Positions 1 through 64,000 of a stretch of 64,000 nucleotides of DNA are shown one piece after another. The stretch covers positions 130,155 through 194,154 of the forward strand of contig JAYRXE010000037.1 in assembly GCA_041917695.1 (NCBI GenBank), written 5' to 3'. How positions within the stretch are numbered: the first letter of the stretch is position 1; each line of letters starts with the position of its first letter. Source of the stretch: Minisyncoccota bacterium. Lineage in GTDB: Bacteria; Patescibacteriota; Minisyncoccia; UBA6257; GWB1-50-10. The notes under the pieces are model-generated. The model saw nothing but the letters and a program-made list of their open reading frames with translations. It did not search any database and was not told where the DNA came from. Both the position numbers and the translations under genes were made by a program.

Positions 1-356
1 ATGACATCGTATCCATTCTTCTTAGCAGGCGCTTCTCCGACCAGCGTTACCGGCACCGATACATGAACTTTTTCTCCCTTCCGCACGGCATGAAAATCCG
101 CCGAAAGGGGTTTTCCGGAAATATGGTCCATATGTACGTCGGCGATGAGGACGGAGACCGGGTTGGCGCCGATCTTCAAGGTGATGAGGGAATTGCCCCC
201 CGCTCCGCGGTACAGTTTCATGAACGCTTTTTCATCGACTGAGATATGGGAATTTTCCGTACCGTTTCCATATACCTCTGCGGGAATTTTGCCGACTTTG
301 CGGAGCGCGGCCGTCTTTTTTCCGAATTCCGTCCGGATATCTGCGTGGAGTTCCAT
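1..356 (-). CDS. rplY: 50S ribosomal protein L25 / general stress protein Ctc (N-terminal part; gene runs off the window edge)
   Basis: Reverse-strand translation from the ATG at complement 354-356 gives MELHADIRTEFGKKTAALRKVGKIPAEVYG...LKIGANPVSVLIADVHMDHISGKP..., matching L25/Ctc. There is no stop before position 1, so it is absent from the ORF track. Confidence 0.6.
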   Translation of the reverse strand, partial: MELHADIRTEFGKKTAALRKVGKIPAEVYGNGTENSHISVDEKAFMKLYRGAGGNSLITLKIGANPVSVLIADVHMDHISGKPLSADFHAVRKGEKVHVSVPVTLVGEAPAKKNGYDV

Positions 357-366
357 GATTTTAGAT

Positions 367-627
367 TTACTTCTTCGTGTTCTTCTTCACCCGCGCTTTC
401 TTTTCTGCCTTGGGCTTTACTTTCGATTGCCGCGTCTTGAACCGTTCAACGCGTCCGCGCGTATCTATGAGCTGTTGGGAGCCCGTGTAGAACGGGTGGC
501 ATTTCGAGCAGATGTCCACGGAGAGCGTTTCACGCGTGGAACCCACGGTGAACGTGTTTCCGCAGGCGCATTTTACGGTCGCTTTCGCGTGGTAGGTGGG
601 ATGTATTTTGTCCTTCATACGTACCAC
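367..627 (-). CDS. rpmE: 50S ribosomal protein L31 with a lysine-rich C-terminal tail
   Basis: [13 protein letters not shown]...CACGNTF...[24 protein letters not shown] is the L31 zinc-ribbon signature. Confidence 0.85.
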
Positions 628-864
628 CCATACTGCCCTCTTTCCGGGTATTTTGCAAGACCTTTGCGGCGCGGCGCCTTTGCGACGATTTCGGTTGACA
701 GGGCGGCAAATATCGATACACTAGATAAGGCTCGCATGGGCGCTGTTTTTTTCGGCCCAGGCGAAGAACCTTTAAAAGTACATAGCAATTTATAACCATA
801 GTGAGGTTATAGAATTACGAAACCAAGCAACGGGAATCTTTCCCGTTGTCCCAATGATTTTTTT

Positions 865-2373
<1,509 letters not shown>

Positions 2374-2590
2374 AGTCGATAATGTTCAGGCAAATTCGCC
2401 GAACGGCGGATGAGCTCAATGCTTTTTCATTGGATATACTATCCAATGAAGGAGCGTGGAGCTTTGGCAACCGACCTTGCATTCATTATTTTTTCTCTTT
2501 GATATGGGTGATCGTCCCATATAAAACAATTCGATTTTTCGCATTGGGATAACGGGAAAGGTTTCTGTTTTTTTATTTCCACGCTATACT

Positions 2591-2974
2591 GTGAGCGTGA
2601 ATGACAAAAAAACCATTATCATCGTTGAAGATGAGCCGCTTTTAGGCACGCTTCTCAAGCAACGCATCGAACGCGAAGGCTTTGCGACGGAGCTTTTTTC
2701 CGACGGCAATGAGGCGCTTCGCTATCTCGCTCAAAACGACGCCGCATTGGTGCTTTTGGACATCATTATGCCTAAGATGTCCGGTTTTGAGTTTTTGGAG
2801 ACTCTCAGGAAGGGAACTGGATACCATATTCCGCCGGTCGTTTTCATGTCGAATCTCGGCCAGGAGGTCGATATTAAGCGGGGGGAGGAGCTTGGCGCCG
2901 CCGGTTACTTGGTGAAAGCGAAGGCGTCCTTGGATGAGATTGTGCAGAGCCTGCCTTCGTTTTTCAGGGGATAA
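2591..2974 (+). CDS. Single-domain response regulator (CheY-like receiver)
   Basis: IIIVEDEPLLGTLL...LLDIIMPKMSGFEFLETLR...YLVKA is a receiver-domain pattern. The start is GTG (2591 or 2597); the nearby ATG at 2601 is out of frame. Confidence 0.7.
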   Translation: MSVNDKKTIIIVEDEPLLGTLLKQRIEREGFATELFSDGNEALRYLAQNDAALVLLDIIMPKMSGFEFLETLRKGTGYHIPPVVFMSNLGQEVDIKRGEELGAAGYLVKAKASLDEIVQSLPSFFRG

Positions 2975-3064
2975 TTCATTTGTTTTTAGCCTTTCGGACG
3001 GGTATACTTCATTTGTAAAAGGTCGTTCATAGATTTCCATCATAATTTCAATCAATTAAATTTT

Positions 3065-3616
3065 ATGCAGACGAACAAAGGTTTTACGCTTATTGAGCTC
3101 TTGGTCGTTATCGCGATTCTCGCCGTTTTGGCGACTGCAGTCGTCGTCGTCCTTAATCCGGCACAGCTCGTAAAGCAAGGCAGGGATTCGACCCGCATCT
3201 CGGATCTTGCAGCGATTCATTCCGCGCTTGCGCTCTATCTTTCCGATGTCGCTTCGCCTTCGTTTACGGCGACGACTACCTGCACCGCAACTTCAACGGG
3301 AGGCGCACACCCTACCGGATTTACGACCGCCCAAGTGAATGCGTCAACGACGGTTGGTACGACCGCCTGGGTGAACGTCAATTTCAGCTCCATCAGTTCG
3401 GGTTCGCCGCTTGCACGGCTTCCGATTGATCCGGTAAATGATGCTACATATCACTACTGCTATAAGAGCTCATCGACGCTCATATACGAATTGGATGCGA
3501 ATATGGAAAGCTCCAAGTATGGAGGAGGATCTTCTGACGTTGAAGCGGGGACTAAAGATGGCGGGAACGATGATAACTGGTATGAAATTGGTAACGCGCC
3601 AGGCTTGAATTTATAG
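3065..3616 (+). CDS. Type IV pilin (PilA-like major pilin)
   Basis: MQTNKG|FTLIELLVVIAILAVLA is a class-III prepilin leader with G-1, F+1 and E+5, and it lies upstream of pilB/pilC. Confidence 0.75.
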   Translation: MQTNKGFTLIELLVVIAILAVLATAVVVVLNPAQLVKQGRDSTRISDLAAIHSALALYLSDVASPSFTATTTCTATSTGGAHPTGFTTAQVNASTTVGTTAWVNVNFSSISSGSPLARLPIDPVNDATYHYCYKSSSTLIYELDANMESSKYGGGSSDVEAGTKDGGNDDNWYEIGNAPGLNL

Positions 3617-3640
3617 TTTTGACGGTTTTTACCAAAGAAA

Positions 3641-3670
3641 AACACCGAGAATTCTCGGTGTTTTTCTTTT
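3641..3670 (+). terminator. Rho-independent terminator after the pilin gene
   Basis: CACCGAG-AATT-CTCGGTG hairpin followed by a T-run. Confidence 0.7.
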
Positions 3671-3691
3671 CTGTTATACTTGAACCAGAAA

Positions 3692-5407
3692 ATGATTTCT
3701 CTGCCTGACAATCAGGTGAAGGATATGCTTCTGCGCGCCGGCGTCGTGGATGAAAAATCCTTTGAGCTGGTCAAAACTGAAGCGCTCCGCAAAAACCAAA
3801 ACCCTATAGACGTTTTGATCTCTGAGGGAGTCTTTACGCGCGATTATTTCTACCTTTTGCTGGCTAAAACGCTTGGCCTCGAGCGGGTGAATTTGGGCAC
3901 TATCCAAATCGATGAGGCGGTGATGGAAAAAATCCCCGAAGAAGTGGCGCGGCAGAAGAAGGTAATCGTATTCGGTCGCGATGCGGACGGGGCGTATCTT
4001 GCCGCCATGGAGGACCCCACCGATCTCGAAACGATTGATTTCTTGAAACGGCGCCTGAATGGCTTCGTAAAAGCCTACCTCGCCACTGAAGAGGATTTGA
4101 ATCGCGGATACCTCCTCTATAACAAACAGCTTACTCAGGATTTCAAGAAAATTATCGAGGAGAGCGTCCAGGAAACCCTGCGGCTGAAGGCGCGCGGGGC
4201 CTTGAAGGAAGTAGGGGAGGATTTGCCGGTCGTCGCCATCATCGACAACCTGCTTTCCTACGCCATCTCTTCGCGGAGCTCCGATGTCCATATCGAGGCG
4301 CTTGACGATGCGGTGTATGTGCGGTTTCGCATCGACGGCGTGCTCCATGAGATCATCACCATGCCGAAAGAAATCCGCCCCGCCATCGTGGCCCGCATTA
4401 AAATCCTTTCGAGCCTCCGGGTAGACGAACATACGCATCCGCAAGACGGCCGCTTCAGGTATGCCGTGGGGGACCAGTTCGTCGACATCCGCGTTTCCAT
4501 CTTGCCGACATTCTACGGGGAGAAGGTTGAGATGCGTTTGCTCGCGGATTCCCAGCGCCCGCTGTCGTTCCAATCGTTGGGTATGTTTGATGACTCCATC
4601 AAATTACTCCAAGAAGGCATTTCAAAGACCTACGGCATGGTATTGGTGTGCGGTCCGACTGGTTCGGGTAAATCCACCACACTCTATTCGGTTTTGAACG
4701 TCTTGAACCATCCCGAAGTCAATATTGTGACGATTGAAGATCCCATCGAATACGATATGCGGTATGTGAACCAAATTCAGGTGAATCCGGCCGCCGGCAT
4801 CACTTTTGCTTCGGGACTGCGGTCTATTCTCCGCCAGGATCCCAACATTATCATGGTGGGCGAGGTGCGCGACGGCGAAACGGCGAATATTGCCGTACAA
4901 GCAGCACTTACCGGCCATTTAGTGCTTTCGAGCTTGCACACGAATGACGCGCCGACTGCCATACCGCGTCTCGTCGACATGGGCATTCCGCCCTTTCTCG
5001 TTTCCGCCGTGTTGAATGTCGTCTCGGCGCAACGCCTCGCCCGGCGGATTTGTCGCGATTGCATTGAATCGTATACGCCGCCGGCGGAGATTCGGGATGC
5101 GATTCTCCACGAAGTCGAAGGATTGAAGACGGAAGGAGACGCGACCCGATTGCCGAAAGTCTTTTATCGCGGAAAGGGGTGCCGGACGTGCAGTTTCACG
5201 GGCTTTTTGGGGCGGATGACCATTTGCGAAGTCATGCCTATTTCGGAAGCGATTCGCAAGCTTATCATCGATCCGCACTTCGACCTCGACGAACTCCGTT
5301 TACTCGCCCGAAAGGAGGGGATGGTCACGATGATCGAAGACGGGCTTCGGAAGGTTGAATTGGGCCTTACGACCATCGAGGAGGTCTTTCGCATTATCAG
5401 AGAATAA
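3692..5407 (+). CDS. pilB: Type IV pilus assembly ATPase PilB/GspE family
   Basis: Walker A VLVCGPTGSGKSTT, the GspE N-terminal domain, and the CRDC...CRTC tetracysteine motif. The ORF track starts at a TTG at 3680; the ATG at 3692 is preferred. Confidence 0.85.
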   Translation: MISLPDNQVKDMLLRAGVVDEKSFELVKTEALRKNQNPIDVLISEGVFTRDYFYLLLAKTLGLERVNLGTIQIDEAVMEKIPEEVARQKKVIVFGRDADGAYLAAMEDPTDLETIDFLKRRLNGFVKAYLATEEDLNRGYLLYNKQLTQDFKKIIEESVQETLRLKARGALKEVGEDLPVVAIIDNLLSYAISSRSSDVHIEALDDAVYVRFRIDGVLHEIITMPKEIRPAIVARIKILSSLRVDEHTHPQDGRFRYAVGDQFVDIRVSILPTFYGEKVEMRLLADSQRPLSFQSLGMFDDSIKLLQEGISKTYGMVLVCGPTGSGKSTTLYSVLNVLNHPEVNIVTIEDPIEYDMRYVNQIQVNPAAGITFASGLRSILRQDPNIIMVGEVRDGETANIAVQAALTGHLVLSSLHTNDAPTAIPRLVDMGIPPFLVSAVLNVVSAQRLARRICRDCIESYTPPAEIRDAILHEVEGLKTEGDATRLPKVFYRGKGCRTCSFTGFLGRMTICEVMPISEAIRKLIIDPHFDLDELRLLARKEGMVTMIEDGLRKVELGLTTIEEVFRIIRE

Positions 5408-5409
5408 CC

Positions 5410-6615
5410 ATGCTGTACCACTTTATCGCGTCCGATGCGGACGGAAAGCTTTTTGAAGAGGATGTCGAGGCGAAGAACGTCGACGACGTCGTTTCGATTA
5501 TCGCCGGAAGAGGATTGAAGCCCGTCAGCGTGAAGGCGGTGCGGGGCGGTAATTGGAATATCAATCTTTTCTCGGGAAAGATCACCATCGGCGATCAGAT
5601 TTTCATTTCAAAATACCTTGCGCTCATGCTGAAGATCGGCACGGGTCTGCTTCAGGCGGTCAATATCCTCCTTGAGGATTTTTCAAAGCCGATGATTCGC
5701 CAGTTCCTCCTTGAGGTGCGTTCGAATTTGGAGAAAGGGAAGCCGTTTTATGCAGCGTTCGAAAAATACCATGAGGCGTTCAGCCAGGTGTACGTGAACT
5801 CGGTCCGCGCCGGAGAGGCGTCCGGCAGCCTTGAACAGGTATTCGACAATATGACCGCCTCACTGACGAAGGAGAAGATGCTTCGCGACCAGATCAGGAG
5901 CGCGCTTTTTTACCCGATTATCCTGCTCGTTTCATCGCTCGGCATTTTGTTTTTCCTTATTATGTTTGCCCTTCCTAAGATTGCCGGCGTTTTCAGCCAA
6001 AGCGGGTTTGAGCCCCCGCTTTTTTCCCGTGTCGTTTTTGCCGTCGGATTGTTTCTGGGAAGGTTCGGAGGCTATGCGCTCGCAGTGTTTGCCCTGGCGG
6101 CGATCGGAGGGTTTCTCATGTACCGCTATTCGTACGTTTTCAAACGTTTCGTCGTCGGCATCGTTTCGTCGATCCCCATCGTGAAGGATATTTTGAAAAA
6201 AATATCCCTCCAGCGTTTTGCCGCGACCCTCTCTTCCCTGGTGCGCGCCGGCATGCCGATTACGGACGCACTCGAAATTACCGCGGATTCGGTGTCCCAA
6301 CTCGAGCTCAAAGAGGCTCTGGTGCGTATTTCAAAGGAAGGTATTTCCAAAGGATTGTCTCTCGGCGACGCATTCAAACGGGAACCCTATTTTCCGAAAA
6401 CCGTTGTGAATTTGATTGCAATCTCCGAACATGCGGGGCACATCGAAGAGGTTTTGGCCACACTCGCCGATTTCTACGTGAGCGAAATAGACAGCTCGCT
6501 GAAAACACTGGTCTCTTTCCTTGAGCCTATCATGCTTGTTTTCATCGGCTTGGTCGTCGGTCTTATCGCGCTCGCCATCGTGGTGCCTATTTATCAGCTG
6601 ACGATGCAGTTTTAG
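5410..6615 (+). CDS. pilC: Type IV pilus platform protein PilC/GspF family
   Basis: Two GspF repeats (…AFEKYHEAFSQVYVNSVRAGEASGSLEQVF…; …AFKREPYFPKTVVNLIAISEHAGHIEEVL…) and polytopic TM segments, immediately after pilB. Confidence 0.85.
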   Translation: MLYHFIASDADGKLFEEDVEAKNVDDVVSIIAGRGLKPVSVKAVRGGNWNINLFSGKITIGDQIFISKYLALMLKIGTGLLQAVNILLEDFSKPMIRQFLLEVRSNLEKGKPFYAAFEKYHEAFSQVYVNSVRAGEASGSLEQVFDNMTASLTKEKMLRDQIRSALFYPIILLVSSLGILFFLIMFALPKIAGVFSQSGFEPPLFSRVVFAVGLFLGRFGGYALAVFALAAIGGFLMYRYSYVFKRFVVGIVSSIPIVKDILKKISLQRFAATLSSLVRAGMPITDALEITADSVSQLELKEALVRISKEGISKGLSLGDAFKREPYFPKTVVNLIAISEHAGHIEEVLATLADFYVSEIDSSLKTLVSFLEPIMLVFIGLVVGLIALAIVVPIYQLTMQF

Positions 6616-6622
6616 GCCCGCC

Positions 6623-7735
6623 ATGAAAAAAGCAAAATATTTTTTTGCGCACCGCCGCGGTTTTACGCTGGTCGAGCTTCTCATCGCCGTTGCAATCATC
6701 TCTGCGGTTTCCGTCGGGGGATTCATAGCGCTTTTTAAATATCGCGGCAGCCGCGAAGTCGAACTCACCGTGAATGAGCTTGCGTCAGTCGTGCGCGATA
6801 CGCAGCGGAAATCCGTAACCCAGCAGGGCGGCAAGCGATGGGGCATTCGTTTTGAGAATTCAAGCGCCGGAGCAGGCTCCTTAAAAGTATTCAGCGGGAC
6901 CAGTTTTGCTTCCGGAACGCTTACGCAAACCATCCCGCTTCGCTCGGGTGTTTCATTCGGCGAGCCATTCGCATCAAGCACCTACGACCTCATCTTTGCG
7001 CCGATTGAAGGAACCATTGCTCCGAATAAGGTGGTGACCGTCTACTCAAACAGCGCGGGAGGGTTTGTGGGGGATTTGCTGGTAAACTCACTCGGCAAAG
7101 TGGCTGCCCAACTGGAAACGGGCCTCGTCGGCTATTGGCACATGGACGAAACGACAAGCACGGTTGCCTACGACGCTTCGGGAAACGGGAGAAGCGGAAC
7201 ATTGAGCGGCCTTACGCGACTTTCGGTAACCAATTGCAAGGCGGGCGGATGTCTTCATTCCACCGCCGATTCAATGTCGGTCGCCGGAGCGAATCCTATC
7301 ACCGGCAGTTCTCCTTTCACTATGTCCGCGTGGTTGAATATGGATTCGCATTCCAATTACGGTCTGGCGTTCTATATGGGCGCTGATGCGGTCGGCCAGC
7401 TGGCCTGGATTGGGTGGACGCAATCCGCGCAAGTCGGGACATCGAATTCCATCGGCGGGGGTTTTTACGGTACTAATTTCGGTTCCGGCGTTACCGACAC
7501 CGACGGCTGGCATCATGTCGTTTTCACCTTCGAGGGAGGAGAGGGGGGAGCCGCAAAGCTCTATGTTGACGGCATGGAACGGGCGTCGAGCAACTACACT
7601 CCCAATCTTTCGTCCGCCGGCATCGCGTTCGGGCACCCTTCGTACCCCTATAACGGCGATATCGACGAAGTCCGTCTTTACAATCGCGCCCTTTCGGCTT
7701 CCGAGGTCCTCGCCGAGTACAATGCACTCCGTTAA
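6623..7735 (+). CDS. Prepilin-type (pseudopilin) protein fused to a C-terminal LamG/concanavalin-like domain
   Basis: N-terminus MKKAKYFFAHRRG|FTLVELLIAVAII (G-1/F+1/E+5). C-terminus ...GWHHVVFTFEG...KLYVDGMERASS...GDIDEVRLYNRALSASEV, a LamG-type 'DEVRIYNRALS' signature. Confidence 0.6.
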   Translation: MKKAKYFFAHRRGFTLVELLIAVAIISAVSVGGFIALFKYRGSREVELTVNELASVVRDTQRKSVTQQGGKRWGIRFENSSAGAGSLKVFSGTSFASGTLTQTIPLRSGVSFGEPFASSTYDLIFAPIEGTIAPNKVVTVYSNSAGGFVGDLLVNSLGKVAAQLETGLVGYWHMDETTSTVAYDASGNGRSGTLSGLTRLSVTNCKAGGCLHSTADSMSVAGANPITGSSPFTMSAWLNMDSHSNYGLAFYMGADAVGQLAWIGWTQSAQVGTSNSIGGGFYGTNFGSGVTDTDGWHHVVFTFEGGEGGAAKLYVDGMERASSNYTPNLSSAGIAFGHPSYPYNGDIDEVRLYNRALSASEVLAEYNALR

Positions 7736-7738
7736 CTT

Positions 7739-9037
7739 ATGAAATTTTTTAGAATGCTCCGCCGGGTTCGCGATGGTCAGTCGCTTATTGAGATATTGTT
7801 GGCGCTTGCGATCGGCGCCATTTTGATCGGGGCGGCGGCGCTCGGCATCGCATTCATGATCAAGTCGACGGGCACCAATAGAAACCTCCAAATCGCATCA
7901 TCGCTTGTCCGGGAGACCATTGAAAAACTCCGCGCGTGGTCTTCGGCGGACTGGCAGAACGTCTATGCTCTTGAAAAAGGGCTTACGACCACATATTTTC
8001 TAAACGCTTCCGGAACTACCTTCGCCGCCATTCCCGGAGAGGAGGGGATTATTGAAAGCGATGTTCGATTCGGGCTTTCAGGGCGCTGGGGATTTGATGA
8101 AGCGACGGGAACCGTTGCCTATGACATGGCCGGCGTCGGAATCCACGGGACGCTTACCGGTTCGCCCGTGCGCGCCACCTCGACCGCCTGCAAGCTTGGC
8201 GGTTGCTTGAGTTTTGACGGCACCAATTCGGTCTCGGTTCCCGATGCGACCTCAACGGATCCGACAACTGCTTGGACGCTCGCCGCTTGGATCGAGCGCA
8301 CCGCGACGGGAACCCAGCATTCAGTCATTGAAAAATACGACAATACCGGCGGATTCGGGAATTTTGCCCTTCGCGTGACCGCTTCCGATAAATTAACCGC
8401 CCAGGTATGGGACGGCACCTCAAATGCGGATTGCGGTACGACGGCGACTATATTGCGTGCCGGAGAGTGGTATCATGTCGCCGCCACGTTTGATGCAAGT
8501 TCGAACCGCCTAATTTGTTACGTGAACGGTGAAGCTGAATCTGCCAATGCTTCAGTTTCCATCGATCCTCCCGCGAGCGATGCCACCCTGAAGATCGGGT
8601 GCCGCGGCAATGATTGCGGGACGAAGTTTGAAGGGTTCATCGATGACGCGCGAATATATGACCGTGCGCTCTCGCCGTCAGAAGTGAAGCGCATGGCGCA
8701 AAGCCAGGTTTTCACCCGCTATTTCTCAATTGAAAACACGTGCCGCACGGCTAATTCATCGAGTTCGCTTGAAGCCGCCCCGTGTTCGTTCGGGTATTTC
8801 ATCGATCCTTCCACCCAAAAAGTGACCGCATTGGTTACCTGGCCAACGGCCCAGGCCTCGGGGGAAGTGAAGCTGGTCGAATTCCTTACGCGGTGGAAAA
8901 ACGAGATTTTCCACCAAAGCGACTGGTCGGGCGGGTCCGGCCAAGAGGGGCCGATTTCAGTGCCGAATAACCGTTTTGCAAGCTCCACGAACGTGAATGT
9001 CGATTCTCAGGGGAGAATTCGCATCGAGGGACTTTAA
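7739..9037 (+). CDS. Second pseudopilin-LamG fusion protein (paralog of 6623-7735)
   Basis: N-terminus ...RVRDG|QSLIEILLALAIGAILIG (E+5). The LamG-like core is ...EWYHVAATFDASSNRLICYVNGE...GFIDDARIYDRALSPSEV. Confidence 0.55.
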   Translation: MKFFRMLRRVRDGQSLIEILLALAIGAILIGAAALGIAFMIKSTGTNRNLQIASSLVRETIEKLRAWSSADWQNVYALEKGLTTTYFLNASGTTFAAIPGEEGIIESDVRFGLSGRWGFDEATGTVAYDMAGVGIHGTLTGSPVRATSTACKLGGCLSFDGTNSVSVPDATSTDPTTAWTLAAWIERTATGTQHSVIEKYDNTGGFGNFALRVTASDKLTAQVWDGTSNADCGTTATILRAGEWYHVAATFDASSNRLICYVNGEAESANASVSIDPPASDATLKIGCRGNDCGTKFEGFIDDARIYDRALSPSEVKRMAQSQVFTRYFSIENTCRTANSSSSLEAAPCSFGYFIDPSTQKVTALVTWPTAQASGEVKLVEFLTRWKNEIFHQSDWSGGSGQEGPISVPNNRFASSTNVNVDSQGRIRIEGL

Positions 9038-10518
9038 CGGATTGCGAAAATAGCGGCCTCCTTCGGTATGATTGCGGGTCTTCCGGGCAAGACGTAGCGG
9101 ATATTTTTTTCGTTCTGCTTTTCAAGCGTAAATGAGTCGGTGAGAAACATGACGGTCTGCGCGGGCATCGGGATGCCACGCACGTCAACGCCTCCCGCTT
9201 CGACAATCACATATTTGGGTATCTGCGGGGGGAGCGCATTTACTGAGCGGGCAATTGCCGCGTAGTCGGTTGTAAATGCCCCTGCGGTTTCTGGCGATTC
9301 TCCCCATTCGATGAAATACGCATAATAGGCTTGCACCATCACCATAGCGAAAAAGAGGCCGATGAAGGCCGCGCACGCTTTCGTATGGATATTTTTATTG
9401 AGCAGCCATTCATGAATCGCGACCCCCGCCCATGCGGCGAGAATGATTGCGGAAGGAATCATAAGGATTGCCCGAAGCGCATGAGGAATACCTTCGCTTG
9501 AAACAACGACGGGAAGCGCCGCGACGATAAGGCCCGAGAGGAGAAATATGAACGGGTTCCTCTCCTTTTCCTGACCGCGGCGGGCGAGCTTTGCAATGCC
9601 GAGAAGGAGCGCAGCGGCAAAGAGTATCGCCACGGGCCAGAAAAATTCCGGCGCGCCGGGCAGGTTGTGCCTCCAATTCATGTCCCCGCGGAAGAAAAAC
9701 ATCCCGAACGTGTCAGCTCCGTTCTTTAAGAGGGCCACAGCGGGATTTTCCGTTGAAAAAATTGAAACTTGCGAAGTCCGTCCGAAGAAATCGCCGGGAT
9801 GGCCCGCAAAATAAACGAGGAGCGGCACCGAGACCAGCGCGGCGCCGGCAATGAAAATACTTGCAATGCGCGCCATGTTTTTCGTGCCGATTTCTTTTTT
9901 CCATGCGAAAAAGACGGTGAGTGGGATAAGCGGGGTCGCGCGATATGCGATATATGAATGGAATCCCAATCCATAGACGATTCCCGCCAAAAGCGGAATG
10001 AATACTTTCCCTTTTCGGATAGCAAGAAGGAGAAGCCATGACCCCCACACGAAGAAGAAGGGAGCCATGATGGCGCGGAAGCCGATGCGGGAGAAATTTA
10101 TATGCCAAAAACTCGTTGCAAGGAAAAAGGCGGCGACGAGACCGATGGCGACCGATTTTTTTTCTCCTGAACGGCGAAATAGCTCTCGAGCCAGAAAAAA
10201 GACGCCCAAGACGGTGAAAAATCCAAAAATCGCGCTGGGGAGGCGCAACATCCACGGTTCAGGGGTTCCTTCCGGGGGGGTGAGTCCGCGGAGAAACGCC
10301 GCTTGAATGTTTATAAACAGGCCTTCCCGCCCGTTATTTTCGGGATAGAAAACTTTTCCCCGCAAAAACCCGCCGTTTTGGAGGGTCTCTTCGGCATTCG
10401 AGCCGTTCATCGCTTCGTCCGGGTAGAGTCCCGGCGGGAGATCGGCAATTCGGTAGAATCTAAAAAAGAGCGCAATCCCCAATACCAAAAAAAGAAGGAG
10501 GATTTCTCGAGGCTTCAT
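9034..10518 (-). CDS. GT-C family membrane glycosyltransferase (GT39/PMT/ArnT-like)
   Basis: A polytopic membrane protein with an N-terminal YRIADLPPGLYPDEAMNG (DE motif in the first loop) and many TM helices. It is convergent with the pilin gene. Confidence 0.6.
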   Translation of the reverse strand: MKPREILLLFLVLGIALFFRFYRIADLPPGLYPDEAMNGSNAEETLQNGGFLRGKVFYPENNGREGLFINIQAAFLRGLTPPEGTPEPWMLRLPSAIFGFFTVLGVFFLARELFRRSGEKKSVAIGLVAAFFLATSFWHINFSRIGFRAIMAPFFFVWGSWLLLLAIRKGKVFIPLLAGIVYGLGFHSYIAYRATPLIPLTVFFAWKKEIGTKNMARIASIFIAGAALVSVPLLVYFAGHPGDFFGRTSQVSIFSTENPAVALLKNGADTFGMFFFRGDMNWRHNLPGAPEFFWPVAILFAAALLLGIAKLARRGQEKERNPFIFLLSGLIVAALPVVVSSEGIPHALRAILMIPSAIILAAWAGVAIHEWLLNKNIHTKACAAFIGLFFAMVMVQAYYAYFIEWGESPETAGAFTTDYAAIARSVNALPPQIPKYVIVEAGGVDVRGIPMPAQTVMFLTDSFTLEKQNEKNIRYVLPGRPAIIPKEAAIFAIR

Positions 10519-10548
10519 GTGGCTTTATTATAGTATAATAGTGAACGT

Positions 10549-10962
10549 ATGGTGAGAGTTGTGCATTTTGATTCCCCTCCGATGCCCGAAGGCGCATTCG
10601 CGCGCGTGCGCGAAGAAGTTCAGGCTATTCGCTCACGCCCGGAGCTGCGCGATGCTTCGCATGAAGCACTGGTGAAGGAGTCGATAAAGTCGATAGCCGA
10701 AAAGGTTCCCGCCGACAGCCTGCCGACGCCGTCTCCCGCCCCTTCCGCATCCAGCGCGTCTTCGCGTCTTCCGGCCTATGCGGACGATGCGGATGCATCC
10801 GTGAAAACGGAAGTCGAGGCATTACTCCGTCGTGTTGCCGAAAAAGGCCTGCTTGATGCGATTGCCGCGGCGAAAAAGGCGGAACCGTTCGTTGAGGACG
10901 CCTTCCACGACGCCCTCGTCGAAAAAATGATGCCGGCTTTCCGGGAGGAAAGCGGCGTGTGA
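10549..10962 (+). CDS. Hypothetical protein (Ala/Pro/Ser-rich middle region)
   Basis: ORF with no recognisable motif; its stop overlaps the start of the downstream ATPase gene. Confidence 0.3.
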   Translation: MVRVVHFDSPPMPEGAFARVREEVQAIRSRPELRDASHEALVKESIKSIAEKVPADSLPTPSPAPSASSASSRLPAYADDADASVKTEVEALLRRVAEKGLLDAIAAAKKAEPFVEDAFHDALVEKMMPAFREESGV

Positions 10963-13325
10963 CGCGTATGCTTTTTGCGGCCGTTTCCCTTTTCATACTT
11001 ATCGCGGCGAACGTCGCTTTTTTCGTATGGTTTTTCCGGCGAATGCAGGCGAAAGCCGCGCGGGAGCTTTTAGATCTCAAGCTTTTTCTGGTGCGTTTTC
11101 CGCGAAATCCTTCCCGCGACGGAAGGGATGTGAAATCGGAAATCGCCTTATTCGAGCAGTTCGCGGGTTCGCTCCTCGCCTTTAAAAAACCGATGGCATT
11201 CGAGGTGGCGGTCCCTCACGTGGGGGATGAGATCCATTTTTATGCCGCAGTACCGGAACGGCTTTCGGATGTTTTTGCCCGCCAGCTTCAGTCGGTGTGG
11301 CCGGAGGCGCAAGTGGAGCCTGCGCCCGAGTATAGCATCTTCAACCATGCCGGAGCTTCGACGGGCTGTTTTATTTCCCTTGCCGAGAAATACGCCCTCC
11401 CCATCCGCACCTACCAGGAGATCGGCTCGGATACGTTTGCATCGATACTGGGCGGTCTGAATAAAATCTGCGAAGTGGGGGAGGGCGGCGCATTCCAGGT
11501 TCTCATTCGTCCCGCCCCGCCAGAAGCGAAAAAACAAATAATGAACGCGCTTCATGCGGCGAAAAAGGGGAAGGGATTGAAACATATCCTCTCCGGCGGA
11601 GCCATCACCGGCAAGGATTTCCTCAACGCGGCCAAAGGGAAGGATGAGAAGAAGGACGACGAAAAAGTCGTGGACGATGAAGCGGTTAAGGCATTTGCCT
11701 CGAAGTCCGGAAAACCGTTATTCTCCGTGAATATCCGCGCTGTCGCATCGGCCCCCACCAAAGAGCAGGCCGATATCCTCCTGGAGGGCATGACGGCGGG
11801 TTTTTCGCAATTCGGCGCCCCGAACCGGAATGAATTCAAACTCGTCCGCCCCCGCACGCAGAAGCCGTTTCTCTACCAATTCATCTTCAGGGAGTTTGCT
11901 CCGCCGCAGATGCTGGTGCTTTCAAGCGAGGAGCTTGCGAGCATCCTGCATTTCCCGACGGCTTTCACGGAAATCCCAAAGATTAAGCTGTTGAAATTCA
12001 AGGAGTCTCCGCCTCCGCCGGATGTGCCGAAAGACGGCTTAAAGATCGGCGAAAGTCATTTCCGCGGGACCTCTCTCGATATCCGCCTTACTCGGGAAGA
12101 CCGCCGGAGACATGTTTACGCAATCGGACAGACCGGTACCGGTAAATCCGTTTTTCTGAACAATCTCGCGGGGCAGGATATCGTCGCCGGAGAAGGGGTA
12201 TGCGTCATTGATCCGAACGGCGACCTTTTTGAGGACGTTTTGGCGCGGGTGCCGAAAAACCGCGTGCAGGACGTGGTTGTTTTCGATCCGGGGGACCTTT
12301 CCCGTCCGCTTGGCCTCAACATGTTGGAATACGATCCCGCGTTTCCCGAGCAGAAGACCTTCATCGTGAACGAGCTTATGACGATTTTCGACGCGCTCTA
12401 CGATCTGAAAGCGACCGGCGGGCCGATGTTCGAGCAATATGCCCGGAATGCGCTTCTGCTCCTCATGGATGATCCGACGAAAGGGTATACGATCCTTGAG
12501 ATACCGCGCGTCCTTTCCGATGCGTCCTTCCGAAAGAGCTTGCTCGTCGACTGCAAGAATTTTCTCACCAAAGATTTTTGGGAGAAGGAGGCCGAGAAAG
12601 CGGGAGGGGAGGCTGCCCTCCAAAATTTGGTTCCGTATATTTCGAGCAAGTTCAACACCTTCATCGCGAACGACTACGTCCGTCCGGTGATTGCGCAATC
12701 GAAGACTACATTGAATTTCCGCCAGATTATGGATGAAGGAAAGATTCTCATGGTGAACCTTTCAAAAGGGAAGATCGGCGATTTGAACGCCTCGCTCCTC
12801 GGGATGCTCATTGTGGGTAAACTTACCATCGGTGCCTTTGCACGCGGCGACGCGCCCATCGAGAACCGGAAGGATTTCTATCTTTACATCGACGAGTTCC
12901 AGAATTTTACGACGCCTTCCATTGCGACTATCCTTTCCGAGGCTCGTAAATACCGTTTGAATCTTACGGTTGCCCACCAGTTTATCGCGCAATTGTCGGA
13001 TAAAATACGCGACGCGGTGTTCGGCAACGTCGGTTCGCTGGTCGCGTTTCGGGTGGGCGCAGATGATGCGGAATTCCTTGCGAAACAATTCGAACCCACC
13101 TTCGCGTCCACGAACCTCGTGAACATCGACAACCTGAACGCCCATGCGAAGATTTTGGTGAACGGGAAAGTGGCTCCACCCTTCAATATATTCGTGCCGT
13201 TTCCCCCCAAGGGAGATCGGGAGCTGGCGGGACTTGCAAAAGAACATTCACGTCTCGTCTATGGCCGGCCGCGCGAGATTGTCGAACAGGAAATCTATGA
13301 GCGCGTAAAAGGGGAGCGGGTATAA
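10959..13325 (+). CDS. TraD/TrwB/VirD4-family (type IV coupling protein-like) P-loop ATPase with N-terminal TM anchor
   Basis: RHVYAIGQTGTGKSVFLNNL resembles the T4CP Walker A region (RH..VNGATGTGKSVLL). A Walker B-like YLYIDEFQNF and an N-terminal hydrophobic segment are present. Confidence 0.6.
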   Translation: MTRMLFAAVSLFILIAANVAFFVWFFRRMQAKAARELLDLKLFLVRFPRNPSRDGRDVKSEIALFEQFAGSLLAFKKPMAFEVAVPHVGDEIHFYAAVPERLSDVFARQLQSVWPEAQVEPAPEYSIFNHAGASTGCFISLAEKYALPIRTYQEIGSDTFASILGGLNKICEVGEGGAFQVLIRPAPPEAKKQIMNALHAAKKGKGLKHILSGGAITGKDFLNAAKGKDEKKDDEKVVDDEAVKAFASKSGKPLFSVNIRAVASAPTKEQADILLEGMTAGFSQFGAPNRNEFKLVRPRTQKPFLYQFIFREFAPPQMLVLSSEELASILHFPTAFTEIPKIKLLKFKESPPPPDVPKDGLKIGESHFRGTSLDIRLTREDRRRHVYAIGQTGTGKSVFLNNLAGQDIVAGEGVCVIDPNGDLFEDVLARVPKNRVQDVVVFDPGDLSRPLGLNMLEYDPAFPEQKTFIVNELMTIFDALYDLKATGGPMFEQYARNALLLLMDDPTKGYTILEIPRVLSDASFRKSLLVDCKNFLTKDFWEKEAEKAGGEAALQNLVPYISSKFNTFIANDYVRPVIAQSKTTLNFRQIMDEGKILMVNLSKGKIGDLNASLLGMLIVGKLTIGAFARGDAPIENRKDFYLYIDEFQNFTTPSIATILSEARKYRLNLTVAHQFIAQLSDKIRDAVFGNVGSLVAFRVGADDAEFLAKQFEPTFASTNLVNIDNLNAHAKILVNGKVAPPFNIFVPFPPKGDRELAGLAKEHSRLVYGRPREIVEQEIYERVKGERV

Positions 13326-13332
13326 TAAAAAA

Positions 13333-13962
13333 ATGCAAAAGAAGGATTTTATCGTTGTATTTGTCATCGGGCTTCTCATCGGAGGATTCGGTCTTTTTCC
13401 GCTTCGCATCATTCTTGAACCCCTCGCCATTTCCTTCCCACCTCTTTACCAAGCGGTCTTCCCGCTCGCCTGCGCGCTCTTTGCGCTTCTTGCGCTGTTC
13501 GTTCTCAAGCTGCTTTCCCGAAAATTCGCCATCTTCGAGAAGTTCGGCAAATTTGCCGCCGTTGGCACGTTGAATACCGTTATCGATTTTGGCATCGTGA
13601 ACGCTTTTATCGCGGCGACCGGCATTCCCCATGGCTGGCCGTTTGTCGGGTTTAAAGCGGTTTCTTTTTTGGTTGCGACGACCAACAGTTATTTTTGGAA
13701 CAAGTTCTGGACGTTCCAAAGCGCCGCTCCGGTTTCCGCTCAGGAATATGCGCGCTTTGCCGCCTTTACCCTTTTCGGCGTCGGCGTGAACGTGGCCGTA
13801 GCTTCGCTCGTGGTGAACATCCTCCCGCGTCCCCACGGTATGATCCCGGAGATGTGGGCGAATGTGGGCGTTCTTGCCGCCGTACTCGTGTCGTTCATGG
13901 TGAATTTTCTGAACTACAACAAGTTCGTTTTTAAGAAAAAAAATCCGGAGCCTTCCGTCTAA
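13333..13962 (+). CDS. GtrA-family membrane protein (putative lipid-linked sugar translocation)
   Basis: FAAVGTLNTVIDFGIVNAFI...FLVATTNSYFWNKFWTFQ is the GtrA signature. Confidence 0.7.
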   Translation: MQKKDFIVVFVIGLLIGGFGLFPLRIILEPLAISFPPLYQAVFPLACALFALLALFVLKLLSRKFAIFEKFGKFAAVGTLNTVIDFGIVNAFIAATGIPHGWPFVGFKAVSFLVATTNSYFWNKFWTFQSAAPVSAQEYARFAAFTLFGVGVNVAVASLVVNILPRPHGMIPEMWANVGVLAAVLVSFMVNFLNYNKFVFKKKNPEPSV

Positions 13963-13965
13963 GCC

Positions 13966-14688
13966 ATGTATCTTTCCGTCATCATTCCCGCCTACAATGA
14001 GGAAAAGCGCCTTCCCGATACGCTTCGCGACATGCATGCCGTGCTTTCCTCCGCTGATTTCGAATATGAGATTATCGTAGTGAGCGATGGATCGAAGGAC
14101 GGCACGGTTCGCATCGCCGAAGAGCTTGCCGGAGAGATCCGCGGGTTGCGGGTCATCGGCAACGCGGAAAACCACGGCAAGGGATGGGTAACGAAGCAAG
14201 GTATGCGGGAGGCTCGCGGCGCATGGAGGCTTTTTACCGATGCCGACAATTCAACGACCATGCGGGAATTCAAAAAGTTACAGCCCTATCTTACGGACGG
14301 CTACGGCGCCGTATTCGGCTCGCGGGCGCTCCCTGGGTCGGTTCTCCATCCGCCTCAGCCATGGTATCGCCGAATTCCGGGGAAGATTGGGAATCTTATC
14401 ATTCAAGCGCTTGTGCTCCCCGGCATACGCGATACGCAGTGCGGATTCAAATGCTTTTCCGCCAGCGCTGCAGAGGCGGTCTTTCCGAAAATGAAAACCT
14501 CGGGGTGGGGTTTCGATGTTGAGGCGCTCGCGCTTACAAAGCGAGCGGGTTTCAAACTCAAGGAAATTCCCATCGAGTGGCGCAACGACACGCGTTCGAC
14601 CCTGGAGGCGGGAGCGTATATTTCAACCCTCATCGAGGTTGCAAAAATCAGATGGTGGCTGCTTGCCAATGCTTATGAAAAAAAATAA
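13966..14688 (+). CDS. GT2 glycosyltransferase (GtrB / dolichyl-phosphate sugar synthase-like)
   Basis: LSVIIPAYNEEKRLPDTL...VVSDGSKDGT...TDADNS is the GT-A DXD architecture. It is adjacent to the GtrA gene. Confidence 0.75.
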   Translation: MYLSVIIPAYNEEKRLPDTLRDMHAVLSSADFEYEIIVVSDGSKDGTVRIAEELAGEIRGLRVIGNAENHGKGWVTKQGMREARGAWRLFTDADNSTTMREFKKLQPYLTDGYGAVFGSRALPGSVLHPPQPWYRRIPGKIGNLIIQALVLPGIRDTQCGFKCFSASAAEAVFPKMKTSGWGFDVEALALTKRAGFKLKEIPIEWRNDTRSTLEAGAYISTLIEVAKIRWWLLANAYEKK

Positions 14689-15676
14689 CGAGCATATTTC
14701 AGAACTGCGGCAGGATATCGTGACGGGGGAGTGGGTGCTCATCGCACCCGAACGCTTCCATCCCGAAAAGTTCCTTGCGAAAAAAGGAAGGCGTGTCGCG
14801 CCTCCCGCATCTCGCGATATTTTCCGCGACCCTTTCTTGCCGCAGGTGAGCGGAGAAGTCATCGCCCGCATTCCCTCCCATGGCGCCTGGCGGGTAGCGG
14901 TTATTGAAAATAAATATCCCGCCGCTTCCCCGGCTGCCCGCCGTTTTTCCAACGCTCCGGCAATGTACCCCGTTCGTTCCGCAATAGGCCGCCATGAGTT
15001 GGTTATCACTAAAGGGATTCGCGAGAACTTTCCGCGGCTTTCGGATGCCGATGCGCGTGGGTTATTTAAGGTTTTCCGAGATCGCTACCGGAGGCTTATG
15101 CGCGAGGCGGGAATGCGGTATATTTCCGTATTCCACAACTGGGGACCGGGTGCGGGCGCTTCGGTTTTCCATCCCCACTATCAAATCCTCGGCGTGCCGC
15201 TCGTTCCCTCGCATATTGAAGATTCACTGCGGGGTTCCGCCAAGTATTTTAAGAAGCACAAGCGGTGCGCTCATTGCGATATGATTAGCGCGGAAAGGCG
15301 TGCAAAATCGCGAATCATTTTCGAATCCACGCACGCGATTGCCTTTGCGCCGTTTGCCTCAAAAAATCTTTTTGAAGTCCGTGTGTTTCCGAAAAAGCAT
15401 TCCGGTTTTTTCAACGCATCTTCTGATGTAGAGCGCGATGGGGTCGCTCTGATTCTCAAAAAAACACTCATGAAAATGGAAAAAAACCTGGGCGACCCCG
15501 ATTACAATTTTTACATCCATACATCTCCGATTGGCAGCGAAAAGAAGAATGGGCATTACCATTGGCATATCGAAATCGTCCCCCGTGCGCATGCGGTCGG
15601 CGGATTCGAATTCGGGACTGGTTTGTATGTGAATGTGGCCGACCCCGATCTCGTTGCGAAAATACTGCGGAAATAA
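14669..15676 (+). CDS. HIT-superfamily galactose-1-phosphate uridylyltransferase-like protein
   Basis: FHNWGPGAGASVFHPHYQILG resembles the GalT HPHGQ catalytic motif, and CAHCD resembles its Cys motif. The ATG at 14669 overlaps the GT2 stop by 20 nt. Confidence 0.6.
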   Translation: MLMKKNNEHISELRQDIVTGEWVLIAPERFHPEKFLAKKGRRVAPPASRDIFRDPFLPQVSGEVIARIPSHGAWRVAVIENKYPAASPAARRFSNAPAMYPVRSAIGRHELVITKGIRENFPRLSDADARGLFKVFRDRYRRLMREAGMRYISVFHNWGPGAGASVFHPHYQILGVPLVPSHIEDSLRGSAKYFKKHKRCAHCDMISAERRAKSRIIFESTHAIAFAPFASKNLFEVRVFPKKHSGFFNASSDVERDGVALILKKTLMKMEKNLGDPDYNFYIHTSPIGSEKKNGHYHWHIEIVPRAHAVGGFEFGTGLYVNVADPDLVAKILRK

Positions 15677-15678
15677 GC

Positions 15679-16311
15679 ATGCCGGCGCATTTTCTCAAAG
15701 AACTTGAAAGCGTCGGGGAGCTTTCGACCATGCGTATCAAAAACGCCTTTTTGTCCGTGCGGCGGGAGGATTTCGTTCCGCCCCAGCTCCGTTCCGACGC
15801 ATCACTGAATGTCGCCCTGCCGCTTCCGTGGGGAGGATTTGTCTCGCAGCCGTATATTTTCGCGTTTATGCTCGAGCGGGCCTATCTGCAGAAGGGGAAT
15901 CGGACGCTCATATGCGACAACGGCTCCGGATGGGAGGCGAATGTGGTGGCATACCTCGTGGATCCGCGCGAAGAAACCGGAGAGCGCATACGCGAACCGA
16001 ATGTCTTTGCGCTCCTTGATTCCGACGAGTGCGCCGTCCGCGCTTCCGCTGCCTCACTCCCGCACCGGTTTGAACGGAACGGGGTACTGCGCATCATCCG
16101 CCGTGAAGACGAGGCGCTCGCCGCGCCCGTGCATCGCATCATCAGCTTTAAGCACGTCGATCCTTCAGCGCTCGAGGCGTGGAAGGAACGCCTCGCAATC
16201 GGGGGCCGCATCGTGCTTCCGCGTCGGGAAAGCGTGTATGTCTTTGAGAAAACAGGTAACGGAGAATTCATGGAAAAAAGTTTTTTTGGGTTCCATTTTC
16301 CGCAAAATTGA
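15679..16311 (+). CDS. Protein-L-isoaspartate O-methyltransferase-like protein (divergent)
   Basis: GGFVSQPYIFAFMLERAYLQKGNRTLICDNGSGWEANVVAYLV aligns to PIMT GQTISQPYMVARM...VLEIGTGSGYQAAVLAHLV. The SAM motif is degenerate. Confidence 0.5.
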   Translation: MPAHFLKELESVGELSTMRIKNAFLSVRREDFVPPQLRSDASLNVALPLPWGGFVSQPYIFAFMLERAYLQKGNRTLICDNGSGWEANVVAYLVDPREETGERIREPNVFALLDSDECAVRASAASLPHRFERNGVLRIIRREDEALAAPVHRIISFKHVDPSALEAWKERLAIGGRIVLPRRESVYVFEKTGNGEFMEKSFFGFHFPQN

Positions 16312-16367
16312 CACGCTTCAGAACTGGGTATACGCTTACACCGTTTCTTTAACATTGCAGGAATAGC

Positions 16368-16443
16368 TCAGTTGGGAGAGCATCTGCTTCCGCGTAAGCA
16401 GAGGGTCGGTGGTTCGAGTCCATTTTCCTGCTCAAGGGGGAGA
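16368..16443 (+). tRNA. tRNA with a 3-nt-expanded anticodon arm; likely Arg(CCG)-like, identity uncertain
   Basis: Acceptor GCAGGAA/TTCCTGC, D-arm GCTCAGTTGGGAGAGC and T-arm GGTGG-TTCGAGT-CCATT are canonical. The anticodon arm TCTGC-TTCCGCGTAA-GCAGA has a 10-nt loop, or a 7-bp stem with a 6-nt loop. Confidence 0.7.
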
Positions 16444-16598
16444 TTTGGTAATTTTGCCGTTGTCGGTGTCGTGGCGGGGAGGATGTATCACAAGCTTAGA
16501 TATTTTTTCCTTAACAGGACGCGTTGCGGCGGAGCCCAAAAAATATAGAGACTATGCAGGGGCATGAGTCTTTTGGTCCCCCTCTTTAATTTTTGTAC

Positions 16599-16624
16599 AA
16601 ACCCGCGTGTAGCGGGTTTTTTAT
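16599..16624 (+). terminator. Rho-independent terminator
   Basis: ACCCGC-GTGTA-GCGGGT followed by TTTTTT. Confidence 0.7.
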
Positions 16625-16645
16625 TATTTCCGTATACTGAGCTCA

Positions 16646-17779
16646 ATGAAATTTTTGCGCTCCATTCCCGCTTCGAAGCTCGACGGCGCGGCCGCCCTCG
16701 TGCGAATCGACCTCAACGTTGAATTCGAAAGTAAGGAGGATATGTACCGCCTTGCGGCCGCAATTCCCACTATGCGTTTTCTGCTCGACCGAGGGGCAAA
16801 AGTCGTCATCGTAAGCCACCGCGGAAGGCCTGTGGGATTTGAGAAAAAAGAATCGCTTCGGCCCTTCGTTTCCGTCCTTTCAAAGAAACTCGGCCAGGCG
16901 GTGCGGTTTTTCCCGGATTTTGATTTTAGGAAGATTGCGTGGGAGATTGCCACATCCGCCTCGCGGGTTTTTCTGCTTGAAAATATCCGCTTCTTCCCGG
17001 GAGAGACGGAGAACAGCGCCGTTTTGGGGCACGAACTCGCTTCGCTTGCGGACATTTACGTAAACGATGCGTTTGCCGATTCTCATCGAGCCCACGCTTC
17101 CGTCTCTGCTGTCGCCCGCACCCTTCCGGCATACGCGGGACTCGGCTTCGAGCGCGAACTCAAAAATCTTTCGGTCCTTCGCGCGCCGGCAAAGCCCTTT
17201 GTGGCGGTTTTGGGAGGCGTGAAGGTCGAAGATAAGATCGCGCTCGTGAAAGCGTTCCGAAATTCCGCGGATGCATTCCTTTTGGGAGGCGGTATTGCAA
17301 ATACTTTTTTTGCAGGAATCCAGGTTCCCGTCGGTAAATCGGTGTACGACAAAAAAATCGCCAAAAAAGCGAAAGCATTTTTGCGGGGCGGAAAGATGGT
17401 GTTGCCCGAAGACGTCGTGACGTATCGGGGGCGGATACTCGATATCGGAAAGAATGCGGGGAAGGACTTCGCGGATTTCATCATCCGCGCAAAGACGGTC
17501 GTGTGGACGGGTCCGCTCGGTCATTACCACGATGCGCGATGGAGCGCGGGGACGCTCGCCGTGTGGAGGGCAATTCAAAAAAATAAGCGCGCGAATATGC
17601 TGGTCGGCGGAGGCGAAACACTCGCCTCGCTTCGCCTTATCGGGGAAAAACCCGAGACATTCATGAAAAAACATCCGCGCGTCTTCCTTTCGACGGGCGG
17701 CGGCGCGATGGTCGAATATCTTTCGGGGAAGCGCCTGCCCGGCCTTCATGCTCTTGAGGCATCGCGGAAGAGTCTATGA
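16646..17779 (+). CDS. pgk: Phosphoglycerate kinase
   Basis: KVVIVSHRGRP...FLLENIRF...LGGVKVEDKI...LLGGGIANTF are PGK motifs. Confidence 0.85.
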   Translation: MKFLRSIPASKLDGAAALVRIDLNVEFESKEDMYRLAAAIPTMRFLLDRGAKVVIVSHRGRPVGFEKKESLRPFVSVLSKKLGQAVRFFPDFDFRKIAWEIATSASRVFLLENIRFFPGETENSAVLGHELASLADIYVNDAFADSHRAHASVSAVARTLPAYAGLGFERELKNLSVLRAPAKPFVAVLGGVKVEDKIALVKAFRNSADAFLLGGGIANTFFAGIQVPVGKSVYDKKIAKKAKAFLRGGKMVLPEDVVTYRGRILDIGKNAGKDFADFIIRAKTVVWTGPLGHYHDARWSAGTLAVWRAIQKNKRANMLVGGGETLASLRLIGEKPETFMKKHPRVFLSTGGGAMVEYLSGKRLPGLHALEASRKSL

Positions 17780-18621
17780 CAAAGACGCTCGTTATATACC
17801 ACAAGAATTGTCCTGACGGCTTCGGCGCCGCGTGGGTCGCCTGGAAAAAATTCGGCAATCGCGCCGAGTATGTCGCGGTCGCTCCCGAGGAACTGCCGAA
17901 AACGTTCCCGAAGGGCAGGCGGATATACGCTATCGACGTTTCATACGAAATTTCCGTCCAGGAGCGTTTGCGGAAATATAATCCGCTCGTCGTGGTCATA
18001 GACCATCACGCAAGCCGGAGGATCGATACCGAACATTTCCCGGAAAATGTTTTTGACACCAACCACTCGGCCGCCGTCATCGCGTGGAAATATTTTTTCC
18101 CGAAAAAGCCGGTTCCGCGAATGCTGAAATACGTCGAGGAAGGCGACTTGTGGAAAATGACGCTTCCGCGCGTCCACGACATCCTGCCGTACCTTTATAT
18201 GCAGGACCGAACGTTTACGCGATGGAGCGAAATGGCCCGCACATTCCAAACGGCGAAGGGCTTTACGCACTATGCATCGCTTGGAAAGATTGCGCGGGAA
18301 TATGAAGATTCGGTGATTAAAGATCTCGTTGAGCGGGCTGAAGCGGTCTTTTTCGAGGGGCGGGCGGTTCCCGCAGTCAATAATTCATCGCGACGCTTCA
18401 CGAGCGCGGTAGGGGATATTCTTTCACGGAAAAAGCCAAACCTTACGCTTATCTGGTACGAAGGCGCCGACGGCATCAAGGTATCCCTTCGTTCGAACGG
18501 TACGGTGGACGTCTCGAAGATTGCACTGAAGTACGGCGGGGGCGGGCATAAAAACGCCTCAAGTTTCATGATAAAAACCGCGAAGAAGCCGTGGAAAAAG
18601 TTGGGCAAAAAATGGATATGA
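17776..18621 (+). CDS. DHH-family phosphoesterase (NrnA-like nanoRNase/pAp phosphatase)
   Basis: N-terminal LVIYHKNCPDGFGAAW, the DHH motif VVIDHHAS, and a C-terminal GGGH (DHHA1-like) motif. Confidence 0.65.
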   Translation: MTKTLVIYHKNCPDGFGAAWVAWKKFGNRAEYVAVAPEELPKTFPKGRRIYAIDVSYEISVQERLRKYNPLVVVIDHHASRRIDTEHFPENVFDTNHSAAVIAWKYFFPKKPVPRMLKYVEEGDLWKMTLPRVHDILPYLYMQDRTFTRWSEMARTFQTAKGFTHYASLGKIAREYEDSVIKDLVERAEAVFFEGRAVPAVNNSSRRFTSAVGDILSRKKPNLTLIWYEGADGIKVSLRSNGTVDVSKIALKYGGGGHKNASSFMIKTAKKPWKKLGKKWI

Positions 18622-19025
18622 ATACCGAAAAAATAATCATTTATACCGACGGCGGAGCGCGGGGGAACCCCGGACCGTCGGCCATCGGCGCCGTCGTCGG
18701 GGACGAACGATATGCGGAGTATATCGGCGAAGCCACCAATAACGTCGCCGAGTACAAGGCGGTCATTTTGGCTCTTACCAAGGCAAAAGAGCGGTTAGGG
18801 ACCCGGGCGGGCGATTCATCCCTGGAGGTTTATTCCGACAGCGAACTTCTCGTAAACCAGATGAACGGGAGCTATCGCGTGAAAGAGGAAACTCTCAAAG
18901 TTCTTTTTGGAGTCGTGAGTCGGCTTCGTACGGAATTCCGCGACGTTTCCTTCACACACATTCCCCGTGAAAAAAATGCCGTTGCGGATGCGCTGGTGAA
19001 CGAAGTCCTTGATGCCCGGAACTGA
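18612..19025 (+). CDS. rnhA: Ribonuclease HI
   Basis: IYTDGGARGNPGPSAIGAV...NNVAEYKAVILAL...LEVYSDSELLVNQM...VADALVN is the RNase H catalytic-core pattern. The start overlaps the preceding stop. Confidence 0.85.
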   Translation: MDMNTEKIIIYTDGGARGNPGPSAIGAVVGDERYAEYIGEATNNVAEYKAVILALTKAKERLGTRAGDSSLEVYSDSELLVNQMNGSYRVKEETLKVLFGVVSRLRTEFRDVSFTHIPREKNAVADALVNEVLDARN

Positions 19026-19057
19026 GCTTTGACGGCGGTTTCAGGAAGCGTTTTAAT

Positions 19058-19420
19058 TGAAGCGGTACATCACGCGGCAGCCCCCGCCATTGGCGGGGGA
19101 GGAAAGTCCGGACACTCTCTCCTGCCGACGGCGGGAGACAAAAAGGTAGCGGTTAACGACCGTCCGGGGAAACCCGAGAGGTGCGAACAGAGACGCCAGG
19201 GCTGGAAACGGCTCGGCATCCTTTAGGAGGATGAGCTCGCCGGGTAACCGGAGAGATGAAACGGCTAAATCCTTACCGAGTGCAAGGCCGTGCCCCCGCC
19301 GACGGCGGGGGAGCGCCGCTTGAGCTTGAGAGCAATCGATAGCCTTAGATGGATTGCCGCATCCGCCATCCGCCAGCCGGCGGAGGCGGAACAGAATCCG
19401 GCTTACGATGTGCCGATACC
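19058..19420 (+). ncRNA. rnpB: RNase P RNA (bacterial type A)
   Basis: GGGAGGAAAGTCCGGACACTC (P4 5' strand) and ...ACAGAATCCGGCTTAC (P4 3' strand) are present. GCTTGAGAGCAATCGATAGCCTTAGATGGATTGCC aligns to E. coli M1 RNA GCUUGAGCCAGUGAGCGAUUGCUGGCCUAGAUGAAUGACUG. P1 pairs 19063-71 with 19407-15. Confidence 0.8.
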
Positions 19421-19482
19421 CAATCAAGAACTCCGCCCTAAAGGCGGAGTTCTTGCGCTTCGCGTATAATATTGATGACTCA

Positions 19483-20238
19483 ATGAATACAGAAATGTAC
19501 GTTTTCGACCAGGATGGGACGCTTTCCGAAAGCAAGCGTCCGGTTTCCGTGCGCATGGCGGGCGCGCTTGCGCGGCTGCTCGAAAGTCATCGCGTAGCGG
19601 TTATTTCCGGTGCGGATTTTCCGCAGATACGCCGTCAGGTTGTTTCCCGCCTTCCCAAAAAAGCGAAGCTTGAGAATTTATATCTCATTCCCGTAAACGG
19701 CGGGGAAGCTTGGGAGTACCGGAAAAAATGGCAGAAGATATACGCGGAAACCCTTACTCCCCAGGAACGCGAAAGGCTGCGGAAGGCAGTCTCTACGGCT
19801 CTTGCAAAAAACTTTGAGCGTCCGGAAAAGAAATGGGGGAACACGCTCGATTACCGGGGAGTGCAGGTAACCTATTCCGCCCTGGGCCAGAAAGCTCCGC
19901 TTCAAGCGAAAAAGGGATGGGACGCCGACCGGCTGAAGCGGAAGGCAATGATCCGCGAGCTTAAAAAGTTCCTGCCGGGGTATGAGTTCGGCATCGGGGG
20001 GCTCACGTCAATCGATATCACCCCGCGGGGCATTACAAAGCCCGCCGGTATCTTTCGTCTCGCACGGTATCTTCGCGTTTCCAAAGACAAGATTTTCTTC
20101 ACCGGAGACGCGATTTTTCCCGGGGGAAATGACTATGCAGTGAAGCGGGCGGGCATACGCTCCACAAAAGTTAGTGCCCCCAAAGACACCTATGCGCTCA
20201 TCCGGAAAATGGTTTCCAGGGACAGGACTCAAAAATGA
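19483..20238 (+). CDS. Eukaryotic-type phosphomannomutase (PMM/Sec53 HAD family)
   Basis: MYVFDQDGTLSE (HAD DxDGT), then ...YEFGIGGLTSIDITPRGITKP...IFFTGDAIFPGGNDY...STKVSAPKDT. These parallel human PMM2 FSIGGQISFDVFPDGWDK...YFFGDKTMPGGNDH...SVTAPEDT. Confidence 0.7.
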   Translation: MNTEMYVFDQDGTLSESKRPVSVRMAGALARLLESHRVAVISGADFPQIRRQVVSRLPKKAKLENLYLIPVNGGEAWEYRKKWQKIYAETLTPQERERLRKAVSTALAKNFERPEKKWGNTLDYRGVQVTYSALGQKAPLQAKKGWDADRLKRKAMIRELKKFLPGYEFGIGGLTSIDITPRGITKPAGIFRLARYLRVSKDKIFFTGDAIFPGGNDYAVKRAGIRSTKVSAPKDTYALIRKMVSRDRTQK

Positions 20239-20289
20239 GGCTCTAGTTGACTTATTAACGGCTTTATGTAGAATGAAACCCGACTCCGA

Positions 20290-20520
20290 ATGGTAAACAA
20301 TTCCAACGATCTGCTCCGTTTCGACGGGGTGGTTGAAGAAGCATTGCCCGGCCTTATGTTCCGGGTCGTGATTTCTCCCCAGGGTCAGGAGCGCCGCATC
20401 ATTGCCCATCTTGCGGGCAAGATGAAAATCCATCGCATTAGGATCATTCCGGGTGACCGCGTCTCAGTCGAGATGCCGAACGCCAAGGATACGCGAGGGA
20501 GAATCGTGCGGCGGCACTAA
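20290..20520 (+). CDS. infA: Translation initiation factor IF-1
   Basis: ...[46 protein letters not shown]...RGRIVRR is the S1-like IF-1 fold. Confidence 0.85.
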
Positions 20521-20537
20521 TTTCGGAGGATATATTC

Positions 20538-20654
20538 ATGAAAGTCAGGGCATCGGTAAAGAAAATCTGCAAAGACTGCCAGATCGTAAAGCGCGGCGGT
20601 CGTTTGTATGTCATCTGCAAGAAGAACCCGAAGCACAAACAGCGTCAGGGCTAA
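20538..20654 (+). CDS. rpmJ: 50S ribosomal protein L36
   Basis: ATG at 20538 gives [38 protein letters not shown] (38 aa). It is below the ORF-track length cutoff. Confidence 0.85.
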
Positions 20655-20676
20655 TTTGAACTAACTACACTATTCC

Positions 20677-21060
20677 ATGCGCGTCAGCGGCGTACATATT
20701 CCCGACAATAAGAAGATTTCCATCGCATTGCGCTATCTCTACGGCGTTGGTCCTTTGGTTTCCCAGGAAATTTTGAAGGAGACGAAAATCAACCCCGAAA
20801 AGAAGGCGAAAGACCTTACTCCCGACGAGGTTGGTAAGATCCAGGGCATCATCGAAAAGAAATACAAGATTGAAGGCGAACTCCGCCAACTCGTACGGCA
20901 GAACATCGCTCGTTTGAAAGACATCAAATCGTACCGGGGCGTCCGGCACATGCGCCGCCTTCCGGCGCGCGGCCAGCGCACGAAGTCGAATTCGCGCACG
21001 CTTCGCGGTAACACGCGCAAGACGGCGGGCAGCGGCAAGCGCAAAGTTGAATTGAAGTAA
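20677..21060 (+). CDS. rpsM: 30S ribosomal protein S13
   Basis: MRVSGVHIPDNKKISIALRYLYGVG...YRGVRHMRRLPARGQRTKSNSRT. Confidence 0.9.
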   Translation: MRVSGVHIPDNKKISIALRYLYGVGPLVSQEILKETKINPEKKAKDLTPDEVGKIQGIIEKKYKIEGELRQLVRQNIARLKDIKSYRGVRHMRRLPARGQRTKSNSRTLRGNTRKTAGSGKRKVELK

Positions 21061-21064
21061 CGCC

Positions 21065-21517
21065 ATGGGAAAGAAAAAAGTCATAAAACAGACCAAAGAG
21101 GAGGCCATCAAGGAATCCGAAAAGGTTGAGGCGACCGCCGTAAAAAAAGCGGGGCAGTCCTCCAAAATCCGCGCCGAGAAGGGCAGGATTTACGTGAATG
21201 CGTCGTACAATAACACCATCATTACCGTGACGGATGAATCCGGCGCGGTGATTGCCTGGATGTCCGCCGGTTCCATCGGCTTTTCCGGTCCGAAAAAAGC
21301 GACTCCGTTTGCCGCTTCAAAAGTCGCCGAAGCTATCATGGCGAAGATTGAGCGTTCGGGGCCGTTTCACGTGGATATCTATGTGTCCGGCGTCGGCAAG
21401 GGACGTGATTCCGCCGTCCGCACGTTTGCCGGAGGCAAGCTGAATATCCTCTCCTTAAAGGATGTGACGCCGATTCCCCACAACGGTCCGCGTCCGCCGA
21501 AAGTACGCCGCGTATAA
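21065..21517 (+). CDS. rpsK: 30S ribosomal protein S11 (with N-terminal extension)
   Basis: ...RIYVNASYNNTIITVTDESGAVIAWMSAGSIGFSGPKKATPFAAS...GVGKGRDSAVR. Confidence 0.9.
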   Translation: MGKKKVIKQTKEEAIKESEKVEATAVKKAGQSSKIRAEKGRIYVNASYNNTIITVTDESGAVIAWMSAGSIGFSGPKKATPFAASKVAEAIMAKIERSGPFHVDIYVSGVGKGRDSAVRTFAGGKLNILSLKDVTPIPHNGPRPPKVRRV

Positions 21518-21530
21518 GTTTTAATTATTC

Positions 21531-22136
21531 ATGAGAACCATTAAAGAAAAAAAAGAACGGGCATTGGGCGTACGGCTTTTCTTGAAGCCGGAGCGTTCCG
21601 CGTCTCCGAAAGCGGCCATTGTCCGCCGTCCGTACCGTCCCGGCCAGCATGGCCAGCGGCGCCACACCGTCTCGGATTTCGGCAAGCAGCTGAATGAAAA
21701 GCAAAAGATGCTCGTGATTTACGGCGTTACGAATAAATACCTGGCGAAGCTTTTTAGTGTGAATCCCGACAAGACGAAGGCGCTCGCGGTTCTCGAGCAT
21801 CGCCTCGACCACGTCGTTTTTCTCCTGGGTCTCGCCGGCTCGGTCCGTGTCGCCCGCCAAACGGTTTCCCACGGCCACATCACGGTGAACGGCAGAAAAG
21901 TGACGATACCGTCTTTCCATGTTAAAGTAGGGGACGTCGTCGCCGTGCGCCCCGAGTCGCGCAAATTGAAGCTTTTTGCGGAACTTAGCGACCGGCTTAT
22001 GAAGCAGGCAACGCCTGCATGGCTTAAGATCACTTCCGCCGAAGAAGGGAAGGGGGAGTGCATAAAGGCTTTCGACGTCGCGGAAGCCCAATTTCCCTTC
22101 GATCTCAAACTGGTCGGCGAATTTTATTCGCGCTAA
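21531..22136 (+). CDS. rpsD: 30S ribosomal protein S4
   Basis: ...PYRPGQHGQRR...SDFGKQLNEKQK...LEHRLDHVVFLLGLAGSVRVARQTVSHGHITVNGRKVTIPSF. Confidence 0.9.
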   Translation: MRTIKEKKERALGVRLFLKPERSASPKAAIVRRPYRPGQHGQRRHTVSDFGKQLNEKQKMLVIYGVTNKYLAKLFSVNPDKTKALAVLEHRLDHVVFLLGLAGSVRVARQTVSHGHITVNGRKVTIPSFHVKVGDVVAVRPESRKLKLFAELSDRLMKQATPAWLKITSAEEGKGECIKAFDVAEAQFPFDLKLVGEFYSR

Positions 22137-22162
22137 ACAAGTCGAATCATTTTTTTAAACTT

Positions 22163-22906
22163 ATGTACTCACATTTGAGCGAGACGGTAGAAATCAAGAA
22201 AATTTCCGAGAAGGACAATGTCGGCGTTTTTCACATTGAAGGGCTGTACACCGGCTACGGCACGACCCTCGGCCAGGCGCTCCGGCGCGTGCTTTTGTCG
22301 TCGATTCCCGGCGCGGCGGTAACGCAAATCAAAGTGAAGGGAGCAAACCATGAATTTTCCGCGCTCCCGGGTATGATGGAGGACATCCTCCAGTTCACGC
22401 TGAATTTGAAGAAGGTCCGCTTCCATTTTTTGGCGGATGAGCCGCAGACGATCACTTTGAAGGCGAAGGGTGAGACGGAAGTGACTGCGGGGGATATTGA
22501 ATCCACCCCGTTTGTCCGGGTGGTGAATCCCGACCTCCATCTCGCGACGCTTACGAAGAAGACTGCGGATCTCGACGTCGAAATCACGGTTGAAAAAGGC
22601 CTGGGGTACGTTCCCGCCGAAGCGCGCCGTATGGAGCGCCTCTTGGTCGGCACGGTCGTCCTCGACGCGGTCTTTTCTCCCGTCGAGAATGTTGCCATCA
22701 CCGTCCAAAATATGCGCGTCGGCGAGCGCACCGATTATAACCGCCTGGCTATCGAGATCACGACCGACGGTTCCATTTCTCCTTCGGAAGCGCTCCATAA
22801 GTCGACCAGCATTCTCCGCGACCATTTTGAGAAACTTGGCAATTTCGAAGTGACGCCGACTGAAGTGGGTGAGACGAAGAAGTCCGCCAAAAAAGCGAAG
22901 AAATAA
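22163..22906 (+). CDS. rpoA: DNA-directed RNA polymerase alpha subunit, N-terminal domain only (no alpha-CTD)
   Basis: ...FHIEGLYTGYGTTLGQALRRVLLSSIPGAAVTQIKVKGANHEFSALPGMMEDILQFTLNLKKV... aligns to alpha-NTD. The protein is about 247 aa and ends in a Lys-rich tail; L17 follows immediately. Confidence 0.8.
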   Translation: MYSHLSETVEIKKISEKDNVGVFHIEGLYTGYGTTLGQALRRVLLSSIPGAAVTQIKVKGANHEFSALPGMMEDILQFTLNLKKVRFHFLADEPQTITLKAKGETEVTAGDIESTPFVRVVNPDLHLATLTKKTADLDVEITVEKGLGYVPAEARRMERLLVGTVVLDAVFSPVENVAITVQNMRVGERTDYNRLAIEITTDGSISPSEALHKSTSILRDHFEKLGNFEVTPTEVGETKKSAKKAKK

Positions 22907-22927
22907 AAATACACAAACGCCAGTACC

Positions 22928-23278
22928 ATGCGACACATGAAAAAAGGTCGGAAATTCGGCATGAAGCGGGGCGAACGCCAGGCTTTCTTGCGCATTTTGG
23001 CGGGCAATCTCGTCATGCGTCGGAAAATTACGACGACCGAAGCGCGGGCGAAGGAAATCCGCCCCGTCGTCGAACGCTACGTGACGTATGCCAAAAAGCA
23101 GGATGTCGCATCCCTCCGGATGCTGATGACGAAGCTTCCGAAGCCGGCTGTCTACGCCCTTTACCACGATATCGCCCCGAAATACGCAGAGCGAAAGGGC
23201 GGATATACGCGCATTACGAAGCTTACCCTGCCGAGGAAGCATGATGCGGCCCCGATGGCGGTCATTGAATTTGTTTAA
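22928..23278 (+). CDS. rplQ: 50S ribosomal protein L17
   Basis: MRHMKKGRKFGMKRGERQAFLRILAGNLVMRRKITTTEARAKEIRPVVERYVTYAKK. Confidence 0.9.
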   Translation: MRHMKKGRKFGMKRGERQAFLRILAGNLVMRRKITTTEARAKEIRPVVERYVTYAKKQDVASLRMLMTKLPKPAVYALYHDIAPKYAERKGGYTRITKLTLPRKHDAAPMAVIEFV

Positions 23279-23282
23279 AACT

Positions 23283-23624
23283 ATGCAGCACGTAATTGAC
23301 GCAAAAAACAAGAAATTGGGACGCCTGGCGACCCAGGTCGCAACCATTCTCCAGGGCAAGCATCGCGCTACCTGGAAGGAGAATGCCTCCGGCGAAGACG
23401 TGGTCGTCATCCAGAACGCGGGACACGTTGTCGTTTCCGGCAGGAAATCGACGCAGAAAGTGTACTATAAGCACGCCGGAAAGCTCGGACACTTGAAAGA
23501 GCGGACCTATGAGGATATCTTTGCGAAGAATCCGTCGTGGGTGATTCGCCATGCGGTGAATTCAATGCTTCCGAAGAACAAACTGCGCGCGAAGCGCATG
23601 CGCCGTCTTAAATTTGAATCCTAA
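23283..23624 (+). CDS. rplM: 50S ribosomal protein L13
   Basis: ...DAKNKKLGRLATQVATILQGKH...VVVIQNAGHVVVSGRKSTQKVYYKHAGKLG.... Confidence 0.9.
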   Translation: MQHVIDAKNKKLGRLATQVATILQGKHRATWKENASGEDVVVIQNAGHVVVSGRKSTQKVYYKHAGKLGHLKERTYEDIFAKNPSWVIRHAVNSMLPKNKLRAKRMRRLKFES

Positions 23625-23628
23625 TTTT

Positions 23629-24084
23629 ATGGAAAAGAAAACTACACCTACCGTCAAAAAGCCCGCGGCGAAGAAGCCGGCGGGGGAGCGCTACATCGAA
23701 GCCGTCGGCCGGCGCAAGACTTCGGTCGCTCGCGTACGCCTCTATCCCGGTAAAAAGGAAAAGAAAGGCGCGTGGGATATCACCGTGAATGATAAGCCCC
23801 TTGAGAAATTCTTTTACGTCCAAAAGCAGCAGCGCACGGTCGTTGAGCCGATGGGCGCTGTCGGCGAGAATATCGCGGCGACAGTCGTCGTGAAAGGCGG
23901 CGGTATCAATTCCCAGGCTGAAGCGGTCCGTATGGGATTCGCCCGCGCACTCGTTACGCATGACCCGAACTACCGTTCGAAACTGAAGGCGATGGATTTC
24001 CTGAAGCGCGATCCGAGGATGGTCGAGCGGAAGAAATTCGGCAGCCGCAAGGCGCGCAGGCCGCAACAGTGGCGAAAAAGATAA
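23629..24084 (+). CDS. rpsI: 30S ribosomal protein S9
   Basis: ...RYIEAVGRRKTSVARVRLYPG...VKGGGINSQAEAVRMGFARAL...KFGSRKARRPQQWRKR. An alternative upstream start lies at 23614. Confidence 0.85.
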   Translation: MEKKTTPTVKKPAAKKPAGERYIEAVGRRKTSVARVRLYPGKKEKKGAWDITVNDKPLEKFFYVQKQQRTVVEPMGAVGENIAATVVVKGGGINSQAEAVRMGFARALVTHDPNYRSKLKAMDFLKRDPRMVERKKFGSRKARRPQQWRKR

Positions 24085-24108
24085 AAGCCCTCTTGGGCTT
24101 TTTCTTTT
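24084..24108 (+). terminator. Rho-independent terminator after rpsI
   Basis: AAGCCC-TCTT-GGGCTT followed by TTTTCTTTT. Confidence 0.7.
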
Positions 24109-24134
24109 GAGGCGCTGTTGCGATGGAGGGGGTC

Positions 24135-24268
24135 GGGGAGGAACGGGAAATGAATTCCTCCCCGTCTGGGAGAGTATTGAGAACCGTGGGTTCTCAAGGA
24201 GTTCCGTTTTCGGAACGACGGGAAGTGGCGGAAGAGATAAAAACCCTTCAGGGGTTTTTATCTTTTTG
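24135..24268 (+). ncRNA. Candidate structured small RNA (four consecutive hairpins in a non-coding gap)
   Basis: GGGGAGGA-N13-TCCTCCCC (24135-63), TGAGAACC-GTG-GGTTCTCA (24178-96), GTTCCG-TTTT-CGGAAC (24201-16), and a terminator-like AAACCC-TTCA-GGGGTTT with T-run (24239-68). Confidence 0.3.
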
Positions 24269-24345
24269 ATTACTTGCTTTTGCTCGCGCGAAGCGTATCG
24301 TATTTTCAGTTACCTAAAAACCCGTCTTAGTGAAAGGAGGGCTGC

Positions 24346-24714
24346 GTGGAAACATTTACCGCAAATAATCGAAAATTCACTGTAGGAGATGAGCTAAAAG
24401 TATGGCATAAAGGCGCGTGGTATAAGGCGATTTCTATCTATTTGAGGCCGCGGAAGCTCTATTATCCGAAATCTATTTACGAAGATGGCTTGCGCTTGGG
24501 GCGGGATCTTAATTTGATTGAGGAGACTGCTAACGGTTGGGCTCGATTCGAAGACAGAGGAGATCAATTTATGGTGGTGAAAATAATTGCCCGATTGTCC
24601 GTGGATGAAAGATTAAAGGAGGTCCCTGAATGCCCCGAAGAATTGTCTTGCAGCAAATATGCTACGCTTATTCATAGCACTGAAGAGGAATACGATCCTT
24701 TGCGACTGGAATAG
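24346..24714 (+). CDS. Hypothetical protein (lower-GC gene with strong SD AGGAGG and GTG start)
   Basis: AAAGGAGGGCTGCGTG gives SD spacing of 5 nt. Composition is lower in GC than the flanking ribosomal genes, and no motif was recognised. Confidence 0.4.
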   Translation: METFTANNRKFTVGDELKVWHKGAWYKAISIYLRPRKLYYPKSIYEDGLRLGRDLNLIEETANGWARFEDRGDQFMVVKIIARLSVDERLKEVPECPEELSCSKYATLIHSTEEEYDPLRLE

Positions 24715-24740
24715 CCTGTTTGAAACAGGCTATTTTTTTT
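24713..24740 (+). terminator. Rho-independent terminator
   Basis: AGCCTGTTT-G-AAACAGGCT followed by TTTTTTTT. Confidence 0.8.
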
Positions 24741-24938
24741 ATTTCGTTGAAGATATTTTGTAAAAAGCGTAAAAAATTTTGTGCCAAAAACTCCTTTGCG
24801 GTTTTTTTGACTTTTCCACAGATTTTTAGCGTGCTGTTTTGATAAAATTAAATTGAACGTAGAGCAAAAAGGTTATCCCCAGTTTCTTTTTTGTTCATAC
24901 CATTCAAAAAAGGTCGAAGCCAACTATTTTCAAAAAAA

Positions 24939-25091
24939 ATGGCACCGAAAAAAAGAAAGACGACGAAGAAAGCCGTGAAGAAGACCAAGCGTCCTGCACG
25001 GAAAGCGACCAAAAAAGCGGCTCCGAAGCGTAAAGCAACTTCGAAGCGCAAAACGACCAAGAAGTCGTCTGCAAAGAAGCGCCGGAAATAA
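24939..25091 (+). CDS. Histone H1-like / lysine-rich basic nucleoid-associated protein (about 50 aa)
   Basis: MAPKKRKTTKKAVKKTKRPARKATKKAAPKRKATSKRKTTKKSSAKKRRK consists of Ala/Lys/Pro repeats typical of bacterial H1-like proteins. The ATG at 24939 is preferred over the track start at 24891. Confidence 0.5.
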   Translation: MAPKKRKTTKKAVKKTKRPARKATKKAAPKRKATSKRKTTKKSSAKKRRK

Positions 25092-25111
25092 TATTTCTGA
25101 GCTTCGGCAAG

Positions 25112-25137
25112 AGGCCCTCCGGGGCCTTTTGCATTTT
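25112..25137 (+). terminator. Rho-independent terminator
   Basis: AGGCCC-TCCG-GGGCCT followed by TTTTGCATTTTT. Confidence 0.6.
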
Positions 25138-25155
25138 TGTATAATAAAAGCACGT

Positions 25156-25383
25156 ATGAAGCGGAATATTGGGCTGGTGGACAAGATCATGCGGGGCGCC
25201 GTGGGGCTTCTCCTCGTCTATATCGCCTCGATGAATTACCGCGGAAACCCGAAACTCTCCGTCATCGCTTTCTTTCTCGGCCTGTATTCGATTGCGACAT
25301 CCATGTTCGGCGTATGTCCCCTCTATAAACTCGTCGGCCTTTCCACAAAACACATCGAAACGCAAGATCCTCCACAGTCGTAA
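25156..25383 (+). CDS. DUF2892 (YgaP-like) small membrane protein
   Basis: MKRNIGLVDKIMRGAVGLLLVYIA...CPLYKLVGLST is DUF2892-like. A TATAAT at 25140-45 lies 10 nt upstream of the ATG. Confidence 0.55.
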   Translation: MKRNIGLVDKIMRGAVGLLLVYIASMNYRGNPKLSVIAFFLGLYSIATSMFGVCPLYKLVGLSTKHIETQDPPQS

Positions 25384-25423
25384 AGGGCGCATTTGACTGC
25401 TCTCCGTACGACCCTCCGGGGTT

Positions 25424-26248
25424 TTGTTTTTTATCGCTACCCAACGTACAATATTTTTCGTGAAGAAAGAGAGCATCTCATCGTTTCGGACCAAAGTGAA
25501 CCGCTTCTACCGCCGGGCGGGACGGAACCTGCCGTGGCGGGAAACCCTCGACCCGTATAAAATTCTCGTTTCGGAAATCATGCTCCAGCAAACCCAAGTG
25601 GACCGCGTTGTCCCTTTTTACCGGAAGTTCGTGAAGCTCTTTCCGGATTTTTATACGCTTTCGCGGGCAGGCGACCGGAAAATACTGCTCGCATGGCAGG
25701 GCCTCGGGTATAACCGCCGTGCGCTCTACTTGAAGCGCATCGCGAAAGTGGTCGTAAAACACCACAAGGGAAAATTGCCGCGGGACGAGCGCGATCTTTT
25801 GAAGCTTCCGGGCGTCGGAAAGGGGACTGCCGGCTCGCTCCAGGCGTTCGCATTCAATATGCCGTCCGTATTTCTCGAGACGAACATTCGCCGTGCCTTC
25901 ATCCACCATTTTTTCCCTGCGAGCCAAAAGGTTTCGGACGACGACATCCTTCCGCTCGTGGCGTCGGCGCTCGATAAGCGGAATCCGCGGCAATGGTATT
26001 CCGCACTCATGGATTACGGCACGATGATCGCGACAAAGCATCCGAATCCCAATCGCCGCGCCAAAAACTACGCCGTCCAGGCGCCGTTTTCGGGTTCCCG
26101 CCGGGAAATGCGGGGGAAAATCTTGAAACTTCTCTTAAAACGCCCGAAGGCCGACGTGAAAACGCTCGCCCGCGCGACGAATCTTCCCCTCGGCGCCGTC
26201 CGCGATGTTTTTGCGGTGCTTAAGAAAGAGGGATTTGTTAAGGTATAA
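25424..26248 (+). CDS. HhH-GPD base-excision glycosylase (MutY/Nth-like, without the 4Fe-4S cysteine cluster)
   Basis: ...LPWRETLDPYKILVSEIMLQQTQVDRVVPFYRKF...LAWQGLGYNRRALYLKRIAK...LLKLPGVGKGTAGS aligns to the MutY N-domain. The C-terminus has no Cys-X6-Cys-X2-Cys-X5-Cys motif. The start is uncertain; a GTG at 25463 is possible. Confidence 0.65.
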   Translation: MFFIATQRTIFFVKKESISSFRTKVNRFYRRAGRNLPWRETLDPYKILVSEIMLQQTQVDRVVPFYRKFVKLFPDFYTLSRAGDRKILLAWQGLGYNRRALYLKRIAKVVVKHHKGKLPRDERDLLKLPGVGKGTAGSLQAFAFNMPSVFLETNIRRAFIHHFFPASQKVSDDDILPLVASALDKRNPRQWYSALMDYGTMIATKHPNPNRRAKNYAVQAPFSGSRREMRGKILKLLLKRPKADVKTLARATNLPLGAVRDVFAVLKKEGFVKV

Positions 26249-26808
26249 TGCTTCATATGGATGGACAGAAAATCCGCGCGCTTTCCATCTGCGGAAGCCT
26301 TCGCCGGGATTCCTGGAATAAACGGCTTTTGGATATCGCGGAAGCCGAGGGGCGTAAGTTTGGAGTCGAAACCGAGTTTATATCATCCGGCCCCGAGAAT
26401 TTCCCCCTCTATAACGCGGATTTGCATGCGGTGGGCTATCCTGCGCGGATTGCCGAGCTCCGCGAAAAAGCGAAAGCGGCTGACTTGCTTCTTATTGCGA
26501 GCCCCGAGTATAACTATTCGGTGACCGGGGTCTTAAAAAACGCACTCGATTGGCTTTCGGTTGTGCCGGGAAATTCCCTCGACGGAAAATGGGCGGTCAT
26601 CTTCGGAGTTTCAAACGGGCAGTTCAAGACGGTGCGCGGGCAACTTCATTTGCGCCAGGTGCTCGTGGCGGCAAACGTGCTCGTTCTTCCCCAGCCGCAG
26701 GTGTTGGTGACGATTCCCGATTTCGATGCGGAGAAAAATCTTCCCTCTGAAACTCTGGAACGCCTCCGCATACTTATTGAAAAAACCGTATCGCATATCA
26801 AAAAATAA
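26248..26808 (+). CDS. NAD(P)H-dependent FMN reductase family protein
   Basis: ...[20 protein letters not shown]...[25 protein letters not shown] is the flavodoxin-like NADPH-dependent FMN reductase signature. Confidence 0.7.
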
Positions 26809-26809
26809 C

Positions 26810-27133
26810 ATGGAAACCATTTCATTTGACGATTTCAAGAAAGTCGAGCTTCGCACGGGGAAAATACTTTCGGCCGAAGCGATGGAAGGCTCGGAAAAAT
26901 TAGTACGGCTCAAGGTCGATTTGGGCACGGAAACGCGGCAGATTCTCGCGGGCATACGCACCGCGTATGCGCCCGAGGTATTGGTGGGTAAAAACGTTGT
27001 CGTGGTGGCGAATCTTACTCCGCGAAAGATGCTGGGTGAATTGAGTGAGGGAATGCTCTTGGCCGCCTCGGATGAAACACCCGTCCTGCTTGCGCCGGAA
27101 CGGGAGGTCCCGCCCGGGAGCGAAGTGCGCTAG
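26810..27133 (+). CDS. tRNA-binding domain protein (CsaA/Trbp111/MetRS C-terminal-like)
   Basis: [45 protein letters not shown]...[29 protein letters not shown]. Confidence 0.7.
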
Positions 27134-28482
27134 AAGGCGAATTTGGTCGCGGTAAAAGCTCCCTTTGCGTCTAAAAGATAAAATCGGCCGTCGAAAAAGG
27201 CGGCTTTTTTGATATTGTCGCCGAGGCGGTCGACATTCACCGGAAGGCGGACGTCGGCTTCGACGGCGTAGACCGTTGCATTATTTTTCACCCACAGGTA
27301 GCCGTAAAAATCGGGGAACCATTCGGGGGTGAAATCCGCTGCATTGCGGAACGCGGCGGCAAGCGGGACGGTGCGGAGTTTTCCTTTTTCCACTTTCACA
27401 TCGCCCGTATCCTCGACGAGATAATAAATTGACACGCGATTGTTTTGGCCGACGACGAGCGCTTTTTCCTCGTCGGGGGAAAAGACAACATTTTTCACGT
27501 GTTCGGCGACGACGGTAGAGGTGCCGACGAGACGGTCGAATGCGTGGAGGCGCATATCGCGGTCGATAAGGAGAAGGGTGTTTCCGGCTTTTGTTGCGTA
27601 CGCCTTTTCAGCTCTTACCGGGACCGGGAAGGAGAAAGCCGTGCCGAGCAGGAGATTGTACCCGAGCGTGTTTCCGTCGCGCACCCAGAAAATCTCGTTT
27701 GATGACTTTACGAGGACGCCGGGGGTAGAGCTGGGGTTTTGGAGTATCCGTTCGACTGTCTGTTTCCGCGTATCCAAAAGATAGAGACTCGAACTTGTTT
27801 CAGCGATAAGGGTGTTTCCCGCAAAAGGATGGAGCATTACGCGCCCGAGCTTTGATGACGCGCCTCCACTTCCTGCCCGATGGGCAGCGAAAAAGTTCGA
27901 GATGTTCACAGGGTTCCCCGGCCTGCCAAGGTCGATGAGATAGCGCGCTCCGTTTGCGTCTTCGGTAATGATGTTCGCCTGGTCCGCATTCGCTTCGAGA
28001 ACGCGCGAACCTGCGAGTTCCACGGCGCCGAGATAGAGCTTTCCGCCGGAGCTTTCGACGGGCCCCTCCCTCGTCATCCAAAAATCATCGACGAACCTCG
28101 CCGATACGCTTTCCGTCTTGGGGTGGTCTTCAAAAAGGCGGATGTTCGTCGCGGCGGCGACGAGTCCGGATTCCACAGCCAGCGTTTTTTTCCAGGCTTT
28201 CCGTCCTTCACGCGCAACCTCTATTTCATAGGTTTTCGGCGAGAGGTCCTTGATGAGGGTTCCGCGGTTGAAGAGGGAAATGGGCTTCCGGTAGGGCTTG
28301 CCGTCGATGAGGATCTCGGCATCGCTCGGAAGGGCGCGAATGTAGACCCCGCCGGTTTTCTCGAATTTCAGGGTTTTCCAGTCGATAACGAGGCCCTGGG
28401 TCTTTATGACCAAAAGTGCGCCGACGACGAAGAAGGCGAGGAAAAAGACGATAAAAAGGGTGCGCCGGAGGCCGGAATGCAT
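27130..28482 (-). CDS. Membrane-anchored hypothetical protein with a PEGA-like domain
   Basis: N-terminal signal anchor [25 protein letters not shown], then [26 protein letters not shown]...[20 protein letters not shown], which is PEGA-like. The opposite-strand ORFs look like noise. Confidence 0.5.
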
Positions 28483-28649
28483 AGCCTTATCAGTATAGCC
28501 GATTTAATCGCTTGTGTTTCAAGTAACTTCCTTCTGTGAAATAGTTTTAAATTTTATCGAACCGATAGGCGTGTCTCCAATGTCGCGAAAAAATGCGATT
28601 TCTTGCCCCCGCGCCCGATCCATATTAGAGTGGAAGGGCTAAAAACCCC

Positions 28650-29660
28650 ATGTTCGTACGGAAAATCGGCATAGACCTTGGAACCACGAATACGCTCGTC
28701 TTCTTGCCCGACCGCGGAATCGCCATTAACGAGCCGACGGTGGTCGCCCTCCAAAAGCCGGGGGACGTGGTCCTCGCCGTCGGTGCGGAAGCGAAGGAGA
28801 TGGTCGGCCGCACCCCGGACGATATCGTCACCTACAAGCCCTTGAAGGACGGCGTCATCGCCGAATATTACGTCACGAAGGCCATGCTCGATTATTTCAT
28901 TTCGAAATCAATCGGTGCGTTTAACATCTTCAAACCGGAAGTGGTCATTTCCGTTCCCGCCGGCATCACGTCGACCGAATACCGCGCCGTCATGAATGCG
29001 GCGAAGGAAGCCGGTGCGCGCGCCGTGTATCTCGTGAAGGAACCGCTTTTGGCATCGCTCGGCGCGGGCATCCCCATCCATTCCTCAGAGGGGAACATGA
29101 TTGTGAACATCGGCGGGGGCACGACCGAAGTCGCCGTCATCTCGCTCGGCGGCATCGTCGCCTGGAGCTCGCTTCGCGTCGCCGGCAACCGCTTCGACCA
29201 ATCCATCGCCGATTACATCAAGAAGAAATACGGCCTGGCAATCGGCGAGGGGACCGCTGAAAACATCAAGATCCAGATCGGCACGGCGATTCCTTCGAAG
29301 AACAAGCTCGAAATGAAGATTCGCGGCCGCGACCTTTCATCCGGCCTTCCGAAGGACCTTGTCATCAATTCGAACGAAATCGCCGAGGCGGTAAATCCGC
29401 ACCTCGTGGACATCGTGAACTCGGTGCAGTCGGTTTTCAACGTGACTCCGCCGGAACTCGCCGCCGATATCATGGAAAAAGGCATTATCCTGTCAGGCGG
29501 GAGCTCCCAGCTTCGCGAACTCGACGAATTCTTCAAGCGTTCACTGGGCGTCGCAGCCTACCGCGCCGAGGATCCGATTCTTTGCGTCGCGAAGGGAACG
29601 GCAACCATCTTGAACCACTTGGACGTCTACAAGCGCACGTTGCTCACGAAGCGCCAATAA
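28650..29660 (+). CDS. mreB: Rod shape-determining protein MreB (copy 1)
   Basis: [13 protein letters not shown]...EPTVVAL...VISVPAGITSTEYRAV...IVNIGGGTTEVAVISLGG is the actin-fold signature. Confidence 0.9.
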   Translation: MFVRKIGIDLGTTNTLVFLPDRGIAINEPTVVALQKPGDVVLAVGAEAKEMVGRTPDDIVTYKPLKDGVIAEYYVTKAMLDYFISKSIGAFNIFKPEVVISVPAGITSTEYRAVMNAAKEAGARAVYLVKEPLLASLGAGIPIHSSEGNMIVNIGGGTTEVAVISLGGIVAWSSLRVAGNRFDQSIADYIKKKYGLAIGEGTAENIKIQIGTAIPSKNKLEMKIRGRDLSSGLPKDLVINSNEIAEAVNPHLVDIVNSVQSVFNVTPPELAADIMEKGIILSGGSSQLRELDEFFKRSLGVAAYRAEDPILCVAKGTATILNHLDVYKRTLLTKRQ

Positions 29661-30442
29661 TGCCCCGCACCAAAAAAGAAAAAGCTCCGCTCGAACTTTT
29701 TCCTGAAACGCGTTGCTTTTTTTCGAATCTCATTGAAACCGCCGCGCTGTCGCACGCGTATCTTTTCTTCGGCGATTGGGGAGTCGGTAAGCGCACCTTC
29801 GCGGGCGAACTTGCGCGTCGCGTTGAGACCGGTGCGTGGAAAGGCGAGTCAGCGCTTTTGGATGCGCTTTTCGTCCTTCCCGGTGAAAATGGTTCCATTT
29901 CAGTCGATGAAGCCCGCGGAGTAAAATCGTTTCTTTCCCAAACTCCGCTCGCCTCGCCCCGCCGGACCGTCGTTATCGCCGGCGCGGAAGCGCTTACGCC
30001 GGAAGCGCAGGGGGCGATGTTGAAGGTCGTTGAAGAACCTCCGCGTTCCTCCCTTATCATTTTTGTCGCGGAGACGCCCGACGCGCTTTTCGCCCCCTTG
30101 CGGAGCCGCGTGCAGAAAATTTATTTCCCGCGCCTCCCGCAAGCGTCCCTCGCCGAAAGCCTTGAAGCGATGACCGGCGCACCTTCAGCCGAAGCGCGCC
30201 TCATCGCGAAAAAATCATTCGGCTCCCTCGGACGGGCGCTCCAGCTTTCAAAGGCGAAGCCGAAAAAGCCGGCAGATCTCGAAGAGCGCATTGACGCGGA
30301 AATTCTCGAATTGTACGCAAAAGGCGCGACGAAGCATTCCCGCGCCTTGAAGGCGCTGCTGGAGCTTCAGTTGAATCTCAAGCGTTTCAATTTGAATCCC
30401 CGCATCCAGGAAAAGGCGCTCGCCGAGCGGAGAGCTGTGTAG
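29660..30442 (+). CDS. holB: DNA polymerase III delta-prime-like clamp-loader subunit (AAA+)
   Basis: ...LSHAYLFFGDWGVGKRTFAGELARRVE...TVVIAGAEALTPEAQGAMLKVVEEPP...SRVQKI is the delta'/clamp-loader pattern. The ATG at 29660 overlaps the mreB stop by 1 nt. Confidence 0.6.
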   Translation: MPRTKKEKAPLELFPETRCFFSNLIETAALSHAYLFFGDWGVGKRTFAGELARRVETGAWKGESALLDALFVLPGENGSISVDEARGVKSFLSQTPLASPRRTVVIAGAEALTPEAQGAMLKVVEEPPRSSLIIFVAETPDALFAPLRSRVQKIYFPRLPQASLAESLEAMTGAPSAEARLIAKKSFGSLGRALQLSKAKPKKPADLEERIDAEILELYAKGATKHSRALKALLELQLNLKRFNLNPRIQEKALAERRAV

Positions 30443-30470
30443 TATCATTGCTTACATATCCGTTACGCAC

Positions 30471-31022
30471 ATGATGGACGAAACCAAACGTTTTGAAGGC
30501 GAGATGGCGAAAGTCGTCGAGGTTTTTAAACGCGAAATTGCCGGCATACGCACGAACCGCCCTACCGCATCGCTTATTGAGGACATCAAGGTGCTTTATT
30601 ACGACGCGCAGACCCCGCTAAAGCACTTGGGCTCGATCGGCGTTACCCTCCCGCGGGAGATTTACATACAAATCTGGGACCAGGGCGCCGTCCCGCTCGT
30701 TGCCAAGGCGATTGAAAATTCCGCGGCCGGGCTCCAGCCGCAAATCGACGGAAACACCGTCCGGGTTTTCCTTCCGAAGCTTTCCGCAGAACGGCGCGAC
30801 GAGTTCAAACGGCATGTGAAAAAGATCGCTGAGGAATTCCGCATCCAGATTCGGAGCATCCGCGACGAAATTATGAAAACCATCGAGCGCCTGCTTGAGG
30901 CTTCGGAAATCACGGAAGACGACCGGTTCCGCGAGCGCGAGGAAGTGCAGAATCTTGTTGATAAGACGAACGCCGAAATCGAAAAGGCGCTGGAGGCGAA
31001 ACTCGCCGAAATAGACGAATAA
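30471..31022 (+). CDS. frr: Ribosome recycling factor
   Basis: ...FKREIAGIRTNRPTASLIEDIKVLYYDAQTPLKHLGSIGV...LPKLSAERRDEFKRHVKKIAEEFRIQIRSIRDE. Confidence 0.9.
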   Translation: MMDETKRFEGEMAKVVEVFKREIAGIRTNRPTASLIEDIKVLYYDAQTPLKHLGSIGVTLPREIYIQIWDQGAVPLVAKAIENSAAGLQPQIDGNTVRVFLPKLSAERRDEFKRHVKKIAEEFRIQIRSIRDEIMKTIERLLEASEITEDDRFREREEVQNLVDKTNAEIEKALEAKLAEIDE

Positions 31023-32101
31023 TGCTTACCACTCTTTTTGTCATCATCGCGCTTTCCGTCCTCATTTTCATCCACGAGCTGGGGCATTTCAGCGCGGCCA
31101 AGATTTTCCGGGTGAAAGTGCTCGAATTCGGCATGGGATTTCCGCCAAAGCTGTGGGGCAAACGGAAGGGAGAAACGGAATACACCATTAACGCGCTGCC
31201 CTTCGGCGGATTCGTGCGCATTTTGGGCGAGGACGGCGAAGAGAAAGAAACCGCCGAAGAGCACGCCGAGGAAGAGAAGGACCCGAAGCGGAGTTTCGTT
31301 TTCCAGCCCCTTTGGAAGAAAGTGGTGATGCTCGGTGCGGGCGTTTTCATGAATTTCGTCCTGGGTTGGATTCTGATGAGTATCGTGTTCATGGCAGGTA
31401 TTCCCGAGCACCTTATCATTACCGGAACGCAACCGGATTCACCGGCGGCGGAAAAGGGATTGCAGACCGGAGATATCGTCATTTCAGCGGTCTCAGGCGG
31501 AGAAGCGCTCCGCGACCCGATCAAAGCGAATGATTTTATCGGGTTCACCGACCGCGCGAAGGGCGCGACGATGAAAATCGAAATCGACCGGAAGGGGGAG
31601 CGAATCGAAGCGGAGATGTTTGTGCGGGAAAATCCGCCTGCCGGAGAGGGGGCGCTCGGCGTGTATCTCGCAGACGGCGGTTTCCCGCGCCAGTCGTTCT
31701 TCGCGTCGCTCGGAAAAGGCGCGGAGGAGACCTGGACCATCGCGCGCCTTGTTTTTGACGGATTCGTTGATCTTGTGAAAAGGGTGTTCACGCATCCCGG
31801 GAGTGCCACGGAAAACCTTGCGGGGCCGGTCGGCATCGTCGTCGTCGCAAAAGAGACGTCCGCGCTCGGCATTCCGTATTTCCTCCAGCTCATGGCGCTT
31901 ATTTCGATAAACCTCGGTGTTTTGAACCTGCTTCCCGTGCCGGCCTTGGACGGGGGGCGTATTCTCCTTGCACTCGTTGAGCGCGCGAAGGGTTCCCCGG
32001 TTTCACGCAACGTCCAAATTGGCATCAATGCCGTAGGGTTCATCCTTCTCATCGGACTTATGGTGCTTGTCACCGTGCAGGACGTCCGGCGCTTGTTTTA
32101 A
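31022..32101 (+). CDS. rseP: RIP zinc metalloprotease RseP (site-2 protease) with PDZ domain
   Basis: IFIHELGHFSAAKIF (HExxH), ...LPFGGFVRILGED..., a PDZ-like middle region, and C-terminal LNLLPVPALDGG. Confidence 0.85.
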   Translation: MLTTLFVIIALSVLIFIHELGHFSAAKIFRVKVLEFGMGFPPKLWGKRKGETEYTINALPFGGFVRILGEDGEEKETAEEHAEEEKDPKRSFVFQPLWKKVVMLGAGVFMNFVLGWILMSIVFMAGIPEHLIITGTQPDSPAAEKGLQTGDIVISAVSGGEALRDPIKANDFIGFTDRAKGATMKIEIDRKGERIEAEMFVRENPPAGEGALGVYLADGGFPRQSFFASLGKGAEETWTIARLVFDGFVDLVKRVFTHPGSATENLAGPVGIVVVAKETSALGIPYFLQLMALISINLGVLNLLPVPALDGGRILLALVERAKGSPVSRNVQIGINAVGFILLIGLMVLVTVQDVRRLF

Positions 32102-32120
32102 GGCTTAAAAGGCAGAAATA

Positions 32121-32149
32121 TTGACTTTTTAATAAAATAGTTATATAAT
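32121..32149 (+). promoter_or_regulatory. Canonical sigma70-type promoter (TTGACT-N17-TATAAT) driving islet gene 32208-32822
   Basis: -35 TTGACT at 32121-26, a 17-nt spacer, and -10 TATAAT at 32144-49. Confidence 0.55.
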
Positions 32150-32156
32150 ATTATTA

Positions 32157-32172
32157 TCCTGAAAAATCAGGA
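32157..32172 (+). promoter_or_regulatory. Perfect palindrome TCCTGA-AAAA-TCAGGA at the predicted transcript 5' end (operator or 5' hairpin); near-identical copy at 45962-45977
   Basis: A 6-bp inverted repeat lies 7 nt after the -10 box. It is followed by AAAGAAAGGA...ATG. The same arrangement occurs upstream of the gene at 46014. Confidence 0.5.
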
Positions 32173-32207
32173 AAACTTAACAAATTTAAAAGAAAGGACT
32201 GACTGTT

Positions 32208-32822
32208 ATGTCACATGACAATGACAACACTCAGCTGACGCTCTCTGAAGTACAGGGACCGTTAAATCAACTAAACGTAAACTTAACCGGCCCCGAGGGC
32301 AGGAGATGGCTATCGGCGCTCAACAGATTCCTACGCAAGGAGGATACCGCCTGGGATGTACGGAATTTCGACGTATGGAAAAGCGTGAAATTAGGAACCT
32401 ACAAGAATATCTCAGAATTAAAAAAAGCGCTTATGGATTCAGGCTTCAAGTTAATAAGCGATGATAGAACAAATCTCCTTCTTGATGAGATGGATTTTTC
32501 TGAAGTCGCAACTATAATCGAAGCTGATTTAATCCTTGTTTCAGTAAAAGAGCTTGGATTCAAAAAGGGCGCAACCAGTGAAGAAATTTTGGAGAGAGCT
32601 CGTGAGCTTGGTCTCGAATTATGTCCAGCTGAAGCAGCTCCCCAGTTGCAACTTCAGTTTCCAAACCAGGTAGAAAATCCCTATATGTATGTACGTTCCA
32701 AGAGTGGTGATTTGAGTTGTTTTCATATTACGAATTCCATGATATTTGCTGCACTTCCCACTAGTCTGCAAGATTTTTGGAGCGCTAGCGGGTACTTTGT
32801 TTTTGTCCGTCTTAGAAAATAG
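32208..32822 (+). CDS. Hypothetical protein encoded on low-GC islet 1
   Basis: A 204-aa ORF in an AT-rich stretch (about 40% GC by eye) between rseP and proS, with an AAGGA SD 9 nt upstream of the ATG. It shows no known motif. A KKG..S..E.L motif recurs twice. Confidence 0.45.
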   Translation: MSHDNDNTQLTLSEVQGPLNQLNVNLTGPEGRRWLSALNRFLRKEDTAWDVRNFDVWKSVKLGTYKNISELKKALMDSGFKLISDDRTNLLLDEMDFSEVATIIEADLILVSVKELGFKKGATSEEILERARELGLELCPAEAAPQLQLQFPNQVENPYMYVRSKSGDLSCFHITNSMIFAALPTSLQDFWSASGYFVFVRLRK

Positions 32823-32844
32823 ACTCTTTTTCTATTTTTATTAA

Positions 32845-32870
32845 AAGCCCCTTTTAGGGGCTTGTTTATT
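32845..32870 (+). terminator. Rho-independent terminator ending islet 1
   Basis: AAGCCCC-TTTTA-GGGGCTT followed by GTTTATTT. Confidence 0.7.
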
Positions 32871-32913
32871 TGCCCCACCTTTTGGCTTCTGATAGGATTG
32901 AGGCATCATTTCG

Positions 32914-34161
32914 ATGCGTGAATCCGAGCTTTTTTTGAAGATTCTGAAGGATGCCCCGAAGGACGAAGTGGCGAAAAACGCCGAGCTTCTCATCCGGGGG
33001 AGTTTCGTTTCGAAGCTTATGGCGGGCGTCTATACCTTCCTTCCGCTCGGCTATCTCGTACGCGAGCGCGTGATGCGCGTGGTCCGCGAGGAGATGGATG
33101 CGCTCGGCGGGCAAGAGATGCTGATGCCCGCCCTCCATCCGAAATCCATTTGGGAAAAGACGGGGCGGTGGGAAGTGATGGGTACTATCATGTACCAATT
33201 CGAGGACCATTCCGGGAAAAATGTCGGCCTCGGCCCCACCCACGAGGAAATCATCGCCGATGCCGCAAAAACGGGAATCGTTTCGTACGCCGATTTGCCG
33301 AAAGCGCTCTATCAGATACAAACGAAATTCCGCGACGAGCCGCGCGCCAAATCCGGTCTCCTGCGGGGGAAGGAATTCACCATGAAAGACCTTTACAGCT
33401 TCCATGCCGACGAGGAATCCCTGAATGAATTCTACGAGCGCGCCAAGGCTTCCTACCTCCGGATTTTTTCGCGTCTGGGACTTGATGCCTACGTGACGGA
33501 AGCGTCGGGAGGAGATTTTTCCAAGGAATATTCGCATGAATTCATGGTTCCCGCAGAGGCGGGGGAGGATACCGTCTATCTTTGCGCGAAATGCCGTTTT
33601 GCCCGGAACAAGGAGATTGTAAAGTCCGCCGAGGGTGAAGCGTGCCCTACGTGCGGAGCGCCGCTTGCGGAAAAGCGCGCCATCGAAGTCGGGAATATTT
33701 TCAAGCTCGGCACGAAGTTTTCCGAGGCGCAGGGACTGTATTTCCGGGGCGCCGACGGCGCGGAGAAGCCCGTTATCATGGCCTCCTACGGCATCGGCAT
33801 CGAACGGCTGATGGGGACTATCGTGGAGATACACCACGATGAAAACGGCATCATCTGGCCTTCCGCCGTTGCGCCTTTCGAGGTCTATCTCGCGCCCTTG
33901 GGGAAGATGACGCCTGAACTTCAAAAAACGGCCGAGGCGGTGTATAGTGAGCTCTCGAATTTAGGGGTTTCCGTGCTCCTTGCCGACAAGGACAATTCCC
34001 CCGGAGAAAAGCTTTTTGCCGCCGATTTTCTGGGTTTTCCCTGGCGGGCGGTGTTGAGCGAAAAGACGGCGGGAAAGCTTGAAGTGAAACCGCGCAGCTC
34101 GAAAGAGACGGCGCTCATGGATACGGCGGAATTCATCGCCGCGATACGCAAAAGCCAATGA
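32914..34161 (+). CDS. proS: Prolyl-tRNA synthetase (short form without INS editing domain)
   Basis: ...MPALHPKSIWEKTGRW...LGPTHEEII...YQIQTKFRDEPRAKSGLLRGKEFTMKDLYSFH (class II motif 2)...GIGIERLM (motif 3), plus a Zn-ribbon CAKCRF...CPTCG. Confidence 0.85.
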   Translation: MRESELFLKILKDAPKDEVAKNAELLIRGSFVSKLMAGVYTFLPLGYLVRERVMRVVREEMDALGGQEMLMPALHPKSIWEKTGRWEVMGTIMYQFEDHSGKNVGLGPTHEEIIADAAKTGIVSYADLPKALYQIQTKFRDEPRAKSGLLRGKEFTMKDLYSFHADEESLNEFYERAKASYLRIFSRLGLDAYVTEASGGDFSKEYSHEFMVPAEAGEDTVYLCAKCRFARNKEIVKSAEGEACPTCGAPLAEKRAIEVGNIFKLGTKFSEAQGLYFRGADGAEKPVIMASYGIGIERLMGTIVEIHHDENGIIWPSAVAPFEVYLAPLGKMTPELQKTAEAVYSELSNLGVSVLLADKDNSPGEKLFAADFLGFPWRAVLSEKTAGKLEVKPRSSKETALMDTAEFIAAIRKSQ

Positions 34162-35183
34162 TCATCAGAAAAAACATCGGTATCGATTTGGGAACCGACA
34201 CCACGCAGGTGTATTTGGAGCGCAAAGGCATCGTCTTGAACGAGCCTTCCATCGTTGCGTTCAACAACAAGACGAACCGCGTGGTTGCCCATGGAACGGA
34301 AGCGAAGAAAATGCTTTCGCGCACGCCGGCGCACATCACGGCGCTGCATCCGGTTACGCACGGCGTCATCGCCGATTTCGACATGGCGCGCGAAATGGTC
34401 GCCCGTTTTTTGGAGAACGAGCGCATCCCGCGGTCGCTTTTCACCCGCGTACTCGTGAGTGTTCCGACGAATCTTACTGAAGTTGAGCGGAAATCGGTGG
34501 AAGATTTGCTGAAAGAAGCCGGCGCGAAATCGGTGTATGTGATTGAACAGCCGCTTGCGGCCGCCTTCGGGAGCCAGCTTGAAATCGGGAATCCCACGGC
34601 GTATCTCATCGTCGATATCGGGGCGGGCACGACCGACATGGCCATCATTTCCATGGGCGGCATCGTCACCTCGAAGCGCCTCAAAATCGCGGGGAATTAC
34701 CTCGACCAGGAAATCATCAAGGCCGTTCGGGATGAGCTGAAGCTCAACATCGGCGAGCCGACCGCAGAGGAGATTAAGATCGCCGTCGGCTCCGCAATTC
34801 CCACCGGCGAGCGGTTGGATGTAATTGCCCGGGGCCGTGACGTGGTTTCCGGCCTTCCGAGGGAAGTAACCATCAAGGACACGCAGGTTCGGTATTGGCT
34901 TCAGCGTCCGCTTAAGATGCTCGTGGAGGCTCTGAAGGACCTGATCGAAAACGCTCCGCCCGAGCTCGTCGGCGACATTTATAAGAACGGTATTTATCTC
35001 TGCGGAGGAGGCAGTCTTTTGCGCGGCATCCATCAGCTTATTGAGCGCGAAATCGGGGTATCGGTGCGAAACGTCGAAGATCCGCTGACGTCGATTGCGC
35101 GCGGCACCGGTTTTATCATCGAAAATTTCGATGCGCATGAGCATATCCTGAACAACTTTCCCGGGGCGCCCAAGGCGAAGTGA
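34158..35183 (+). CDS. mreB: MreB/Mbl paralog (copy 2), heading the mreC-mreD-PBP2 cluster
   Basis: IGIDLGTDTTQVYL...EPSIVAF...LVSVPTNLTEVERKSV...IVDIGAGTTDMAIISMGG. Confidence 0.85.
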   Translation: MIIRKNIGIDLGTDTTQVYLERKGIVLNEPSIVAFNNKTNRVVAHGTEAKKMLSRTPAHITALHPVTHGVIADFDMAREMVARFLENERIPRSLFTRVLVSVPTNLTEVERKSVEDLLKEAGAKSVYVIEQPLAAAFGSQLEIGNPTAYLIVDIGAGTTDMAIISMGGIVTSKRLKIAGNYLDQEIIKAVRDELKLNIGEPTAEEIKIAVGSAIPTGERLDVIARGRDVVSGLPREVTIKDTQVRYWLQRPLKMLVEALKDLIENAPPELVGDIYKNGIYLCGGGSLLRGIHQLIEREIGVSVRNVEDPLTSIARGTGFIIENFDAHEHILNNFPGAPKAK

Positions 35184-35896
35184 ACCCTATGAAGCGGTTT
35201 CTTGGATACCTTTTGCTTGCTCTCGTCCTCCTCGGAGCTTTCTTTTTTTTCTACCGTTCCCGCGCGGGCGCTTCGGAATTTTTGAGCGGGCTTACGTCAT
35301 CGATTTTTACCATCGGCCGGGAAGAGGAGTCGGCTCGGCGCATTGCCGAGCTTGAAGCGCGGAACAAGGTGCTCGAGCTCGATCTCGCGGAATTGCGGAG
35401 CGATTCGACGCGCAGGATTGCGGATGACCGGTATCACTACAAGACGGCGCGTGTCTATTCCCGATACCCCTTCAATGACGCGAGTCTCATCACCATCAAT
35501 CTCGGCAGCGACGACGGCGTGAAAGAGGGGATGCCGGTTTTTGCCGCGAAAGGAGTTCTCCTGGGGAAAATCCGGTCGGTATCCCGCACTGAAAGCGAGA
35601 TTGAGACCATTTGGTCGCCCGCAATGCGCGTTTCGGTGACGGTCGGTTCCGAGGGTATCAAAGCGGTGTATCTCGGGGGTTCTTCCCCGTCGCTCGACTT
35701 GATTCCGAAGGAAGCGAAGATTTCCGAGGGAGCAAGCGTGCTTTCAACTTCGCCCGAATTTCCGCTTTCAAGCTCGCTCGGTTCCGTTTCAGAAATCTCA
35801 AGCGCCTCCTACGAAGTGTGGCAGAAAGCGAAAGTCGCTCCCGCGTTTGAAGTCGATATGCTTCGGACGGTGTTCGTGATGGTCGATTTTCCATAA
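35180..35896 (+). CDS. mreC: Rod shape-determining protein MreC
   Basis: N-terminal TM, coiled coil (...ELEARNKVLELDLAELRSD...), then a beta-rich domain ...GSDDGVKEGMPVFAAKGVLLGKIRSV.... Its position after mreB supports the call. Confidence 0.7.
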   Translation: MNPMKRFLGYLLLALVLLGAFFFFYRSRAGASEFLSGLTSSIFTIGREEESARRIAELEARNKVLELDLAELRSDSTRRIADDRYHYKTARVYSRYPFNDASLITINLGSDDGVKEGMPVFAAKGVLLGKIRSVSRTESEIETIWSPAMRVSVTVGSEGIKAVYLGGSSPSLDLIPKEAKISEGASVLSTSPEFPLSSSLGSVSEISSASYEVWQKAKVAPAFEVDMLRTVFVMVDFP

Positions 35897-35899
35897 ACC

Positions 35900-36409
35900 A
35901 TGCGCGAATTTTCACGCATTATATCGCTGTATCTCGTCGGGCTTTTGCTTTTCATCCTGCAATCATCCGCCGTGATTTCATGGGGGGCCATCAAGGCGGA
36001 TTTGATGCTTGTTTTCTTTCTCATTCTGCTTGCGCTTCGGGAGCGGACGTGGATTCTCGGCGCGTGCCTTGCCGGCTTTTTTGGACTGATGTCGGCGACG
36101 AGCGGTTTCTGGACGCTTGAAGCGGCCGTTTTTTCGGCAGTTATAATTGCGCTCCTTTTTATCCGCCGTTTCCTCACCGGCCGCTTCCTGCCGGATTTCT
36201 TGATTGGCATTGTTATTGGCACGGCGCTCGTCTATTACGGCATTCCCGTCGCAGCGAGATTCTTTTCCGCGGGATTCGATTTCGACGGATTTACACCGCC
36301 GCCCTTTTCGCCGGTGCTTATCGAGGTGGTTTTAAACACCGTCGTAGGCCTCGCCCTCGTCTTTCTATCGGCGCGCCGCCCGCTTTCCTTCGTCTTTGAA
36401 AGAACATGA
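35900..36409 (+). CDS. mreD: Rod shape-determining protein MreD-like polytopic membrane protein
   Basis: A 169-aa protein with 4-5 TM segments between mreC and PBP2. Confidence 0.5.
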   Translation: MREFSRIISLYLVGLLLFILQSSAVISWGAIKADLMLVFFLILLALRERTWILGACLAGFFGLMSATSGFWTLEAAVFSAVIIALLFIRRFLTGRFLPDFLIGIVIGTALVYYGIPVAARFFSAGFDFDGFTPPPFSPVLIEVVLNTVVGLALVFLSARRPLSFVFERT

Positions 36410-38262
36410 AGCACTCTATCGATTTCGAGGATATTCTTTCCGACGAGCGGCGGGAGGGTGAATTTTACGAGGTGCCACTCGCGGCCGGCGTTTTCCGCTT
36501 TTCGTTTTTCTCGAGCGCGGTGATTGCGCTCGCTCTCTTTGGCGCGCTTCTATTCGCCGGCGTCGTCAAAGGGGATTTTTACGCATCCCGCGCCATCAAG
36601 AATATTTCCGACGAGCGTATCGAAGAAGCGCCGCGCGGCGTGATTCTCGACCGCTTCGGGAAACCGTTGCTCCATAACGAGCCGTCGACCCGCGTCGTTC
36701 TTTCGCCACGCGATTTCCCGACGGACGCGAACGAACGGGTGCGCCTCTTTGGAGAGTTGGCGCAGATTCTGCACGTGCCCACCGACGAGCTTTTGAAAAA
36801 GATCGAAGAACGCGATTGGGGCCAGGCGGACCGGCTTACCCTGAAGGAGAACCCGACGCATGACGAGCTGGTCGCCATCGAAGCGCTTTCCGTTTCAGGC
36901 GTCTATACGGAGCCGAGCTTTACGCGCGTGCCGGAGGATACGCTCGCGTTTTCCCATGTGCTTGGGTATACCGGCTTGGTAAACGAGGACGATCTCGTGC
37001 GTGACGCCACGTTTTCCATAGACGACAAAATTGGCCGGGCGGGGCTTGAGATGCAGTACGATTCGATTCTCCGGGGCGTAAACGGCAAGTCGGTCTTTTT
37101 CCGCGATGCGGCGGGGGAGGCGAAGGAAAAGCAGTCGACGCAGGAAGCCCAGCAGGGGCATACGCTCCGTACCTCCATCGACCGCGATTTGCAGCGGTAT
37201 GCCTACGCGCGGCTCCAGCAGGGCCTCACGGAGATTGGAAGGGATTCCGGTTTGGTCATTGCGCTCGACCCGCGAAACGGCGAAATCCGCGCACTGGTGA
37301 ATGTACCGTCGTACGACGTGAATGGTATTTCCGCCGCGCTCGCGAATCCGAAGACGCCGCTATTCAACCGGGCCGTCATGGGCGTCTACAATCCCGGTTC
37401 CACAATCAAGCCGTTGGTGGCGCTCGGTGCACTCACGGAAGGAGTTGCGACGCCGGAAACCAGCGTGTATTCGGCGGGATACATTGAGATACCGAATCCG
37501 TATAACCCTTCTCTGCCGAGCCGGTTTCTCGATTGGAAGGCGCACGGGTGGGTGAACGCGCAATCGGCGCTTGCGCGCTCGTCGAACGTATATTTCTACG
37601 AAGTGACCGGCGGTTTCCAAAATCAGCGCGGCATCGGCATTGAAAAGCTGAAGCAGTGGTGGCAATTGTTCCGTCTCGACCAAAAGACCGGCATCGACAT
37701 ACCGGGTGAACGGGTGGGGTTCCTGCCCGATCCCGATTGGAAAGAGCGCGTCAAAAACGATCCGTGGCGCGTTGGCGACACGTATAACGTCGCCATCGGC
37801 CAGGGCGATTTCATGGTGACTCCCTTGGGGCTTTTGAATTACATCGCCTCGGTGGCAAACGGCGGCGTCTTATGGAAGCCCCATGTTGCGACCGGCGTAT
37901 TGAACGCGGACGGGGGAGTGATAACCGAAATGCGCCCCGAAGTCCTTGCCGATTTCAAAGAAAAAATCGCTGGCGCCCTCCCGACCGTCCGCCGCGGCAT
38001 GCGTGATGCGGTGCTCAAGGATTACGGCACGGCGCATCTTCTCCACGACCTTCCCGTAGACGTAGCCGCGAAAACCGGCACCGCCCAGATCCAGAATAAC
38101 CAGAAGACCAACGCGTTTTTCGTCGGGTATGCGCCCTATGACAATCCGGAACTTGCCATCATCGTCCTGGTTGAAAATTCCCGCGAGGGAGGCCGGAATA
38201 CCGTCCCTATAGCGAAGGACATTTTCATGTGGTACTATGAAAACCGTTTAAATTCACGCTAA
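36406..38262 (+). CDS. mrdA: Penicillin-binding protein 2 (class B transpeptidase)
   Basis: N-terminal TM and PBP dimerisation domain; transpeptidase motifs ...NRAVMGVYNPGSTIKP (SxxK)...SSN...KTGTAQ (KTG). Confidence 0.85.
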   Translation: MKHSIDFEDILSDERREGEFYEVPLAAGVFRFSFFSSAVIALALFGALLFAGVVKGDFYASRAIKNISDERIEEAPRGVILDRFGKPLLHNEPSTRVVLSPRDFPTDANERVRLFGELAQILHVPTDELLKKIEERDWGQADRLTLKENPTHDELVAIEALSVSGVYTEPSFTRVPEDTLAFSHVLGYTGLVNEDDLVRDATFSIDDKIGRAGLEMQYDSILRGVNGKSVFFRDAAGEAKEKQSTQEAQQGHTLRTSIDRDLQRYAYARLQQGLTEIGRDSGLVIALDPRNGEIRALVNVPSYDVNGISAALANPKTPLFNRAVMGVYNPGSTIKPLVALGALTEGVATPETSVYSAGYIEIPNPYNPSLPSRFLDWKAHGWVNAQSALARSSNVYFYEVTGGFQNQRGIGIEKLKQWWQLFRLDQKTGIDIPGERVGFLPDPDWKERVKNDPWRVGDTYNVAIGQGDFMVTPLGLLNYIASVANGGVLWKPHVATGVLNADGGVITEMRPEVLADFKEKIAGALPTVRRGMRDAVLKDYGTAHLLHDLPVDVAAKTGTAQIQNNQKTNAFFVGYAPYDNPELAIIVLVENSREGGRNTVPIAKDIFMWYYENRLNSR

Positions 38263-38285
38263 CCTAATATCACCATTTATATATC

Positions 38286-38744
38286 ATGGACAAAGCATAT
38301 CTTTCGAAGGAAAAATACAAGGAAATACAGGAAGAGCTTGAGCGGCTGAAGACGGAAGGCCGCAAAACCGTCGCCGAACGCTTGAAGGCCGCGAAAGATC
38401 TCGGAGACCTTTCCGAGAACTCCGATTACCAGGAAGCCCGCGACGACCAGATGCGTCTTGAGATGCGCGTGAGCCAGCTCGAAGAGGTCCTTCGGAATGC
38501 CAGTATCGTCGAGAAGCGCGGCGCCGCAACGGCCGTCCGCATCGGGACGACGGTGACTGCGAAAAAGGGGAAGGATACCGTCCACTACACCATCGTGGGT
38601 TCGAATGAAGCGGACCCGGCACGCGGACTCGTTTCAAATGAATCACCGATTGGCAAAGCCCTCATCGGCAAGCGCGCCGGCGAATCGGCCGAAGTGCTTA
38701 CTCCCAAGGGGAGCATTCTTCTTGAGATTACCTCGATAGAATAA
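38286..38744 (+). CDS. greA: Transcription elongation factor GreA
   Basis: ...LSKEKYKEIQEELERLKT...DLSENSDYQEARDDQ...IVGSNEADPARGLVSNESPIGKALIGKRAGE. Confidence 0.9.
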   Translation: MDKAYLSKEKYKEIQEELERLKTEGRKTVAERLKAAKDLGDLSENSDYQEARDDQMRLEMRVSQLEEVLRNASIVEKRGAATAVRIGTTVTAKKGKDTVHYTIVGSNEADPARGLVSNESPIGKALIGKRAGESAEVLTPKGSILLEITSIE

Positions 38745-38747
38745 ACC

Positions 38748-40181
38748 ATGCTCGAAGAGATACTTCGCGAGCGAAAGAAAAAACTCGATACGTATGAGGC
38801 CGGTGCTCCGGCCTTTCCGCACGACCCTGCCTTGCGCCTGACCCTTCGCGAAACGCTTGACGGATTTGAAGAGGGGAAAGAGTGCCTCATTTCAGGCAGG
38901 ATTTTTTCATTGCGCGACCAGGGGAAGATCGTCTTTGTCGATATCAAGGACGAATCGGGAAAGTTTCAGGCTGTTTTCCGCGAGGATGAGACTGAAAACT
39001 TTCCGCTGTTTGCCGCATCCTTTGACATGGGAGATTTTATAGAAGCGACCGGAACGTATTTCACCACTGCGCGGGGCGAAAAAAGTATTTTAGCGAAACG
39101 TTTTCGGATGCTCGCCAAAGCCATGCGTCCGCTTCCGGATTCGTGGTACGGCATTGAAGACAGCGAGTTGAAGCTCCGCAAACGGTATCTCGATTTTCTT
39201 ATGAACGAGAACGAGCGGGATTTAATGCGGAAGAAAGCAATTTTTTGGGGGACGGTACGCTCCTATCTTGCAAAAGAAAAATTTCTTGAAGTCGAGACGC
39301 CGGTGCTTGAAGCGGTGCCGGGAGGCGCCGAGGCCGAGCCGTTCGTTACGCACCACAATGCGCTGGGTGAAGATTTTTATCTCCGTATTTCCCTTGAACT
39401 CCCGCTTAAGAAAATGCTGGTGGGCGGCTTCGACCGCGTTTTTGAAATCGGTCGCGTTTTCCGAAACGAAGGCATCGACCGCGAGCATTTGCAGGATTAC
39501 ACGACCATGGAATGCTACGCAGCGTACCAGGATTACGGATGGATGATGGGGAAGATGCAGGAAATGTACCGCGAAGTCGTGAGGGCAGTGACGGGAGGGC
39601 TTACGACCACGCATGAGGGCCGCACGCTCGACTGGGGCGCCGAGTGGCCGCTCGTGGATTATTATGAAGCGTTAAAAAAAGAAGCCGGCGTTGATTTACA
39701 TGATGCATCTATCGACGATTTGCGTAAAAAGGCCGAATCATTGGGTATCGTGCCGGAACCGTTCGCGCGCGAAGGGAGACTCATCGATTTGATTTTTAAA
39801 AAGACCGTCCGCCCGAAGCTCGTTTCACCGTGTTTTTTGGTGAATCCGCCCGTTTCCATCGAACCGCTTGCAAAACGCACGGCGGAAGATCCGAAGCGCG
39901 TGTATCGTTTCCAGATTATGGCTGCAGGGACCGAGCTCGGTAAGGGCTTTTCGGAATTGAACGACCCGCGCGACCAGCGGAACCGCTTTGAGGAACAGAT
40001 GCGCCTTCGCGAAGGAGGGGATAAGGAGGCTCAAATGATAGACGAGGAATTCATCGAAGCGTTGGAGTACGGCATGCCCCCGGCGGCGGGATTCGGCGTT
40101 TCGGAACGCCTTTTTGCCGTTCTTATGGACCGCTCCATCCGCGAAACAGTCGCTTTTCCGCTTTTGCGCGCTGAAAAGTAA
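38748..40181 (+). CDS. lysS: Lysyl-tRNA synthetase (class II)
   Basis: ...FLEVETPVL...GGAEAEPFVTHHNALGEDFYLRISLELPLKKMLVGGFDRVFEIGRVFRNEGID...ELNDPRDQRNRFEEQ. Confidence 0.9.
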   Translation: MLEEILRERKKKLDTYEAGAPAFPHDPALRLTLRETLDGFEEGKECLISGRIFSLRDQGKIVFVDIKDESGKFQAVFREDETENFPLFAASFDMGDFIEATGTYFTTARGEKSILAKRFRMLAKAMRPLPDSWYGIEDSELKLRKRYLDFLMNENERDLMRKKAIFWGTVRSYLAKEKFLEVETPVLEAVPGGAEAEPFVTHHNALGEDFYLRISLELPLKKMLVGGFDRVFEIGRVFRNEGIDREHLQDYTTMECYAAYQDYGWMMGKMQEMYREVVRAVTGGLTTTHEGRTLDWGAEWPLVDYYEALKKEAGVDLHDASIDDLRKKAESLGIVPEPFAREGRLIDLIFKKTVRPKLVSPCFLVNPPVSIEPLAKRTAEDPKRVYRFQIMAAGTELGKGFSELNDPRDQRNRFEEQMRLREGGDKEAQMIDEEFIEALEYGMPPAAGFGVSERLFAVLMDRSIRETVAFPLLRAEK

Positions 40182-40184
40182 TCC

Positions 40185-41516
40185 ATGCTTGACCCCCAAC
40201 TCATACGCACGCACCCCGACCTCGTCCGTGACGGCATCCGCAAGAAGGGGAAGGACCCGAAGCGCGTGGACGATTTCCTTGCGCTCGACGAATCGTGGCG
40301 TGCGAAAGTGCAGGCGATCGATTCCCTGAAACAGGACCAGAACCGCCTCTCCAAAGAACTGGCAGGCGGGCGGACCGATGAATTGCTCGAAAAGGCGGGG
40401 GTTTTGAAGGGACAGATACAGGCGCTTGAAACGGAGGAGCGCGAACTTTCCGAGAAGCGTGAAAAGCTTCTTCTCTCGTTCCCGAATATTCCTTTCGAGG
40501 ACGTGACGGTAGGGCGCGACGAATCCGAGAACGTGGTGGCGCGCGAAGTGGGGAAAAAGCGCGTGTTCGATTTCGAACCGCAGGATTATCTCACGCTCGG
40601 CGAATCTCTCGGCATCATAAACGTCAAAAAAGCCTCTGAAATTTCTGGGAGCCGTTTCGGGTATCTTTTGGGCGGCGCGGCGCTCCTTGAATTCGCGCTC
40701 GTTTCGTATACCTTCCAGACGCTTACCGACCAAAAAGCCATGAAGAAAATCGCCGATTCGGTGAAAAAAGGATACTCGCCGAAACCGTTCGTCCCGGTCG
40801 TTCCGCCGCAGATGATCAAGCCGGAGGTATTCGAGCGGATGGCGCGCATCGAACCGCGCGACGAGCGGTATTACCTTCAATCCGACGACCTTTATCTTAT
40901 CGGAAGCGCCGAGCACACCCTGGGGCCGCTCCATATGGACGAAACGCTTCCGGAATCCGCATTGCCTGCGCGGTATGTCGGGTTTTCAACGAGCTTCCGG
41001 CGGGAAGCGGGAAGCTACGGCAAGGATACGAAGGGAATCCTCCGCGTCCATCAATTCGACAAGCTTGAAATGGAATCGTTTACCCGGCCCGAAGATTCCC
41101 GCACGGAGCAGGATTTCATCGTGGCGGTGCAGGAGCATCTGGTTCGCTCGCTCGAAATCCCATACCGCGTGATGGATATTTGCACGGGCGACATGGGAGG
41201 CCCTGATGCGCGCCAGATAGACATCGAGATGTGGATGCCGGGCTCGCCCGACGCGCACGGAAAGGGGAAGGGTGTCTACCGCGAGACGCATACCTCGGAT
41301 CTTATGACGGATTACCAGGCGCGCCGGCTCCGCACCAAGGTGAAAAAAGCGGACGGTACGGCGGAATACGCGCATATGAACGACGCGACCGCTTTCGCAA
41401 TCGGCCGCACGCTCATCGCCATCATCGAGAATTACCAGACGAAAAAAGGCACGGTGCTTGTGCCCAAAGTCCTCCAGCCGTACATGGGGCTACGCGAGAT
41501 TCTGCCGATGAAATAA
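40185..41516 (+). CDS. serS: Seryl-tRNA synthetase
   Basis: N-terminal coiled-coil arm, then ...YVGFSTSFRREAGSYGKDTKGILRVHQFDKLEM...GRTLIAIIENYQ. Confidence 0.9.
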   Translation: MLDPQLIRTHPDLVRDGIRKKGKDPKRVDDFLALDESWRAKVQAIDSLKQDQNRLSKELAGGRTDELLEKAGVLKGQIQALETEERELSEKREKLLLSFPNIPFEDVTVGRDESENVVAREVGKKRVFDFEPQDYLTLGESLGIINVKKASEISGSRFGYLLGGAALLEFALVSYTFQTLTDQKAMKKIADSVKKGYSPKPFVPVVPPQMIKPEVFERMARIEPRDERYYLQSDDLYLIGSAEHTLGPLHMDETLPESALPARYVGFSTSFRREAGSYGKDTKGILRVHQFDKLEMESFTRPEDSRTEQDFIVAVQEHLVRSLEIPYRVMDICTGDMGGPDARQIDIEMWMPGSPDAHGKGKGVYRETHTSDLMTDYQARRLRTKVKKADGTAEYAHMNDATAFAIGRTLIAIIENYQTKKGTVLVPKVLQPYMGLREILPMK

Positions 41517-41518
41517 TA

Positions 41519-41543
41519 AAGCGCCCTTTCGCGGGCGCTTTTG
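41519..41543. terminator. Terminator hairpin after serS
   Basis: GCGCCC-TTTC-GCGGGCGC followed by TTTT. Confidence 0.6.
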
Positions 41544-41545
41544 GT

Positions 41546-41674
41546 CTATGCCGCAATCTTCCGTTGCGGTATGACCTGCTTTGCGTCTTTTGATTTTACT
41601 TCCATTTGCTTTATGCGTTTCAGAACGCTTTTGCTGTCGTCCTTCCCTCCGTTGGGATTTTTCCTTCTTTTCAT
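41546..41674 (-). CDS. Possible small basic protein (42 aa), speculative
   Basis: Reverse-strand ATG gives MKRRKNPNGGKDDSKSVLKRIKQMEVKSKDAKQVIPQRKIAA. It is below the ORF-track cutoff and has no recognisable family. Confidence 0.15.
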   Translation of the reverse strand: MKRRKNPNGGKDDSKSVLKRIKQMEVKSKDAKQVIPQRKIAA

Positions 41675-41802
41675 GCGGTTTCCCTTATTGATTAGTGGAT
41701 AATTTACCGTGGAATATATTAAAAGATAGTAGAGGATTTGTCAAGTATGTCCGTACCGCCCTCCTGCTCCGCCCCTTTTTTAGGTACAATAAGGCTACTT
41801 TC

Positions 41803-42441
41803 ATGGCGAAAAAGGTAGGCATTTGGGCGTTCGTGCTTTTTGTGGTGTTTCTCGCCGCATACCTTGCGTATGGACGGTATTGGGGCAGTGAGCGGGCGCT
41901 TTCCGCCCTCGGCGACGTGCGGGGCATTACGCTCGAGAAACTTTCGGCTGCGGGGGAATTTCTAAAAGAAAAAACCACGAAGACGTTTGAAAAGGGAATT
42001 CAGAGCACCTATTCATACATGAAGAAAGGCGCCGGCGAAGGCGTCGCATCGCTTGGCGAAGGACTTGCCGGACTCGGCAATGACCTTGCCGAAAATAACT
42101 CGCCGACCTCGACGAGTTCTTCCGCAAACCCTTCTTCCGTCGCGACCACGACCGTTACGGTTTCATCCACCTCGCCCGAGTCCGGTTTTTTCTCTCCCGC
42201 GCCGTTGTATTCGCTCGTCGCACGCAAAGGCGAACCGCTTCGTTTCTCCATGAACCGGGAGGGCGATTATACGATTGATTGGGGCGACGGGAAGACCGAA
42301 GGGGGAAGCATTGCAAGCGGCGGGGCCGCAGTCGTCGGCCATGTCTGGTCCCGGACGGGCGATTACCGCGTCCGTATCGAGGTGCGCGAAAAAGGCGCCG
42401 GCGCCGAACAGTTTTCATTTCCGGTACGCATCTATGAATAG
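41803..42441 (+). CDS. Secreted/membrane-anchored protein with C-terminal PKD-like domain
   Basis: Signal anchor MAKKVGIWAFVLFVVFLAAYLAYG and C-terminal ...YTIDWGDGKTEGG...GHVWSRTGDYRVRIEVRE (PKD WDFGDG...HxY...GxY pattern). Confidence 0.5.
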   Translation: MAKKVGIWAFVLFVVFLAAYLAYGRYWGSERALSALGDVRGITLEKLSAAGEFLKEKTTKTFEKGIQSTYSYMKKGAGEGVASLGEGLAGLGNDLAENNSPTSTSSSANPSSVATTTVTVSSTSPESGFFSPAPLYSLVARKGEPLRFSMNREGDYTIDWGDGKTEGGSIASGGAAVVGHVWSRTGDYRVRIEVREKGAGAEQFSFPVRIYE

Positions 42442-43261
42442 CGCGGAGCCGAAATATCTCCCGAAGAAGAACGTATTGCAATACGCGCCCCGCGCGCGGA
42501 AATCGCGCAATATAAAGAAAATCGTTCTTATTGCGTCTGCCTCCGTTATCGTCGCTCTCGTCTCCCTCGGCGTATGGGTGATGAATGCGCGTTTTTTCTC
42601 AGTTTCGGATTTTTCGGTTTCCGGAGAACGCCTCTTAACGGCGGACGAAGTCAAAGCCGCTCTCGTTTCGCGAATCGCGGGGGAGTCGTCCCTGCGGAAA
42701 TTCCTCGGCGAGAACCATATTTTCTTTTGGATATTCGCACGGCGCGACTATGCGTTTTCGGAACCTACCGAATTGGCGTCCGTTTCTTTAAATCCGGACT
42801 TTTGGTCGCGAAAGGTTTCCCTTACCGCCGTTGAGCGGGAAGTTGCGCATATCGTCTGCCGTCCGAGCGAAGCGGCGTGCTACGGGGTCACCGGCGAGGG
42901 AATCGTTTTTTCGCGGATTCCCGAGGTGCGGGGCTCGCTCATTTTGCGCATTGAAGACGAACATCCGGCCCCCGTCGTCTTCGGGACCGCGTATTTCGGC
43001 GACAGCGGTTTTTTGCCGAACGTGTACCGCACGAAAGAGGTCTTGGACCGCGCGGGGCTTACGCCGGCCGTGATACGCGTACGCGACCGCGCCCTGTATG
43101 AATGGGAGGCGGTTTTCCCGGAAGGACCCGTCATCTATTTCAGCGGATTCTTCGTTCCCAAGGACCTGGCTGAAATACTCCGCGACATCCGCTCGCGCGA
43201 ATCGTGGAATGCGCTTTCCTATGTTGATTTTCGCGTGGAGAACAAGGTGTTCTACCGGTGA
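42434..43261 (+). CDS. FtsQ/DivIB-like cell division protein (POTRA domain)
   Basis: Cytoplasmic N-terminus, TM IVLIASASVIVALVSLGVWV, then FSVSDFSVSGERLLTADEVKAAL (POTRA-like). Confidence 0.5.
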   Translation: MNSAEPKYLPKKNVLQYAPRARKSRNIKKIVLIASASVIVALVSLGVWVMNARFFSVSDFSVSGERLLTADEVKAALVSRIAGESSLRKFLGENHIFFWIFARRDYAFSEPTELASVSLNPDFWSRKVSLTAVEREVAHIVCRPSEAACYGVTGEGIVFSRIPEVRGSLILRIEDEHPAPVVFGTAYFGDSGFLPNVYRTKEVLDRAGLTPAVIRVRDRALYEWEAVFPEGPVIYFSGFFVPKDLAEILRDIRSRESWNALSYVDFRVENKVFYR

Positions 43262-45081
43262 TAGATAAAGATTGAGGTTCCCGCCCGCGCATCGGGCGAC
43301 GGAATCCCGCGCATGCCTTCCTCAAAGGAAGGGTTGAGCGCCCGCAAAAATGCGTACTCGCCCCCGTCGTCCCGGGTAAACGTCGGGTCTTCTTTCGCCA
43401 TCGCCTGTGAAAGCGTATTCACGGACACCGCGAGCCATTCGATTCCCGCATCCTTCGGATCGCCCTTCTTCGAGTTCCAGGGGACGGCCTGTGTTCCGAG
43501 CGACTCAATATTTCCGCCTCCGAAATAATCGACTGCGATGGCCGGGTTTCCCTCGGCGTTTCCGGGAAGGTTTTCTTTCATCCATGTTTCAAGACGGTAG
43601 AGATCTTGTCCCCAGTCGTAGTTCGAATCGGTGACGTACCGGTATCCGTTCTGCGTCCCGCCGCCCAACTCGTTGAAGTATGAAAGGTAATACGGCCGTG
43701 CAAACGCCGTTTCCGCGGAGGCCCACAGAACGAGTACGGCAAGAATGCCGAGGCTTACATTCTTCCTGAAGGTGCCCGCGTCGTGCATTTTTTTGATTCC
43801 CGAAGCGGCAAGCAGGTAGAGGAGCGGAAGCGTGGGGAGGAGATGGCGCACGCCGATATTGAGCGGACTCATGATGCTCCACGTCCAATAGAGGACGACG
43901 AAGAGAAGCATGGAAAACTCGTGGAAATTCGTGCCCAGATAATCAAGCATCTTCCCGACATATGCGTTGCCGCGTTTTCGAAACGCTTCCACCGCCGAGA
44001 AGACGAATGCGAAAAGAATGAAGATGAGCGCGGGGAGCGTCTCTTTGAGGCCGTAGACGGCGGGGAAGTACGTCTTCCAGCCGTTGAAGGAAATTTCACC
44101 GAAGAAATATCCCGTGTTGCCTCCGCTCGAGCGGGTAACGACCATCGCAACGCCCAACAAGTATTCTCCGGCGGGGCGGAGGATGGGATTTTCGCTCATG
44201 GCGACAATTGCCTTCCCCACGGCGGGGTAGGCGAACGAAGAAAGGATTTCCCGCGTGTCGGAAGCCTGGCGTTCCGGCGGGTAGTTCAGGGTGAGGGGAA
44301 GGTAGGCGAGATACACGGTGAGAACGGCGACGCCGAGAAGGGTGCCGTAGCGCAGAAGCCATCCGGATCCGTGGCGGGCGCGTCCGCCGCCGTGGCGCGT
44401 ACGAATCCAACGGCTCAGATGGAAAATGACGGCGAGCAAAGCAAAAAGGGGAATAAGGAGTACGTTCGAGAATTTCATGAGCTCGGCGACTCCGAGCGCG
44501 AATCCGGCGAATGCCGCGCTTTTCGCCGAGGGTTTTTCAAGGAATGAGACGAAGGTGAAAAGCGAGAAAACGGCTCCCACGGCGGCTCCCACGTCCGTCG
44601 TCACATAATGCCCGTGTGCTAACACAATCGGCGAAAAGAGCGTGAAAAACGCGGGAAGGAGCGCCCAAAGTTTCCCCAAGCGTTCGCGTCCCCACGCGTA
44701 GACCAGGAATCCCAAAAAAAGCGTGAGGAGAATCGGGAAGATGCGCGCGAGAAAGACGATTTCCTTCGCGTCGTTTCCGGAACCGTAGAGGAAGGCACTC
44801 CCGAAATCCCATTGGCCGTTAACTGCCGTGGTCCAGCTCGGGTGCGTTTCGGGAAACGCGTAATTGTTGAAAAGCAGGGGAACGGCCGACAGGGCTTTCA
44901 CAAGCGGGGGATGTTCCGGGTTCAGGCGATAATCGAGTCTTGCTACGTAGGAATATCCGGCGGGGATGTGCGCGAGCTCGTCCATCACGGGCGCGTCACC
45001 CCGCGCCGCTTCGAGCATCAGTCCGCCGGAGACGAGGAGCATCGCGATGAAAACGGGCACCGAAAACGAGGAAATACGCAT
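43252..45081 (-). CDS. GT-C family membrane glycosyltransferase (GT39/PMT-like), second copy
   Basis: A 609-aa protein with more than 10 TM helices; its first loop carries APVMDELAHIPAGYSY (PMT-like DE motif). Confidence 0.6.
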   Translation of the reverse strand: MRISSFSVPVFIAMLLVSGGLMLEAARGDAPVMDELAHIPAGYSYVARLDYRLNPEHPPLVKALSAVPLLFNNYAFPETHPSWTTAVNGQWDFGSAFLYGSGNDAKEIVFLARIFPILLTLFLGFLVYAWGRERLGKLWALLPAFFTLFSPIVLAHGHYVTTDVGAAVGAVFSLFTFVSFLEKPSAKSAAFAGFALGVAELMKFSNVLLIPLFALLAVIFHLSRWIRTRHGGGRARHGSGWLLRYGTLLGVAVLTVYLAYLPLTLNYPPERQASDTREILSSFAYPAVGKAIVAMSENPILRPAGEYLLGVAMVVTRSSGGNTGYFFGEISFNGWKTYFPAVYGLKETLPALIFILFAFVFSAVEAFRKRGNAYVGKMLDYLGTNFHEFSMLLFVVLYWTWSIMSPLNIGVRHLLPTLPLLYLLAASGIKKMHDAGTFRKNVSLGILAVLVLWASAETAFARPYYLSYFNELGGGTQNGYRYVTDSNYDWGQDLYRLETWMKENLPGNAEGNPAIAVDYFGGGNIESLGTQAVPWNSKKGDPKDAGIEWLAVSVNTLSQAMAKEDPTFTRDDGGEYAFLRALNPSFEEGMRGIPSPDARAGTSIFIYHR

Positions 45082-45133
45082 ATGGTATCATTATAATACG
45101 AGATGGAGCGGTGTCTCCATCGTTTCTCACCGA

Positions 45134-45922
45134 ATGAAGAAAAAAATCTCCGGATTTTCTCGTCGAGCGGGGTTCTCGCTCATCGAGATCATGATTTATA
45201 TCGCTATTTTCGCGGTTTCCGCGGTCTTTTTGACGAGCATCCTGACGGTTATCACCCGGGTCCAGCTGAAGCAGGCGTCGACCCACGAGCTTGAACAACA
45301 GATTTCCTTCGTGGGCGACGCGGTCCAGCGGTACGTGCAGAAATCGAATCTTATCGATATTGATCCGGGAACGGCGACCTCTACCTTGCGCCTTCGGATG
45401 GCCGCTTCTTCGACCGACGTCACCCTCATCTACGCCTCCGGCACCGTCCTGTACCTCGACGAGCGCGACGTGAACGGGGACGCTCAAATCACGGCGCTTA
45501 CGGATTCGAAGGTCTCCGTTGATTCCTTCTACGTGACGAAATACGAAAATCCCGGCGGCTTCGCCGTGGCGGAGCTGAACCTCGTAATGAGCTATAACAC
45601 GGACAATCCGCAGGCGGATGCGACGCGCACCTTGCAGACCGCCATCACCCGCATTTCCGCCGCCGAATTCGATTCGGACGTGAATCCGAACACGGACAAC
45701 GCCTTGAACCTCGGCGCGGTGGGGAAGAACTGGCGGAACGCCTATTTCTCCGGCACGCTCCAGGTAGGCTCGAATATCAAGCTCGTGGGCTCCACGGGAA
45801 ACCTGGCGACGATCGGCGCGGGGAACGGGCTTATCATGAAAACGCCGAACGGCTCGGCCTGCTACCTCGTTTCCGTCACGAACTCGGGTACGGTAACCTC
45901 GACGGCGACCAGCTGTCCCTAG
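45134..45922 (+). CDS. Type IV pilin-like protein (pseudopilin/minor pilin)
   Basis: MKKKISGFSRRAG|FSLIEIMIYIAIFAV has G-1/F+1/E+5. The ATG at 45134 is preferred over the track start. Confidence 0.65.
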   Translation: MKKKISGFSRRAGFSLIEIMIYIAIFAVSAVFLTSILTVITRVQLKQASTHELEQQISFVGDAVQRYVQKSNLIDIDPGTATSTLRLRMAASSTDVTLIYASGTVLYLDERDVNGDAQITALTDSKVSVDSFYVTKYENPGGFAVAELNLVMSYNTDNPQADATRTLQTAITRISAAEFDSDVNPNTDNALNLGAVGKNWRNAYFSGTLQVGSNIKLVGSTGNLATIGAGNGLIMKTPNGSACYLVSVTNSGTVTSTATSCP

Positions 45923-45924
45923 AC

Positions 45925-45953
45925 TTGCATAATTAGAAAATTTGTGGTATACT
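45925..45953 (+). promoter_or_regulatory. Canonical sigma70-type promoter (TTGCAT-N17-TATACT) driving islet gene 46014-46991
   Basis: -35 TTGCAT at 45925-30, a 17-nt spacer, and -10 TATACT at 45948-53. Confidence 0.55.
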
Positions 45954-45961
45954 TAAAACAG

Positions 45962-45977
45962 TCCTGAAAAATCGGGA
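45962..45977 (+). promoter_or_regulatory. Palindrome TCCTGA-AAAA-TCGGGA, second copy of the element at 32157-32172
   Basis: It lies 8 nt after the -10 box, with the same downstream AAAGAAAGGA...ATG context as islet 1. Confidence 0.5.
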
Positions 45978-46013
45978 TTTTTTAATAATTCAAAAAGAAA
46001 GGAAAAAACTGCT

Positions 46014-46991
46014 ATGAAAGACGAGCAGAACACCTTCAAGCAAACCGGGAAATTTGTTTCCACGATTTTGGAAAATTTTCCAAAATTGAACGAAGTAGAA
46101 ATCCAATACTGGATTGAACATCCATTGGAAATTAAGGAGATCATAAAAAGATTCTCCAATGTCCCCATTCTCCATATATCCCAAAACCCTTCCTTAACGG
46201 AAAGAATTATGAAGGGAAAATATACGGATATGGATCCTCGTATTACGGAAGAAACTTTTCCCATCCTCATCCCACATGATTATCGCGTTCAGTATGAGTT
46301 GTTTCATTTTGACATGGTTATGCCGTCCCAATTGGTTGTTGAAAAAATGACCCAGAAGGGATGCCGGCCCGCCACGCTCATAGAATTGCTCGAGTTTGGG
46401 AGATCTAAACCGGAAATTCAAAAGAAATTTCCCGTTATAGCCCTTGGCTCGGCAATAAAAAAGGGGGACGGAGAGTGCAGGGTTCCGTTTTGTGATAATT
46501 GCGGTTCAAGAATTACCCTCGCTTCGTATGGTGCCCAGTGGAATAAGGCCTGCCGTTTTCTCGCTGTGTATGATGGAAGGAAAATTCTTCATATTTCCGC
46601 CGGGCTTTCTGCTGAAGAAAGAATTAAAGCTGGAAGGTATGATTTGGTAGGCTTCTATGTTAAAGAAGCTGTTTTAAAGGCTCATCCGGTAGTGAAAGAC
46701 TATGAGGCTGAATACGAGCTTTTTCACTTCAAGAAGGAAATCGAGTATTACCCCGACGCGGTCGAGAGAATGTATAAGAAAGGATTTAGGCCGGCGAATG
46801 TGCATGAGTTGTTGGCGCTCGGGACTGCGTATCCCCACCTTCAAAAGAAATTCCCCATTATAGAAATTGAAGGGGACGAACTAGAATACCTTACTTTAGA
46901 TTATGACTCGGCTAAGGGCCGCTCTTTGCTTACGCGCCGCCTTGATCGAGAGTGGTACGGTATACTTCGTATTCTTGGAGTACGTATGTAA
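46014..46991 (+). CDS. Hypothetical protein on low-GC islet 2 (internal tandem duplication of about 95 aa; Cys cluster)
   Basis: Repeats DYRVQYELFHFDMV...KGCRPATLIELLEFG...IQKKFPVIALGS and DYEAEYELFHFKKE...KGFRPANVHELLALG...LQKKFPIIEIEG. CRVPFCDNCGSR...C lies between them. Confidence 0.45.
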   Translation: MKDEQNTFKQTGKFVSTILENFPKLNEVEIQYWIEHPLEIKEIIKRFSNVPILHISQNPSLTERIMKGKYTDMDPRITEETFPILIPHDYRVQYELFHFDMVMPSQLVVEKMTQKGCRPATLIELLEFGRSKPEIQKKFPVIALGSAIKKGDGECRVPFCDNCGSRITLASYGAQWNKACRFLAVYDGRKILHISAGLSAEERIKAGRYDLVGFYVKEAVLKAHPVVKDYEAEYELFHFKKEIEYYPDAVERMYKKGFRPANVHELLALGTAYPHLQKKFPIIEIEGDELEYLTLDYDSAKGRSLLTRRLDREWYGILRILGVRM

Positions 46992-47005
46992 GAGATAGGT
47001 TTAGT

Positions 47006-47036
47006 AACCCCCCGCTTGTGCGGGGGGTTATTTTTG
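47006..47036 (+). terminator. Rho-independent terminator ending islet 2
   Basis: CCCCCCGC-TTGTG-GCGGGGGG followed by TTATTTTT. Confidence 0.8.
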
Positions 47037-47040
47037 GCAC

Positions 47041-47081
47041 TTGACACCCTTGAGTGCTGATTTATAATTCAAGCACTAAAA
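47041..47081 (+). promoter_or_regulatory. hrcA promoter (TTGACA-N16-TATAAT) overlapped by a CIRCE-like inverted repeat
   Basis: -35 at 47041-46 and -10 at 47063-68. The inverted repeat is TTGAGTGCT (47050-58) ... AGCACTAA (47072-79). Confidence 0.5.
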
Positions 47082-47792
47082 ATGTTGAAAGGCAGGACCG
47101 AATCCATCCTTGAGGCGTCCATCCGCCACTATATCGAAACGGGGGAGCCCGTTACGTCGAAGGCGCTTTTTGACGCGTACGATTTCGGCATCAAGCCGGC
47201 CATGATACGTGCGGAGCTTTCAACGCTCGGCGAGGAGGGGTATCTGAGCCAAAACCATCCCTCGGGAGGCCGGATTCCCACCGAGAAAGCCTATAAATTT
47301 TTCGTGGAACGCACGCTTCAAAACGAGCGCGCTCCGCTCCCGCGCATTCCCGCATGGACGAAGGAAGCGGCGGAAGCGCTCCGCGAAGGAGACGTGAAAT
47401 CGTTCATCAACGAAGCCGCGAAGCGCCTCGGCCTTTTCGGGGTGGGTTATGAAACCGAAGAGAGTCGCGTGTATGAAAGCGGGATGTACGACCTCTTCGC
47501 CCGCCTCGACCAGGCGGGACGCGACGAGATGCTTCTGGTCGCCCGGGATATCGAATCGCTCGAACGGCGCATCGACGAGGCGGAAGAATGGCTCCTCGCC
47601 CGCGATATTTGGCCGCAGGTTTTCGTGGGAGAAAGCCCCATTACGCGAAGCCCGAACCTTTCAGTCATCGCGAGCCGGTTTTCCGTGGGCGGCGACCCGT
47701 TCTTCTTTTTCATGATTGGCCCCACGCGGATGGATTACGGAAAGTCCATTCAGTTCGTTAAGTCGCTCGAGGCATCGCTCAAAGACGAATAA
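47082..47792 (+). CDS. hrcA: Heat-inducible transcription repressor HrcA (short form)
   Basis: N-terminal winged-helix region ...ILEASIRHYIETGEPVTSKALFDAY.... It heads the grpE-dnaK-dnaJ cluster. Confidence 0.75.
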   Translation: MLKGRTESILEASIRHYIETGEPVTSKALFDAYDFGIKPAMIRAELSTLGEEGYLSQNHPSGGRIPTEKAYKFFVERTLQNERAPLPRIPAWTKEAAEALREGDVKSFINEAAKRLGLFGVGYETEESRVYESGMYDLFARLDQAGRDEMLLVARDIESLERRIDEAEEWLLARDIWPQVFVGESPITRSPNLSVIASRFSVGGDPFFFFMIGPTRMDYGKSIQFVKSLEASLKDE

Positions 47793-47793
47793 T

Positions 47794-48279
47794 ATGGACG
47801 AACCGGAAAAAAACATAGAAGGCGCGCCAGACGAGTTCGAAAAGCTCCGGAAGGAGCGGGACGAGTACCTCGACGGATGGAAGCGGGCGAAGGCGGACTA
47901 CCTGAATTACAAGCGCGAAGAATCGGAACGGCTGGCACAGTGGGGGAAGCTCGCTACGGAAGGCCTCGTCTATGACTTGCTCCTCGTCCTCGACAGTTTC
48001 CGCCTGGGACTTACGACGATGCCCGAAGGGAGCGACGCATGGAAGGGGATGTCGCTCGTGAAAGGACAGCTGGAGGACATCCTCCGCCGGCACGGTCTCG
48101 AAAAGATCTCCGCGAGCCCCGGAAAACCCTTCGACCCTTCGCATGAGGAAGCGATCGGGGAAATCGAAAGCGACTTGCCCGAGGGAGTGGTCGCCGAGGA
48201 AGCGGAGTGCGGGTGGAAATTCGGAGGACGCGTACTCCGCCCCGCAAAGGTCAAAATTTCAAAAAACAAAAACACATAA
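47794..48279 (+). CDS. grpE: Nucleotide exchange factor GrpE
   Basis: ...[29 protein letters not shown]... (coiled coil) ...[10 protein letters not shown]. Confidence 0.85.
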
Positions 48280-48284
48280 AAACT

Positions 48285-50153
48285 ATGGCAAAAATATTAG
48301 GAATAGACTTGGGAACGACGAACTCGGCGATGGCCGTGATGGAAGGCGGCGAGCCGAAGATCCTCGAAAACCACGAAGGGAACCGCACGACGCCGTCGGT
48401 GGCGGCGGTCTCAAAATCGGGTGAACGGCTCGTGGGGCTTTTGGCGAAGCGCCAGGCTGTCGTAAACCCGGCAAACACCATTTTTTCCGTGAAGCGGCTT
48501 ATCGGCCGCGCATGGACGGATGAGGAGGTTGAGCGGGACAAGAAATGGCTTCCGTACGAACTCCGCAAGGCGGAGCAGGGAGGCGTGGAAATCAAGATGG
48601 GGGAGAAGTGGTACAAGCCTGAGGAAATTTCCGCGATGATCCTTCAGAAGATGAAGCTTGATGCGGAAGCGAAGCTCGGCGAGAAAATTGACGAGGCCGT
48701 CATCACCGTTCCCGCCTATTTCAACGACGCGGAACGTCAGGCGACGAAAAACGCCGGGGAAATCGCGGGCTTCACCGTGCGCCGCATCGTGAACGAGCCG
48801 ACGGCCGCGGCGCTTGCCTACGGCATGAACCGCAAGAAGGAAGAGAAGATTTGCGTGTACGATTTTGGCGGCGGCACGTTCGACATCTCCATCCTTGAAG
48901 TGGGGGACGATACCGTCGAAGTGAAGGCGACCGGCGGGGATACGCACCTCGGGGGCGACGATTTCGACAAGATTATCATCGAGCATTTGGTCTCCGAATA
49001 TAAGAAGACCGACGGCATCGACCTCTCGAACGATTCCCTGGCGCTTCAGCGCCTCAAAGAGGCGGCGGAGCGGGCGAAGCACGAACTTTCGAGCGCGTCC
49101 GAAACGGAAATCAACCTTCCGTATATCACCTCCGACGCATCGGGGCCGAAGCATTTCCTCATGAAATTCACCCGGGCGAAGTTCGAGGACTTGGTGCGGG
49201 AGCTCGTGGCGCGCTCCATCGCGCTCACCCGCGAAACGGTAACGGCACCGGCACCCAAGGGCGCCGGACTCCAGCTTTCCGATATCGACGAAGTGATTTT
49301 GGTCGGCGGGCAGACGCGCATGCCGCTCGTGCAGGAAGAAGTAAAGAAGCTTTTCGGGAAGGACGCGCACAAAGGCATCAACCCGGACGAGGTGGTTGCT
49401 TTGGGCGCAGCGGTTCAGGCCGGTATTTTGCAGGGAGACGTGAAGGACATTCTCCTGCTCGACGTCACCCCGCTTTCGCTTTCCATTGAGACCTTGGGCG
49501 GCGTTGCGACGCCGATGATTCCGAAAAACACCACTGTCCCCACGAAGAAGACTCAGGTGTTTTCTACCGCCGCGGACAACCAAACATCCGTTGAAATCCA
49601 TGTGGGCCAGGGGGAACGCCCGATGATGGCGGACAACAAAACTCTTGCGCGGTTTATTCTGGATGGCATTCCGCCCGCCGCGCGCGGCATTCCGCAGGTC
49701 GAAGTCACCTTCGACATCGATGCGAACGGCATCTTGAACGTTTCTGCGAAAGATACGGCATCGGGGAAGACCCAGTCGGTCAAGATTGAGGCTTCGACGG
49801 CGCTTTCGAAGGAGGAAATCGAGCGCTTGAAGCGCGAGGCGGAAACCTTCGCTGCGGAGGACGAAAAGAAACGTGCCCTGATAGACGCGAAGAATCGCGC
49901 GGAGACGCTCGTCTACACGGCAGAGAAAAGTCTCCGCGACGGCGGTGAAAAGGTGCCCGCCGAGGCGAAGGCTGACGTTGAGGAAAAGATCAAGCGCGTG
50001 AAAGAACTTGCGAATTCCGAAAACCGCGACGATATCGAACGGGCGGCGGGCGAACTTTCCGCATCGCTCCAAAAAATAGGGGAGGCGATGTACAATAATA
50101 AAACATCGGAAAACCCCGGCGAGCCCAAAGATGTTCCAGGAACCGACAATTGA
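48285..50153 (+). CDS. dnaK: Molecular chaperone DnaK (Hsp70)
   Basis: [18 protein letters not shown]...[12 protein letters not shown]...[11 protein letters not shown]. Confidence 0.95.
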
Positions 50154-51177
50154 ATCGCGCGGCAAAACCGCCGAGATAGACCAAAATAACCTCAAGATAC
50201 TTGTCTTGGGGATTTTGGGCATTGGCGCTTCCGCCGCTTCTACGCATTTCTTCCTGCGGCTTCTTTCGGCGCTCACGCTTCCGCACTTCCTGCTGTGGCT
50301 CGGGTGTGTTTCGCTCTTTCTCATTCTTGTCGTGCTCCAGGCGCTTTTTGTGAAGCGCTTCTCAAAACTTTTTGCGATATGCGCGCTTGAGTGCCTTGCG
50401 GTGTTGCCGTTTTTCATTTCCCAGCTGTATCCCGTTTCCGTCCCGCTTCTTGTCGGGTTCGCCCTCTTCGCTGTTTTCTTCATTACCGGCGTGTATGAAG
50501 GATGGAAGTTCATCGCGGAGTCCCTTTCGTTGCGGTTTTCCTTCGTCTCGCGGAACATCCTTTCCCGCGTAGCGACGGGCTTGCTCATCTTTCTTTCCGT
50601 CGTCACGTACGTGTGGTATTTCGACCTCGGCCGGTTCAATCCCGAAGACGGAAAGCGTTTGGTGGCGGGCGGGGTCGTTTCAATCGAGCCTGCGCTTCGG
50701 GTGTGGTTCCCGGGGACATCCATGAACGACACGGTGGAAAGCTTCTTCAGGAAAGCGGCGGAGTCGGAGCTCCGCAAGCTTCCGGAGCCCCAGCCTCCCC
50801 AGGGGCTTACGCAGAACGAACGGACCGATTTCCAGGTGCTCACGAAGCAACAGCAGGAGCGCGCGATTGCCGAAGGCGGCGAGGCGATGCGCCAATCCTT
50901 TGAAAAAACCTTCGGGCCCTTGCCGAAGACGGCGCTGGTGAAAGACGCGTTCTATGCGATTGTTTCTGGGCAGATACAGGCCTTTTCAGCAAAGACCCGG
51001 AGCTATTTCGGGCTTATCGTCGCGCTTCTCGTCTTTTCCACCTTCCGGAGCCTGTTTGCGCTTTTCCTGCCGTTTGTCCGGCTCCTCTCGTTCCTCCTCT
51101 ACAAGCTTTTGGTGATCACGGGATTCGCGTACGTCACGGTTGAGACGCGGAACCGTGAATTCATCATGCTGTCATAA
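50131..51177 (+). CDS. Hypothetical polytopic membrane protein inserted between dnaK and dnaJ
   Basis: A 348-aa ORF with several hydrophobic helices and no recognised motif. Its start overlaps the dnaK 3' end and is uncertain. Confidence 0.4.
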
Positions 51178-51182
51178 CTATC

Positions 51183-52277
51183 ATGAGAGACTATTACGAG
51201 ATCCTGGGAGTCGCGAAAACGGCGACCGAGGACGAAATTAAAAAAGCCTACCGCCGCCTCGCCCACAAATACCATCCCGACAAAAGCGGGGGAGACAGCG
51301 AGAAATTCAAGGAGGTGAACGAGGCGTATCAGGTGCTTTCGAGCAAGGATAAGCGGGCGCAGTACGACCGCTTCGGACGCGTCTTCGACGGCGCCCAGCC
51401 GGGCGCTGGAGGCGCAGGTTTCGGCGGTTTCGACCCGTCGAACTTCGCGCAGTGGAACGTGAACGGTTCGAATTTCGGCGATTTCGGCGACATCTTCGAG
51501 ACCATCTTTTCCGAATTCGGGGGCACGCGCCGGCGCCGCGAAACCTACCGCCGGGGGAGCGATATCGAAGTTGCGGAGGCGATAACCCTTGAGGAATCAT
51601 TCACGGGCGTCACCCGCACGCTCCGTTTCCGCACGCACGTGGTTTGCGACCCGTGCAAGGGTCTCGGGCATTTCCCCGATGAAGGATTTTCCGATTGTTC
51701 CGTGTGCGGGGGGAAAGGCGAGGTGACGGTCCAGCAACGGACGTTTTTCGGCAACTTCGCCCAGGTGCGCACCTGCGAGAAATGTTTCGGGAAAGGAAAG
51801 ATTCCCAAGAAGATCTGCTCAACGTGCCAGGGGGCGGGACGGGTCGAAGGAAAGCGTGAAGTGGAAGTTGCTTTCGCGCCGGGCATCGAAGACGGCCAAA
51901 TCATCAAGCTGAAGGGCGCGGGCGAGGCGGGCGAACGGGGGGCTGGCGTCGGCGATTTGTATGTCGTCGTGAACGTCCGCCCGCATGCGGTTTTTGAGAG
52001 GCGCAAGGGGGATCTTTTCACGCGCAAGGAAATAAAAATCACGGCCGCGCTCCTTGGAACGGAAATCGAGATGCAGGATATCGCGGGCGGCACATTCACT
52101 TTTGCGGTGCCGGCAGGATTCAACTTTGAGGAGCCCCTCAAAGTTTCGGGGAAGGGCATGCCCAAATTCGGCTTTTCCGGCAGGGGCGACCTCTACGTGC
52201 GCCTTTCCTTCAAGACGCCGAAAAAGCTTTCCCAGAAGGCACGCAAGCTCCTCGAGGAGCTGAACGAGGAGATTTGA
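51183..52277 (+). CDS. dnaJ: Chaperone DnaJ
   Basis: J-domain YYEILGV...[14 protein letters not shown], a G/F-rich linker, and four CxxCxGxG repeats ([32 protein letters not shown]). Confidence 0.9.
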
Positions 52278-52289
52278 CTTTCCAACGGG

Positions 52290-52455
52290 TTTCCTTTTAG
52301 AATAGTTCCATATCCGTAGACCGCTCCGACGTAAAAGTCGGAGTCCCGACCGAAGCGTCGGGACAGGCATCCCAGAGAAAAGGGAAGAAGCCCTGCCGAG
52401 GAATCACCAGTTTCTTATGGTTTACGGCTTATAAAGGTCGTATTTTTTTATTGTC
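52290..52455 (+). promoter_or_regulatory. Structured 5' leader of rplJ-rplL (possible L10 autoregulatory leader)
   Basis: Hairpins CTCCGAC-GTAAAA-GTCGGAG and TCCCGAC-CGAAGC-GTCGGGA lie in the 178-nt gap before rplJ. The assignment is by position only. Confidence 0.3.
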
Positions 52456-52947
52456 ATGAAAACCAAAATCCAAAAAACGGCACAGATTGAGGGAGGTCTC
52501 AAGCGCATGGAATCGTCGAAGACGATGCTTTTCGCTGACTTCACGGGGACGCCGGTGAACGACATGAACTCGTTCCGCAAGTCGCTCCATGCGGCCGGCG
52601 CGAAGTTCGAAGTCTTCAAGAAGCGTCTTCTGCGCGTCGCCTTCGAAAAGAAGGGGATTCAGGTGAATCCGGAGGATTTCACGGGACAAGTCGGCGTCGC
52701 ATTCTCGCCCGAATCGATTGAATCGGTCGCGGGGGCAGCGTACGGCTTCTCCAAGCAGGCGAAGACGTTCCGCATTCTCGGCGGTTTCGACCTCGCCGGT
52801 GCGAAATTCTTCACGGGAGAAGAAGTGACGGCAATCGGCATGTTGCCGCCGCGCGAAGTGCTTTTGGCACAGGTCGTGGGCACCATGGCCGCGCCGATGA
52901 GCGCCTTGCTCTATGTGCTTCAGGAGCGGGCGAAACAAGTGCAATAA
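52456..52947 (+). CDS. rplJ: 50S ribosomal protein L10
   Basis: ...LFADFTGTPVNDMNSFRKSLHAAGAKFEVFKKRLLRVAF... is the L10 fold. It lies upstream of rplL. Confidence 0.85.
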   Translation: MKTKIQKTAQIEGGLKRMESSKTMLFADFTGTPVNDMNSFRKSLHAAGAKFEVFKKRLLRVAFEKKGIQVNPEDFTGQVGVAFSPESIESVAGAAYGFSKQAKTFRILGGFDLAGAKFFTGEEVTAIGMLPPREVLLAQVVGTMAAPMSALLYVLQERAKQVQ

Positions 52948-52981
52948 AAGTCGTACAATAAAACGCACACAATAAATTACT

Positions 52982-53350
52982 ATGAGCGAAAAATTTGAGG
53001 ACATTGCGTCCAAGATCGAATCCATGAGCGTCATCGAGCTCGCTGAGCTCGTGAAGGTGCTCCAGGAAAAGTTCGGCGTTTCGGCAGCGATGCCGGCGGC
53101 CGGAGGCGCGGCTGCGGGAGGCGCGGCTGCGGAAGAGAAGTCCGAATTCAACGTCGTGTTGAAGTCGGCTGGCGACCAGAAGATCAACGTCATCAAGGTC
53201 ATCCGCGAAGCGACGGGTCTCGGACTCAAGGAGTCGAAGGACATCGTCGACGGCGCGCCGAAGACGGTGAAGGAAGCCTTGAAGAAGGAAGACGCCGAAG
53301 AGTTGAAGAAGAAACTCGAAGACGCCGGCGCGGTCGTAGAGCTTCAGTAA
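52982..53350 (+). CDS. rplL: 50S ribosomal protein L7/L12
   Basis: ...[29 protein letters not shown]..., an Ala/Gly hinge, and ...[53 protein letters not shown]. Confidence 0.9.
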
Positions 53351-53369
53351 GCGCTACGCCAAACCGAAT

Positions 53370-53401
53370 AAAAAAGCCGCTTCGCGAGAAGCGGCTTTTT
53401 G
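53370..53401. terminator. Bidirectional terminator between convergent rplL and tig
   Basis: AAAAA-GCCGCTTC-GCGA-GAAGCGGC-TTTTT. Confidence 0.8.
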
Positions 53402-53403
53402 GT

Positions 53404-54414
53404 TTATGAGGCGTTTTCGATGAATTCAAGCGCTTTTTGGCGGAGCAGGGCTGTTTTTGCCACCTGCTTTAAGCGCTCGTAATCGGCTTCCTGGTAATAC
53501 ATGCGGAGCTGCATGGCTTCCCGTTCAACCTCAGCTTCGTCGGGTTCGATTTTTTCTTCCTTAGCGATGCGTTCAAGGATCATTTTCATTTTTTCGTTCT
53601 TTTCCCTGAATGAAAGCTCTTCTTTCAAGAATTCCTCCTCAGTCTTCTTGTATCCCTTTAAAATTGCGTCCTTCGTGGTTTTATGCCGTCCCGCGTGGTC
53701 TTCGAGTTCGCCGAGAATCGCGGCGCGTTCATCTTCAGCCCAGTAGGCGGGAAGTTCAAAGGGCGTTTTCTCGAGTAGGCGCTTGCCGAGCTCTTCGCGA
53801 CGATTCATTTTTGCGGCTTCTTCCTTTTCTTCCGCAAGATGCTCCCGGAGTTTTGTTTTGAAATCTTCTACCGTCTCAAATTTGCCGATTTGCTTCACGG
53901 TTTCATCGGTAAGGGCGAAGGGGGTTTCGTCTTTTGAGCGTGCGGTCTCAAGTTCCTTTATTACCTGAGCTATTTCTTCGTCCTTCACTTCCGACTTTTC
54001 TTTCGGGAGTTCTTTCCCAAGAGATTTATAGTTCGGCAGTTTGAATTCTGGCACGATGCCGACTTCGATTTTGAACTCAAGCGGGCTTCCAAGAACGAAT
54101 TTTTTGACTTCAACGCGCGGATAGGTGAGGGGAACAAGTTCGTATTCATGGATGAGGTGGGGGTAAGCGTGCTTCAACGCCGCATTAGCGCCTTCCTCGA
54201 AGAGCGTGGCTTCGCCGATTTCCTTGCGCACGATTTCCTCCGGTACGTTTCCCGGGCGGAAACCCGGATGTTTGAATTCCCGCTGCGTGTCGCGCAAAAC
54301 CGCGCCCATATGCATGCCAATCGCATCAAGTGTTATCTCGCCCTCGATTATTGCGACGGCGTCTTTTTTTGAAAACTTTACCTTATCGTAAAGTTTTGCG
54401 TGATCGTGTTCCAT
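53404..54414 (-). CDS. tig: Trigger factor, short form lacking the FKBP/PPIase domain
   Basis: N-terminal ribosome-binding domain with the GFRPGNVP signature, then a helical C-terminal arm. At 336 aa it has no FKBP-like segment. Confidence 0.7.
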   Translation of the reverse strand: MEHDHAKLYDKVKFSKKDAVAIIEGEITLDAIGMHMGAVLRDTQREFKHPGFRPGNVPEEIVRKEIGEATLFEEGANAALKHAYPHLIHEYELVPLTYPRVEVKKFVLGSPLEFKIEVGIVPEFKLPNYKSLGKELPKEKSEVKDEEIAQVIKELETARSKDETPFALTDETVKQIGKFETVEDFKTKLREHLAEEKEEAAKMNRREELGKRLLEKTPFELPAYWAEDERAAILGELEDHAGRHKTTKDAILKGYKKTEEEFLKEELSFREKNEKMKMILERIAKEEKIEPDEAEVEREAMQLRMYYQEADYERLKQVAKTALLRQKALEFIENAS

Positions 54415-54513
54415 GCGTCAAAGAATAGTATAGAAGGGGGAGGAGAGCAAGAAAATTTGACTTTACAACTGTTTTTCGGGATAGTAATGGCAGAAATTTA
54501 AAAGGAGATTTAT

Positions 54514-54762
54514 ATGGAAACACTCGCCTATGTTTTTATCGGGCTTTTTATTCTTGCTGCGCTTGCAGCTTTTTATTTCTCTCGCGTGGCTCACAAACAG
54601 GTCAAAGAGCTGGAATCTCAAAACGCCCTTATCCTTGATATATGGCACGTGGTTACGCATAAGGGGCCTGAAGAGGCGCATGAGGATGTTAAACAAATCC
54701 TTTCAGCCGATTCCAGTCTGTTCAAAACCCACGAAACGGAGGATGCGCATGAGGAAAAATGA
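54514..54762 (+). CDS. Small membrane protein (82 aa), hypothetical
   Basis: The TM helix YVFIGLFILAALAAFYF. Upstream lie TTGACT (54457-62) and SD AAAGGAG 6 nt before the ATG. Confidence 0.35.
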   Translation: METLAYVFIGLFILAALAAFYFSRVAHKQVKELESQNALILDIWHVVTHKGPEEAHEDVKQILSADSSLFKTHETEDAHEEK

Positions 54763-54994
54763 TGCAAATCAATTTCTGAACGAAAATGGCGCCATTCCCG
54801 AAGGCGTTGCTCAAAGCGTCCGGGAATTTTTTGAAAGCTATGTTACTTTGAAACGCGCTCTCGATGAACGGGGGAGGAATGCGTTCCGGACTCAGAGGAA
54901 ACTGAGAAAATTATGCTGGGAAATCTCGCGCGTCTTGCAAATGCCTTTTGCCGACGTGCGAGAGTGTATGGAAAATATTTTTAAAGCAATCTGA
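54743..54994 (+). CDS. Small soluble protein (about 84 aa), hypothetical; overlaps the previous ORF end
   Basis: MRMRKNDANQFLNENG...FRTQRKLRKLCWEISRV... in the frame of track ORF 54530-54994. Confidence 0.3.
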   Translation: MRMRKNDANQFLNENGAIPEGVAQSVREFFESYVTLKRALDERGRNAFRTQRKLRKLCWEISRVLQMPFADVRECMENIFKAI

Positions 54995-55003
54995 TTTGTT
55001 ATA

Positions 55004-55030
55004 AAAGCCGCCATCGAGCGGCTTTTTTAT
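55004..55030 (+). terminator. Rho-independent terminator
   Basis: AGCCGC-CATCGA-GCGGCT followed by TTTTTAT. Confidence 0.75.
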
Positions 55031-55062
55031 TGCGTGCTATAATTTGCAAAACGACATACAAC

Positions 55063-55206
55063 ATGCCGAGAGGATTGGGAGAGAAGGGATGGTGGCTTTT
55101 GGGGATTGCCGGGGCTATTGTGGTCATCGGGTATCTTTTCTTTGCGGCGCCCGAAAAAACTCCGAATACGCCGGCGGGTGGGGCGCCCTCCGAAGAAACG
55201 CGATAG
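55063..55206 (+). CDS. Possible 47-aa membrane peptide
   Basis: A TATAAT at 55038-43, then ATG giving MPRGLGEKGWWLLGIAGAIVVIGYLFFAAPEKTPNTPAGGAPSEETR. Below the ORF-track cutoff. Confidence 0.25.
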   Translation: MPRGLGEKGWWLLGIAGAIVVIGYLFFAAPEKTPNTPAGGAPSEETR

Positions 55207-55263
55207 GAGGCTTTCTTATTTTCTTGATTTCCGGTGGGTGAGTCGCTACTATCAAAAAGCACA

Positions 55264-55334
55264 TTGCGGGATCGTCTAACGGTAGGACGTTTGGCTCTGA
55301 ACCAAAAAATTGGGGTTCGATTCCCTGTCCCGCA
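55264..55334 (+). tRNA. tRNA-Gln (anticodon CTG)
   Basis: Acceptor TGCGGGA/TCCCGCA with U1:A72, a 3-bp D-stem GTC/GAC, anticodon arm TTTGG-CTCTGAA-CCAAA (CUG), T-arm TGGGG-TTCGATT-CCCTG, and discriminator G. Confidence 0.75.
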
Positions 55335-55485
55335 GCAAAAACAGAAACGCCGGCTTAATGTCGGCGTTTCTGGTTTGGTGTAGAATGGAGGGGAATCGAA
55401 CGGAAAGGGGGTCGGGGAAACGGGAGTTTCCCTGTGGCGGATGCCCTGAAACCGCTGGGTTTCAGAGAGCGAAGCGACGTGAGAC

Positions 55486-55500
55486 CTCCCTGTCCCGCAG
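55486..55500 (+). repeat. 15-nt exact direct repeat of the tRNA-Gln 3' end (TCCCTGTCCCGCAGC), putative att-site remnant
   Basis: Identical to 55321-55335 (T-stem 3' half, acceptor 3' strand and discriminator). It lies 165 nt downstream of the tRNA, just before the low-GC insert. Confidence 0.55.
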
Positions 55501-55551
55501 CAAAGTTGAGAGACGCTCGAGGTCTATTAGGGTAATAAAAAATTTTTAGCT

Positions 55552-56517
55552 ATGGCTGGATACGATCAAACCATAATAGTTAGAGCAGTTTTTGAAAAAG
55601 AAGCTAGGAAATTTTTTGGTTTCCTTCAGAATATAGGAAGAAGATATGCTAGACCGGTAAGAATTAATTATCGTTATTTGAAAAGAGGTCGTTTCCATGT
55701 GGTGGTAGACGGAGGCTCAGGTGGAATAGATGCTCTTTTTCAAGAACTTGTAATTAATAGGGGGTTATACTATTACGCTTGCACTTTACAAAATAAAAGA
55801 ATAATTATTGATGGTGTTGTTGTTCCAATATTTAAGCAATTAATTGACTATAGATTCCTTAATTCCCAGGCGAGATTTTTAAGAAAACATATTCTAGGTA
55901 AACACGCACAAACAGATTTTGTACCAAGTTATATAAAAAATAAATTTGGAAATTCGTTTGAAATTCTCTTTAGAAAATGGGATTTAAAATCCATTTCTAA
56001 CAAAGAGTATGTAGTGGAGCTAGACGCGCTCTTAAACGACTTTCTTTTAGAGAAGCTTGGGCACAAGCCAGGCGGGAAAAGTAAGGATTTTTATAACTTA
56101 GTACGAGACGCAAAAAAAGTTTTTCCTTTAGGAGGAGATGTAGAAACTGCTTTTCGAAAAACCCATGATTTAAGAACTCGGTTTTTGCATAGACGAATAG
56201 ATGCTTCAAGGGAAACTGTAAATATAGAAGAAATTTCCATTATTTTATATAACTATTTTAGTTATTTAGATGACTTTGAATATTCACAGCGTTTTAAATA
56301 TATTATGAAACGCGGTAAAAAATATAAGCGATATAAGTACGGCGAGGCTATTTGGAAAACGAAAGGTCATGAGATTTTTGAGGAATCAAAAGTAGCTCAT
56401 AATCCTTGCTCTGACTGTGATGTTCTGAAGGGTTTCTATCATGTTGAGGGTTGCGATATCGAACGGTGTCCCGCTTGCGGAGGTCAATTGTTATCATGCG
56501 GCCACAGATCTTTTTAA
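55552..56517 (+). CDS. Hypothetical protein on tRNA-Gln-adjacent low-GC islet; C-terminal Cys/His zinc-ribbon-like motif
   Basis: A 321-aa protein, AT-rich and Lys/Tyr/Phe-rich. The C-terminus reads [36 protein letters not shown], and a central Rx4H-like RTRFLHRR is present. No transposase or integrase motif was seen. Confidence 0.4.
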
Positions 56518-56669
56518 CGCCTCTTTTTGAATAAGAAATAACGCTCGAGACCCGTCGGGAAACAGTTTAAAATTAATTCAAATTCACCTTACAGGGCTTG
56601 AACCCCAACGGTTCAAGCTCGACTTGGCCAGCCAAGCTAAGCGAGACCTCGAGAGAATTAAATTAACGC

Positions 56670-57239
56670 ATGGAATACATTGAGGATCATGGCCTTTTAG
56701 GCACTAACTTCTATTGGCATAAATTCGCCAATCATGGACTCACCAAGGAAGATATTCTCTCTGCTGGAGTGGAAAACGACCGCGTGCAAGTCAGTAATGA
56801 AATAATCCAACCCCTCTGCGAAGTGGATAAGGAACTGCAAAAACGGGGATGGCGTTTGTATATAAAAGAAGGATACAGGTCGGAAGCTTTATATAAAATC
56901 GTCTACCAGCGGCGCGTGGAAAAATACGGCAAGGAGGCAACTGATGCGCTTTTCAACATGAAGAGCATGCCCCATGCGCGCGGAACATCCGTCGATGTCG
57001 CCATTTGGGACGCGGGAAAAAACCAAGAGATATTCATGCGGAATAGCGACGACGGCAATCCCGCCCTTTTTATCGGCTTTTACAGGGGGAGAGGCGATGA
57101 AGAGGCGAGGAAATACCAAGAATTGCAGGATTATCTGGCAAATCTTATGATTGCGCACGGTTTCCGCATCGGCGCAAAGCGGGAATACTTCCATTTCGAT
57201 TATGCCCCCGGAAAAGAGCCGAACTATTCGCTTACGTAG
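56670..57239 (+). CDS. D-Ala-D-Ala dipeptidase-like (VanX/DdpX, peptidase M15D family)
   Basis: SMPHARGTSVDVAIWD matches the VanX S-x-H-x-x-G-x-A-x-D zinc site. EYFHFDYA matches the catalytic EWWHF-like motif. Confidence 0.6.
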   Translation: MEYIEDHGLLGTNFYWHKFANHGLTKEDILSAGVENDRVQVSNEIIQPLCEVDKELQKRGWRLYIKEGYRSEALYKIVYQRRVEKYGKEATDALFNMKSMPHARGTSVDVAIWDAGKNQEIFMRNSDDGNPALFIGFYRGRGDEEARKYQELQDYLANLMIAHGFRIGAKREYFHFDYAPGKEPNYSLT

Positions 57240-57310
57240 CGGTTCCATTTCCCATTTCCCGGAAATAGTGTAGGCTATTGCAATAAAGAGTCGATAAATC
57301 AATAAAACGT

Positions 57311-57568
57311 ATGGCACCGAAAACGAATTCCGCGTTCATGAAGCCGATGAACATCAGCCCCGAATTGGCTGTGGTGGTCGGCGAGGGTCCGATGCCGAGG
57401 TCTGAAGTCGTCAAAAAGCTTTGGGTCTACATCAAAAAGCACGGCCTTCAGGACGAACAGAACAAAAGAAATATAAACGCCGACGCCGCCTTGAAAGAGG
57501 TTTTCGGCGGCAAGGAGACGGTGAGCATGTTCGAAATGACGAAGCTCGTTTCGAAGCACCTTTCCTAA
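57311..57568 (+). CDS. SWIB/MDM2-domain protein
   Basis: ...NISPELAVVVGEGPMPRSEVVKKLWVYIKKHGLQDEQNKRNINADAALKEVFGGKETVSMFEMTKLVSKHL follows the SWIB pattern (LWxYIKxxxLQDxxNKRxIxxDxxLxxVFG...xMFxM). Confidence 0.6.
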   Translation: MAPKTNSAFMKPMNISPELAVVVGEGPMPRSEVVKKLWVYIKKHGLQDEQNKRNINADAALKEVFGGKETVSMFEMTKLVSKHLS

Positions 57569-57635
57569 GGATTTCAAACCATTGCTCAGTCGCCCCATAC
57601 GGGGCGGCTTTGCGTTTATACGCTATAATGAAGCC

Positions 57636-57977
57636 ATGAAAATCATTCGTAGCTTTTCCTGGGCGGTGCAGGGGGTTCGGGAGGCTCTTACCGAGCGAAA
57701 CTTCAAATTCCAGGTGTTTGCCGGATTTATCGTCATGGCTGGCGCGGCAATTTTCAATGTTCCCTTCATTGAACGGATTATCCTTCTTATGTGCATCATG
57801 CTCGTTTTAAGCGCCGAAATGGTGAATTCCTCAGTCGAACGGCTCACCAATTTCGTTTCTCCCGATCATCGGCGCGAAATAGCAGCGGTGAAGGATCTCA
57901 TGGCGGGGGCGGTGCTTCTTTTTGCGTTCGGTTCGGCAGTCATCGGATTTCTCATATTCACGAAGGCAATTTTCTAA
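57636..57977 (+). CDS. dgkA: Diacylglycerol kinase / undecaprenol kinase family (DgkA)
   Basis: ...RSFSWAVQGVREALTERNFKFQ..., three TM helices, and ...SAEMVNSSVER... (DAGK_prokar motif). Confidence 0.7.
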   Translation: MKIIRSFSWAVQGVREALTERNFKFQVFAGFIVMAGAAIFNVPFIERIILLMCIMLVLSAEMVNSSVERLTNFVSPDHRREIAAVKDLMAGAVLLFAFGSAVIGFLIFTKAIF

Positions 57978-58682
57978 ATGGAGCGGTTTGTTCAAAATCT
58001 TAAGGTTCGGCACATTGCCGTGTTCCTGATTTCGCTTTCCATGCTCTGCATGGTGGTGCTTTCCCTCTTGGTGCACTTCCATCCGGTTTCTACGTTCGAT
58101 TTGCATTTTACGCGCGAGATACAGGAAGGGCGGGGATTTGCTCTTTTGCCCGCAATGCAGTTCGTAAGCTTTTTCGGCGCCCCGCTCGTCGCCAGCGGAA
58201 CGGTGCTCCTTACCGCGTTCGCGTTCTATCTTTTAGAGCGCAGGCGGGAAGCTTTTTTCGTACTCGGCGCCTTTGTTGCCGACGGTCTTAACGCCCTTTT
58301 AAAGCTTTTCATCAACCGGCCCCGTCCGGGGAGCGACCTGATCGAGGTATACGAGACGCTTTCCAATCCCAGCTTCCCCAGTGGGCATGTCGTCCATTAC
58401 GTAGTCTTTTTTGGCTTTCTCTCGGTCCTCATGCTTGCCTCGCCCGAATTTCCCCGGGTTTTTCGGGCGTTTGTCATTGTTTTTTCCATTCTTCTTGTTT
58501 CGTTGGTTTCCGTTTCCCGCGTATATCTTGGCGTGCATTGGGTGACCGATACGATTGGGGGGTATCTCGTCGGTTTCATGCTTCTTTCCCTTCTCGTCGG
58601 GTTTTATTTCGGGAAACCCCGTCACTTGTTGCGGGGATTATCCGTTAAGAAAGGAGCGGACGAAGGGGAAAACATGATATAG
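57978..58682 (+). CDS. PAP2-family lipid phosphatase (undecaprenyl-diphosphatase-like)
   Basis: KLFINRPRP (KX6RP), SFPSGH (PSGH) and SRVYLGVHWVTD (SRX5HX3D). Confidence 0.7.
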   Translation: MERFVQNLKVRHIAVFLISLSMLCMVVLSLLVHFHPVSTFDLHFTREIQEGRGFALLPAMQFVSFFGAPLVASGTVLLTAFAFYLLERRREAFFVLGAFVADGLNALLKLFINRPRPGSDLIEVYETLSNPSFPSGHVVHYVVFFGFLSVLMLASPEFPRVFRAFVIVFSILLVSLVSVSRVYLGVHWVTDTIGGYLVGFMLLSLLVGFYFGKPRHLLRGLSVKKGADEGENMI

Positions 58683-58691
58683 TGGAAAGCG

Positions 58692-58970
58692 ATGAGTGAA
58701 GTCTTGAAGGCAAACGTATTCTTTTTCATCGCCTCAGTGGCGGCGGTTGTCTTTGCGATTGCCCTCGCCGTCGCGCTTTTCTACATTGCCCGGGCGGCCC
58801 GGGAACTCAGGTTGCTTATCGGCGACGCGCGCACAGCCTTCAGGAATTCCGAGGAGTTCATCGCCGACCTCGTCGACCGTTTTGAAAGCAATCGGCTCTT
58901 CAGTTTCTTCTTTCCAAAGCGGGTAACGCGGTCCAAACCGTCAGCAGAAACAAAACGTCGAAAACAATAA
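58692..58970 (+). CDS. Small membrane-anchored hypothetical protein
   Basis: One N-terminal TM helix followed by a charged helical tail. Confidence 0.3.
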   Translation: MSEVLKANVFFFIASVAAVVFAIALAVALFYIARAARELRLLIGDARTAFRNSEEFIADLVDRFESNRLFSFFFPKRVTRSKPSAETKRRKQ

Positions 58971-58986
58971 TCACTGATTACAACCT

Positions 58987-59385
58987 ATGGCACGTACGTC
59001 AAAAAACAATAATACCGTCGGCAAGGCAGTCGCGATCGGCGCAGGGGTTGCCGCAGTCGCGGCCGCAGCCTATTTTTTCCTGGGGCCTGACGGCAAACGG
59101 AACCAAAAGCGCCTCAAGAGTTGGATGGTCAAAATGAAAGGGGAGGTTCTGGAGAAACTTGAGAACGCGAAAGAGATTACCGAACCCATCTATGCGGGCA
59201 TCGTCGAAACCGTGGCGGGAAAATATATAAAAGCCGGAAAGATCAGCAAGGAAGAAATTAACGAATTGGCGCGGGAATTGAAGCGTCACTGGAAAACGAT
59301 TTCCCATTCGGTAAAAGGAGGAGCATCTCGTAGAGGAGCCCCCGCTAAGAAGAGAAGGGTCGCTACAAAGACGGGCAGGAAATAG
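58987..59385 (+). CDS. YtxH/DUF948-like membrane-anchored protein
   Basis: N-terminal AVAIGAGVAAVAAAAYFFLGPDGKRNQKRLKSWM, a coiled-coil region, and a basic tail. Confidence 0.4.
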   Translation: MARTSKNNNTVGKAVAIGAGVAAVAAAAYFFLGPDGKRNQKRLKSWMVKMKGEVLEKLENAKEITEPIYAGIVETVAGKYIKAGKISKEEINELARELKRHWKTISHSVKGGASRRGAPAKKRRVATKTGRK

Positions 59386-59391
59386 TCTCCT

Positions 59392-59544
59392 ATGCTTTAT
59401 ACCATCGCAGTCGTCCTTTTCATCTTGTGGCTTCTCGGTGTCGTCGGCATATATACCATTGGCTGGTTTATACACCTTCTCTTAGTTGCCGCCGTTATCG
59501 CCGTCCTTATCCGCGTGATTCGCGGGGAAAACCCCTTGAAATAA
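59392..59544 (+). CDS. lmo0937-family small membrane protein (50 aa)
   Basis: MLYTIAVVLFILWLLGVVGIYTIGWFIHLLLVAAVIAVLIRVIRG matches the lmo0937-family pattern (…LW LLG… HxLLVxAVIxxLxR). Below the ORF-track cutoff. Confidence 0.5.
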   Translation: MLYTIAVVLFILWLLGVVGIYTIGWFIHLLLVAAVIAVLIRVIRGENPLK

Positions 59545-59548
59545 ACCT

Positions 59549-59728
59549 ATGCGAAAAGGAAATACCAATACCGGCCTTCTCATCGCAATCCTCGTCGTCA
59601 TTGCGGTTGCGGCGGGCATTTGGGCTTATCGGCAATATGAGGCCGGGAAAGCGGATGACGATGGGGGATTGAACATCGAGCTCAATACGGGAGGTAACGA
59701 GCCTAACGATTCCAGAAATAATTACTAA
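59549..59728 (+). CDS. Possible 59-aa membrane peptide
   Basis: MRKGNTNTGLLIAILVVIAVAAGIWAYRQYEAGK... has one TM helix. Below the cutoff. Confidence 0.25.
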   Translation: MRKGNTNTGLLIAILVVIAVAAGIWAYRQYEAGKADDDGGLNIELNTGGNEPNDSRNNY

Positions 59729-59729
59729 C

Positions 59730-59760
59730 AAAAAACTCCGCATCATGCGGAGTTTTTTGT
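59730..59760. terminator. Bidirectional terminator between convergent genes
   Basis: AAAAA-ACTCCGC-ATCAT-GCGGAGT-TTTTT. Confidence 0.8.
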
Positions 59761-59776
59761 TTCCTATGAAAACCGA

Positions 59777-60277
59777 TTATTGCTCTGCCTGATTTTCCTC
59801 GGTGGTCGTCGTTGCCGGAGTCGTCGTTGCAGGTGTTATGGGCTGCTGAACCTGCTGTTGGGGGAGAAGGTTCGGGTTCGTGCGGAGAAGCTGGTAAAGC
59901 TGGCCCTCATTCTTCAAGCGTGTGTACCAGACCACTTCGTCCCGGTTCAGCCTCATGTAATCCTCGGGACCCCAGAAGATGTCCGTGAACTTCTGGATGC
60001 GGAGCGGGGTCTGCGGATCCTGGGTGACCTGGATGGTGTAGATGTTCTTCAGGCCGAAGTAGGGGAAGCGCACCATTTGGCCGAAGTAGATGTCTCCGGT
60101 GCGGAGATAGACGGCGTAGTAGCTGTCCTTTTTTACGAGCGACTGGATGGCGGCCAAAACGACCAAGACGACTGCGAGCGCGAGCACCACGCCCACCAAC
60201 ATTTTTTGTTTGTCCATAGGAGTGCGCGCGCCGTTTATTTTGCGCGCGGATGTTCTTCGTACGACTTTGTTCATGTA
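59777..60277 (-). CDS. Membrane-anchored hypothetical protein with a Thr/Pro-rich C-terminus (start uncertain: 60355, 60277 or 60217)
   Basis: TM helix MLVGVVLALAVVLVVLAAI, then ...YAVYLRTGDIYFGQMVRFPYFGLKNIYTIQ... and a C-terminal PATTTPATTTT. Confidence 0.4.
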   Translation of the reverse strand, partial: YMNKVVRRTSARKINGARTPMDKQKMLVGVVLALAVVLVVLAAIQSLVKKDSYYAVYLRTGDIYFGQMVRFPYFGLKNIYTIQVTQDPQTPLRIQKFTDIFWGPEDYMRLNRDEVVWYTRLKNEGQLYQLLRTNPNLLPQQQVQQPITPATTTPATTTTEENQAEQ

Positions 60278-60338
60278 AGTCAGTATAGCACATCGACAAG
60301 TCTCACGTGCGGGGGATTGTGGAAAATAAAAAAGGGCG

Positions 60339-60512
60339 TTACCGCCCTTCTTCAAATTTTGGAGCTTCTCTGAGATTGAATGCTTTGTACATCAATATTG
60401 CCACCGTTACGGATAATATTCCGACTAATATGCGAATAGACATATCGTAGCCGGTTCCGCAAGATGCAAATAAGATGCCAATGCCTGCTATTGTTGCGCA
60501 GAACTTTTCCAC
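60339..60512 (-). CDS. Possible 57-aa membrane peptide with strong SD (AGGAGG-N5-GTG)
   Basis: Reverse strand reads AGGAGGAAAAAGTG..., giving VEKFCATIAGIGILFASCGTGYDMSIRILVGILSVTVAILMYKAFNLREAPKFEEGR. It is followed on that strand by the terminator AAGGGCG-GTAA-CGCCCTT-TTTTATTTT. Confidence 0.3.
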   Translation of the reverse strand: MEKFCATIAGIGILFASCGTGYDMSIRILVGILSVTVAILMYKAFNLREAPKFEEGR

Positions 60513-60634
60513 TTTTTCCTCCTTTTGGAATTGTTAAGGATTTAATTGTAACCTATAATCTTTAATTTGTCAATAGCCTGCAATAAGCACAAAAAAAGAC
60601 GCTTTTGAAGCGCCCTTTTCGACCCTCAACCGAA

Positions 60635-63600
60635 TCAAAGTTCCCGGACGGCGTTACAGATGATTTTCGCCTCACCCTCCTTCGACGTGAGCTTTCCGCC
60701 AGCGAGAACGACCTTGTTTTCCTGCAGAGCGCCTTCGAAGCGGCGCAGGGTATCGGCGAAGACGAGCATCTCGATTTTGTCATTCATGTCCTCGATCGTC
60801 ACGAAGAGCATCGGGTCGCCTTTCTTCGTGAAAACCTTCTGCACGCTCGAGATGATGCCCGCGATCTTCACGTTTGACGACGTGGAGCGCGACGGATGGT
60901 CTATATCCGCCCGAAGGTTTTTGATGGGGAGAATGGAACCGCCGATACGCTCCGCATACGGGCGGAAAGGATGGTCTGAAATATAGAGTCCCAGGAGCTC
61001 CTTTTCCCAGAGAAGCATGTGGCGCTTGTGCACCGGTTCGGCGGGACGCATGCGAAGCGAGGTGAGTTCGACGCCTCCGCCGCCCGAAAAAAGGCTGGAC
61101 TGGCCGCTCGCGGCGTTTTTGCGGGCGTGCTGGTTGTAGCGGAGGAGTTCCTCCATGTTTTGTAGCGCCTGGCCGCGTTCCACGCCGAGGGAGTCGAAGA
61201 CGCCGGCCTTCACGAGGCTTTCGAGGGATTTTTTATTGAGGTCGCGGTGCTGGATGCGGGAAAGGAAATCGGACAGGGATTGGAACGCCCCGCCGCGTCC
61301 GCGTTCTTCGATGATGACATGGACGATGGTTTCGCCGACGTTCTTGATGGCCGAGAGGCCGAAGCGGATATTCTGCCCTTCGGCGGTGAAGTCCTCGAAA
61401 CTTTCGTTCACATCCGGCGGAAGCGTCTTGATATTCAAATGTTTCCCTTCGTTCACGAGGAAGTTCACGCGGTCGGTGTCCGTTCCCGACACATTCAGGA
61501 GCGACGTCATGAATTCAACGGGATAGTGGGCCTTGAGGTACGCGGTCTGGTAGCTGATCATCGCATAACACGCCGCGTGGGAGCGGTTGAAACCGTAGCG
61601 GGCGAACGGCGGGAAAAGTTCCCAGATGGCTTTCGCGCTCCGTTCGTCGATGCCGTTTGCAATCATGCCCTTGATGAGCTTTTCCTGCTGTTCGTCGAGC
61701 ATGTGCTTGATTTTCTTCCCGATGGCTTTCCGGAGCGTGTCGGCTTCGGCGAGGGTGTAACCGGCGAGATCCCGCGCGATGCGCATCATCTGCTCCTGGT
61801 AGATGCCGATGCCGTAGGTGTTTTTCAGTATCGGTTCGAGACGGGGATGGATGTAGGGAATCGGCTTTTTCGACGCCCGCTGGGAAATATACTGCGGAAT
61901 CAGTTCCATCGGTCCCGGGCGGTAGAGGGAAATCATGGCGATAATATCCTCGAGGTCTTTCGGTTTGAGTTTCTTCAAGTACGTACGCATGCCGGAAGAT
62001 TCCAGCTGGAAGATGCCCGTCGTGTCCGCTTTTTGGAAAACCTTGAACGTTTCCGGGTCGTCGAGGGGGAGCGCATCGATGTCGATGTCGACTCCGTGGA
62101 GCTGTTTTACGAGTTTCAGCGTGCGCTCGATGATGGTTAGGTTCTTGAGTCCCAAGAAGTCCATCTTCAAAATGCCGATGGAGGTGATGCTTTTCATTTC
62201 GAACTGCGTGATGACGGCGTCCTCGCCCTGGGGGGCGCGTTGGAGCGGGACGGCTTCATCGAGCGGATCGGTTGCAATAACAACGCCGCAGGCGTGCACC
62301 GACGCGTGGCGCGCCGTGCCCTCGAGCTTCAGCGCGGCATCGAGCAGTTTCTTGGCGTCCGGATTCGTGTCGTACATCTTCTTCAGGTCGGGAATGTCGC
62401 GGAGGCAGATCTCAAGCCAGCCCGCCTTCATGCCCTGGGTCGGGTTGAAAGGAATAAGTTTCGCGACCGTATCGCAGAAGGCGTAGGAGAGCCCCAGGGC
62501 ACGCCCTGCATCGCGGATGGCGGCGCGGGCTGCCATCGTTCCGAAGGTGATGATTTGCGCGACGTGCGTTTCGCCGTATTTTTCGCGGACGTACGCCAAT
62601 ACCTCGTCGCGCCGGATGTCGGTGAAGTCGATGTCGATATCGGGCGCCTCGATGCGGTCGGGATTCAGGAAGCGCTCGAAAAGAAGATCGTACTTCAACG
62701 GGTCGATGTTCGTGATACCCAATATATAGGACAGAATGCTGCCCGCGGCGGAACCGCGACCCGGGCCGACGACGATGCCGTGGTCCTTCGCCCACCGGAT
62801 GAAGTCGGCGACGATGAGGAAGTAATCCGCAAACCCCGTCTTTTCGACGACGCCGAGTTCGTATTTCACGCGTTCTTCAAGCGCGGGAGTCTTTTCGGGA
62901 TAGCGGGACGGAAGCCGCTCCCACACGAGCCGTTCCATATAGGCGAAGGGAGACGTCTCTCCCGGGGGAAGTGAGAAACGGGGGATCTTCGTATCGTGGA
63001 GCTTGAGTTCAAGGGAGCATTTTTCGGCGATGCGTCCGCTTTCCTCGACCGCTTCGGGCAAATCGGGGAAGAAGCTCAGCATTTCCTCCTGGGTGGAGAA
63101 GGAGATGTCGTATTTCTTGAGCGTCAGCCGGTCTTCGTCGTCGAGCTTTGAAGACGTCTGCACGGCAAGAAGAATTTCGTGCGCCGTCTTGTCGTCTTTC
63201 GACACATAATGGATGTCTTGCGTCGCGACGAGCGGAATGGAAAGTTTTTTTGCGAGCGCGACGAGCGGTTCCCGTATGGACGACATGTGCTGCTGTATCT
63301 CGATATAGTAATCTTCGCCGAAAAGGCCGCGATACCATTTCGCCGTTTCTTCCGCGCCCGCGACATTTCCGCGCGCAAGCTGGCGCGCCACTTCGCCCGA
63401 AAAGCAGCCGGACAGGCAAATCAATCCTTCCGCGTGCGAGGCGAGAATCTCGCGGTCGATGCGCGGCTTATAGTAGAAGCCTTCCAAATTTGAAATCGTG
63501 ACGAGCTTCAGCAAATTTTTCCAACCCGCCATATTCTTGGCGAGCAAGGTGATATGAAAGCGCGTCGAATCGAGGCCGGCTTCCTTGTCGAGCCGCGAAC

Positions 63601-63826
63601 GCGGCGCCATGTACGCTTCGACGCCAAGGATGGGTTTCACGCCCGCCTTCTTCGCTTTTTCGTAGAACTCGATGGCGCCGTACAAATTGCCGTGGTCGGT
63701 AAGCGCCAATGCCGGCATCCCGAGTTCTTTCGCGCGCGCCACCAACCCGTCTATCTTTGCGAGTCCGTCGAGCAACGAATAATGCGAATGGACATGGAGA
63801 TGGACGAATTTGCTGGTATCGGGCAT
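60635..63826 (-). CDS. dnaE: DNA polymerase III alpha subunit
   Basis: PHP domain FVHLHVHSHYSLLDG...ALALTDHGNLYGAIEFY, the polymerase core, and an OB-fold. The start MPDTSKFVHL at 63826 is preferred over the longer track ORF. Confidence 0.9.
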   Translation of the reverse strand: MPDTSKFVHLHVHSHYSLLDGLAKIDGLVARAKELGMPALALTDHGNLYGAIEFYEKAKKAGVKPILGVEAYMAPRSRLDKEAGLDSTRFHITLLAKNMAGWKNLLKLVTISNLEGFYYKPRIDREILASHAEGLICLSGCFSGEVARQLARGNVAGAEETAKWYRGLFGEDYYIEIQQHMSSIREPLVALAKKLSIPLVATQDIHYVSKDDKTAHEILLAVQTSSKLDDEDRLTLKKYDISFSTQEEMLSFFPDLPEAVEESGRIAEKCSLELKLHDTKIPRFSLPPGETSPFAYMERLVWERLPSRYPEKTPALEERVKYELGVVEKTGFADYFLIVADFIRWAKDHGIVVGPGRGSAAGSILSYILGITNIDPLKYDLLFERFLNPDRIEAPDIDIDFTDIRRDEVLAYVREKYGETHVAQIITFGTMAARAAIRDAGRALGLSYAFCDTVAKLIPFNPTQGMKAGWLEICLRDIPDLKKMYDTNPDAKKLLDAALKLEGTARHASVHACGVVIATDPLDEAVPLQRAPQGEDAVITQFEMKSITSIGILKMDFLGLKNLTIIERTLKLVKQLHGVDIDIDALPLDDPETFKVFQKADTTGIFQLESSGMRTYLKKLKPKDLEDIIAMISLYRPGPMELIPQYISQRASKKPIPYIHPRLEPILKNTYGIGIYQEQMMRIARDLAGYTLAEADTLRKAIGKKIKHMLDEQQEKLIKGMIANGIDERSAKAIWELFPPFARYGFNRSHAACYAMISYQTAYLKAHYPVEFMTSLLNVSGTDTDRVNFLVNEGKHLNIKTLPPDVNESFEDFTAEGQNIRFGLSAIKNVGETIVHVIIEERGRGGAFQSLSDFLSRIQHRDLNKKSLESLVKAGVFDSLGVERGQALQNMEELLRYNQHARKNAASGQSSLFSGGGGVELTSLRMRPAEPVHKRHMLLWEKELLGLYISDHPFRPYAERIGGSILPIKNLRADIDHPSRSTSSNVKIAGIISSVQKVFTKKGDPMLFVTIEDMNDKIEMLVFADTLRRFEGALQENKVVLAGGKLTSKEGEAKIICNAVREL

Positions 63827-63950
63827 GAGTGTGTTTGAGATACCATTCATTTTAAAGCGGAACGGGGGAGGCGCAATATTGCGCTTCACGCGAAATTATT
63901 TCAGAACTGTGCGATTGGGGTTTTTCATGCGAAAATGAGTCATTCGCAGG

Positions 63951-64000
63951 ATGAAAAGCCTCATTATAGGCGTCGATGAAGTGGGACGGGGGCCGTTGGC
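63951..64000 (+). CDS. rnhB: Ribonuclease HII (first 16 codons only; continues past window end)
   Basis: MKSLIIGVDEVGRGPL matches the RNase HII N-terminus (M..IAGVDEAGRGPL). Confidence 0.55.
   Translation, partial: MKSLIIGVDEVGRGPL

Follow-up and report, generated by a model that had tools for sequence, protein, structure and literature searches.

In the genome of a small-genome member of the Patescibacteria (named relatives: Jorgensenbacteria and Paceibacterota), as the first-pass annotation had supposed in speaking of a reduced-genome organism, two open reading frames lie in tandem behind the genes for a pilus assembly ATPase and its platform protein. This raises the question of what the two proteins, here called A and B, are and what they contribute to the pilus. 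Host recognition and attachment by ultra-small Patescibacteria are largely unknown, with no genetics outside the Saccharibacteria. The window referred to below is the whole stretch of DNA that was analysed (64 kb), in which the genes preceding A and B are:

2591..2974, + strand: single-domain response regulator, head of the conserved pil block (Pfam Response_reg, E 6e-23)
3065..3616, + strand: putative major pilin PilA, 183 aa, leader MQTNKG/FTLIE (predicted cut after G), S/T-rich globular part (N_methyl E 1.7e-9, TIGR02532)
3634..3669, + strand: hairpin with a 16-bp stem between pilA and pilB, candidate attenuator/terminator (terminator-like scan)
3680..5407, + strand: assembly ATPase PilB/GspE with MshEN N-domain (T2SSE E 3.5e-121, MshEN E 4.4e-14)
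5410..6615, + strand: platform protein PilC/GspF (T2SSF E 1.1e-52, two stretches)

The T2SSE and T2SSF genes thus directly precede A and B, as first annotated, with gaps of 7 nt between PilC/GspF and A and of 3 nt between A and B. The hairpin is a consensus match, and its role as an attenuator or terminator is putative. In at least 10 Patescibacteria loci the order response regulator-pilA-pilB-pilC-A-B is conserved; PilA occurs in 1-3 copies per relative, and the response regulator holds the equal position in L002, L004, L007, L010, L012, and L013. A gene for a VirD4/TraD-like ATPase always follows B, and B is named 'pseudopilin PulG' in source annotations.

Both proteins begin with the class III prepilin leader that had been read from their translations. 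The leader comprises residues 1-13 in both (...HRRG/FTLVE in A and ...VRDG/QSLIE in B), with Gly at -1, Phe or Gln at +1 and Glu at +5, and the hydrophobic count after the predicted cleavage site is 20/20, as in class III signal peptides. The N_methyl model of Pfam scored 30.6 bits for A and 24.2 bits for B (gathering cutoff 21.2), and TIGR02532 scored 28.2 bits for A and gave no score for B. G-1 is conserved in both families, E+5 is invariant in them (15/15 A-family and 113/113 B-family sequences), and all 106 of the 106 B sequences that include the N-terminus have G-1/Q+1, so that the Gln at +1 of B is unusual yet invariant. In the A-core profile the mature residue 1 of solved pilin chains aligns to the F after G13, and the profiles of both the A core and the B core match solved pilins in alpha1N only. 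Like type IV pilins, A and B are encoded together with an assembly ATPase and a platform protein, an association kept in relatives.

That A and B might instead be surface proteins held by an uncleaved N-terminal signal-anchor helix would agree with the prepilin peptidase PilD not being found in the window or in 92 further loci. It is hardly credible in view of the G-1/+1/E+5 pattern, which is invariant across more than 100 homologues, the N_methyl scores above threshold, the operon shared with pilB and pilC, and the alpha1 helices of 50-56 residues predicted by AF2 for A and B.

The domain layout of the two proteins was determined from Pfam matches, AF2 models (alignment without locus-derived rows) and, for B, the family alignment:

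6623..7735, + strand: minor pilin A, 370 aa; alpha1 and beta-rich pilin core residues 14-165 (nt 6662-7117), LamG residues 166-370 (nt 7118-7732)
7739..9037, + strand: minor pilin B, 432 aa; alpha1 and first beta-hairpin residues 14-105 (nt 7778-8053), LamG residues ~106-322 (nt 8054-8704), C-terminal module residues 323-432 (nt 8705-9034)

The ORF coordinates are exact. Laminin_G_3 matched residues 216-362 of A (E 8.5e-22, 78.4 bits) and residues 160-317 of B (E 1e-31, 110.6 bits) against a Pfam gathering score of 27.6, and the HMM search proposed in the first-pass annotation thus placed N_methyl and Laminin_G_3 above their gathering scores in both proteins, a combination that brings both under the definition of modular pilins (PMC8179133). 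The structure prediction proposed there likewise gave a LamG/ConA-like jelly roll in both, and PF13385 together with this beta-jelly-roll assigns A and B to the Laminin_G_3/ConA-like superfamily. The model of A (pLDDT 71.5, 50-70 in the LamG part) has a helix at 16-65 and strands at 73-165, followed by the jelly roll; that of B (pLDDT 86.5) has a helix at 15-70, strands at 81-105, the jelly roll at 113-320 and long strands at 324-384. The tail of B (388-432) is of low confidence in the model yet conserved in sequence.

Searched against PDB sequences, the LamG parts matched the arabinan-binding domain 4 of AbnA. Foldseek returned 5hon_A (TMt 0.75 for B and 0.71 for A), the Hc-N domains of BoNT/TeNT and, for model A, 7oa7, the lectin-module pilin PilC of Streptococcus sanguinis (E 5.8e-8). 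These fold relatives (AbnA domain 4 and S. sanguinis PilC), together with the hypervariable core described below, suggest that both LamG domains may bind carbohydrate or another ligand. Laminin_G_3 domains also mediate protein contacts, which counts against presuming a glycan. The 'TafC fimbrial protein' model (NF052521) was rejected, as A and B scored 25.4 and 56.6 bits against a cutoff of 410, in the LamG part only.

The two proteins differ in how the LamG domain is attached. A is a core minor pilin of ~165 aa with LamG grafted at its C-terminus: its LamG-less homologues (154/170 aa, from two loci, L085 and L088) end where the LamG of A begins (A residue ~165). A homologue search with the A pilin core (residues 1-168) gave no matches, the self-match being absent as well. 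The LamG of B is an insertion of ~215 aa: a conserved core minor pilin of ~220 aa is interrupted in the loop that follows its first beta-hairpin, and in the alignment B differs from LamG-less family members by one clean gap of ~215 aa. The first-pass annotation had placed LamG at the C-terminus of both proteins, which is correct for A (residues 166-370) and not for B, where it is internal (~106-322 of 432) and followed by ~110 conserved residues. The closing motif D[ED]VR[IL]YNRALS..EV that had been ascribed to both is exact in A (DEVRLYNRALSASEV) and differs at two positions in B (DDARIYDRALSPSEV). Only A qualifies as a modular pilin in the sense of a C-terminal graft joined by a short linker, and modular pilins can also arise when a domain is inserted into a minor pilin of the core type.

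The C-terminal module of B (~110 aa) had 621 representative matches in the homologue search; no match was found for it (113 aa) in Pfam at E<=10 or by sequence search of the PDB. Together with the leader it identifies the family (G/QSLxE leader, QTDWSGG C-terminal module). The B-type core also occurs without LamG or bearing other modules. L085 and L088 encode A- and B-type pilins that have no LamG, again one after the other directly behind pilC. The suggested comparison with minor pilin sets of relatives recovered the A-B pair after pilC, with or without LamG. A and B represent the tandem pair of core minor pilins found behind pilC in Patescibacteria, which in this lineage bear LamG. A 137-aa ORF after B was considered as the counterpart of a 136-aa pilin-like ORF after the short B in L085 and rejected, as the two are not homologous.

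A new finding is that each LamG is hypervariable in its middle, over ~130 aa:

7268..7651, + strand: hypervariable core of the A LamG, residues 216-343 (P0002 vs P0005, region identities, DNA similarity hole)
8219..8629, + strand: hypervariable core of the B LamG, residues 161-297 (113-member clustering, P0116 vs P0146, DNA similarity hole)

In both families the scaffold is conserved more than the LamG core: among orthologues, scaffolds 90-98% identical enclose cores of ~15-20% identity. The A-family members P0002 and P0005 are 84% identical in the flanks and 20% in the core, and the B-family members P0116 and P0146 are ~98% identical outside the core and ~20% inside. When 113 B-family members were clustered at >=40% identity, the flanks formed 1 cluster and the cores 68 clusters; mosaic pairs are over-represented in these data, as the database, clustered at 90% identity, merges pairs with the same cores. 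Core length is conserved (119-150 aa), as are the edges of the segment (CxxGxCLxFDG ... FxGxIDDVRIYNRALS). At the DNA level, orthologous loci that are 85-89% identical (~87%) lose all similarity exactly at the two LamG segments; in L089 compared with L091 the holes lie at L089 5845-6490 (A LamG core) and 6962-7316 (B LamG core). The variation is observed between lineages, not within one genome. As the centre of LamG is swapped wholesale between close relatives, it is likely to be the target-recognition part.

Antigenic variation of Neisseria PilE/pilS and the swapping of phage tail-fibre tips follow the same principle, in that a sharply bounded exposed segment is replaced wholesale on a conserved scaffold. 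Unlike pilS-type systems, the window contains neither silent copies of the LamG cores nor template repeats for them. A DGR or silent-cassette system within the window was rejected, as blastn of both LamG segments matched only themselves, and phmmer found no further LamG ORF in the 64 kb.

Exposed parts of pili are classic phage receptors and targets of antigenic variation, Neisseria PilE being an example, and the hypervariability might accordingly reflect escape, with allelic replacement of the LamG heads evading pilus-specific phages or host defence. The same mosaic pattern speaks for this, and such escape is compatible with, rather than exclusive of, an adhesin function. As an explanation in its own right it is very unlikely, since it leaves the retained lectin-type fold and the conserved core length (119-150 aa) unexplained.

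LamG-carrying modular pilins are already known from S. sanguinis PilC, from the catalogued N_methyl plus PF13385 pilins and from TM7x PilX1. In S. sanguinis, the pilin PilC bears a lectin module, binds glycans and was modelled at the pilus tip (PMC9934059). Like A and B, it combines a class III signal peptide, a pilin moiety and a ConA-like/LamG-type jelly roll (7OA7/7OA8; PMC9934059) and is encoded in a pil locus beside another modular pilin, with monoderm-type machinery that has no secretin. In contrast to it, A and B have no Ig-like linker module and show no detectable sequence similarity to it outside the fold; both carry LamG, whereas the S. sanguinis pair combines vWA and lectin modules; the module of PilC is grafted and that of B inserted; and binding has been shown for PilC, whereas A and B are known from sequence.

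[quoted passage not shown] Several representatives across these 15 belong to CPR phyla (PMC8179133). In that survey the modules are C-terminal grafts, and the core pair after pilC, the insertion in B and the hypervariable core are not described there. Literature searches turned up no specific report of pilins in Patescibacteria that are hypervariable or bear LamG.

In the saccharibacterium TM7x the lectin-like minor pilins PilX1 and PilX2 are proposed tip proteins for host glycan binding, and deletion of PilX2 lowers host binding (PMC11623550). Like A and B, they are T4P minor pilins from Patescibacteria whose lectin-like modules are large and rich in beta-structure, although they are reported without a predicted PilD signal, whereas the signals of A and B are canonical. 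PilX2 is a beta-propeller and the TM7x modules are described as C-terminal; the likeness to A and B is one of description. TafC, a LamG-containing subunit of haloarchaeal Tat-fimbriae (NF052521; PMC11821415), resembles A and B in having a LamG-type domain in a filament subunit and in that domain only, as it is Tat-exported and not a prepilin.

With these precedents, the reading we prefer, at a probability of about 0.62, is that A and B are a minor-pilin pair located at the tip that displays exchangeable lectin-like specificity modules. The adhesin role named in the first-pass annotation fits the precedents (PMC9934059, PMC8179133, PMC11623550) as well as the LamG cores being hypervariable; binding and tip location are inferred. 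A prepilin peptidase encoded elsewhere would cleave A and B after G13, and both would enter the filament via their E5-bearing alpha1 helices. They would be part of the priming/tip complex, given their bulk and low-copy operon position. The two LamG modules would act as ligand-recognition heads, probably glycan-binding, for attachment to host cells or surfaces. The central ~130 aa of each would be an exchangeable cassette between conserved edge strands, replaced by recombination among lineages and with types common to the A and B slots; such replacement would retarget binding with pilus assembly undisturbed.

The LamG modules might, on the other hand, be structural. A and B would then belong to the priming complex, and their bulky domains would cap the filament tip, stabilise it or bind a partner protein, with no external ligand, after the models of the inserted domain of GspK and the PilY1-minor-pilin complex. 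The pilin cores and the C-terminal module of B are indeed the most conserved parts, the core pair occurs without LamG in other lineages, so that priming does not need LamG, and the insertion in B resembles the topology of GspK, a tip-located T2SS protein with an extra domain within the pilin fold (PMC8179133). The insert of GspK is an alpha-domain and GspK has no E5, whereas B has a LamG insert and an invariant E5; neither A nor B looks like a GspK-type terminal cap, because both keep E5, and the GspK model of NCBIfam had no match in A or B. Were the domain purely structural, replacement of its core between orthologues with scaffolds 90-98% identical would be surprising, and its relatives in fold bind carbohydrates or receptors. 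We consider this explanation unlikely.

The sharply bounded hypervariable LamG cores on a conserved and recognisable minor-pilin pair are concrete candidate specificity determinants, and core types could be typed in metagenomes against co-occurring hosts or expressed for glycan-array or cell-wall binding. The CxxGxC loop common to the LamGs of A and B is rare among other LamG matches, and one A core is 47% identical to B cores, where the median among B cores is 24-26%; both features point to a possible common pool of A and B LamGs. A recent A-to-B LamG duplication was rejected, as the LamG of A is closer to other LamG proteins (47% identical to P0015) than to the LamG of B (31%). It is conceivable, if doubtful, that the cores of A and B belong to one pool of specificity cassettes, interchangeable and shared across the population, by which Parcubacteria-type episymbionts switch their host range. 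Cassettes would then pass from one lineage to another, and from the A slot to the B slot or back, by recombination at the conserved edge strands of LamG, and cassette type would predict the host. More speculative still is the further layer of this idea, in which pilin B and the orphan VirD4-like ATPase always encoded after it would form a pilus-coupled translocation device.

Whether the fibre is a true pilus was judged from the remaining machinery. The 'complete' fibre system of the first-pass annotation was not borne out, as the 64-kb window is without PilD, PilM/N/O, PilT and a second T2SSE ATPase. A regex for the PilD motif found none in the window, nor did phmmer with an approximate Pseudomonas aeruginosa PilD query in the window and 92 further loci. 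Neither a secretin GspD nor GspC/L/M was found among the window genes scanned, so that a T2SS was not recognised, and a secretin-less pil block is common to Patescibacteria relatives.

The proteins could nevertheless form a short pseudopilus, be it a secretion piston resembling that of a T2SS or a DNA-uptake pilus of the Com type, with LamG contacting the cell's own wall polymers or cargo. The ATPase scored almost equally as PilB (515 bits) and GspE (508 bits), the platform protein had partial NCBIfam scores for GspF/PilC that were higher for GspF, and the N-terminus of A had weak ComGD and GspH matches; the 'pseudopilin PulG' annotation of B, the window without PilT, the VirD4/TraD-like ATPase always after B and the DNA uptake proposed for CPR pili (PMC5220378) agree with this explanation as well. 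All equivalog scores are, however, far below their cutoffs, including those of the ATPase, and the best NCBIfam matches of A and B to T2SS pseudopilins and Com minor pilins (score/cutoff: ComGD 26.9/70, GspH 20.4/80, PilV 20.4/52.2) are confined to the N-terminal helix, which does not place them among these proteins. The window without secretin or GspC/L/M, the PilA-type major pilin of 183 aa and the attenuator-like hairpin fit a true pilus better. Modules that are hypervariable and face outwards would be expected to meet external targets rather than self or cargo. The thin pilus of TM7x (T4P-2) had a part in host binding, and its mutants kept wild-type competence (PMC11623550). A pseudopilus is thus unlikely.

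The pilA gene at 3065 and a fourth prepilin gene, both listed in the first-pass annotation, are real, as seen from N_methyl matches and from leaders read in translation:

45134..45922, + strand: fourth prepilin-type protein, 262 aa, RRAG/FSLIE (predicted cut after G) (N_methyl E 1.3e-6)

This gene lies apart from the pil block, in divergent orientation to a second PMT_2 gene, and its product has weak N-terminal matches of the PpdC/ComGE/ComGF/GspJ type.

ORFs A and B, the tandem prepilin genes with LamG domains, lie exactly where the first-pass annotation had placed them, with intergenic gaps of 7 nt before A and 3 nt before B. The pil block and the other features considered with it are as follows:

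860-2373, + strand: solitary 16S rRNA gene, flanked by the L31 gene (367-627, minus strand) on one side and by the response regulator/pil operon on the other
2591-2974: response regulator gene, upstream of A
3065-3616: PilA-type pilin gene (183 aa), upstream of A
3634-3669, + strand: hairpin with a perfect 16-bp stem, in the pilA-pilB intergenic region
3680-5407: PilB/GspE gene, upstream of A
5410-6615: PilC/GspF gene, directly upstream of A
6623..7735, + strand: ORF A, 370 aa
7739..9037, + strand: ORF B, 432 aa
from 45134: fourth prepilin gene

The earlier interpretation of these genes was partly supported, but not that of a "complete" adhesion/uptake fibre system in the window: a six-frame motif scan of the window recovered pilA (3065) and the prepilin at 45134 besides A and B, and only these four, and PilD, PilM/N/O and PilT were not found within the 64 kb. 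The hairpin looks like an attenuator that would leave pilA expression high and that of pilB-pilC-A-B low. No 23S or 5S rRNA gene accompanies the 16S rRNA gene within the 64 kb; the order L31, gap, response regulator and pil genes was seen again in L002, where the gap presumably corresponds to the 16S rRNA gene.

Both A and B exceeded the gathering score of the Pfam model N_methyl, and A was also matched by the NCBIfam model TIGR02532. The prepilin leaders proposed earlier were borne out as HRRG/FTLVE in A and VRDG/QSLIE in B (slash, predicted cleavage site), with G-1 and E+5 conserved. E+5 was invariant in both families, F+1 in the A family, and G-1, Q+1, S+2 and L+3 across the 106 B-family sequences that included the N-terminus. 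At the predicted mature residue 1 (residue 14, nt 7778-7780) B has Gln, as do 106/106 homologues and the LamG-less short forms; this is an unusual residue for bacterial pilins, which typically have Phe or Met here. A rival reading, to be weighed against this leader conservation, is that A and B are uncleaved signal anchor proteins; under the preferred reading, they would be cleaved by a PilD encoded elsewhere in the genome. The locus might alternatively encode a secretion or DNA-uptake pseudopilus; NCBIfam matches of A to ComGD/GspH and of B to PilV were weak, restricted to the N-terminal helix and far under the cutoffs.

An HMM search placed both proteins above the Pfam gathering score of Laminin_G_3 (A residues 216-362, E 8.5e-22; B residues 160-317, E 1e-31), in agreement with the LamG/ConA-like domains first assigned to them, and PDB sequence searches matched AbnA arabinan-binding domain 4 (5hon) and the LamG domain of an S-layer protein (4qvs). 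AlphaFold2 modelled B (pLDDT 86.5) with a 56-residue alpha1 followed by a beta-hairpin at 81-105, a jelly roll at 113-320 and long strands at 324-384; in the model of A (pLDDT 71.5), alpha1 (16-65) and then a beta-rich region (73-165) precede a jelly roll that extends to the C-terminus. Using Foldseek, the two models matched 5hon with target-normalised TM-scores of 0.75 (B) and 0.71 (A), consistent with a LamG fold, and both also matched the jelly-roll Hc-N domains of clostridial neurotoxins; the A model additionally matched 7oa7, the lectin-module PilC pilin of S. sanguinis (E 5.8e-8). A CxxGxC loop is common to the A and B LamG domains and rare among other LamG hits.

A and B belong to an already known type, the modular pilin. 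Raynaud et al. 2021 gave the definition of modular pilins, and their InterPro survey placed N_methyl plus PF13385 among the commonest architectures, with CPR phyla providing several representatives of the top architectures (PMC8179133). Moreover, S. sanguinis PilC is an experimentally characterised lectin-module pilin (PMC9934059), lectin-like minor pilins of Saccharibacteria TM7x were proposed as host-binding tip proteins (PMC11623550), and source annotations already label A/B-type proteins prepilin-type or LamG. No description of the conserved core pair, the insertion topology of B or the cassette-like LamG cores was found in the searchable literature.

A protein identical to B is encoded on an NCBI contig of 679,953 bp, and full-length B homologues (35-76% identity) occur in Jorgensenbacteria, Brennerbacteria, Paceibacterota, Magasanikbacteria and other Patescibacteria; the narrower A family has about 14 full-length members. 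The recurrent gene order (>10 loci) is response regulator, pilA (1-3 copies), pilB, pilC, A, B, small ORF, VirD4-like ATPase, (GtrA) and GT2.

The last 113 residues of B, without a match in Pfam or the PDB, are the best-conserved part of the B family and gave 621 hits at E<=1e-3 in a search of 1.84 billion representative proteins. Among 130 newly retrieved representatives of this segment, LamG precedes it in ~34 and is lacking in ~41, of which 29 are complete pilins of 205-230 aa that share the G/QSLxE leader and the other 12 carry C-terminal extensions (e.g., repeat, propeller-like or Cys-rich regions); the remainder consists of a few with other inserts and otherwise of fragments. Aligned to B, the short forms covered residues 1-105 and 323-432 and left a single clean gap of ~215 aa. 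This identifies B as a conserved core minor pilin into which LamG is inserted after the first beta-hairpin. On two Patescibacteria contigs a short B gene after pilC is preceded by the gene of a 154- or 170-aa pilin, which aligns to A residues 1-165 (26-39% identity) and stops at the start of the A LamG, which makes A a core minor pilin bearing a C-terminally grafted LamG. The C-terminal LamG position originally described for both proteins thus holds for A (graft after residue 165) and fails for B (residues ~106-322 inserted). The comparison with minor pilins of related genomes recovered the tandem core pair after pilC with or without LamG; the pair is ancestral and its LamG decoration lineage-specific. 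In another locus (L018, 3463-7419) the place of A after pilC is taken by a 1318-aa prepilin without the LamG motif. In L088 (1263-2581) the two short minor-pilin genes are interspersed with two genes encoding 23S-rRNA-intervening-sequence proteins (PF05635).

The tail of B (residues 388-432, nt 8900-9034; QSDWSGGSGQEGP...SSTN...GRIRIEGL) combines conservation that ranks with the highest in the family and low model confidence (AlphaFold2 pLDDT 42-65), which suggests a partner-dependent segment, e.g., one that would engage in strand complementation with another minor pilin.

Alignment columns had low entropy across the pilin parts and in the terminal (first and last) strands of LamG, and high entropy in its centre. 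Region-wise identities of three homologues (P0073-P0075) to B were 60-84% in the scaffold and 15-19% in residues 161-297; A showed the same discontinuity at residues 216-343. Many family pairs had flanks 90-94% and cores 14-20% identical, and BLASTP of P0116 against P0146 gave ~98% identity on either side of a ~125-aa block at ~20%; P0002 against P0005 gave the equivalent picture for A. The B proteins P0116 and P0146 are encoded in orthologous, fully syntenic loci, whose DNA is 85-89% identical throughout save two holes without detectable similarity, coinciding with the A LamG and the B LamG core. Clustering of 113 pairwise realigned B sequences at >=40% identity yielded one scaffold cluster and 68 core clusters (core length 119-150 aa). 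The fraction of mosaic pairs is inflated because the searched database was clustered at 90% identity and core-sharing pairs were thereby removed. Since point mutation cannot erase similarity where flanks differ by only ~12% in DNA, we infer from these sequence comparisons that cores are replaced via recombination with divergent alleles. No template repeat or silent copy of LamG segments was found in the window. One of the A cores reaches 47% identity to B cores, well above the B-B median of 24-26%, which suggests that A and B cores draw on a common pool of core types.

A and B would enter the pilus tip within the priming complex, a location suggested by their bulky modules, the low-copy genes after the attenuator-like hairpin and the analogy with S. 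sanguinis PilA-B-C (PMC9934059). Their LamG heads would recognise a ligand, probably a glycan, and core exchange would retarget binding. Rival explanations for the same domains are a purely structural or priming role of the LamG modules and, for the core variation, escape from phage or host. The hypervariable cores are testable host-specificity candidates in uncultured Patescibacteria.

Downstream, a 137-aa soluble acidic ORF (10549-10962, +) overlaps by 4 nt the gene of a 788-aa membrane-anchored VirD4/TraD/TrwB-like ATPase (10959-13325, +; precomputed Pfam label DUF8128). Pilin B is always followed by these two genes (window, L002-L020, L089-L092), even where B is the lone pilin without pilB, pilC and A (L003, L009, L011, L020). 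Patescibacteria reportedly carry thousands of orphan T4CP homologues, possibly exapted (PMC12102498). The B-ATPase association could reflect a functional link or simple colinearity, as the order of the housekeeping genes downstream is conserved too.

A PMT_2 (GT-C) gene (9034-10518, -) is convergent with B, with 4 nt in common at the stops, and is present only in the window, L001 and L004. GtrA-like (13333-13962, +) and GT2 (13966-14688, +) genes lie downstream, and a second PMT_2 gene (43252-45081, -) and the fourth pilin gene (45134) are divergently oriented. The clustering of these glycosylation genes around the pilin genes, together with an S/T-rich stretch in PilA, suggests pilin O-glycosylation. 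Just upstream of the second PMT_2 gene and the fourth pilin, two overlapping ORFs (41695-43261, +), one with a PKD domain (weak hits) and one of 328 aa without a Pfam match, may encode further surface proteins. At 16357-16433 (+) ARAGORN called a tRNA to which it assigned no identity, reading a four-base anticodon "(cgcg)" at position 35, and Rfam also scored this region as tRNA (55 bits).

Follow-up and report, generated by a model that had tools for sequence, protein, structure and literature searches.

A shared promoter, 5' hairpin and SD-type leader before two low-GC genes of DGR-target families in a Parcubacteria-type genome whose 16S rRNA carries no CCTCC

The spacer between rseP and proS in the present window (the whole 64-kb stretch of DNA that was analysed) raises the question of how a conspicuously AT-rich unit came to lie there, what it encodes, and what its SD-like leader could do in a host whose own genes show no enrichment of SD motifs. 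The GC content of this unit (islet 1) was 0.40–0.43 in 400-nt windows over 32001–32800, against 0.56–0.61 in its flanks and 0.536 in the whole window. An earlier account made from the letters alone (the sequence-only reading) had described an AT-rich islet on a background of about 58% GC; the islet was borne out, whereas the background was overstated, the window average being 53.6%. On the forward strand, a sigma-70 promoter at 32121–32149 was returned by the promoter scan with 11 of 12 consensus matches, and consists of a -35 box TTGACT (32121–32126), a 17-nt spacer and a -10 box TATAAT (32144–32149). The perfect palindrome TCCTGAAAAATCAGGA (TCCTGA-AAAA-TCAGGA) occupies 32157–32172 on the same strand, 7 nt past the -10 box and at the predicted +1, and its RNA folds into a 6-bp stem with a 4-nt loop (-6.5 kcal/mol). 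It is followed by an AU-rich leader (32173–32207, forward strand), unstructured in the RNA fold, in which the SD-like purine block AAAAGAAAGGA (32188–32198) places its GGA 9 nt before the ATG at 32208. The gene behind it (ORF1, 32208–32822, forward strand) encodes a 204-aa protein with a predicted C-type-lectin fold, and has a GC of 0.424 and a GC3 of 0.41, compared with about 0.55–0.77 in native genes. An intrinsic terminator on that strand, AAGCCCC-TTTTA-GGGGCTT (32845–32863) with a T-run reaching 32870, was identified by the terminator scan. Promoter, palindrome, SD-like block and terminator were thus all located where they had first been described.

A second unit of the same build (islet 2) lies on the forward strand between a pilin-like gene and hrcA. 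Its promoter (45925–45953) is composed of TTGCAT (45925–45930), a 17-nt spacer and the extended -10 element TGgTATACT (45945–45953), and was not flagged by the promoter scan because the -35 box matches the consensus at only three of six positions. The hairpin TCCTGAAAAATCGGGA (TCCTGA-AAAA-TCGGGA) is at 45962–45977, 8 nt past the -10 box; it contains one G.U pair in the RNA and can be extended to 8 bp over 45960–45979. The AU-rich leader (45978–46013), delimited from the sequence and the alignment, carries the purine block AAAAGAAAGGA at 45993–46003, 10 nt ahead of the ATG at 46014. ORF2 (46014–46991, GC 0.433) encodes 325 aa, predicted to form two tandem C-type-lectin-fold domains. The intrinsic terminator TAACCCCCCGC-TTGT-GCGGGGGGTTA (47005–47030; with its T-run 47005–47036), found from the sequence and the repeat search, directly precedes the promoter of hrcA and its CIRCE-like repeat.

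The two upstream regions, 32121–32207 and 45925–46013, contain the same blocks in the same order, namely promoter, hairpin, spacer, purine block and ATG. Their alignment gave 74% column identity, distributed block-wise: the -35 and -10 boxes, 15 of 16 hairpin positions, all 11 positions of the purine block and the sequence ACTGnTATG were kept, and the spacers between the blocks matched at about half of their positions only (our own count for islet 1 against islet 2). The common 16-nt hairpin reads TCCTGAAAAATC(A/G)GGA and begins 7–8 nt past the -10 box, and the distance from hairpin to AAAAGAAAGGA is exactly 15 nt of AU-rich sequence in both. Written as a pattern, the hairpin element is TCCTGAAAAATCRGGA. 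At up to one mismatch the 16-mer occurred twice in the 64-kb window and never in 100 shuffles, and the same counts were obtained for the 42-nt pattern hairpin-N15-AAAAGAAAGGA. The recurrence 13.8 kb away (45925–46016) that had been noticed by eye is accordingly real and beyond chance. Each module is predicted to drive one low-GC ORF (GC 0.42–0.43) closed by a terminator. Since the functional blocks are conserved and the spacers have diverged, long-term selection is indicated rather than recent copying, and the shared leader is proposed to reflect a donor-type expression cassette common to both islets and kept up by selection.

The translation regime of the host bears on what these leaders can do. 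The window belongs to a Parcubacteria-type CPR genome, whose nearest ProS homologues are annotated as Minisyncoccia, Brennerbacteria or Jorgensenbacteria. The 16S rRNA gene at 860–2373 ends in ...GTGGATCAATTAACTT / GGATCAATTAACTT, reading GGAUCAAUUAACUU; no CCTCC is present, and ATTAA (AUUAA in the RNA) stands in its place. SD-like motifs were found upstream of 6 of the 50 native-GC ORFs, which is the background rate (14%). A -10-like hexamer no more than 14 nt from the start codon was found in 8 of the 50, against a background of 1%, and the native ORFs with a -10 box that close look leaderless. In the leaderless genes of this host the ATG lies 6–10 nt past the -10 box. The earlier statement that native genes mostly lack an SD and that the 16S lacks CCUCC was correct; it is not new, since loss of the anti-SD has already been published for a subgroup of Parcubacteria (PMC9297842). 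Four low-GC ORFs in the window, starting at 24346, 32208, 46014 and about 54516 (the last from our own reading of the upstream ATG), carry a strong SD-like AAGGA(G). Because the host 16S has no CCTCC, SD:anti-SD pairing is impossible for the AAGGA block. Pairing of the leader with the altered 16S tail was also considered and rejected, as by eye it amounted to at most five A-U pairs, located well away from the start codon. The islets thus offer a natural test of the role of an SD-type leader where the ribosome has no anti-SD.

The origin of islet 1 was examined by comparison with relatives. The closest of these, L069 (ProS 73% identical to that of the window) and L070–L073 (71%), share the gene order mreB-holB-frr-rseP-proS-mreB-mreC with the window, but their rseP-proS spacer measures only 83–96 bp, compared with 812 bp in the window. 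Homology to the relatives resumes right past the terminator of islet 1 (...tttatttgc...ttctgataggattgag), so the terminator is probably the old rseP terminator, and the insert would then span about 32102–32840. By this comparison islet 1 is an insertion, absent from the same spacer in the closest relatives. Its absence there, its low GC and its SD-type leader agree with the horizontal acquisition that had been suspected. Moreover, a relative with 66% ProS identity (L074) carries a different islet of 1.35 kb between rseP and proS, with a GC of 0.37 against 0.55 for the locus, which contains an HTH gene and an unrelated ORF of about 195 aa. That ORF is preceded by TTGCAT-N17-TATAAT and, 6 nt further on, by the perfect palindrome ACAGTA-N6-TACTGT, and it showed no relationship to the ORF1 and ORF2 families. 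The different islet at the same site indicates that the rseP-proS spacer is a recurrent landing site for accessory genes.

The module was also sought outside the window. The exact-pattern scan covered 185,579 GTDB species genomes, a set of representatives to which the source genome evidently does not belong; its 26 matches were rejected as chance, all being in unrelated phyla and mostly within ORFs. The metagenome scan gave 28 matches, of which 27 were attributed to chance and one was real. Together, 54 matches were obtained, all but the real one in unrelated organisms, so that a motif search of the kind first proposed yielded one true copy and 53 chance ones. The true copy is on a CPR-like contig (L045) whose ProS is 46% identical and which has the same rseP-proS-mreB block. 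There, 3' of proS, TTGACA, a 16-nt spacer and TATCAT are followed after 8 nt by the hairpin TCCTGAAAAATCAGGA, and then by 8 nt, GAAAGGAGG, 5 nt and an ATG; the 122-aa ORF that begins here is unrelated to ORF1 and ORF2 and is followed by a terminator. The housekeeping genes of this contig are likewise without SD motifs. The module is therefore shared by two or more distant lineages that use the SD little or not at all, and precedes three different ORFs. No copy in promoter context was found in three scans of viral contigs, whether the hairpin was searched with or without the SD block (for the hairpin-only scan, among the matches listed). Rfam 15 returned no family at gathering or permissive thresholds, the best score of 24 bits against a cut-off of 80 being at chance level; the 16-nt 5' hairpin is thus a candidate cis-element absent from Rfam.

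Considering these results together, we regard it as probable that the islets are complete, horizontally acquired single-gene units placed between housekeeping operons, each with a 5' hairpin and an SD-type leader. From the geometry of the sigma-70-type promoter, transcription would start about 7–8 nt past the -10 box, and the first 16 nt of the mRNA would then form the 6-bp stem with its AAAA loop at the extreme 5' end. Most host mRNAs would start at the AUG and hence be covered by ribosomes, whereas the islet mRNAs would be leadered; by analogy with stabilisers of the ompA and aprE type, the stem-loop may protect them from decay that depends on the 5' end. Behind it would come 15 nt of AU-rich, unstructured spacer and then the purine block AAAAGAAAGGA, 9–10 nt before the AUG. 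This block is an SD in SD-using relatives; in L002, a family-1 homologue (the family of ORF1) carries AAAAGAAAGGAG in the corresponding position. Being unable to pair with the host 16S tail, it may at best serve as an unstructured A-rich landing site for the ribosome; alternatively, the AAGGA block may simply be a legacy of an SD-using donor.

Several features bear on whether the palindrome acts in the RNA. For the 16-mer, which folds in all three of its contexts (islets 1 and 2 and L045), the energy was -5.8 to -6.5 kcal/mol, and the centroid structure showed no pairing in the leader that follows. In all three the hairpin starts 7–8 nt past the -10 box, the same distance as that of the ATG in leaderless genes, and so it should be at the very 5' end of the mRNA. 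The A-to-G variant in islet 2 still pairs, as G.U, on the transcribed strand alone and breaks the DNA dyad; the loop reads AAAA on the coding strand in all three copies; and the stem is extended by differing flanking bases in islet 2 and L045. Further, ahead of its AAAAGAAAGGAG the family-1 homologue of L002 has a strong 5'-proximal stem-loop (z = -4.0) that is unlike that of the islets. The variant, the loop orientation, the stem extensions and the stem-loop of L002 point to a function on the transcribed strand and favour a protective 5' stem-loop, and we lean towards a 5'-terminal RNA stem-loop rather than an operator. The three independent copies show no true compensatory change within the 6-bp stem, so that covariation does not prove the RNA structure, and sequence-specific recognition, by a protein on DNA or RNA, would explain a near-identical stem and loop at 46% ProS identity no less well than a generic stabiliser would. 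There is a slim chance that UCCUGAAAAAUCAGGA, at the 5' end of leadered accessory mRNAs, is a sequence-specific signal of Parcubacteria with little or no SD usage, through which a dedicated factor would recruit ribosomes to, or control the translation of, mRNAs that are neither leaderless nor SD-capable; if so, the UCCUGAAAAAUCAGGA signal would be conserved from the host to a lineage with 46% ProS identity. A role of the hairpin as the terminator of the upstream gene was rejected, as a T-run follows it in islet 2 only and is missing in islet 1 and L045.

The components of the module have counterparts in known systems. The hairpin of the Escherichia coli ompA 5' UTR and the Bacillus subtilis aprE and ermC leaders are 5'-terminal stem-loop stabilisers of mRNA, and the stability of aprE is known to owe a contribution to the SD and ribosome binding. 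Like these, the module has a short hairpin at the predicted first nucleotides, followed by an unstructured leader and an SD-like element. Unlike them, it has a hairpin conserved across distant lineages in sequence and not in structure alone, and the contribution of SD and ribosome binding may not apply because the host has no anti-SD. Putative mobile promoters, reportedly described by Matus-Garcia, Nijveen and van Passel in NAR in 2012, are said to be homologous upstream regions before non-homologous genes, and the occurrence of one promoter and leader cassette before ORF1, ORF2 and the unrelated 122-aa ORF of L045 resembles them. The module differs from them in that identity is block-wise and confined to functional elements, with two copies in 64 kb. 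The likeness to canonical SD initiation lies in the purine-rich AAGGA 9–10 nt before the AUG, with AAAAGAAAGGAG in the SD-using L002; the differences are a host 16S, GGAUCAAUUAACUU, without an anti-SD and host genes without SD enrichment. What is new is the identity of the cargo, the insertion of islet 1 and the finding that a distant lineage shares the 16-nt leader element; the components are each of known kinds. An SD-type cassette with a conserved 5' hairpin in a host lacking the anti-SD is a modestly interesting natural experiment and no new class of system.

The products of the islets were investigated by homology and structure prediction. Neither protein gave a significant match in Pfam or PHROGs. 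The structure prediction that had been suggested for ORF1 was performed for both proteins (AF2 pLDDT 77.7 for ORF1 and 73.4 for ORF2), and both models matched TvpA and Mtd in structure comparison; the domain types listed with the product identity were FGE/EgtB-type and animal C-type lectin. Both products are predicted from these models to fold as C-type-lectin domains. The word-indexed homology search gave 12 relatives of ORF1 and 72 of ORF2, those with names being annotated as Patescibacteria or Parcubacteria, and the full profile search for the ORF1 family returned 6,594 cluster representatives, of which 1,632 reached E ≤ 1e-30. Members of the ORF1 family are mostly about 200 aa long, some in tandem, and single-domain homologues of ORF2 measure about 190–200 aa. 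ORF1 and ORF2 showed no significant match to each other in direct BLASTP, and profile-profile hhalign gave a collinear alignment with a probability of 6% and E = 0.006. In view of this weak sequence match, the homology of the two families rests on fold and not on sequence.

Relatives in other contigs connect both families with DGRs. In L064, the 3' end of a family-2 gene (the family of ORF2) recurs as a 140-nt repeat behind the gene, with bAvd and an RVT_1 gene next in order, and the mismatches between TR and VR are all at TR adenines. The layout of L195 is the same, a family-2 DGR cassette with Avd and RT adjoining and a TR/VR pair mismatched at TR adenines only. In L067, two tandem family-1 genes each have a VR and share one TR beside an Avd-like ORF, again with adenine-specific mismatches. 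Judged by these pairs, both families are genuine DGR variable proteins in the three contigs, which are probably CPR. The VR is at the extreme C-terminus of the families (...W...rFVFVRRK and W...CRFLAVRK). It has been reported that VR domains are systematically C-Lec and that one clade of DGRs is confined to CPR (PMC8144416). In the 64-kb window, no TR was found and the 3' part of neither ORF is repeated elsewhere; tblastn with the RT and Avd of L064 gave nothing below E = 0.08, and no further paralogue of ORF1 or ORF2 was detected. Since TR, RT and Avd are all missing from the window, ORF1 and ORF2 are locally DGR-less homologues. From their sequence relationships both genes belong to DGR-target families, and status as DGR targets fails within the window. 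The description of ORF1 as an unknown protein is superseded, as both ORFs have the predicted C-type-lectin fold and belong to families that are DGR variable proteins elsewhere.

Compared with DGR variable proteins such as Mtd of Bordetella phage, TvpA of Treponema and those of the CPR-restricted DGR clade 2, the C-terminal C-type-lectin fold is common to all, but ORF1 and ORF2 have no TR, Avd or RT in the window and no hypervariation between strains. Further, ORF1, unlike other family members, has lost conserved residues such as the MEP motif, and ORF2 is a two-domain fusion, unlike single-domain DGR targets. Two islets of formerly unknown content would thus represent lectin-fold binding proteins of DGR type, imported as ready-made transcription units, and they provide a handle on gene expression in CPR and on the exchange of its surface and ligand-binding repertoire.

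Three other explanations were weighed. Read as a DNA operator, the palindrome would be bound at TCCTGA-N4-TCAGGA (+1 to +16) by a dimeric helix-turn-helix repressor that co-represses both lectin-fold genes as a small regulon. A perfect 6-N4-6 dyad over the predicted start in the islets and L045, a stem and loop essentially invariant at 46% ProS identity and the sharing of the element by two structurally related genes speak for such a repressor, and the different palindrome at the same position in L074 would be expected if each element had its own. However, no candidate regulator gene adjoins either islet, only two sites exist in 64 kb, and the downstream gene in L045 is unrelated. The AAAA centre, which is not palindromic, points the same way in every copy, the sole variant breaks the dyad while keeping RNA pairing, and the distance between palindrome and -10 box varies by no more than 1 nt, a precision for which an operator has no need. 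An operator is the main rival but is considered rather unlikely. Phage-derived morons or remnants of mobile elements, with their own promoter and terminator, would account for a promoter-ORF-terminator unit inserted between operons, and members of family 1 are found on two contigs with a viral classification; yet one of these (L067) resembles a cellular DGR cassette, and the module is absent in promoter context from viral contigs (for the hairpin-only scan, among the matches listed). PHROGs gave no match, and no integrase, transposase or phage gene is present at either site. Islet 1 is flanked by two repeats of 11 nt, one inverted (I5: 32127–32137 and 32836–32846) and one direct (32088/32857), but they are short, AT-rich and within chance. 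The phage origin entertained in the sequence-only reading was not supported, the viral matches listed including no module in promoter context, PHROGs giving nothing and prophage genes being absent from the flanks, and this explanation is very improbable. A transposon signature was likewise rejected, as the terminal inverted and direct repeats of the islets were short AT-rich matches within chance.

It is also quite unlikely that ORF1 and ORF2 are active remote targets of a DGR elsewhere in the genome, with low GC and fast evolution arising from retrohoming and the terminators doubling as recognition hairpins. The genuine DGR-target status of both families in L064, L067 and L195 and the GC-rich hairpins 3' of both ORFs would be in keeping with this, as would the distribution of strain substitutions in ORF1, with 7 in the last 100 nt against 5 in the preceding 330 nt or so. 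On the other side, the 64-kb window holds no TR, RT or Avd, and the low GC covers the whole ORFs and their promoters, beyond a VR. Moreover, ORF2 was 100% identical on a 680-kb NCBI contig and in the independent assemblies examined, and the differences between strains in ORF1 were few, some of them synonymous, and not adenine-specific; no adenine-linked hypervariation of either gene was seen among the assemblies compared. The acquired single-gene units described above remain the preferred reading. As a separate observation, one strain contig (L194) departs from the window on the upstream side of 32336, where unrelated sequence rich in GC takes over; this reflects either an assembly chimera or a rearrangement.

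The homology of L194, a contig from a third strain, to the window ended exactly at 32336, inside islet 1 (ORF1, 32208-32822). Upstream of this point (L194 1-101 versus window 32336), the contig carried GC-rich sequence that was unrelated to the window and encoded a GAF-like peptide. Five clustered SNPs were found at window 32338-32348 in the L001 strain, which is the same point as the L194 break. This pattern reflects recombination at this position or else a chimeric assembly.

In the relative L074 (ProS 66% identical), the same rseP-proS site was occupied by a different islet (2650-4000) with a low GC of 0.37, which contained an ORF of ~195 aa and, on the minus strand, an HTH gene. Upstream of the ~195-aa ORF were TTGCAT-N17-TATAAT and a perfect palindrome, ACAGTAaaattaTACTGT, which was unlike that of islet 1 and was located at the predicted +1.

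At 24346-24714 and about 54459-54994, the window contained other small ORFs of low GC that were preceded by SD-like leaders. The leaders were GAAAGGAGG and TTGACT-N17-TAGTAAT ... AAAAGGAGA-N5-ATG, respectively, and the 16-nt hairpin of the two islet leaders was missing from both. In addition, a lysine-rich ORF of ~50 aa was located at about 24941-25090. The hrcA promoter (TTGACA-N16-TATAAT, 47034-47078), beyond islet 2, was enclosed by a CIRCE-like inverted repeat (TTGAGTGCTGA...TTCAAGCACTAA).

The 3' end of the tRNA-Gln gene (55265-55336), ccctgtcccgcagcaaa at 55323-55339, had a second copy at 55488-55504. This repeat was followed by an ORF of 321 aa (55552-56517) with a very low GC of 0.34 and no match in Pfam. 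Judged from this arrangement, the region 55265-56517 looks like the leftover of an integration at the tRNA. Another tRNA (16357-16433) was called by ARAGORN and confirmed with Rfam at 55 bits; ARAGORN gave it a 4-base anticodon loop (cgcg) and no definite identity.

Also present twice in the window, at about 24125-24205 and about 55392-55470, was a G-rich element (GGGGGTCGGGGA..AACGGGA) some 75 nt long, which had no match in Rfam. Each copy contained a hairpin, TGAGAACC-GTGG-GTTCTCA versus CTGAAACC-GCTG-GGTTTCAG, and the differences between the two were apparently compensatory. A further low-GC islet lay immediately downstream of each copy. The element could represent a small RNA, or it could be associated with the islets.

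The 16S rRNA gene (860-2373) ended in GGATCAATTAACTT (about 2355-2373), without the CCTCC anti-SD. Loss of the anti-SD has been reported previously in a Parcubacteria subgroup (PMC9297842). No 23S gene followed downstream; a response-regulator gene began near 2601 instead. No SD enrichment was seen among the window genes, and stop/start codon overlap was frequent among downstream operon genes. Moreover, many operon-first genes look leaderless, because a TATAAT-like box lies 6-10 nt 5' of the ATG, as at 10518(-), 10549, 13333, 16646, 28482(-), 45081(-), about 2601 and about 25157.

In L045, the distant CPR-like contig with the same hairpin module, a hairpin element rich in GC (aaaaaaaGRCCGGGCGCGCTTGGTGGCGCCCGGG...) was present twice between frr and rseP (3840-4320, minus strand). 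After each copy came some 150 non-coding nucleotides, and these elements may be small RNAs.

Follow-up and report, generated by a model that had tools for sequence, protein, structure and literature searches.

The locus examined here raises the question of why a member of the Patescibacteria (CPR) whose genome has a GC content of about 55% carries an isolated low-GC gene with its own promoter, leader hairpin, Shine-Dalgarno (SD) block, and terminator. The gene, islet 2, lies in a 64-kb stretch of DNA (the window), part of a contig of about 680 kb, and a preliminary description had paired it with a second unit, islet 1, as a candidate novel accessory system. Our analyses indicate that islet 2 is probably a horizontally acquired monocistronic cassette encoding an orphan, tandem-domain, lectin-fold protein of a family that is the usual hypermutation target of diversity-generating retroelements (DGRs), likely a binder of fixed specificity, and that the cassette is swapped between strains. 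The locus is reclassified as an orphan that is ordinary for CPR, and it represents no new system. The islet-2 transcription unit has the following features.

45925..45953, plus strand: promoter, -35 TTGCAT (45925-45930), 17-nt spacer, -10 TATACT (45948-45953); the sole match in the window, with 0 expected
45961..45978, plus strand: leader hairpin with a 7-bp stem and an AAAA loop, core TCCTGAAAAATCGGGA at 45962-45977 (16 nt)
45994..46003, plus strand: SD block AAAGAAAGGA, 10 nt before the ATG
46003..47015, plus strand: strain-variable segment of 1013 bp, replaced in sister strains by 712 bp with a 223-aa gene
46014..46991, plus strand: ORF of 325 aa, with a helical N-terminal region (residues 1-48) followed by two C-type-lectin-like domains in tandem
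47006..47035, plus strand: intrinsic terminator, AACCCCCCGC-TTGT-GCGGGGGGTT followed by ATTTTT, stem 47006-47029

The upstream and downstream elements were largely as first described. The TTGCAT-N17-TATACT promoter has a spacer ending in TGG, and the TG at 45945-45946 forms an extended -10; the promoter was unlisted in one scan because its -35 matches the consensus at only 3 of 6 positions. The hairpin core begins 8 nt past the -10, as had been claimed, roughly at the expected transcription start, and has a folding energy of -7.9 kcal/mol. The SD block was located as well; its distance to the ATG is 10 nt and not the 9 nt given earlier, which is the spacing of islet 1. The terminator deserves the adjective strong that it had been given, with a folding energy of -26.1 kcal/mol and a z score of -3.8. 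A search of the whole window with Rfam 15 at the gathering score found only a 16S rRNA and two tRNAs and no match to the leader, and the same threshold applied to 14 related loci returned rRNA and tRNAs only.

The reported second copy of the upstream module is present at islet 1, which has the following features.

32121..32198, plus strand: islet-1 module, promoter TTGACT-N17-TATAAT at 32121-32149, hairpin TCCTGAAAAATCAGGA at 32157-32172, SD block AAAGAAAGGA at 32189-32198
32208..32822, plus strand: 204-aa ORF, probably a distant C-type-lectin-like relative, with its own terminator at 32845-32863

Both the hairpin and the SD block recur, and, with at most one mismatch allowed, the window contains two copies of the hairpin 16-mer where 0.01 are expected, so the likeness of the two upstream regions goes beyond a generic promoter consensus. 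A regulator common to islets 1 and 2 is possible. The two hairpins differ at one position (A to G), which turns a U-A pair into U-G; read directly from the sequence, this change preserves RNA pairing and breaks the DNA palindrome. Their folding energies are unexceptional for their composition (z scores of -1.3 and -1.8). The islet-2 hairpin, which is trailed by T6 at 45978-45983, received a terminator-like flag; the T-run is absent in islet 1, and a conserved attenuator was rejected since the run follows the hairpin in islet 2 only. Transcription of islet 2 would start from the extended -10 promoter, and the transcript would open with the 6- to 7-bp hairpin, continue through an A/U-rich spacer to the strong SD, and end at the strong terminator. 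The leader hairpin most likely works as RNA, in the form of a stem-loop at the 5' end of the transcript that stabilizes the mRNA or binds a regulator; this is the weakest step of the proposed mechanism and is suggested by the single G-U-compatible substitution.

The claimed 325-aa ORF is present, and the gene looks foreign, as had been noted for both islets: its GC is 0.43 and its GC3 0.46, versus a GC3 of 0.71 to 0.73 in the adjoining hrcA and dnaK. The protein has no transmembrane segment or signal peptide (maximum KD19 hydropathy, 0.74). Its repeats resolve as follows.

46158..46571, plus strand: domain 1 (residues 49-186), a CPR DGR-target C-type-lectin domain of canonical form
46434..46577, plus strand: variable-repeat (VR) equivalent of domain 1 (residues 141-188, GSAIKKGDGECRVPFCDNCGSRITLASYGAQWNKACRFLAV), which holds the "Cys cluster"
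46590..46988, plus strand: domain 2 (residues 193-325), a second, more degenerate copy (hhalign 99.5%, E 6.9e-23, profile positions 63-199)

The internal duplication is borne out by BLASTP (47% identity over 57 aa, E 7e-16), and its unit is a domain of about 135 aa and not the repeat of about 95 aa proposed earlier. Domain 1 matches the family profile with an hhalign E of 1.8e-32, the core fold motifs are retained in both domains, and the protein has a C-type-lectin-like fold. The GSxW motif is gone from the VR-equivalent of domain 2 (46857-46988), and this domain is modelled with low pLDDT, since domain 1 alone is represented in most rows of the alignment. The Cys-rich stretch had been placed between the repeats; it makes up the C-terminal portion of domain 1 and not a linker, and it is no feature of the family, in which these cysteines are unconserved. 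The sole recurring family cysteine is the one before RFLAV, which comes from a TAT codon of the template repeat (TR) in true loci. A metal site in the Cys cluster was rejected, since the cluster falls in the VR-equivalent segment and its residues are unconserved.

Islet 2 is a member of an already described, unnamed C-type-lectin-fold family that is targeted by DGRs in CPR. Its protein has 72 homologues, all of them hypothetical proteins of Patescibacteria, and a full HMMER profile scan of 1.84 billion cluster representatives gave 8186 matches (50% identity clusters), many with 2 to 3 tandem domains; P0001 scored 227 bits in two stretches. The islet-2 match spans the whole domain of about 135 aa, including the C-terminal W...RFLAVRK. 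The closest homologue (P0004, 45% identity) is encoded in a cassette consisting of the target, a TR (22 of 22 mismatches at A), a bAvd, and a reverse transcriptase (RT). A profile scan of genome contigs with a 17-sequence alignment gave 91 confirmed cellular matches, of which 80 loci were kept. In 27 of these 80, the 3'-terminal 130 nt or so of the gene are repeated 215 to 409 nt downstream, and 472 of the 532 VR-TR mismatches fall at an A of the downstream copy; an RVT_1 reverse transcriptase follows the target in L044, L049, L012, and L041. The VR of bona fide members comprises the last 44 or so residues, rewritten by the adjacent reverse transcriptase from the TR, which lies some 300 to 400 nt downstream. 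It corresponds to the VR-equivalent segment of domain 1 in islet 2, and its TR-encoded consensus is GSVWQNPNGNRNVPYLN.NDSKRNLNLNW.DNDWNDNYRFLAVRK. Most family members have a GC above that of their genomes, whereas islet 2 lies below its own. A structured, conserved, and covarying 5' leader RNA, R1, was observed upstream of many family genes and true targets. Neither the window nor the region upstream of the L086 homologue of islet 1 matched the R1 covariance model, and the short hairpin of the window is therefore not the R1 motif.

The target proteins of a DGR clade restricted to CPR/Patescibacteria were reportedly first described by Paul et al. in 2017. CPR/Patescibacteria are the lineages richest in DGRs, with small, apparently cytoplasmic, lectin-fold targets, and the CPR-restricted "clade 2" has targets that lack transmembrane segments and known domains (Roux et al. 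2021, PMC8144416). These targets show direct homology to islet 2 (E 1e-25 to 1e-28 for single-domain members) and, like it, have a domain of about 135 aa ending in W...RFLAVRK, a C-type-lectin-like fold, and no transmembrane segment, signal peptide, or Pfam domain. Islet 2 differs from them in its tandem domain, in the absence of a TR, RT, and Avd from the window, and in VR-equivalents that lie off the Asn-rich TR-encoded consensus, and, unlike many members of the clade, it has no structured R1 leader. Two C-type-lectin-fold DGR targets of known structure, TvpA of Treponema denticola (2y3c) and Mtd of a Bordetella phage (1yu0), have no detectable sequence similarity to the islet proteins (6 to 10% identity); TvpA is a lipoprotein and Mtd the trimeric tip of a phage tail fibre, whereas the islet proteins carry neither an export signal nor fibre domains. 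The likeness to the C-terminal domains of Bdellovibrio Bd2740 (8oks) and Legionella Lcl (8q4e, DUF1566 type) is one of fold only, with the Pfam models unmatched, as is that to FGE-sulfatase-type domains (1y4j, EgtB, OvoA), whose catalytic FGE/EgtB residues are not inferable in the islet proteins. Neither FGE-sulfatase (PF03781) nor DUF1566 (PF07603) was listed by hmmscan up to an E of 1 for the islet proteins and typical family members. In Pfam, NCBIfam, PADLOC, and PHROGs, nothing meaningful was matched by the islet proteins or by typical homologues, and a PDB sequence search with the family profiles gave nothing or a chance-level match to OspC3 (E 0.034). A DGR-target family of more than 8000 clusters at 50% identity thus has no Pfam or NCBIfam model, and its genes therefore look like mysterious orphans in raw annotation.

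The retroelement partners of islet 2 were searched for in the 64 kb of the window. No TR was found by blastn (word size 7) or by an A-tolerant sliding scan of both strands, a test that was positive in the 27 related loci, and no RT or Avd was found by tblastn with seven RTs (including the L092 RT) and one bAvd from related loci. No further member of the islet-2 family was found in the window. Islet 2 is therefore an orphan, tandem paralogue that apparently does not diversify, and its VR-equivalents have diverged from the TR-encoded consensus. Loss of the retroelement partners occurs naturally in the family: the L089 locus of P0005 still has the gene and the leader but no TR, Avd, or RT. Family members thus persist, looking expressed, in the absence of the retroelement. 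The product of islet 2 would be a soluble protein whose function is most likely ligand binding of fixed specificity; each lectin-fold domain is predicted to bind through its VR-equivalent surface at the C terminus.

The relationship between the two islets is more remote than that between islet 2 and the DGR targets. BLASTP of the islet-1 protein against the islet-2 protein gave no significant match, and the two families are linked by an hhalign probability of 86% and by common fold matches. On this profile-profile similarity and common fold, islets 1 and 2 probably belong to one superfamily.

Strain comparison indicates how the islet-2 locus varies. The three assemblies that carry islet 2 represent one strain, with 100% identity across as much as 21 kb, and they are uninformative on VR variation at the population level. 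Nine sister-strain contigs (L094-L102) carry a 223-aa allele behind the same module, the promoter being kept with one SNP despite the other cargo. By BLAST against the sister-strain allele, the left flank is 98.7% identical up to 46002, and the right flank is 97.9% identical from 47016, in the terminator loop; the homology breakpoints thus lie at 46002/46003, just after the SD, and at 47015/47016, inside the terminator. The 223-aa allele has a GC of 0.39 versus 0.575 in its flanks. It belongs to a sister family of that of islet 2, whose profile (A12) matches that of the islet-2 family (A4) at 97.5% (E 8e-12); single-sequence hhalign of the allele was negative against both A4 and the islet-1 family profile (A3), and A3 did not match A12. 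Since the same module stands before a different cargo in sister strains, this locus appears to vary through the exchange of entire cassettes behind an unchanging expression platform, and not through mutagenesis by a retroelement, in a lineage that would have acquired the islet-2 cassette horizontally. The swap may be a simple recombination or an illegitimate replacement between strains. At least one lineage varies family members by whole-gene swap behind a fixed promoter, hairpin, and SD. The regulatory leader of many true targets, the fixed-sequence paralogues suited to biochemistry, and the natural allele swaps offer handles on control and binding. The exact pattern TCCTGAAAAATCRGGA-N12-22-AAGAAAGGA had no match in viral contigs. 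Its lone match in JGI metagenomes, a collection evidently lacking samples that hold the sister strains, lies in unrelated coding sequence of the opposite strand and was taken as chance.

Four other explanations of islet 2 were weighed. That it is a decaying, functionless relic, a one-time DGR target now drifting after the loss of its retroelement, would fit the degenerate VR-equivalent of domain 2, the lack of close orthologues (the next best full-length match is 31% identical), and the outright gene replacement in sister strains. We consider it unlikely, however, given an intact 325-codon ORF with a good promoter, strong SD, and strong terminator, core fold motifs kept in both domains, and a module conserved across three cargos. 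An origin as a phage remnant or moron, with a receptor-binding lectin-fold protein from a CPR phage, is very unlikely. Housekeeping genes alone surround both islets, with no phage genes, integrase, or att repeats; only one viral locus was found against the 91 confirmed cellular matches; and CPR DGRs are reported to be cell encoded (PMC8144416).

Islet 2 might still be an active target of a remote DGR, with a TR and RT outside the 64-kb window diversifying one or both VR-equivalents in trans. This has some appeal, given the homology to bona fide targets, the several family copies in some genomes, and a GC-rich hairpin immediately 3' of the islet-2 gene, as at some DGR targets, such as in the BPP-1 system. 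It is nevertheless highly improbable, because each of the 27 scored loci has its TR within 215 to 409 nt of the target, no TR, RT, or Avd was found in the window, and the VR-equivalents are far from the TR-encoded consensus, as in the GSxW loss of domain 2. Sequence constancy argues in the same direction: the C-terminal 55 residues of the islet-1 protein are invariant across 6 strain variants, with a SNP rate equal to the background rate, and 9 samples share an identical 223-aa allele. The least probable explanation is the one first proposed, a novel accessory system (defence or toxin-immunity) of two paralogous units under one regulator. The two foreign-looking paralogous genes do have a common, non-random upstream element, and the locus differs between strains, but each unit consists of one gene flanked by a promoter and a terminator of its own, and partner genes are lacking; Pfam, NCBIfam, and PHROGs matches are zero, PADLOC protein models gave none for islet 2 and a single chance-level match (0.052) for islet 1, and the family is accounted for by its identity as a DGR target. 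The fixed-specificity, horizontally acquired cassette remains the preferred explanation.

Antigenic-variation expression sites and integrons combine a constant promoter and RBS with exchangeable coding cassettes. By analogy only, the islet-2 locus resembles them in having a constant promoter, leader, and SD followed by alternative related cargos; unlike them, it has no silent cassette arrays, recombinase, or attC-like sites, and only two alleles were seen. It is conceivable, albeit doubtful, that DGR-target-derived lectin-fold proteins are diversified here by whole-cassette exchange, with the module and terminator as the functional borders of a multilocus "expression slot" system. If so, the borders would be recombination substrates or a common regulatory handle, and at least two such slots would lie within the 64 kb, with at least three cargos known.

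Islet 2, a low-GC cassette near 45923 to 47040, encodes a 325-aa protein that belongs, by sequence and by fold, to the lectin-fold family targeted by diversity-generating retroelements (DGRs) in Patescibacteria (CPR). The cassette contains the following features:

45925-45953, promoter TTGCAT-N17-TATACT, the sole match in the window (0 expected by chance)
45945-45946, TG of the extended -10
45962-45977, 16-nt inverted repeat TCCTGAAAAATCGGGA (hairpin), starting 8 nt past the -10
45994-46003, SD block AAAGAAAGGA, 10 nt from the ATG at 46014
46014-46991, ORF of 325 aa
47006-47035, terminator with a 10-bp G+C-rich stem, folding at -26 kcal/mol (z -3.8)

The sequence features listed in the preliminary description were all found in the window, including the SD block, although its spacing to the ATG is 10 nt and not 9 nt. 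The -35 box is weak, with 3/6 consensus positions, and the promoter was therefore left out by a generic promoter scan. The ORF has a GC content of 0.43 and a GC3 of 0.46, compared with a GC3 of 0.71-0.73 in the adjoining hrcA and dnaK genes, and its transcription would yield a monocistronic mRNA starting at the hairpin. The terminator adjoins a CIRCE-like inverted repeat (TTGGCACTT-N9-GAGTGCTGA, 47034-47068), which overlaps a perfect TTGACA-16-TATAAT promoter directly 5' of hrcA-grpE-dnaK.

The islet-2 protein had no match in Pfam, NCBIfam, PADLOC, or PHROGs. A sequence search retrieved 72 homologues, all of them hypothetical proteins of Patescibacteria and mostly 190-210 aa long, spanning one repeat of the query. 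In a full HMMER profile scan of all 1.84 billion cluster representatives, the family comprised 8186 representatives at E ≤ 1e-3, many of which carry two or three tandem domain copies. Membership in this family, together with the empty PADLOC and PHROGs results, speaks against the new accessory or defence system suggested earlier. For a CPR genome, such an identity is nothing unusual; the new details are the swapping of cassettes on a constant platform and a covarying leader RNA at related loci. In addition, one homologue of 643 aa (P0185) is a fusion of a DnaJ (J) domain (E 8e-19) at the N terminus and two lectin-fold domain copies at the C terminus, a hint that some family members, at least, may have a chaperone-related role in the cytoplasm.

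Residues 49-186 and 193-325 of the islet-2 protein each form a complete ~135-aa family domain (hhalign 99.9%, E 1.8e-32, and 99.5%, E 6.9e-23, respectively), and the internal repeat shows 47% identity across 57 aa (E 7e-16). The tandem duplication noticed previously is thus real, but its units are full domains rather than 95-aa repeats, and the Cys-rich stretch regarded as a linker belongs to domain 1, whose C-terminal third it forms. This domain has a C-type-lectin-like fold. The cysteines lie within the segment equivalent to the DGR variable repeat (VR) and are not conserved across the family, the sole recurring one, before RFLAV, being derived from a TAT codon of the template repeat (TR) in true DGR loci. 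For these reasons, a metal-binding site was rejected, and the Cys cluster could not be retained as a protein feature. With a maximum KD19 of 0.74, the protein is free of hydrophobic segments, and it is probably a soluble ligand-binding protein, with the VR-equivalent surface as its binding face.

The link to DGRs comes from 80 genome loci with relatives, nearly all from Patescibacteria MAGs, in which each gene was compared with the DNA around it. In about 30 of them, the 3'-terminal ~130 nt of the gene recurs 215-409 nt downstream with 75-94% identity, and 472 of the 532 mismatches (89%) in the 27 scored pairs coincide with an adenine in the downstream copy, which is the VR/TR signature of a DGR. 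A Pfam RVT_1 reverse transcriptase (RT) follows the TR in loci L044, L049, L012, and L041. The closest homologue of the islet-2 protein, P0004 (45% identity), is encoded in a cassette of target, TR, accessory gene bAvd, and RT, where 22/22 TR mismatches are at A. The TR-encoded consensus is GSVWQNPNGNRNVPYLN.NDSKRNLNLNW.DNDWNDNYRFLAVRK, with Asn (AAC) codons at the variable VR positions. This association matches the cell-encoded DGR clade confined to Patescibacteria, whose targets, devoid of transmembrane or known domains, are suspected to represent new C-type-lectin variants (Roux et al. 2021, PMC8144416). One phage-like contig also holds a family member with a TR and an RT.

Superfamily genes are compositional outliers almost everywhere (L005-L084, L086, and L103-L107), as would be expected from frequent horizontal transfer or from a composition peculiar to the family. 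At related loci, gene GC averages 0.11 above the flanks (e.g., 0.59 versus 0.38 in L105), whereas the cassettes of the window and of the sister strains lie 0.12-0.19 below theirs.

By blastn (word size 7) and by an A-tolerant scan sliding along both strands, no TR was found in the window for either of the two islet-2 VR-equivalents or for the C terminus of the protein of islet 1, a low-GC cassette near 32 kb, and no RT or Avd was detected there by tblastn with seven RTs and one bAvd from related loci. HMM searches revealed no additional member of the three families in the window. The VR-equivalent of domain 1 (GSAIKKGDGECRVPFCDNCGSRITLASYGAQWNKACRFLAV) retains the framework without the Asn-rich pattern, and the GSxW motif is no longer present in domain 2. 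A DGR may lie elsewhere in the ~680-kb genome, outside the window; however, the TR is ≤409 nt from its target in all 27 scored loci. A functional DGR target is defined by a TR and an RT, both of which islet 2 lacks within the sequence available. The most fitting description of islet 2 is that of a cassette-borne, DGR-less tandem variant within the family of CPR DGR-target lectin-fold proteins. How such orphans arise by retroelement loss is shown by a natural before-and-after pair: the P0004 locus (L092) contains the target, TR, bAvd, RT, and a beta-CASP gene, and the P0005 locus (L089), which shares the gene, leader, and downstream neighbour, lacks TR, Avd, and RT and has a 60-aa MazE-like ORF along with the target and the beta-CASP gene.

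The upstream module of islet 2 recurs at islet 1:

32157-32172, 16-mer hairpin with one substitution, accompanied by TTGACT-N17-TATAAT and an SD block AAAGAAAGGA identical to that of islet 2
32208-32822, islet-1 ORF of 204 aa

At ≤1 mismatch, the 16-mer has 2 copies in the window versus 0.01 expected, and the upstream likeness therefore exceeds a generic promoter consensus, as had been proposed. The sole change between the copies, A to G, turns a U-A pair into U-G, retaining the RNA stem and breaking the DNA palindrome; this one substitution weakly suggests that the element may act in the transcript, where it could stabilise the mRNA or bind a regulator. The hairpin energy (-7.9 kcal/mol) is unremarkable given the base composition (z -1.3 and -1.8), and a T-run follows the hairpin in islet 2 only. 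The exact module pattern had one match, taken as chance, in JGI metagenome contigs and none in viral contigs, a collection evidently without sister-strain samples.

Sister-strain contigs were picked from JGI and Logan samples by an identical HrcA protein. In nine of these contigs, a 223-aa ORF replaces the 325-aa gene between a pilin-like gene and hrcA. Left-flank identity is 98.7%, spans the promoter, hairpin, T-run, and SD, and stops at 46002, and the right flank is 97.9% identical starting at 47016, in the terminator loop, so that the swapped segment is 46003-47015. The 223-aa allele carries its own terminator, has a GC of 0.39 versus 0.575 in its flanks, and is a member of a second large CPR family (353 matches at E ≤ 1e-3), whose profile aligns with that of the islet-2 family along 176 columns that take in the N-terminal helical part (97.5%, E 8e-12). 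Since the module is kept with this related allele, one predicted promoter-hairpin-SD module serves three different lectin-fold-superfamily cargos, two alleles here and islet 1. Variation in this lineage would thus proceed by cassette replacement and not by retro-mutagenesis.

The islet-1 family is small (12 matches). Its profile aligns with that of islet 2 over 109 columns reaching both C termini (profile-profile, 86% probability, E 5e-6), which agrees with the paralogy previously suggested and makes a common superfamily probable rather than proven. No TR or RT was found in the 3-4 kb downstream flank of three sampled islet-1 family members. The C-terminal 55 residues are unchanged in six strain variants, and in a 98.9%-identical strain the gene has SNPs at the background rate and the upstream module none; islet 1 is under no hypermutation.

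Many CPR DGR-target genes have a ~53-nt structured RNA motif of two stacked helices between promoter and SD, with a consensus of roughly GG.nGyCUGrG-hairpin-AUGAGrGGy.n.CC-AAAG. Examples are as follows:

L048, 4739-4791
L051, 4787-4839
L076, 4775-4827
L082, 4806-4858
L037, 2406-2459 and 3379-3434
L084, 4014-4066
L067, 5854-5906
L089 and L092, upstream of P0005 and P0004, respectively

A covariance model gave 22 matches (E < 1e-3) in 797 kb, all on the + strand directly 5' of family genes, including non-seed loci and paralogues. Pairing was found in 93.5% of cells versus 75% in shuffles and ≤52% in slid controls, with double-sided changes in 12/14 pairs. The motif does not occur in the window and has no Rfam match at the gathering score. 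Leaders of at least two further classes are present, CCCnTAACnCnCGGGnAGnGAGA and the AT-rich TTTTTTAAAATAATAATAACC.

Other features of the window are as follows:

860-2373, complete bacterial 16S rRNA gene (Rfam 1419 bits)
24346-24714, another low-GC islet (GC 0.39), with a 122-aa ORF and its own terminator
55265-55335, tRNA, whose 3' end TCCCTGTCCCGCAGCAAA recurs ~165 bp downstream (~55488-55505)
55552-56517, 321-aa ORF with a C-terminal CxxC...CxxC

The 122-aa ORF has only a weak ParB-like PHROG match (E 1e-3), and its islet has neither the hairpin module nor a match to the lectin-fold families. After the tRNA 3'-end repeat comes the stretch with the window's lowest GC (0.32-0.37), which includes the 321-aa ORF. 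This ORF has no Pfam, PADLOC, or PHROG match; the site (55265-56517) may be what is left of an element that had integrated at the tRNA. The 16S rRNA gene can be used for placing the organism within Patescibacteria.
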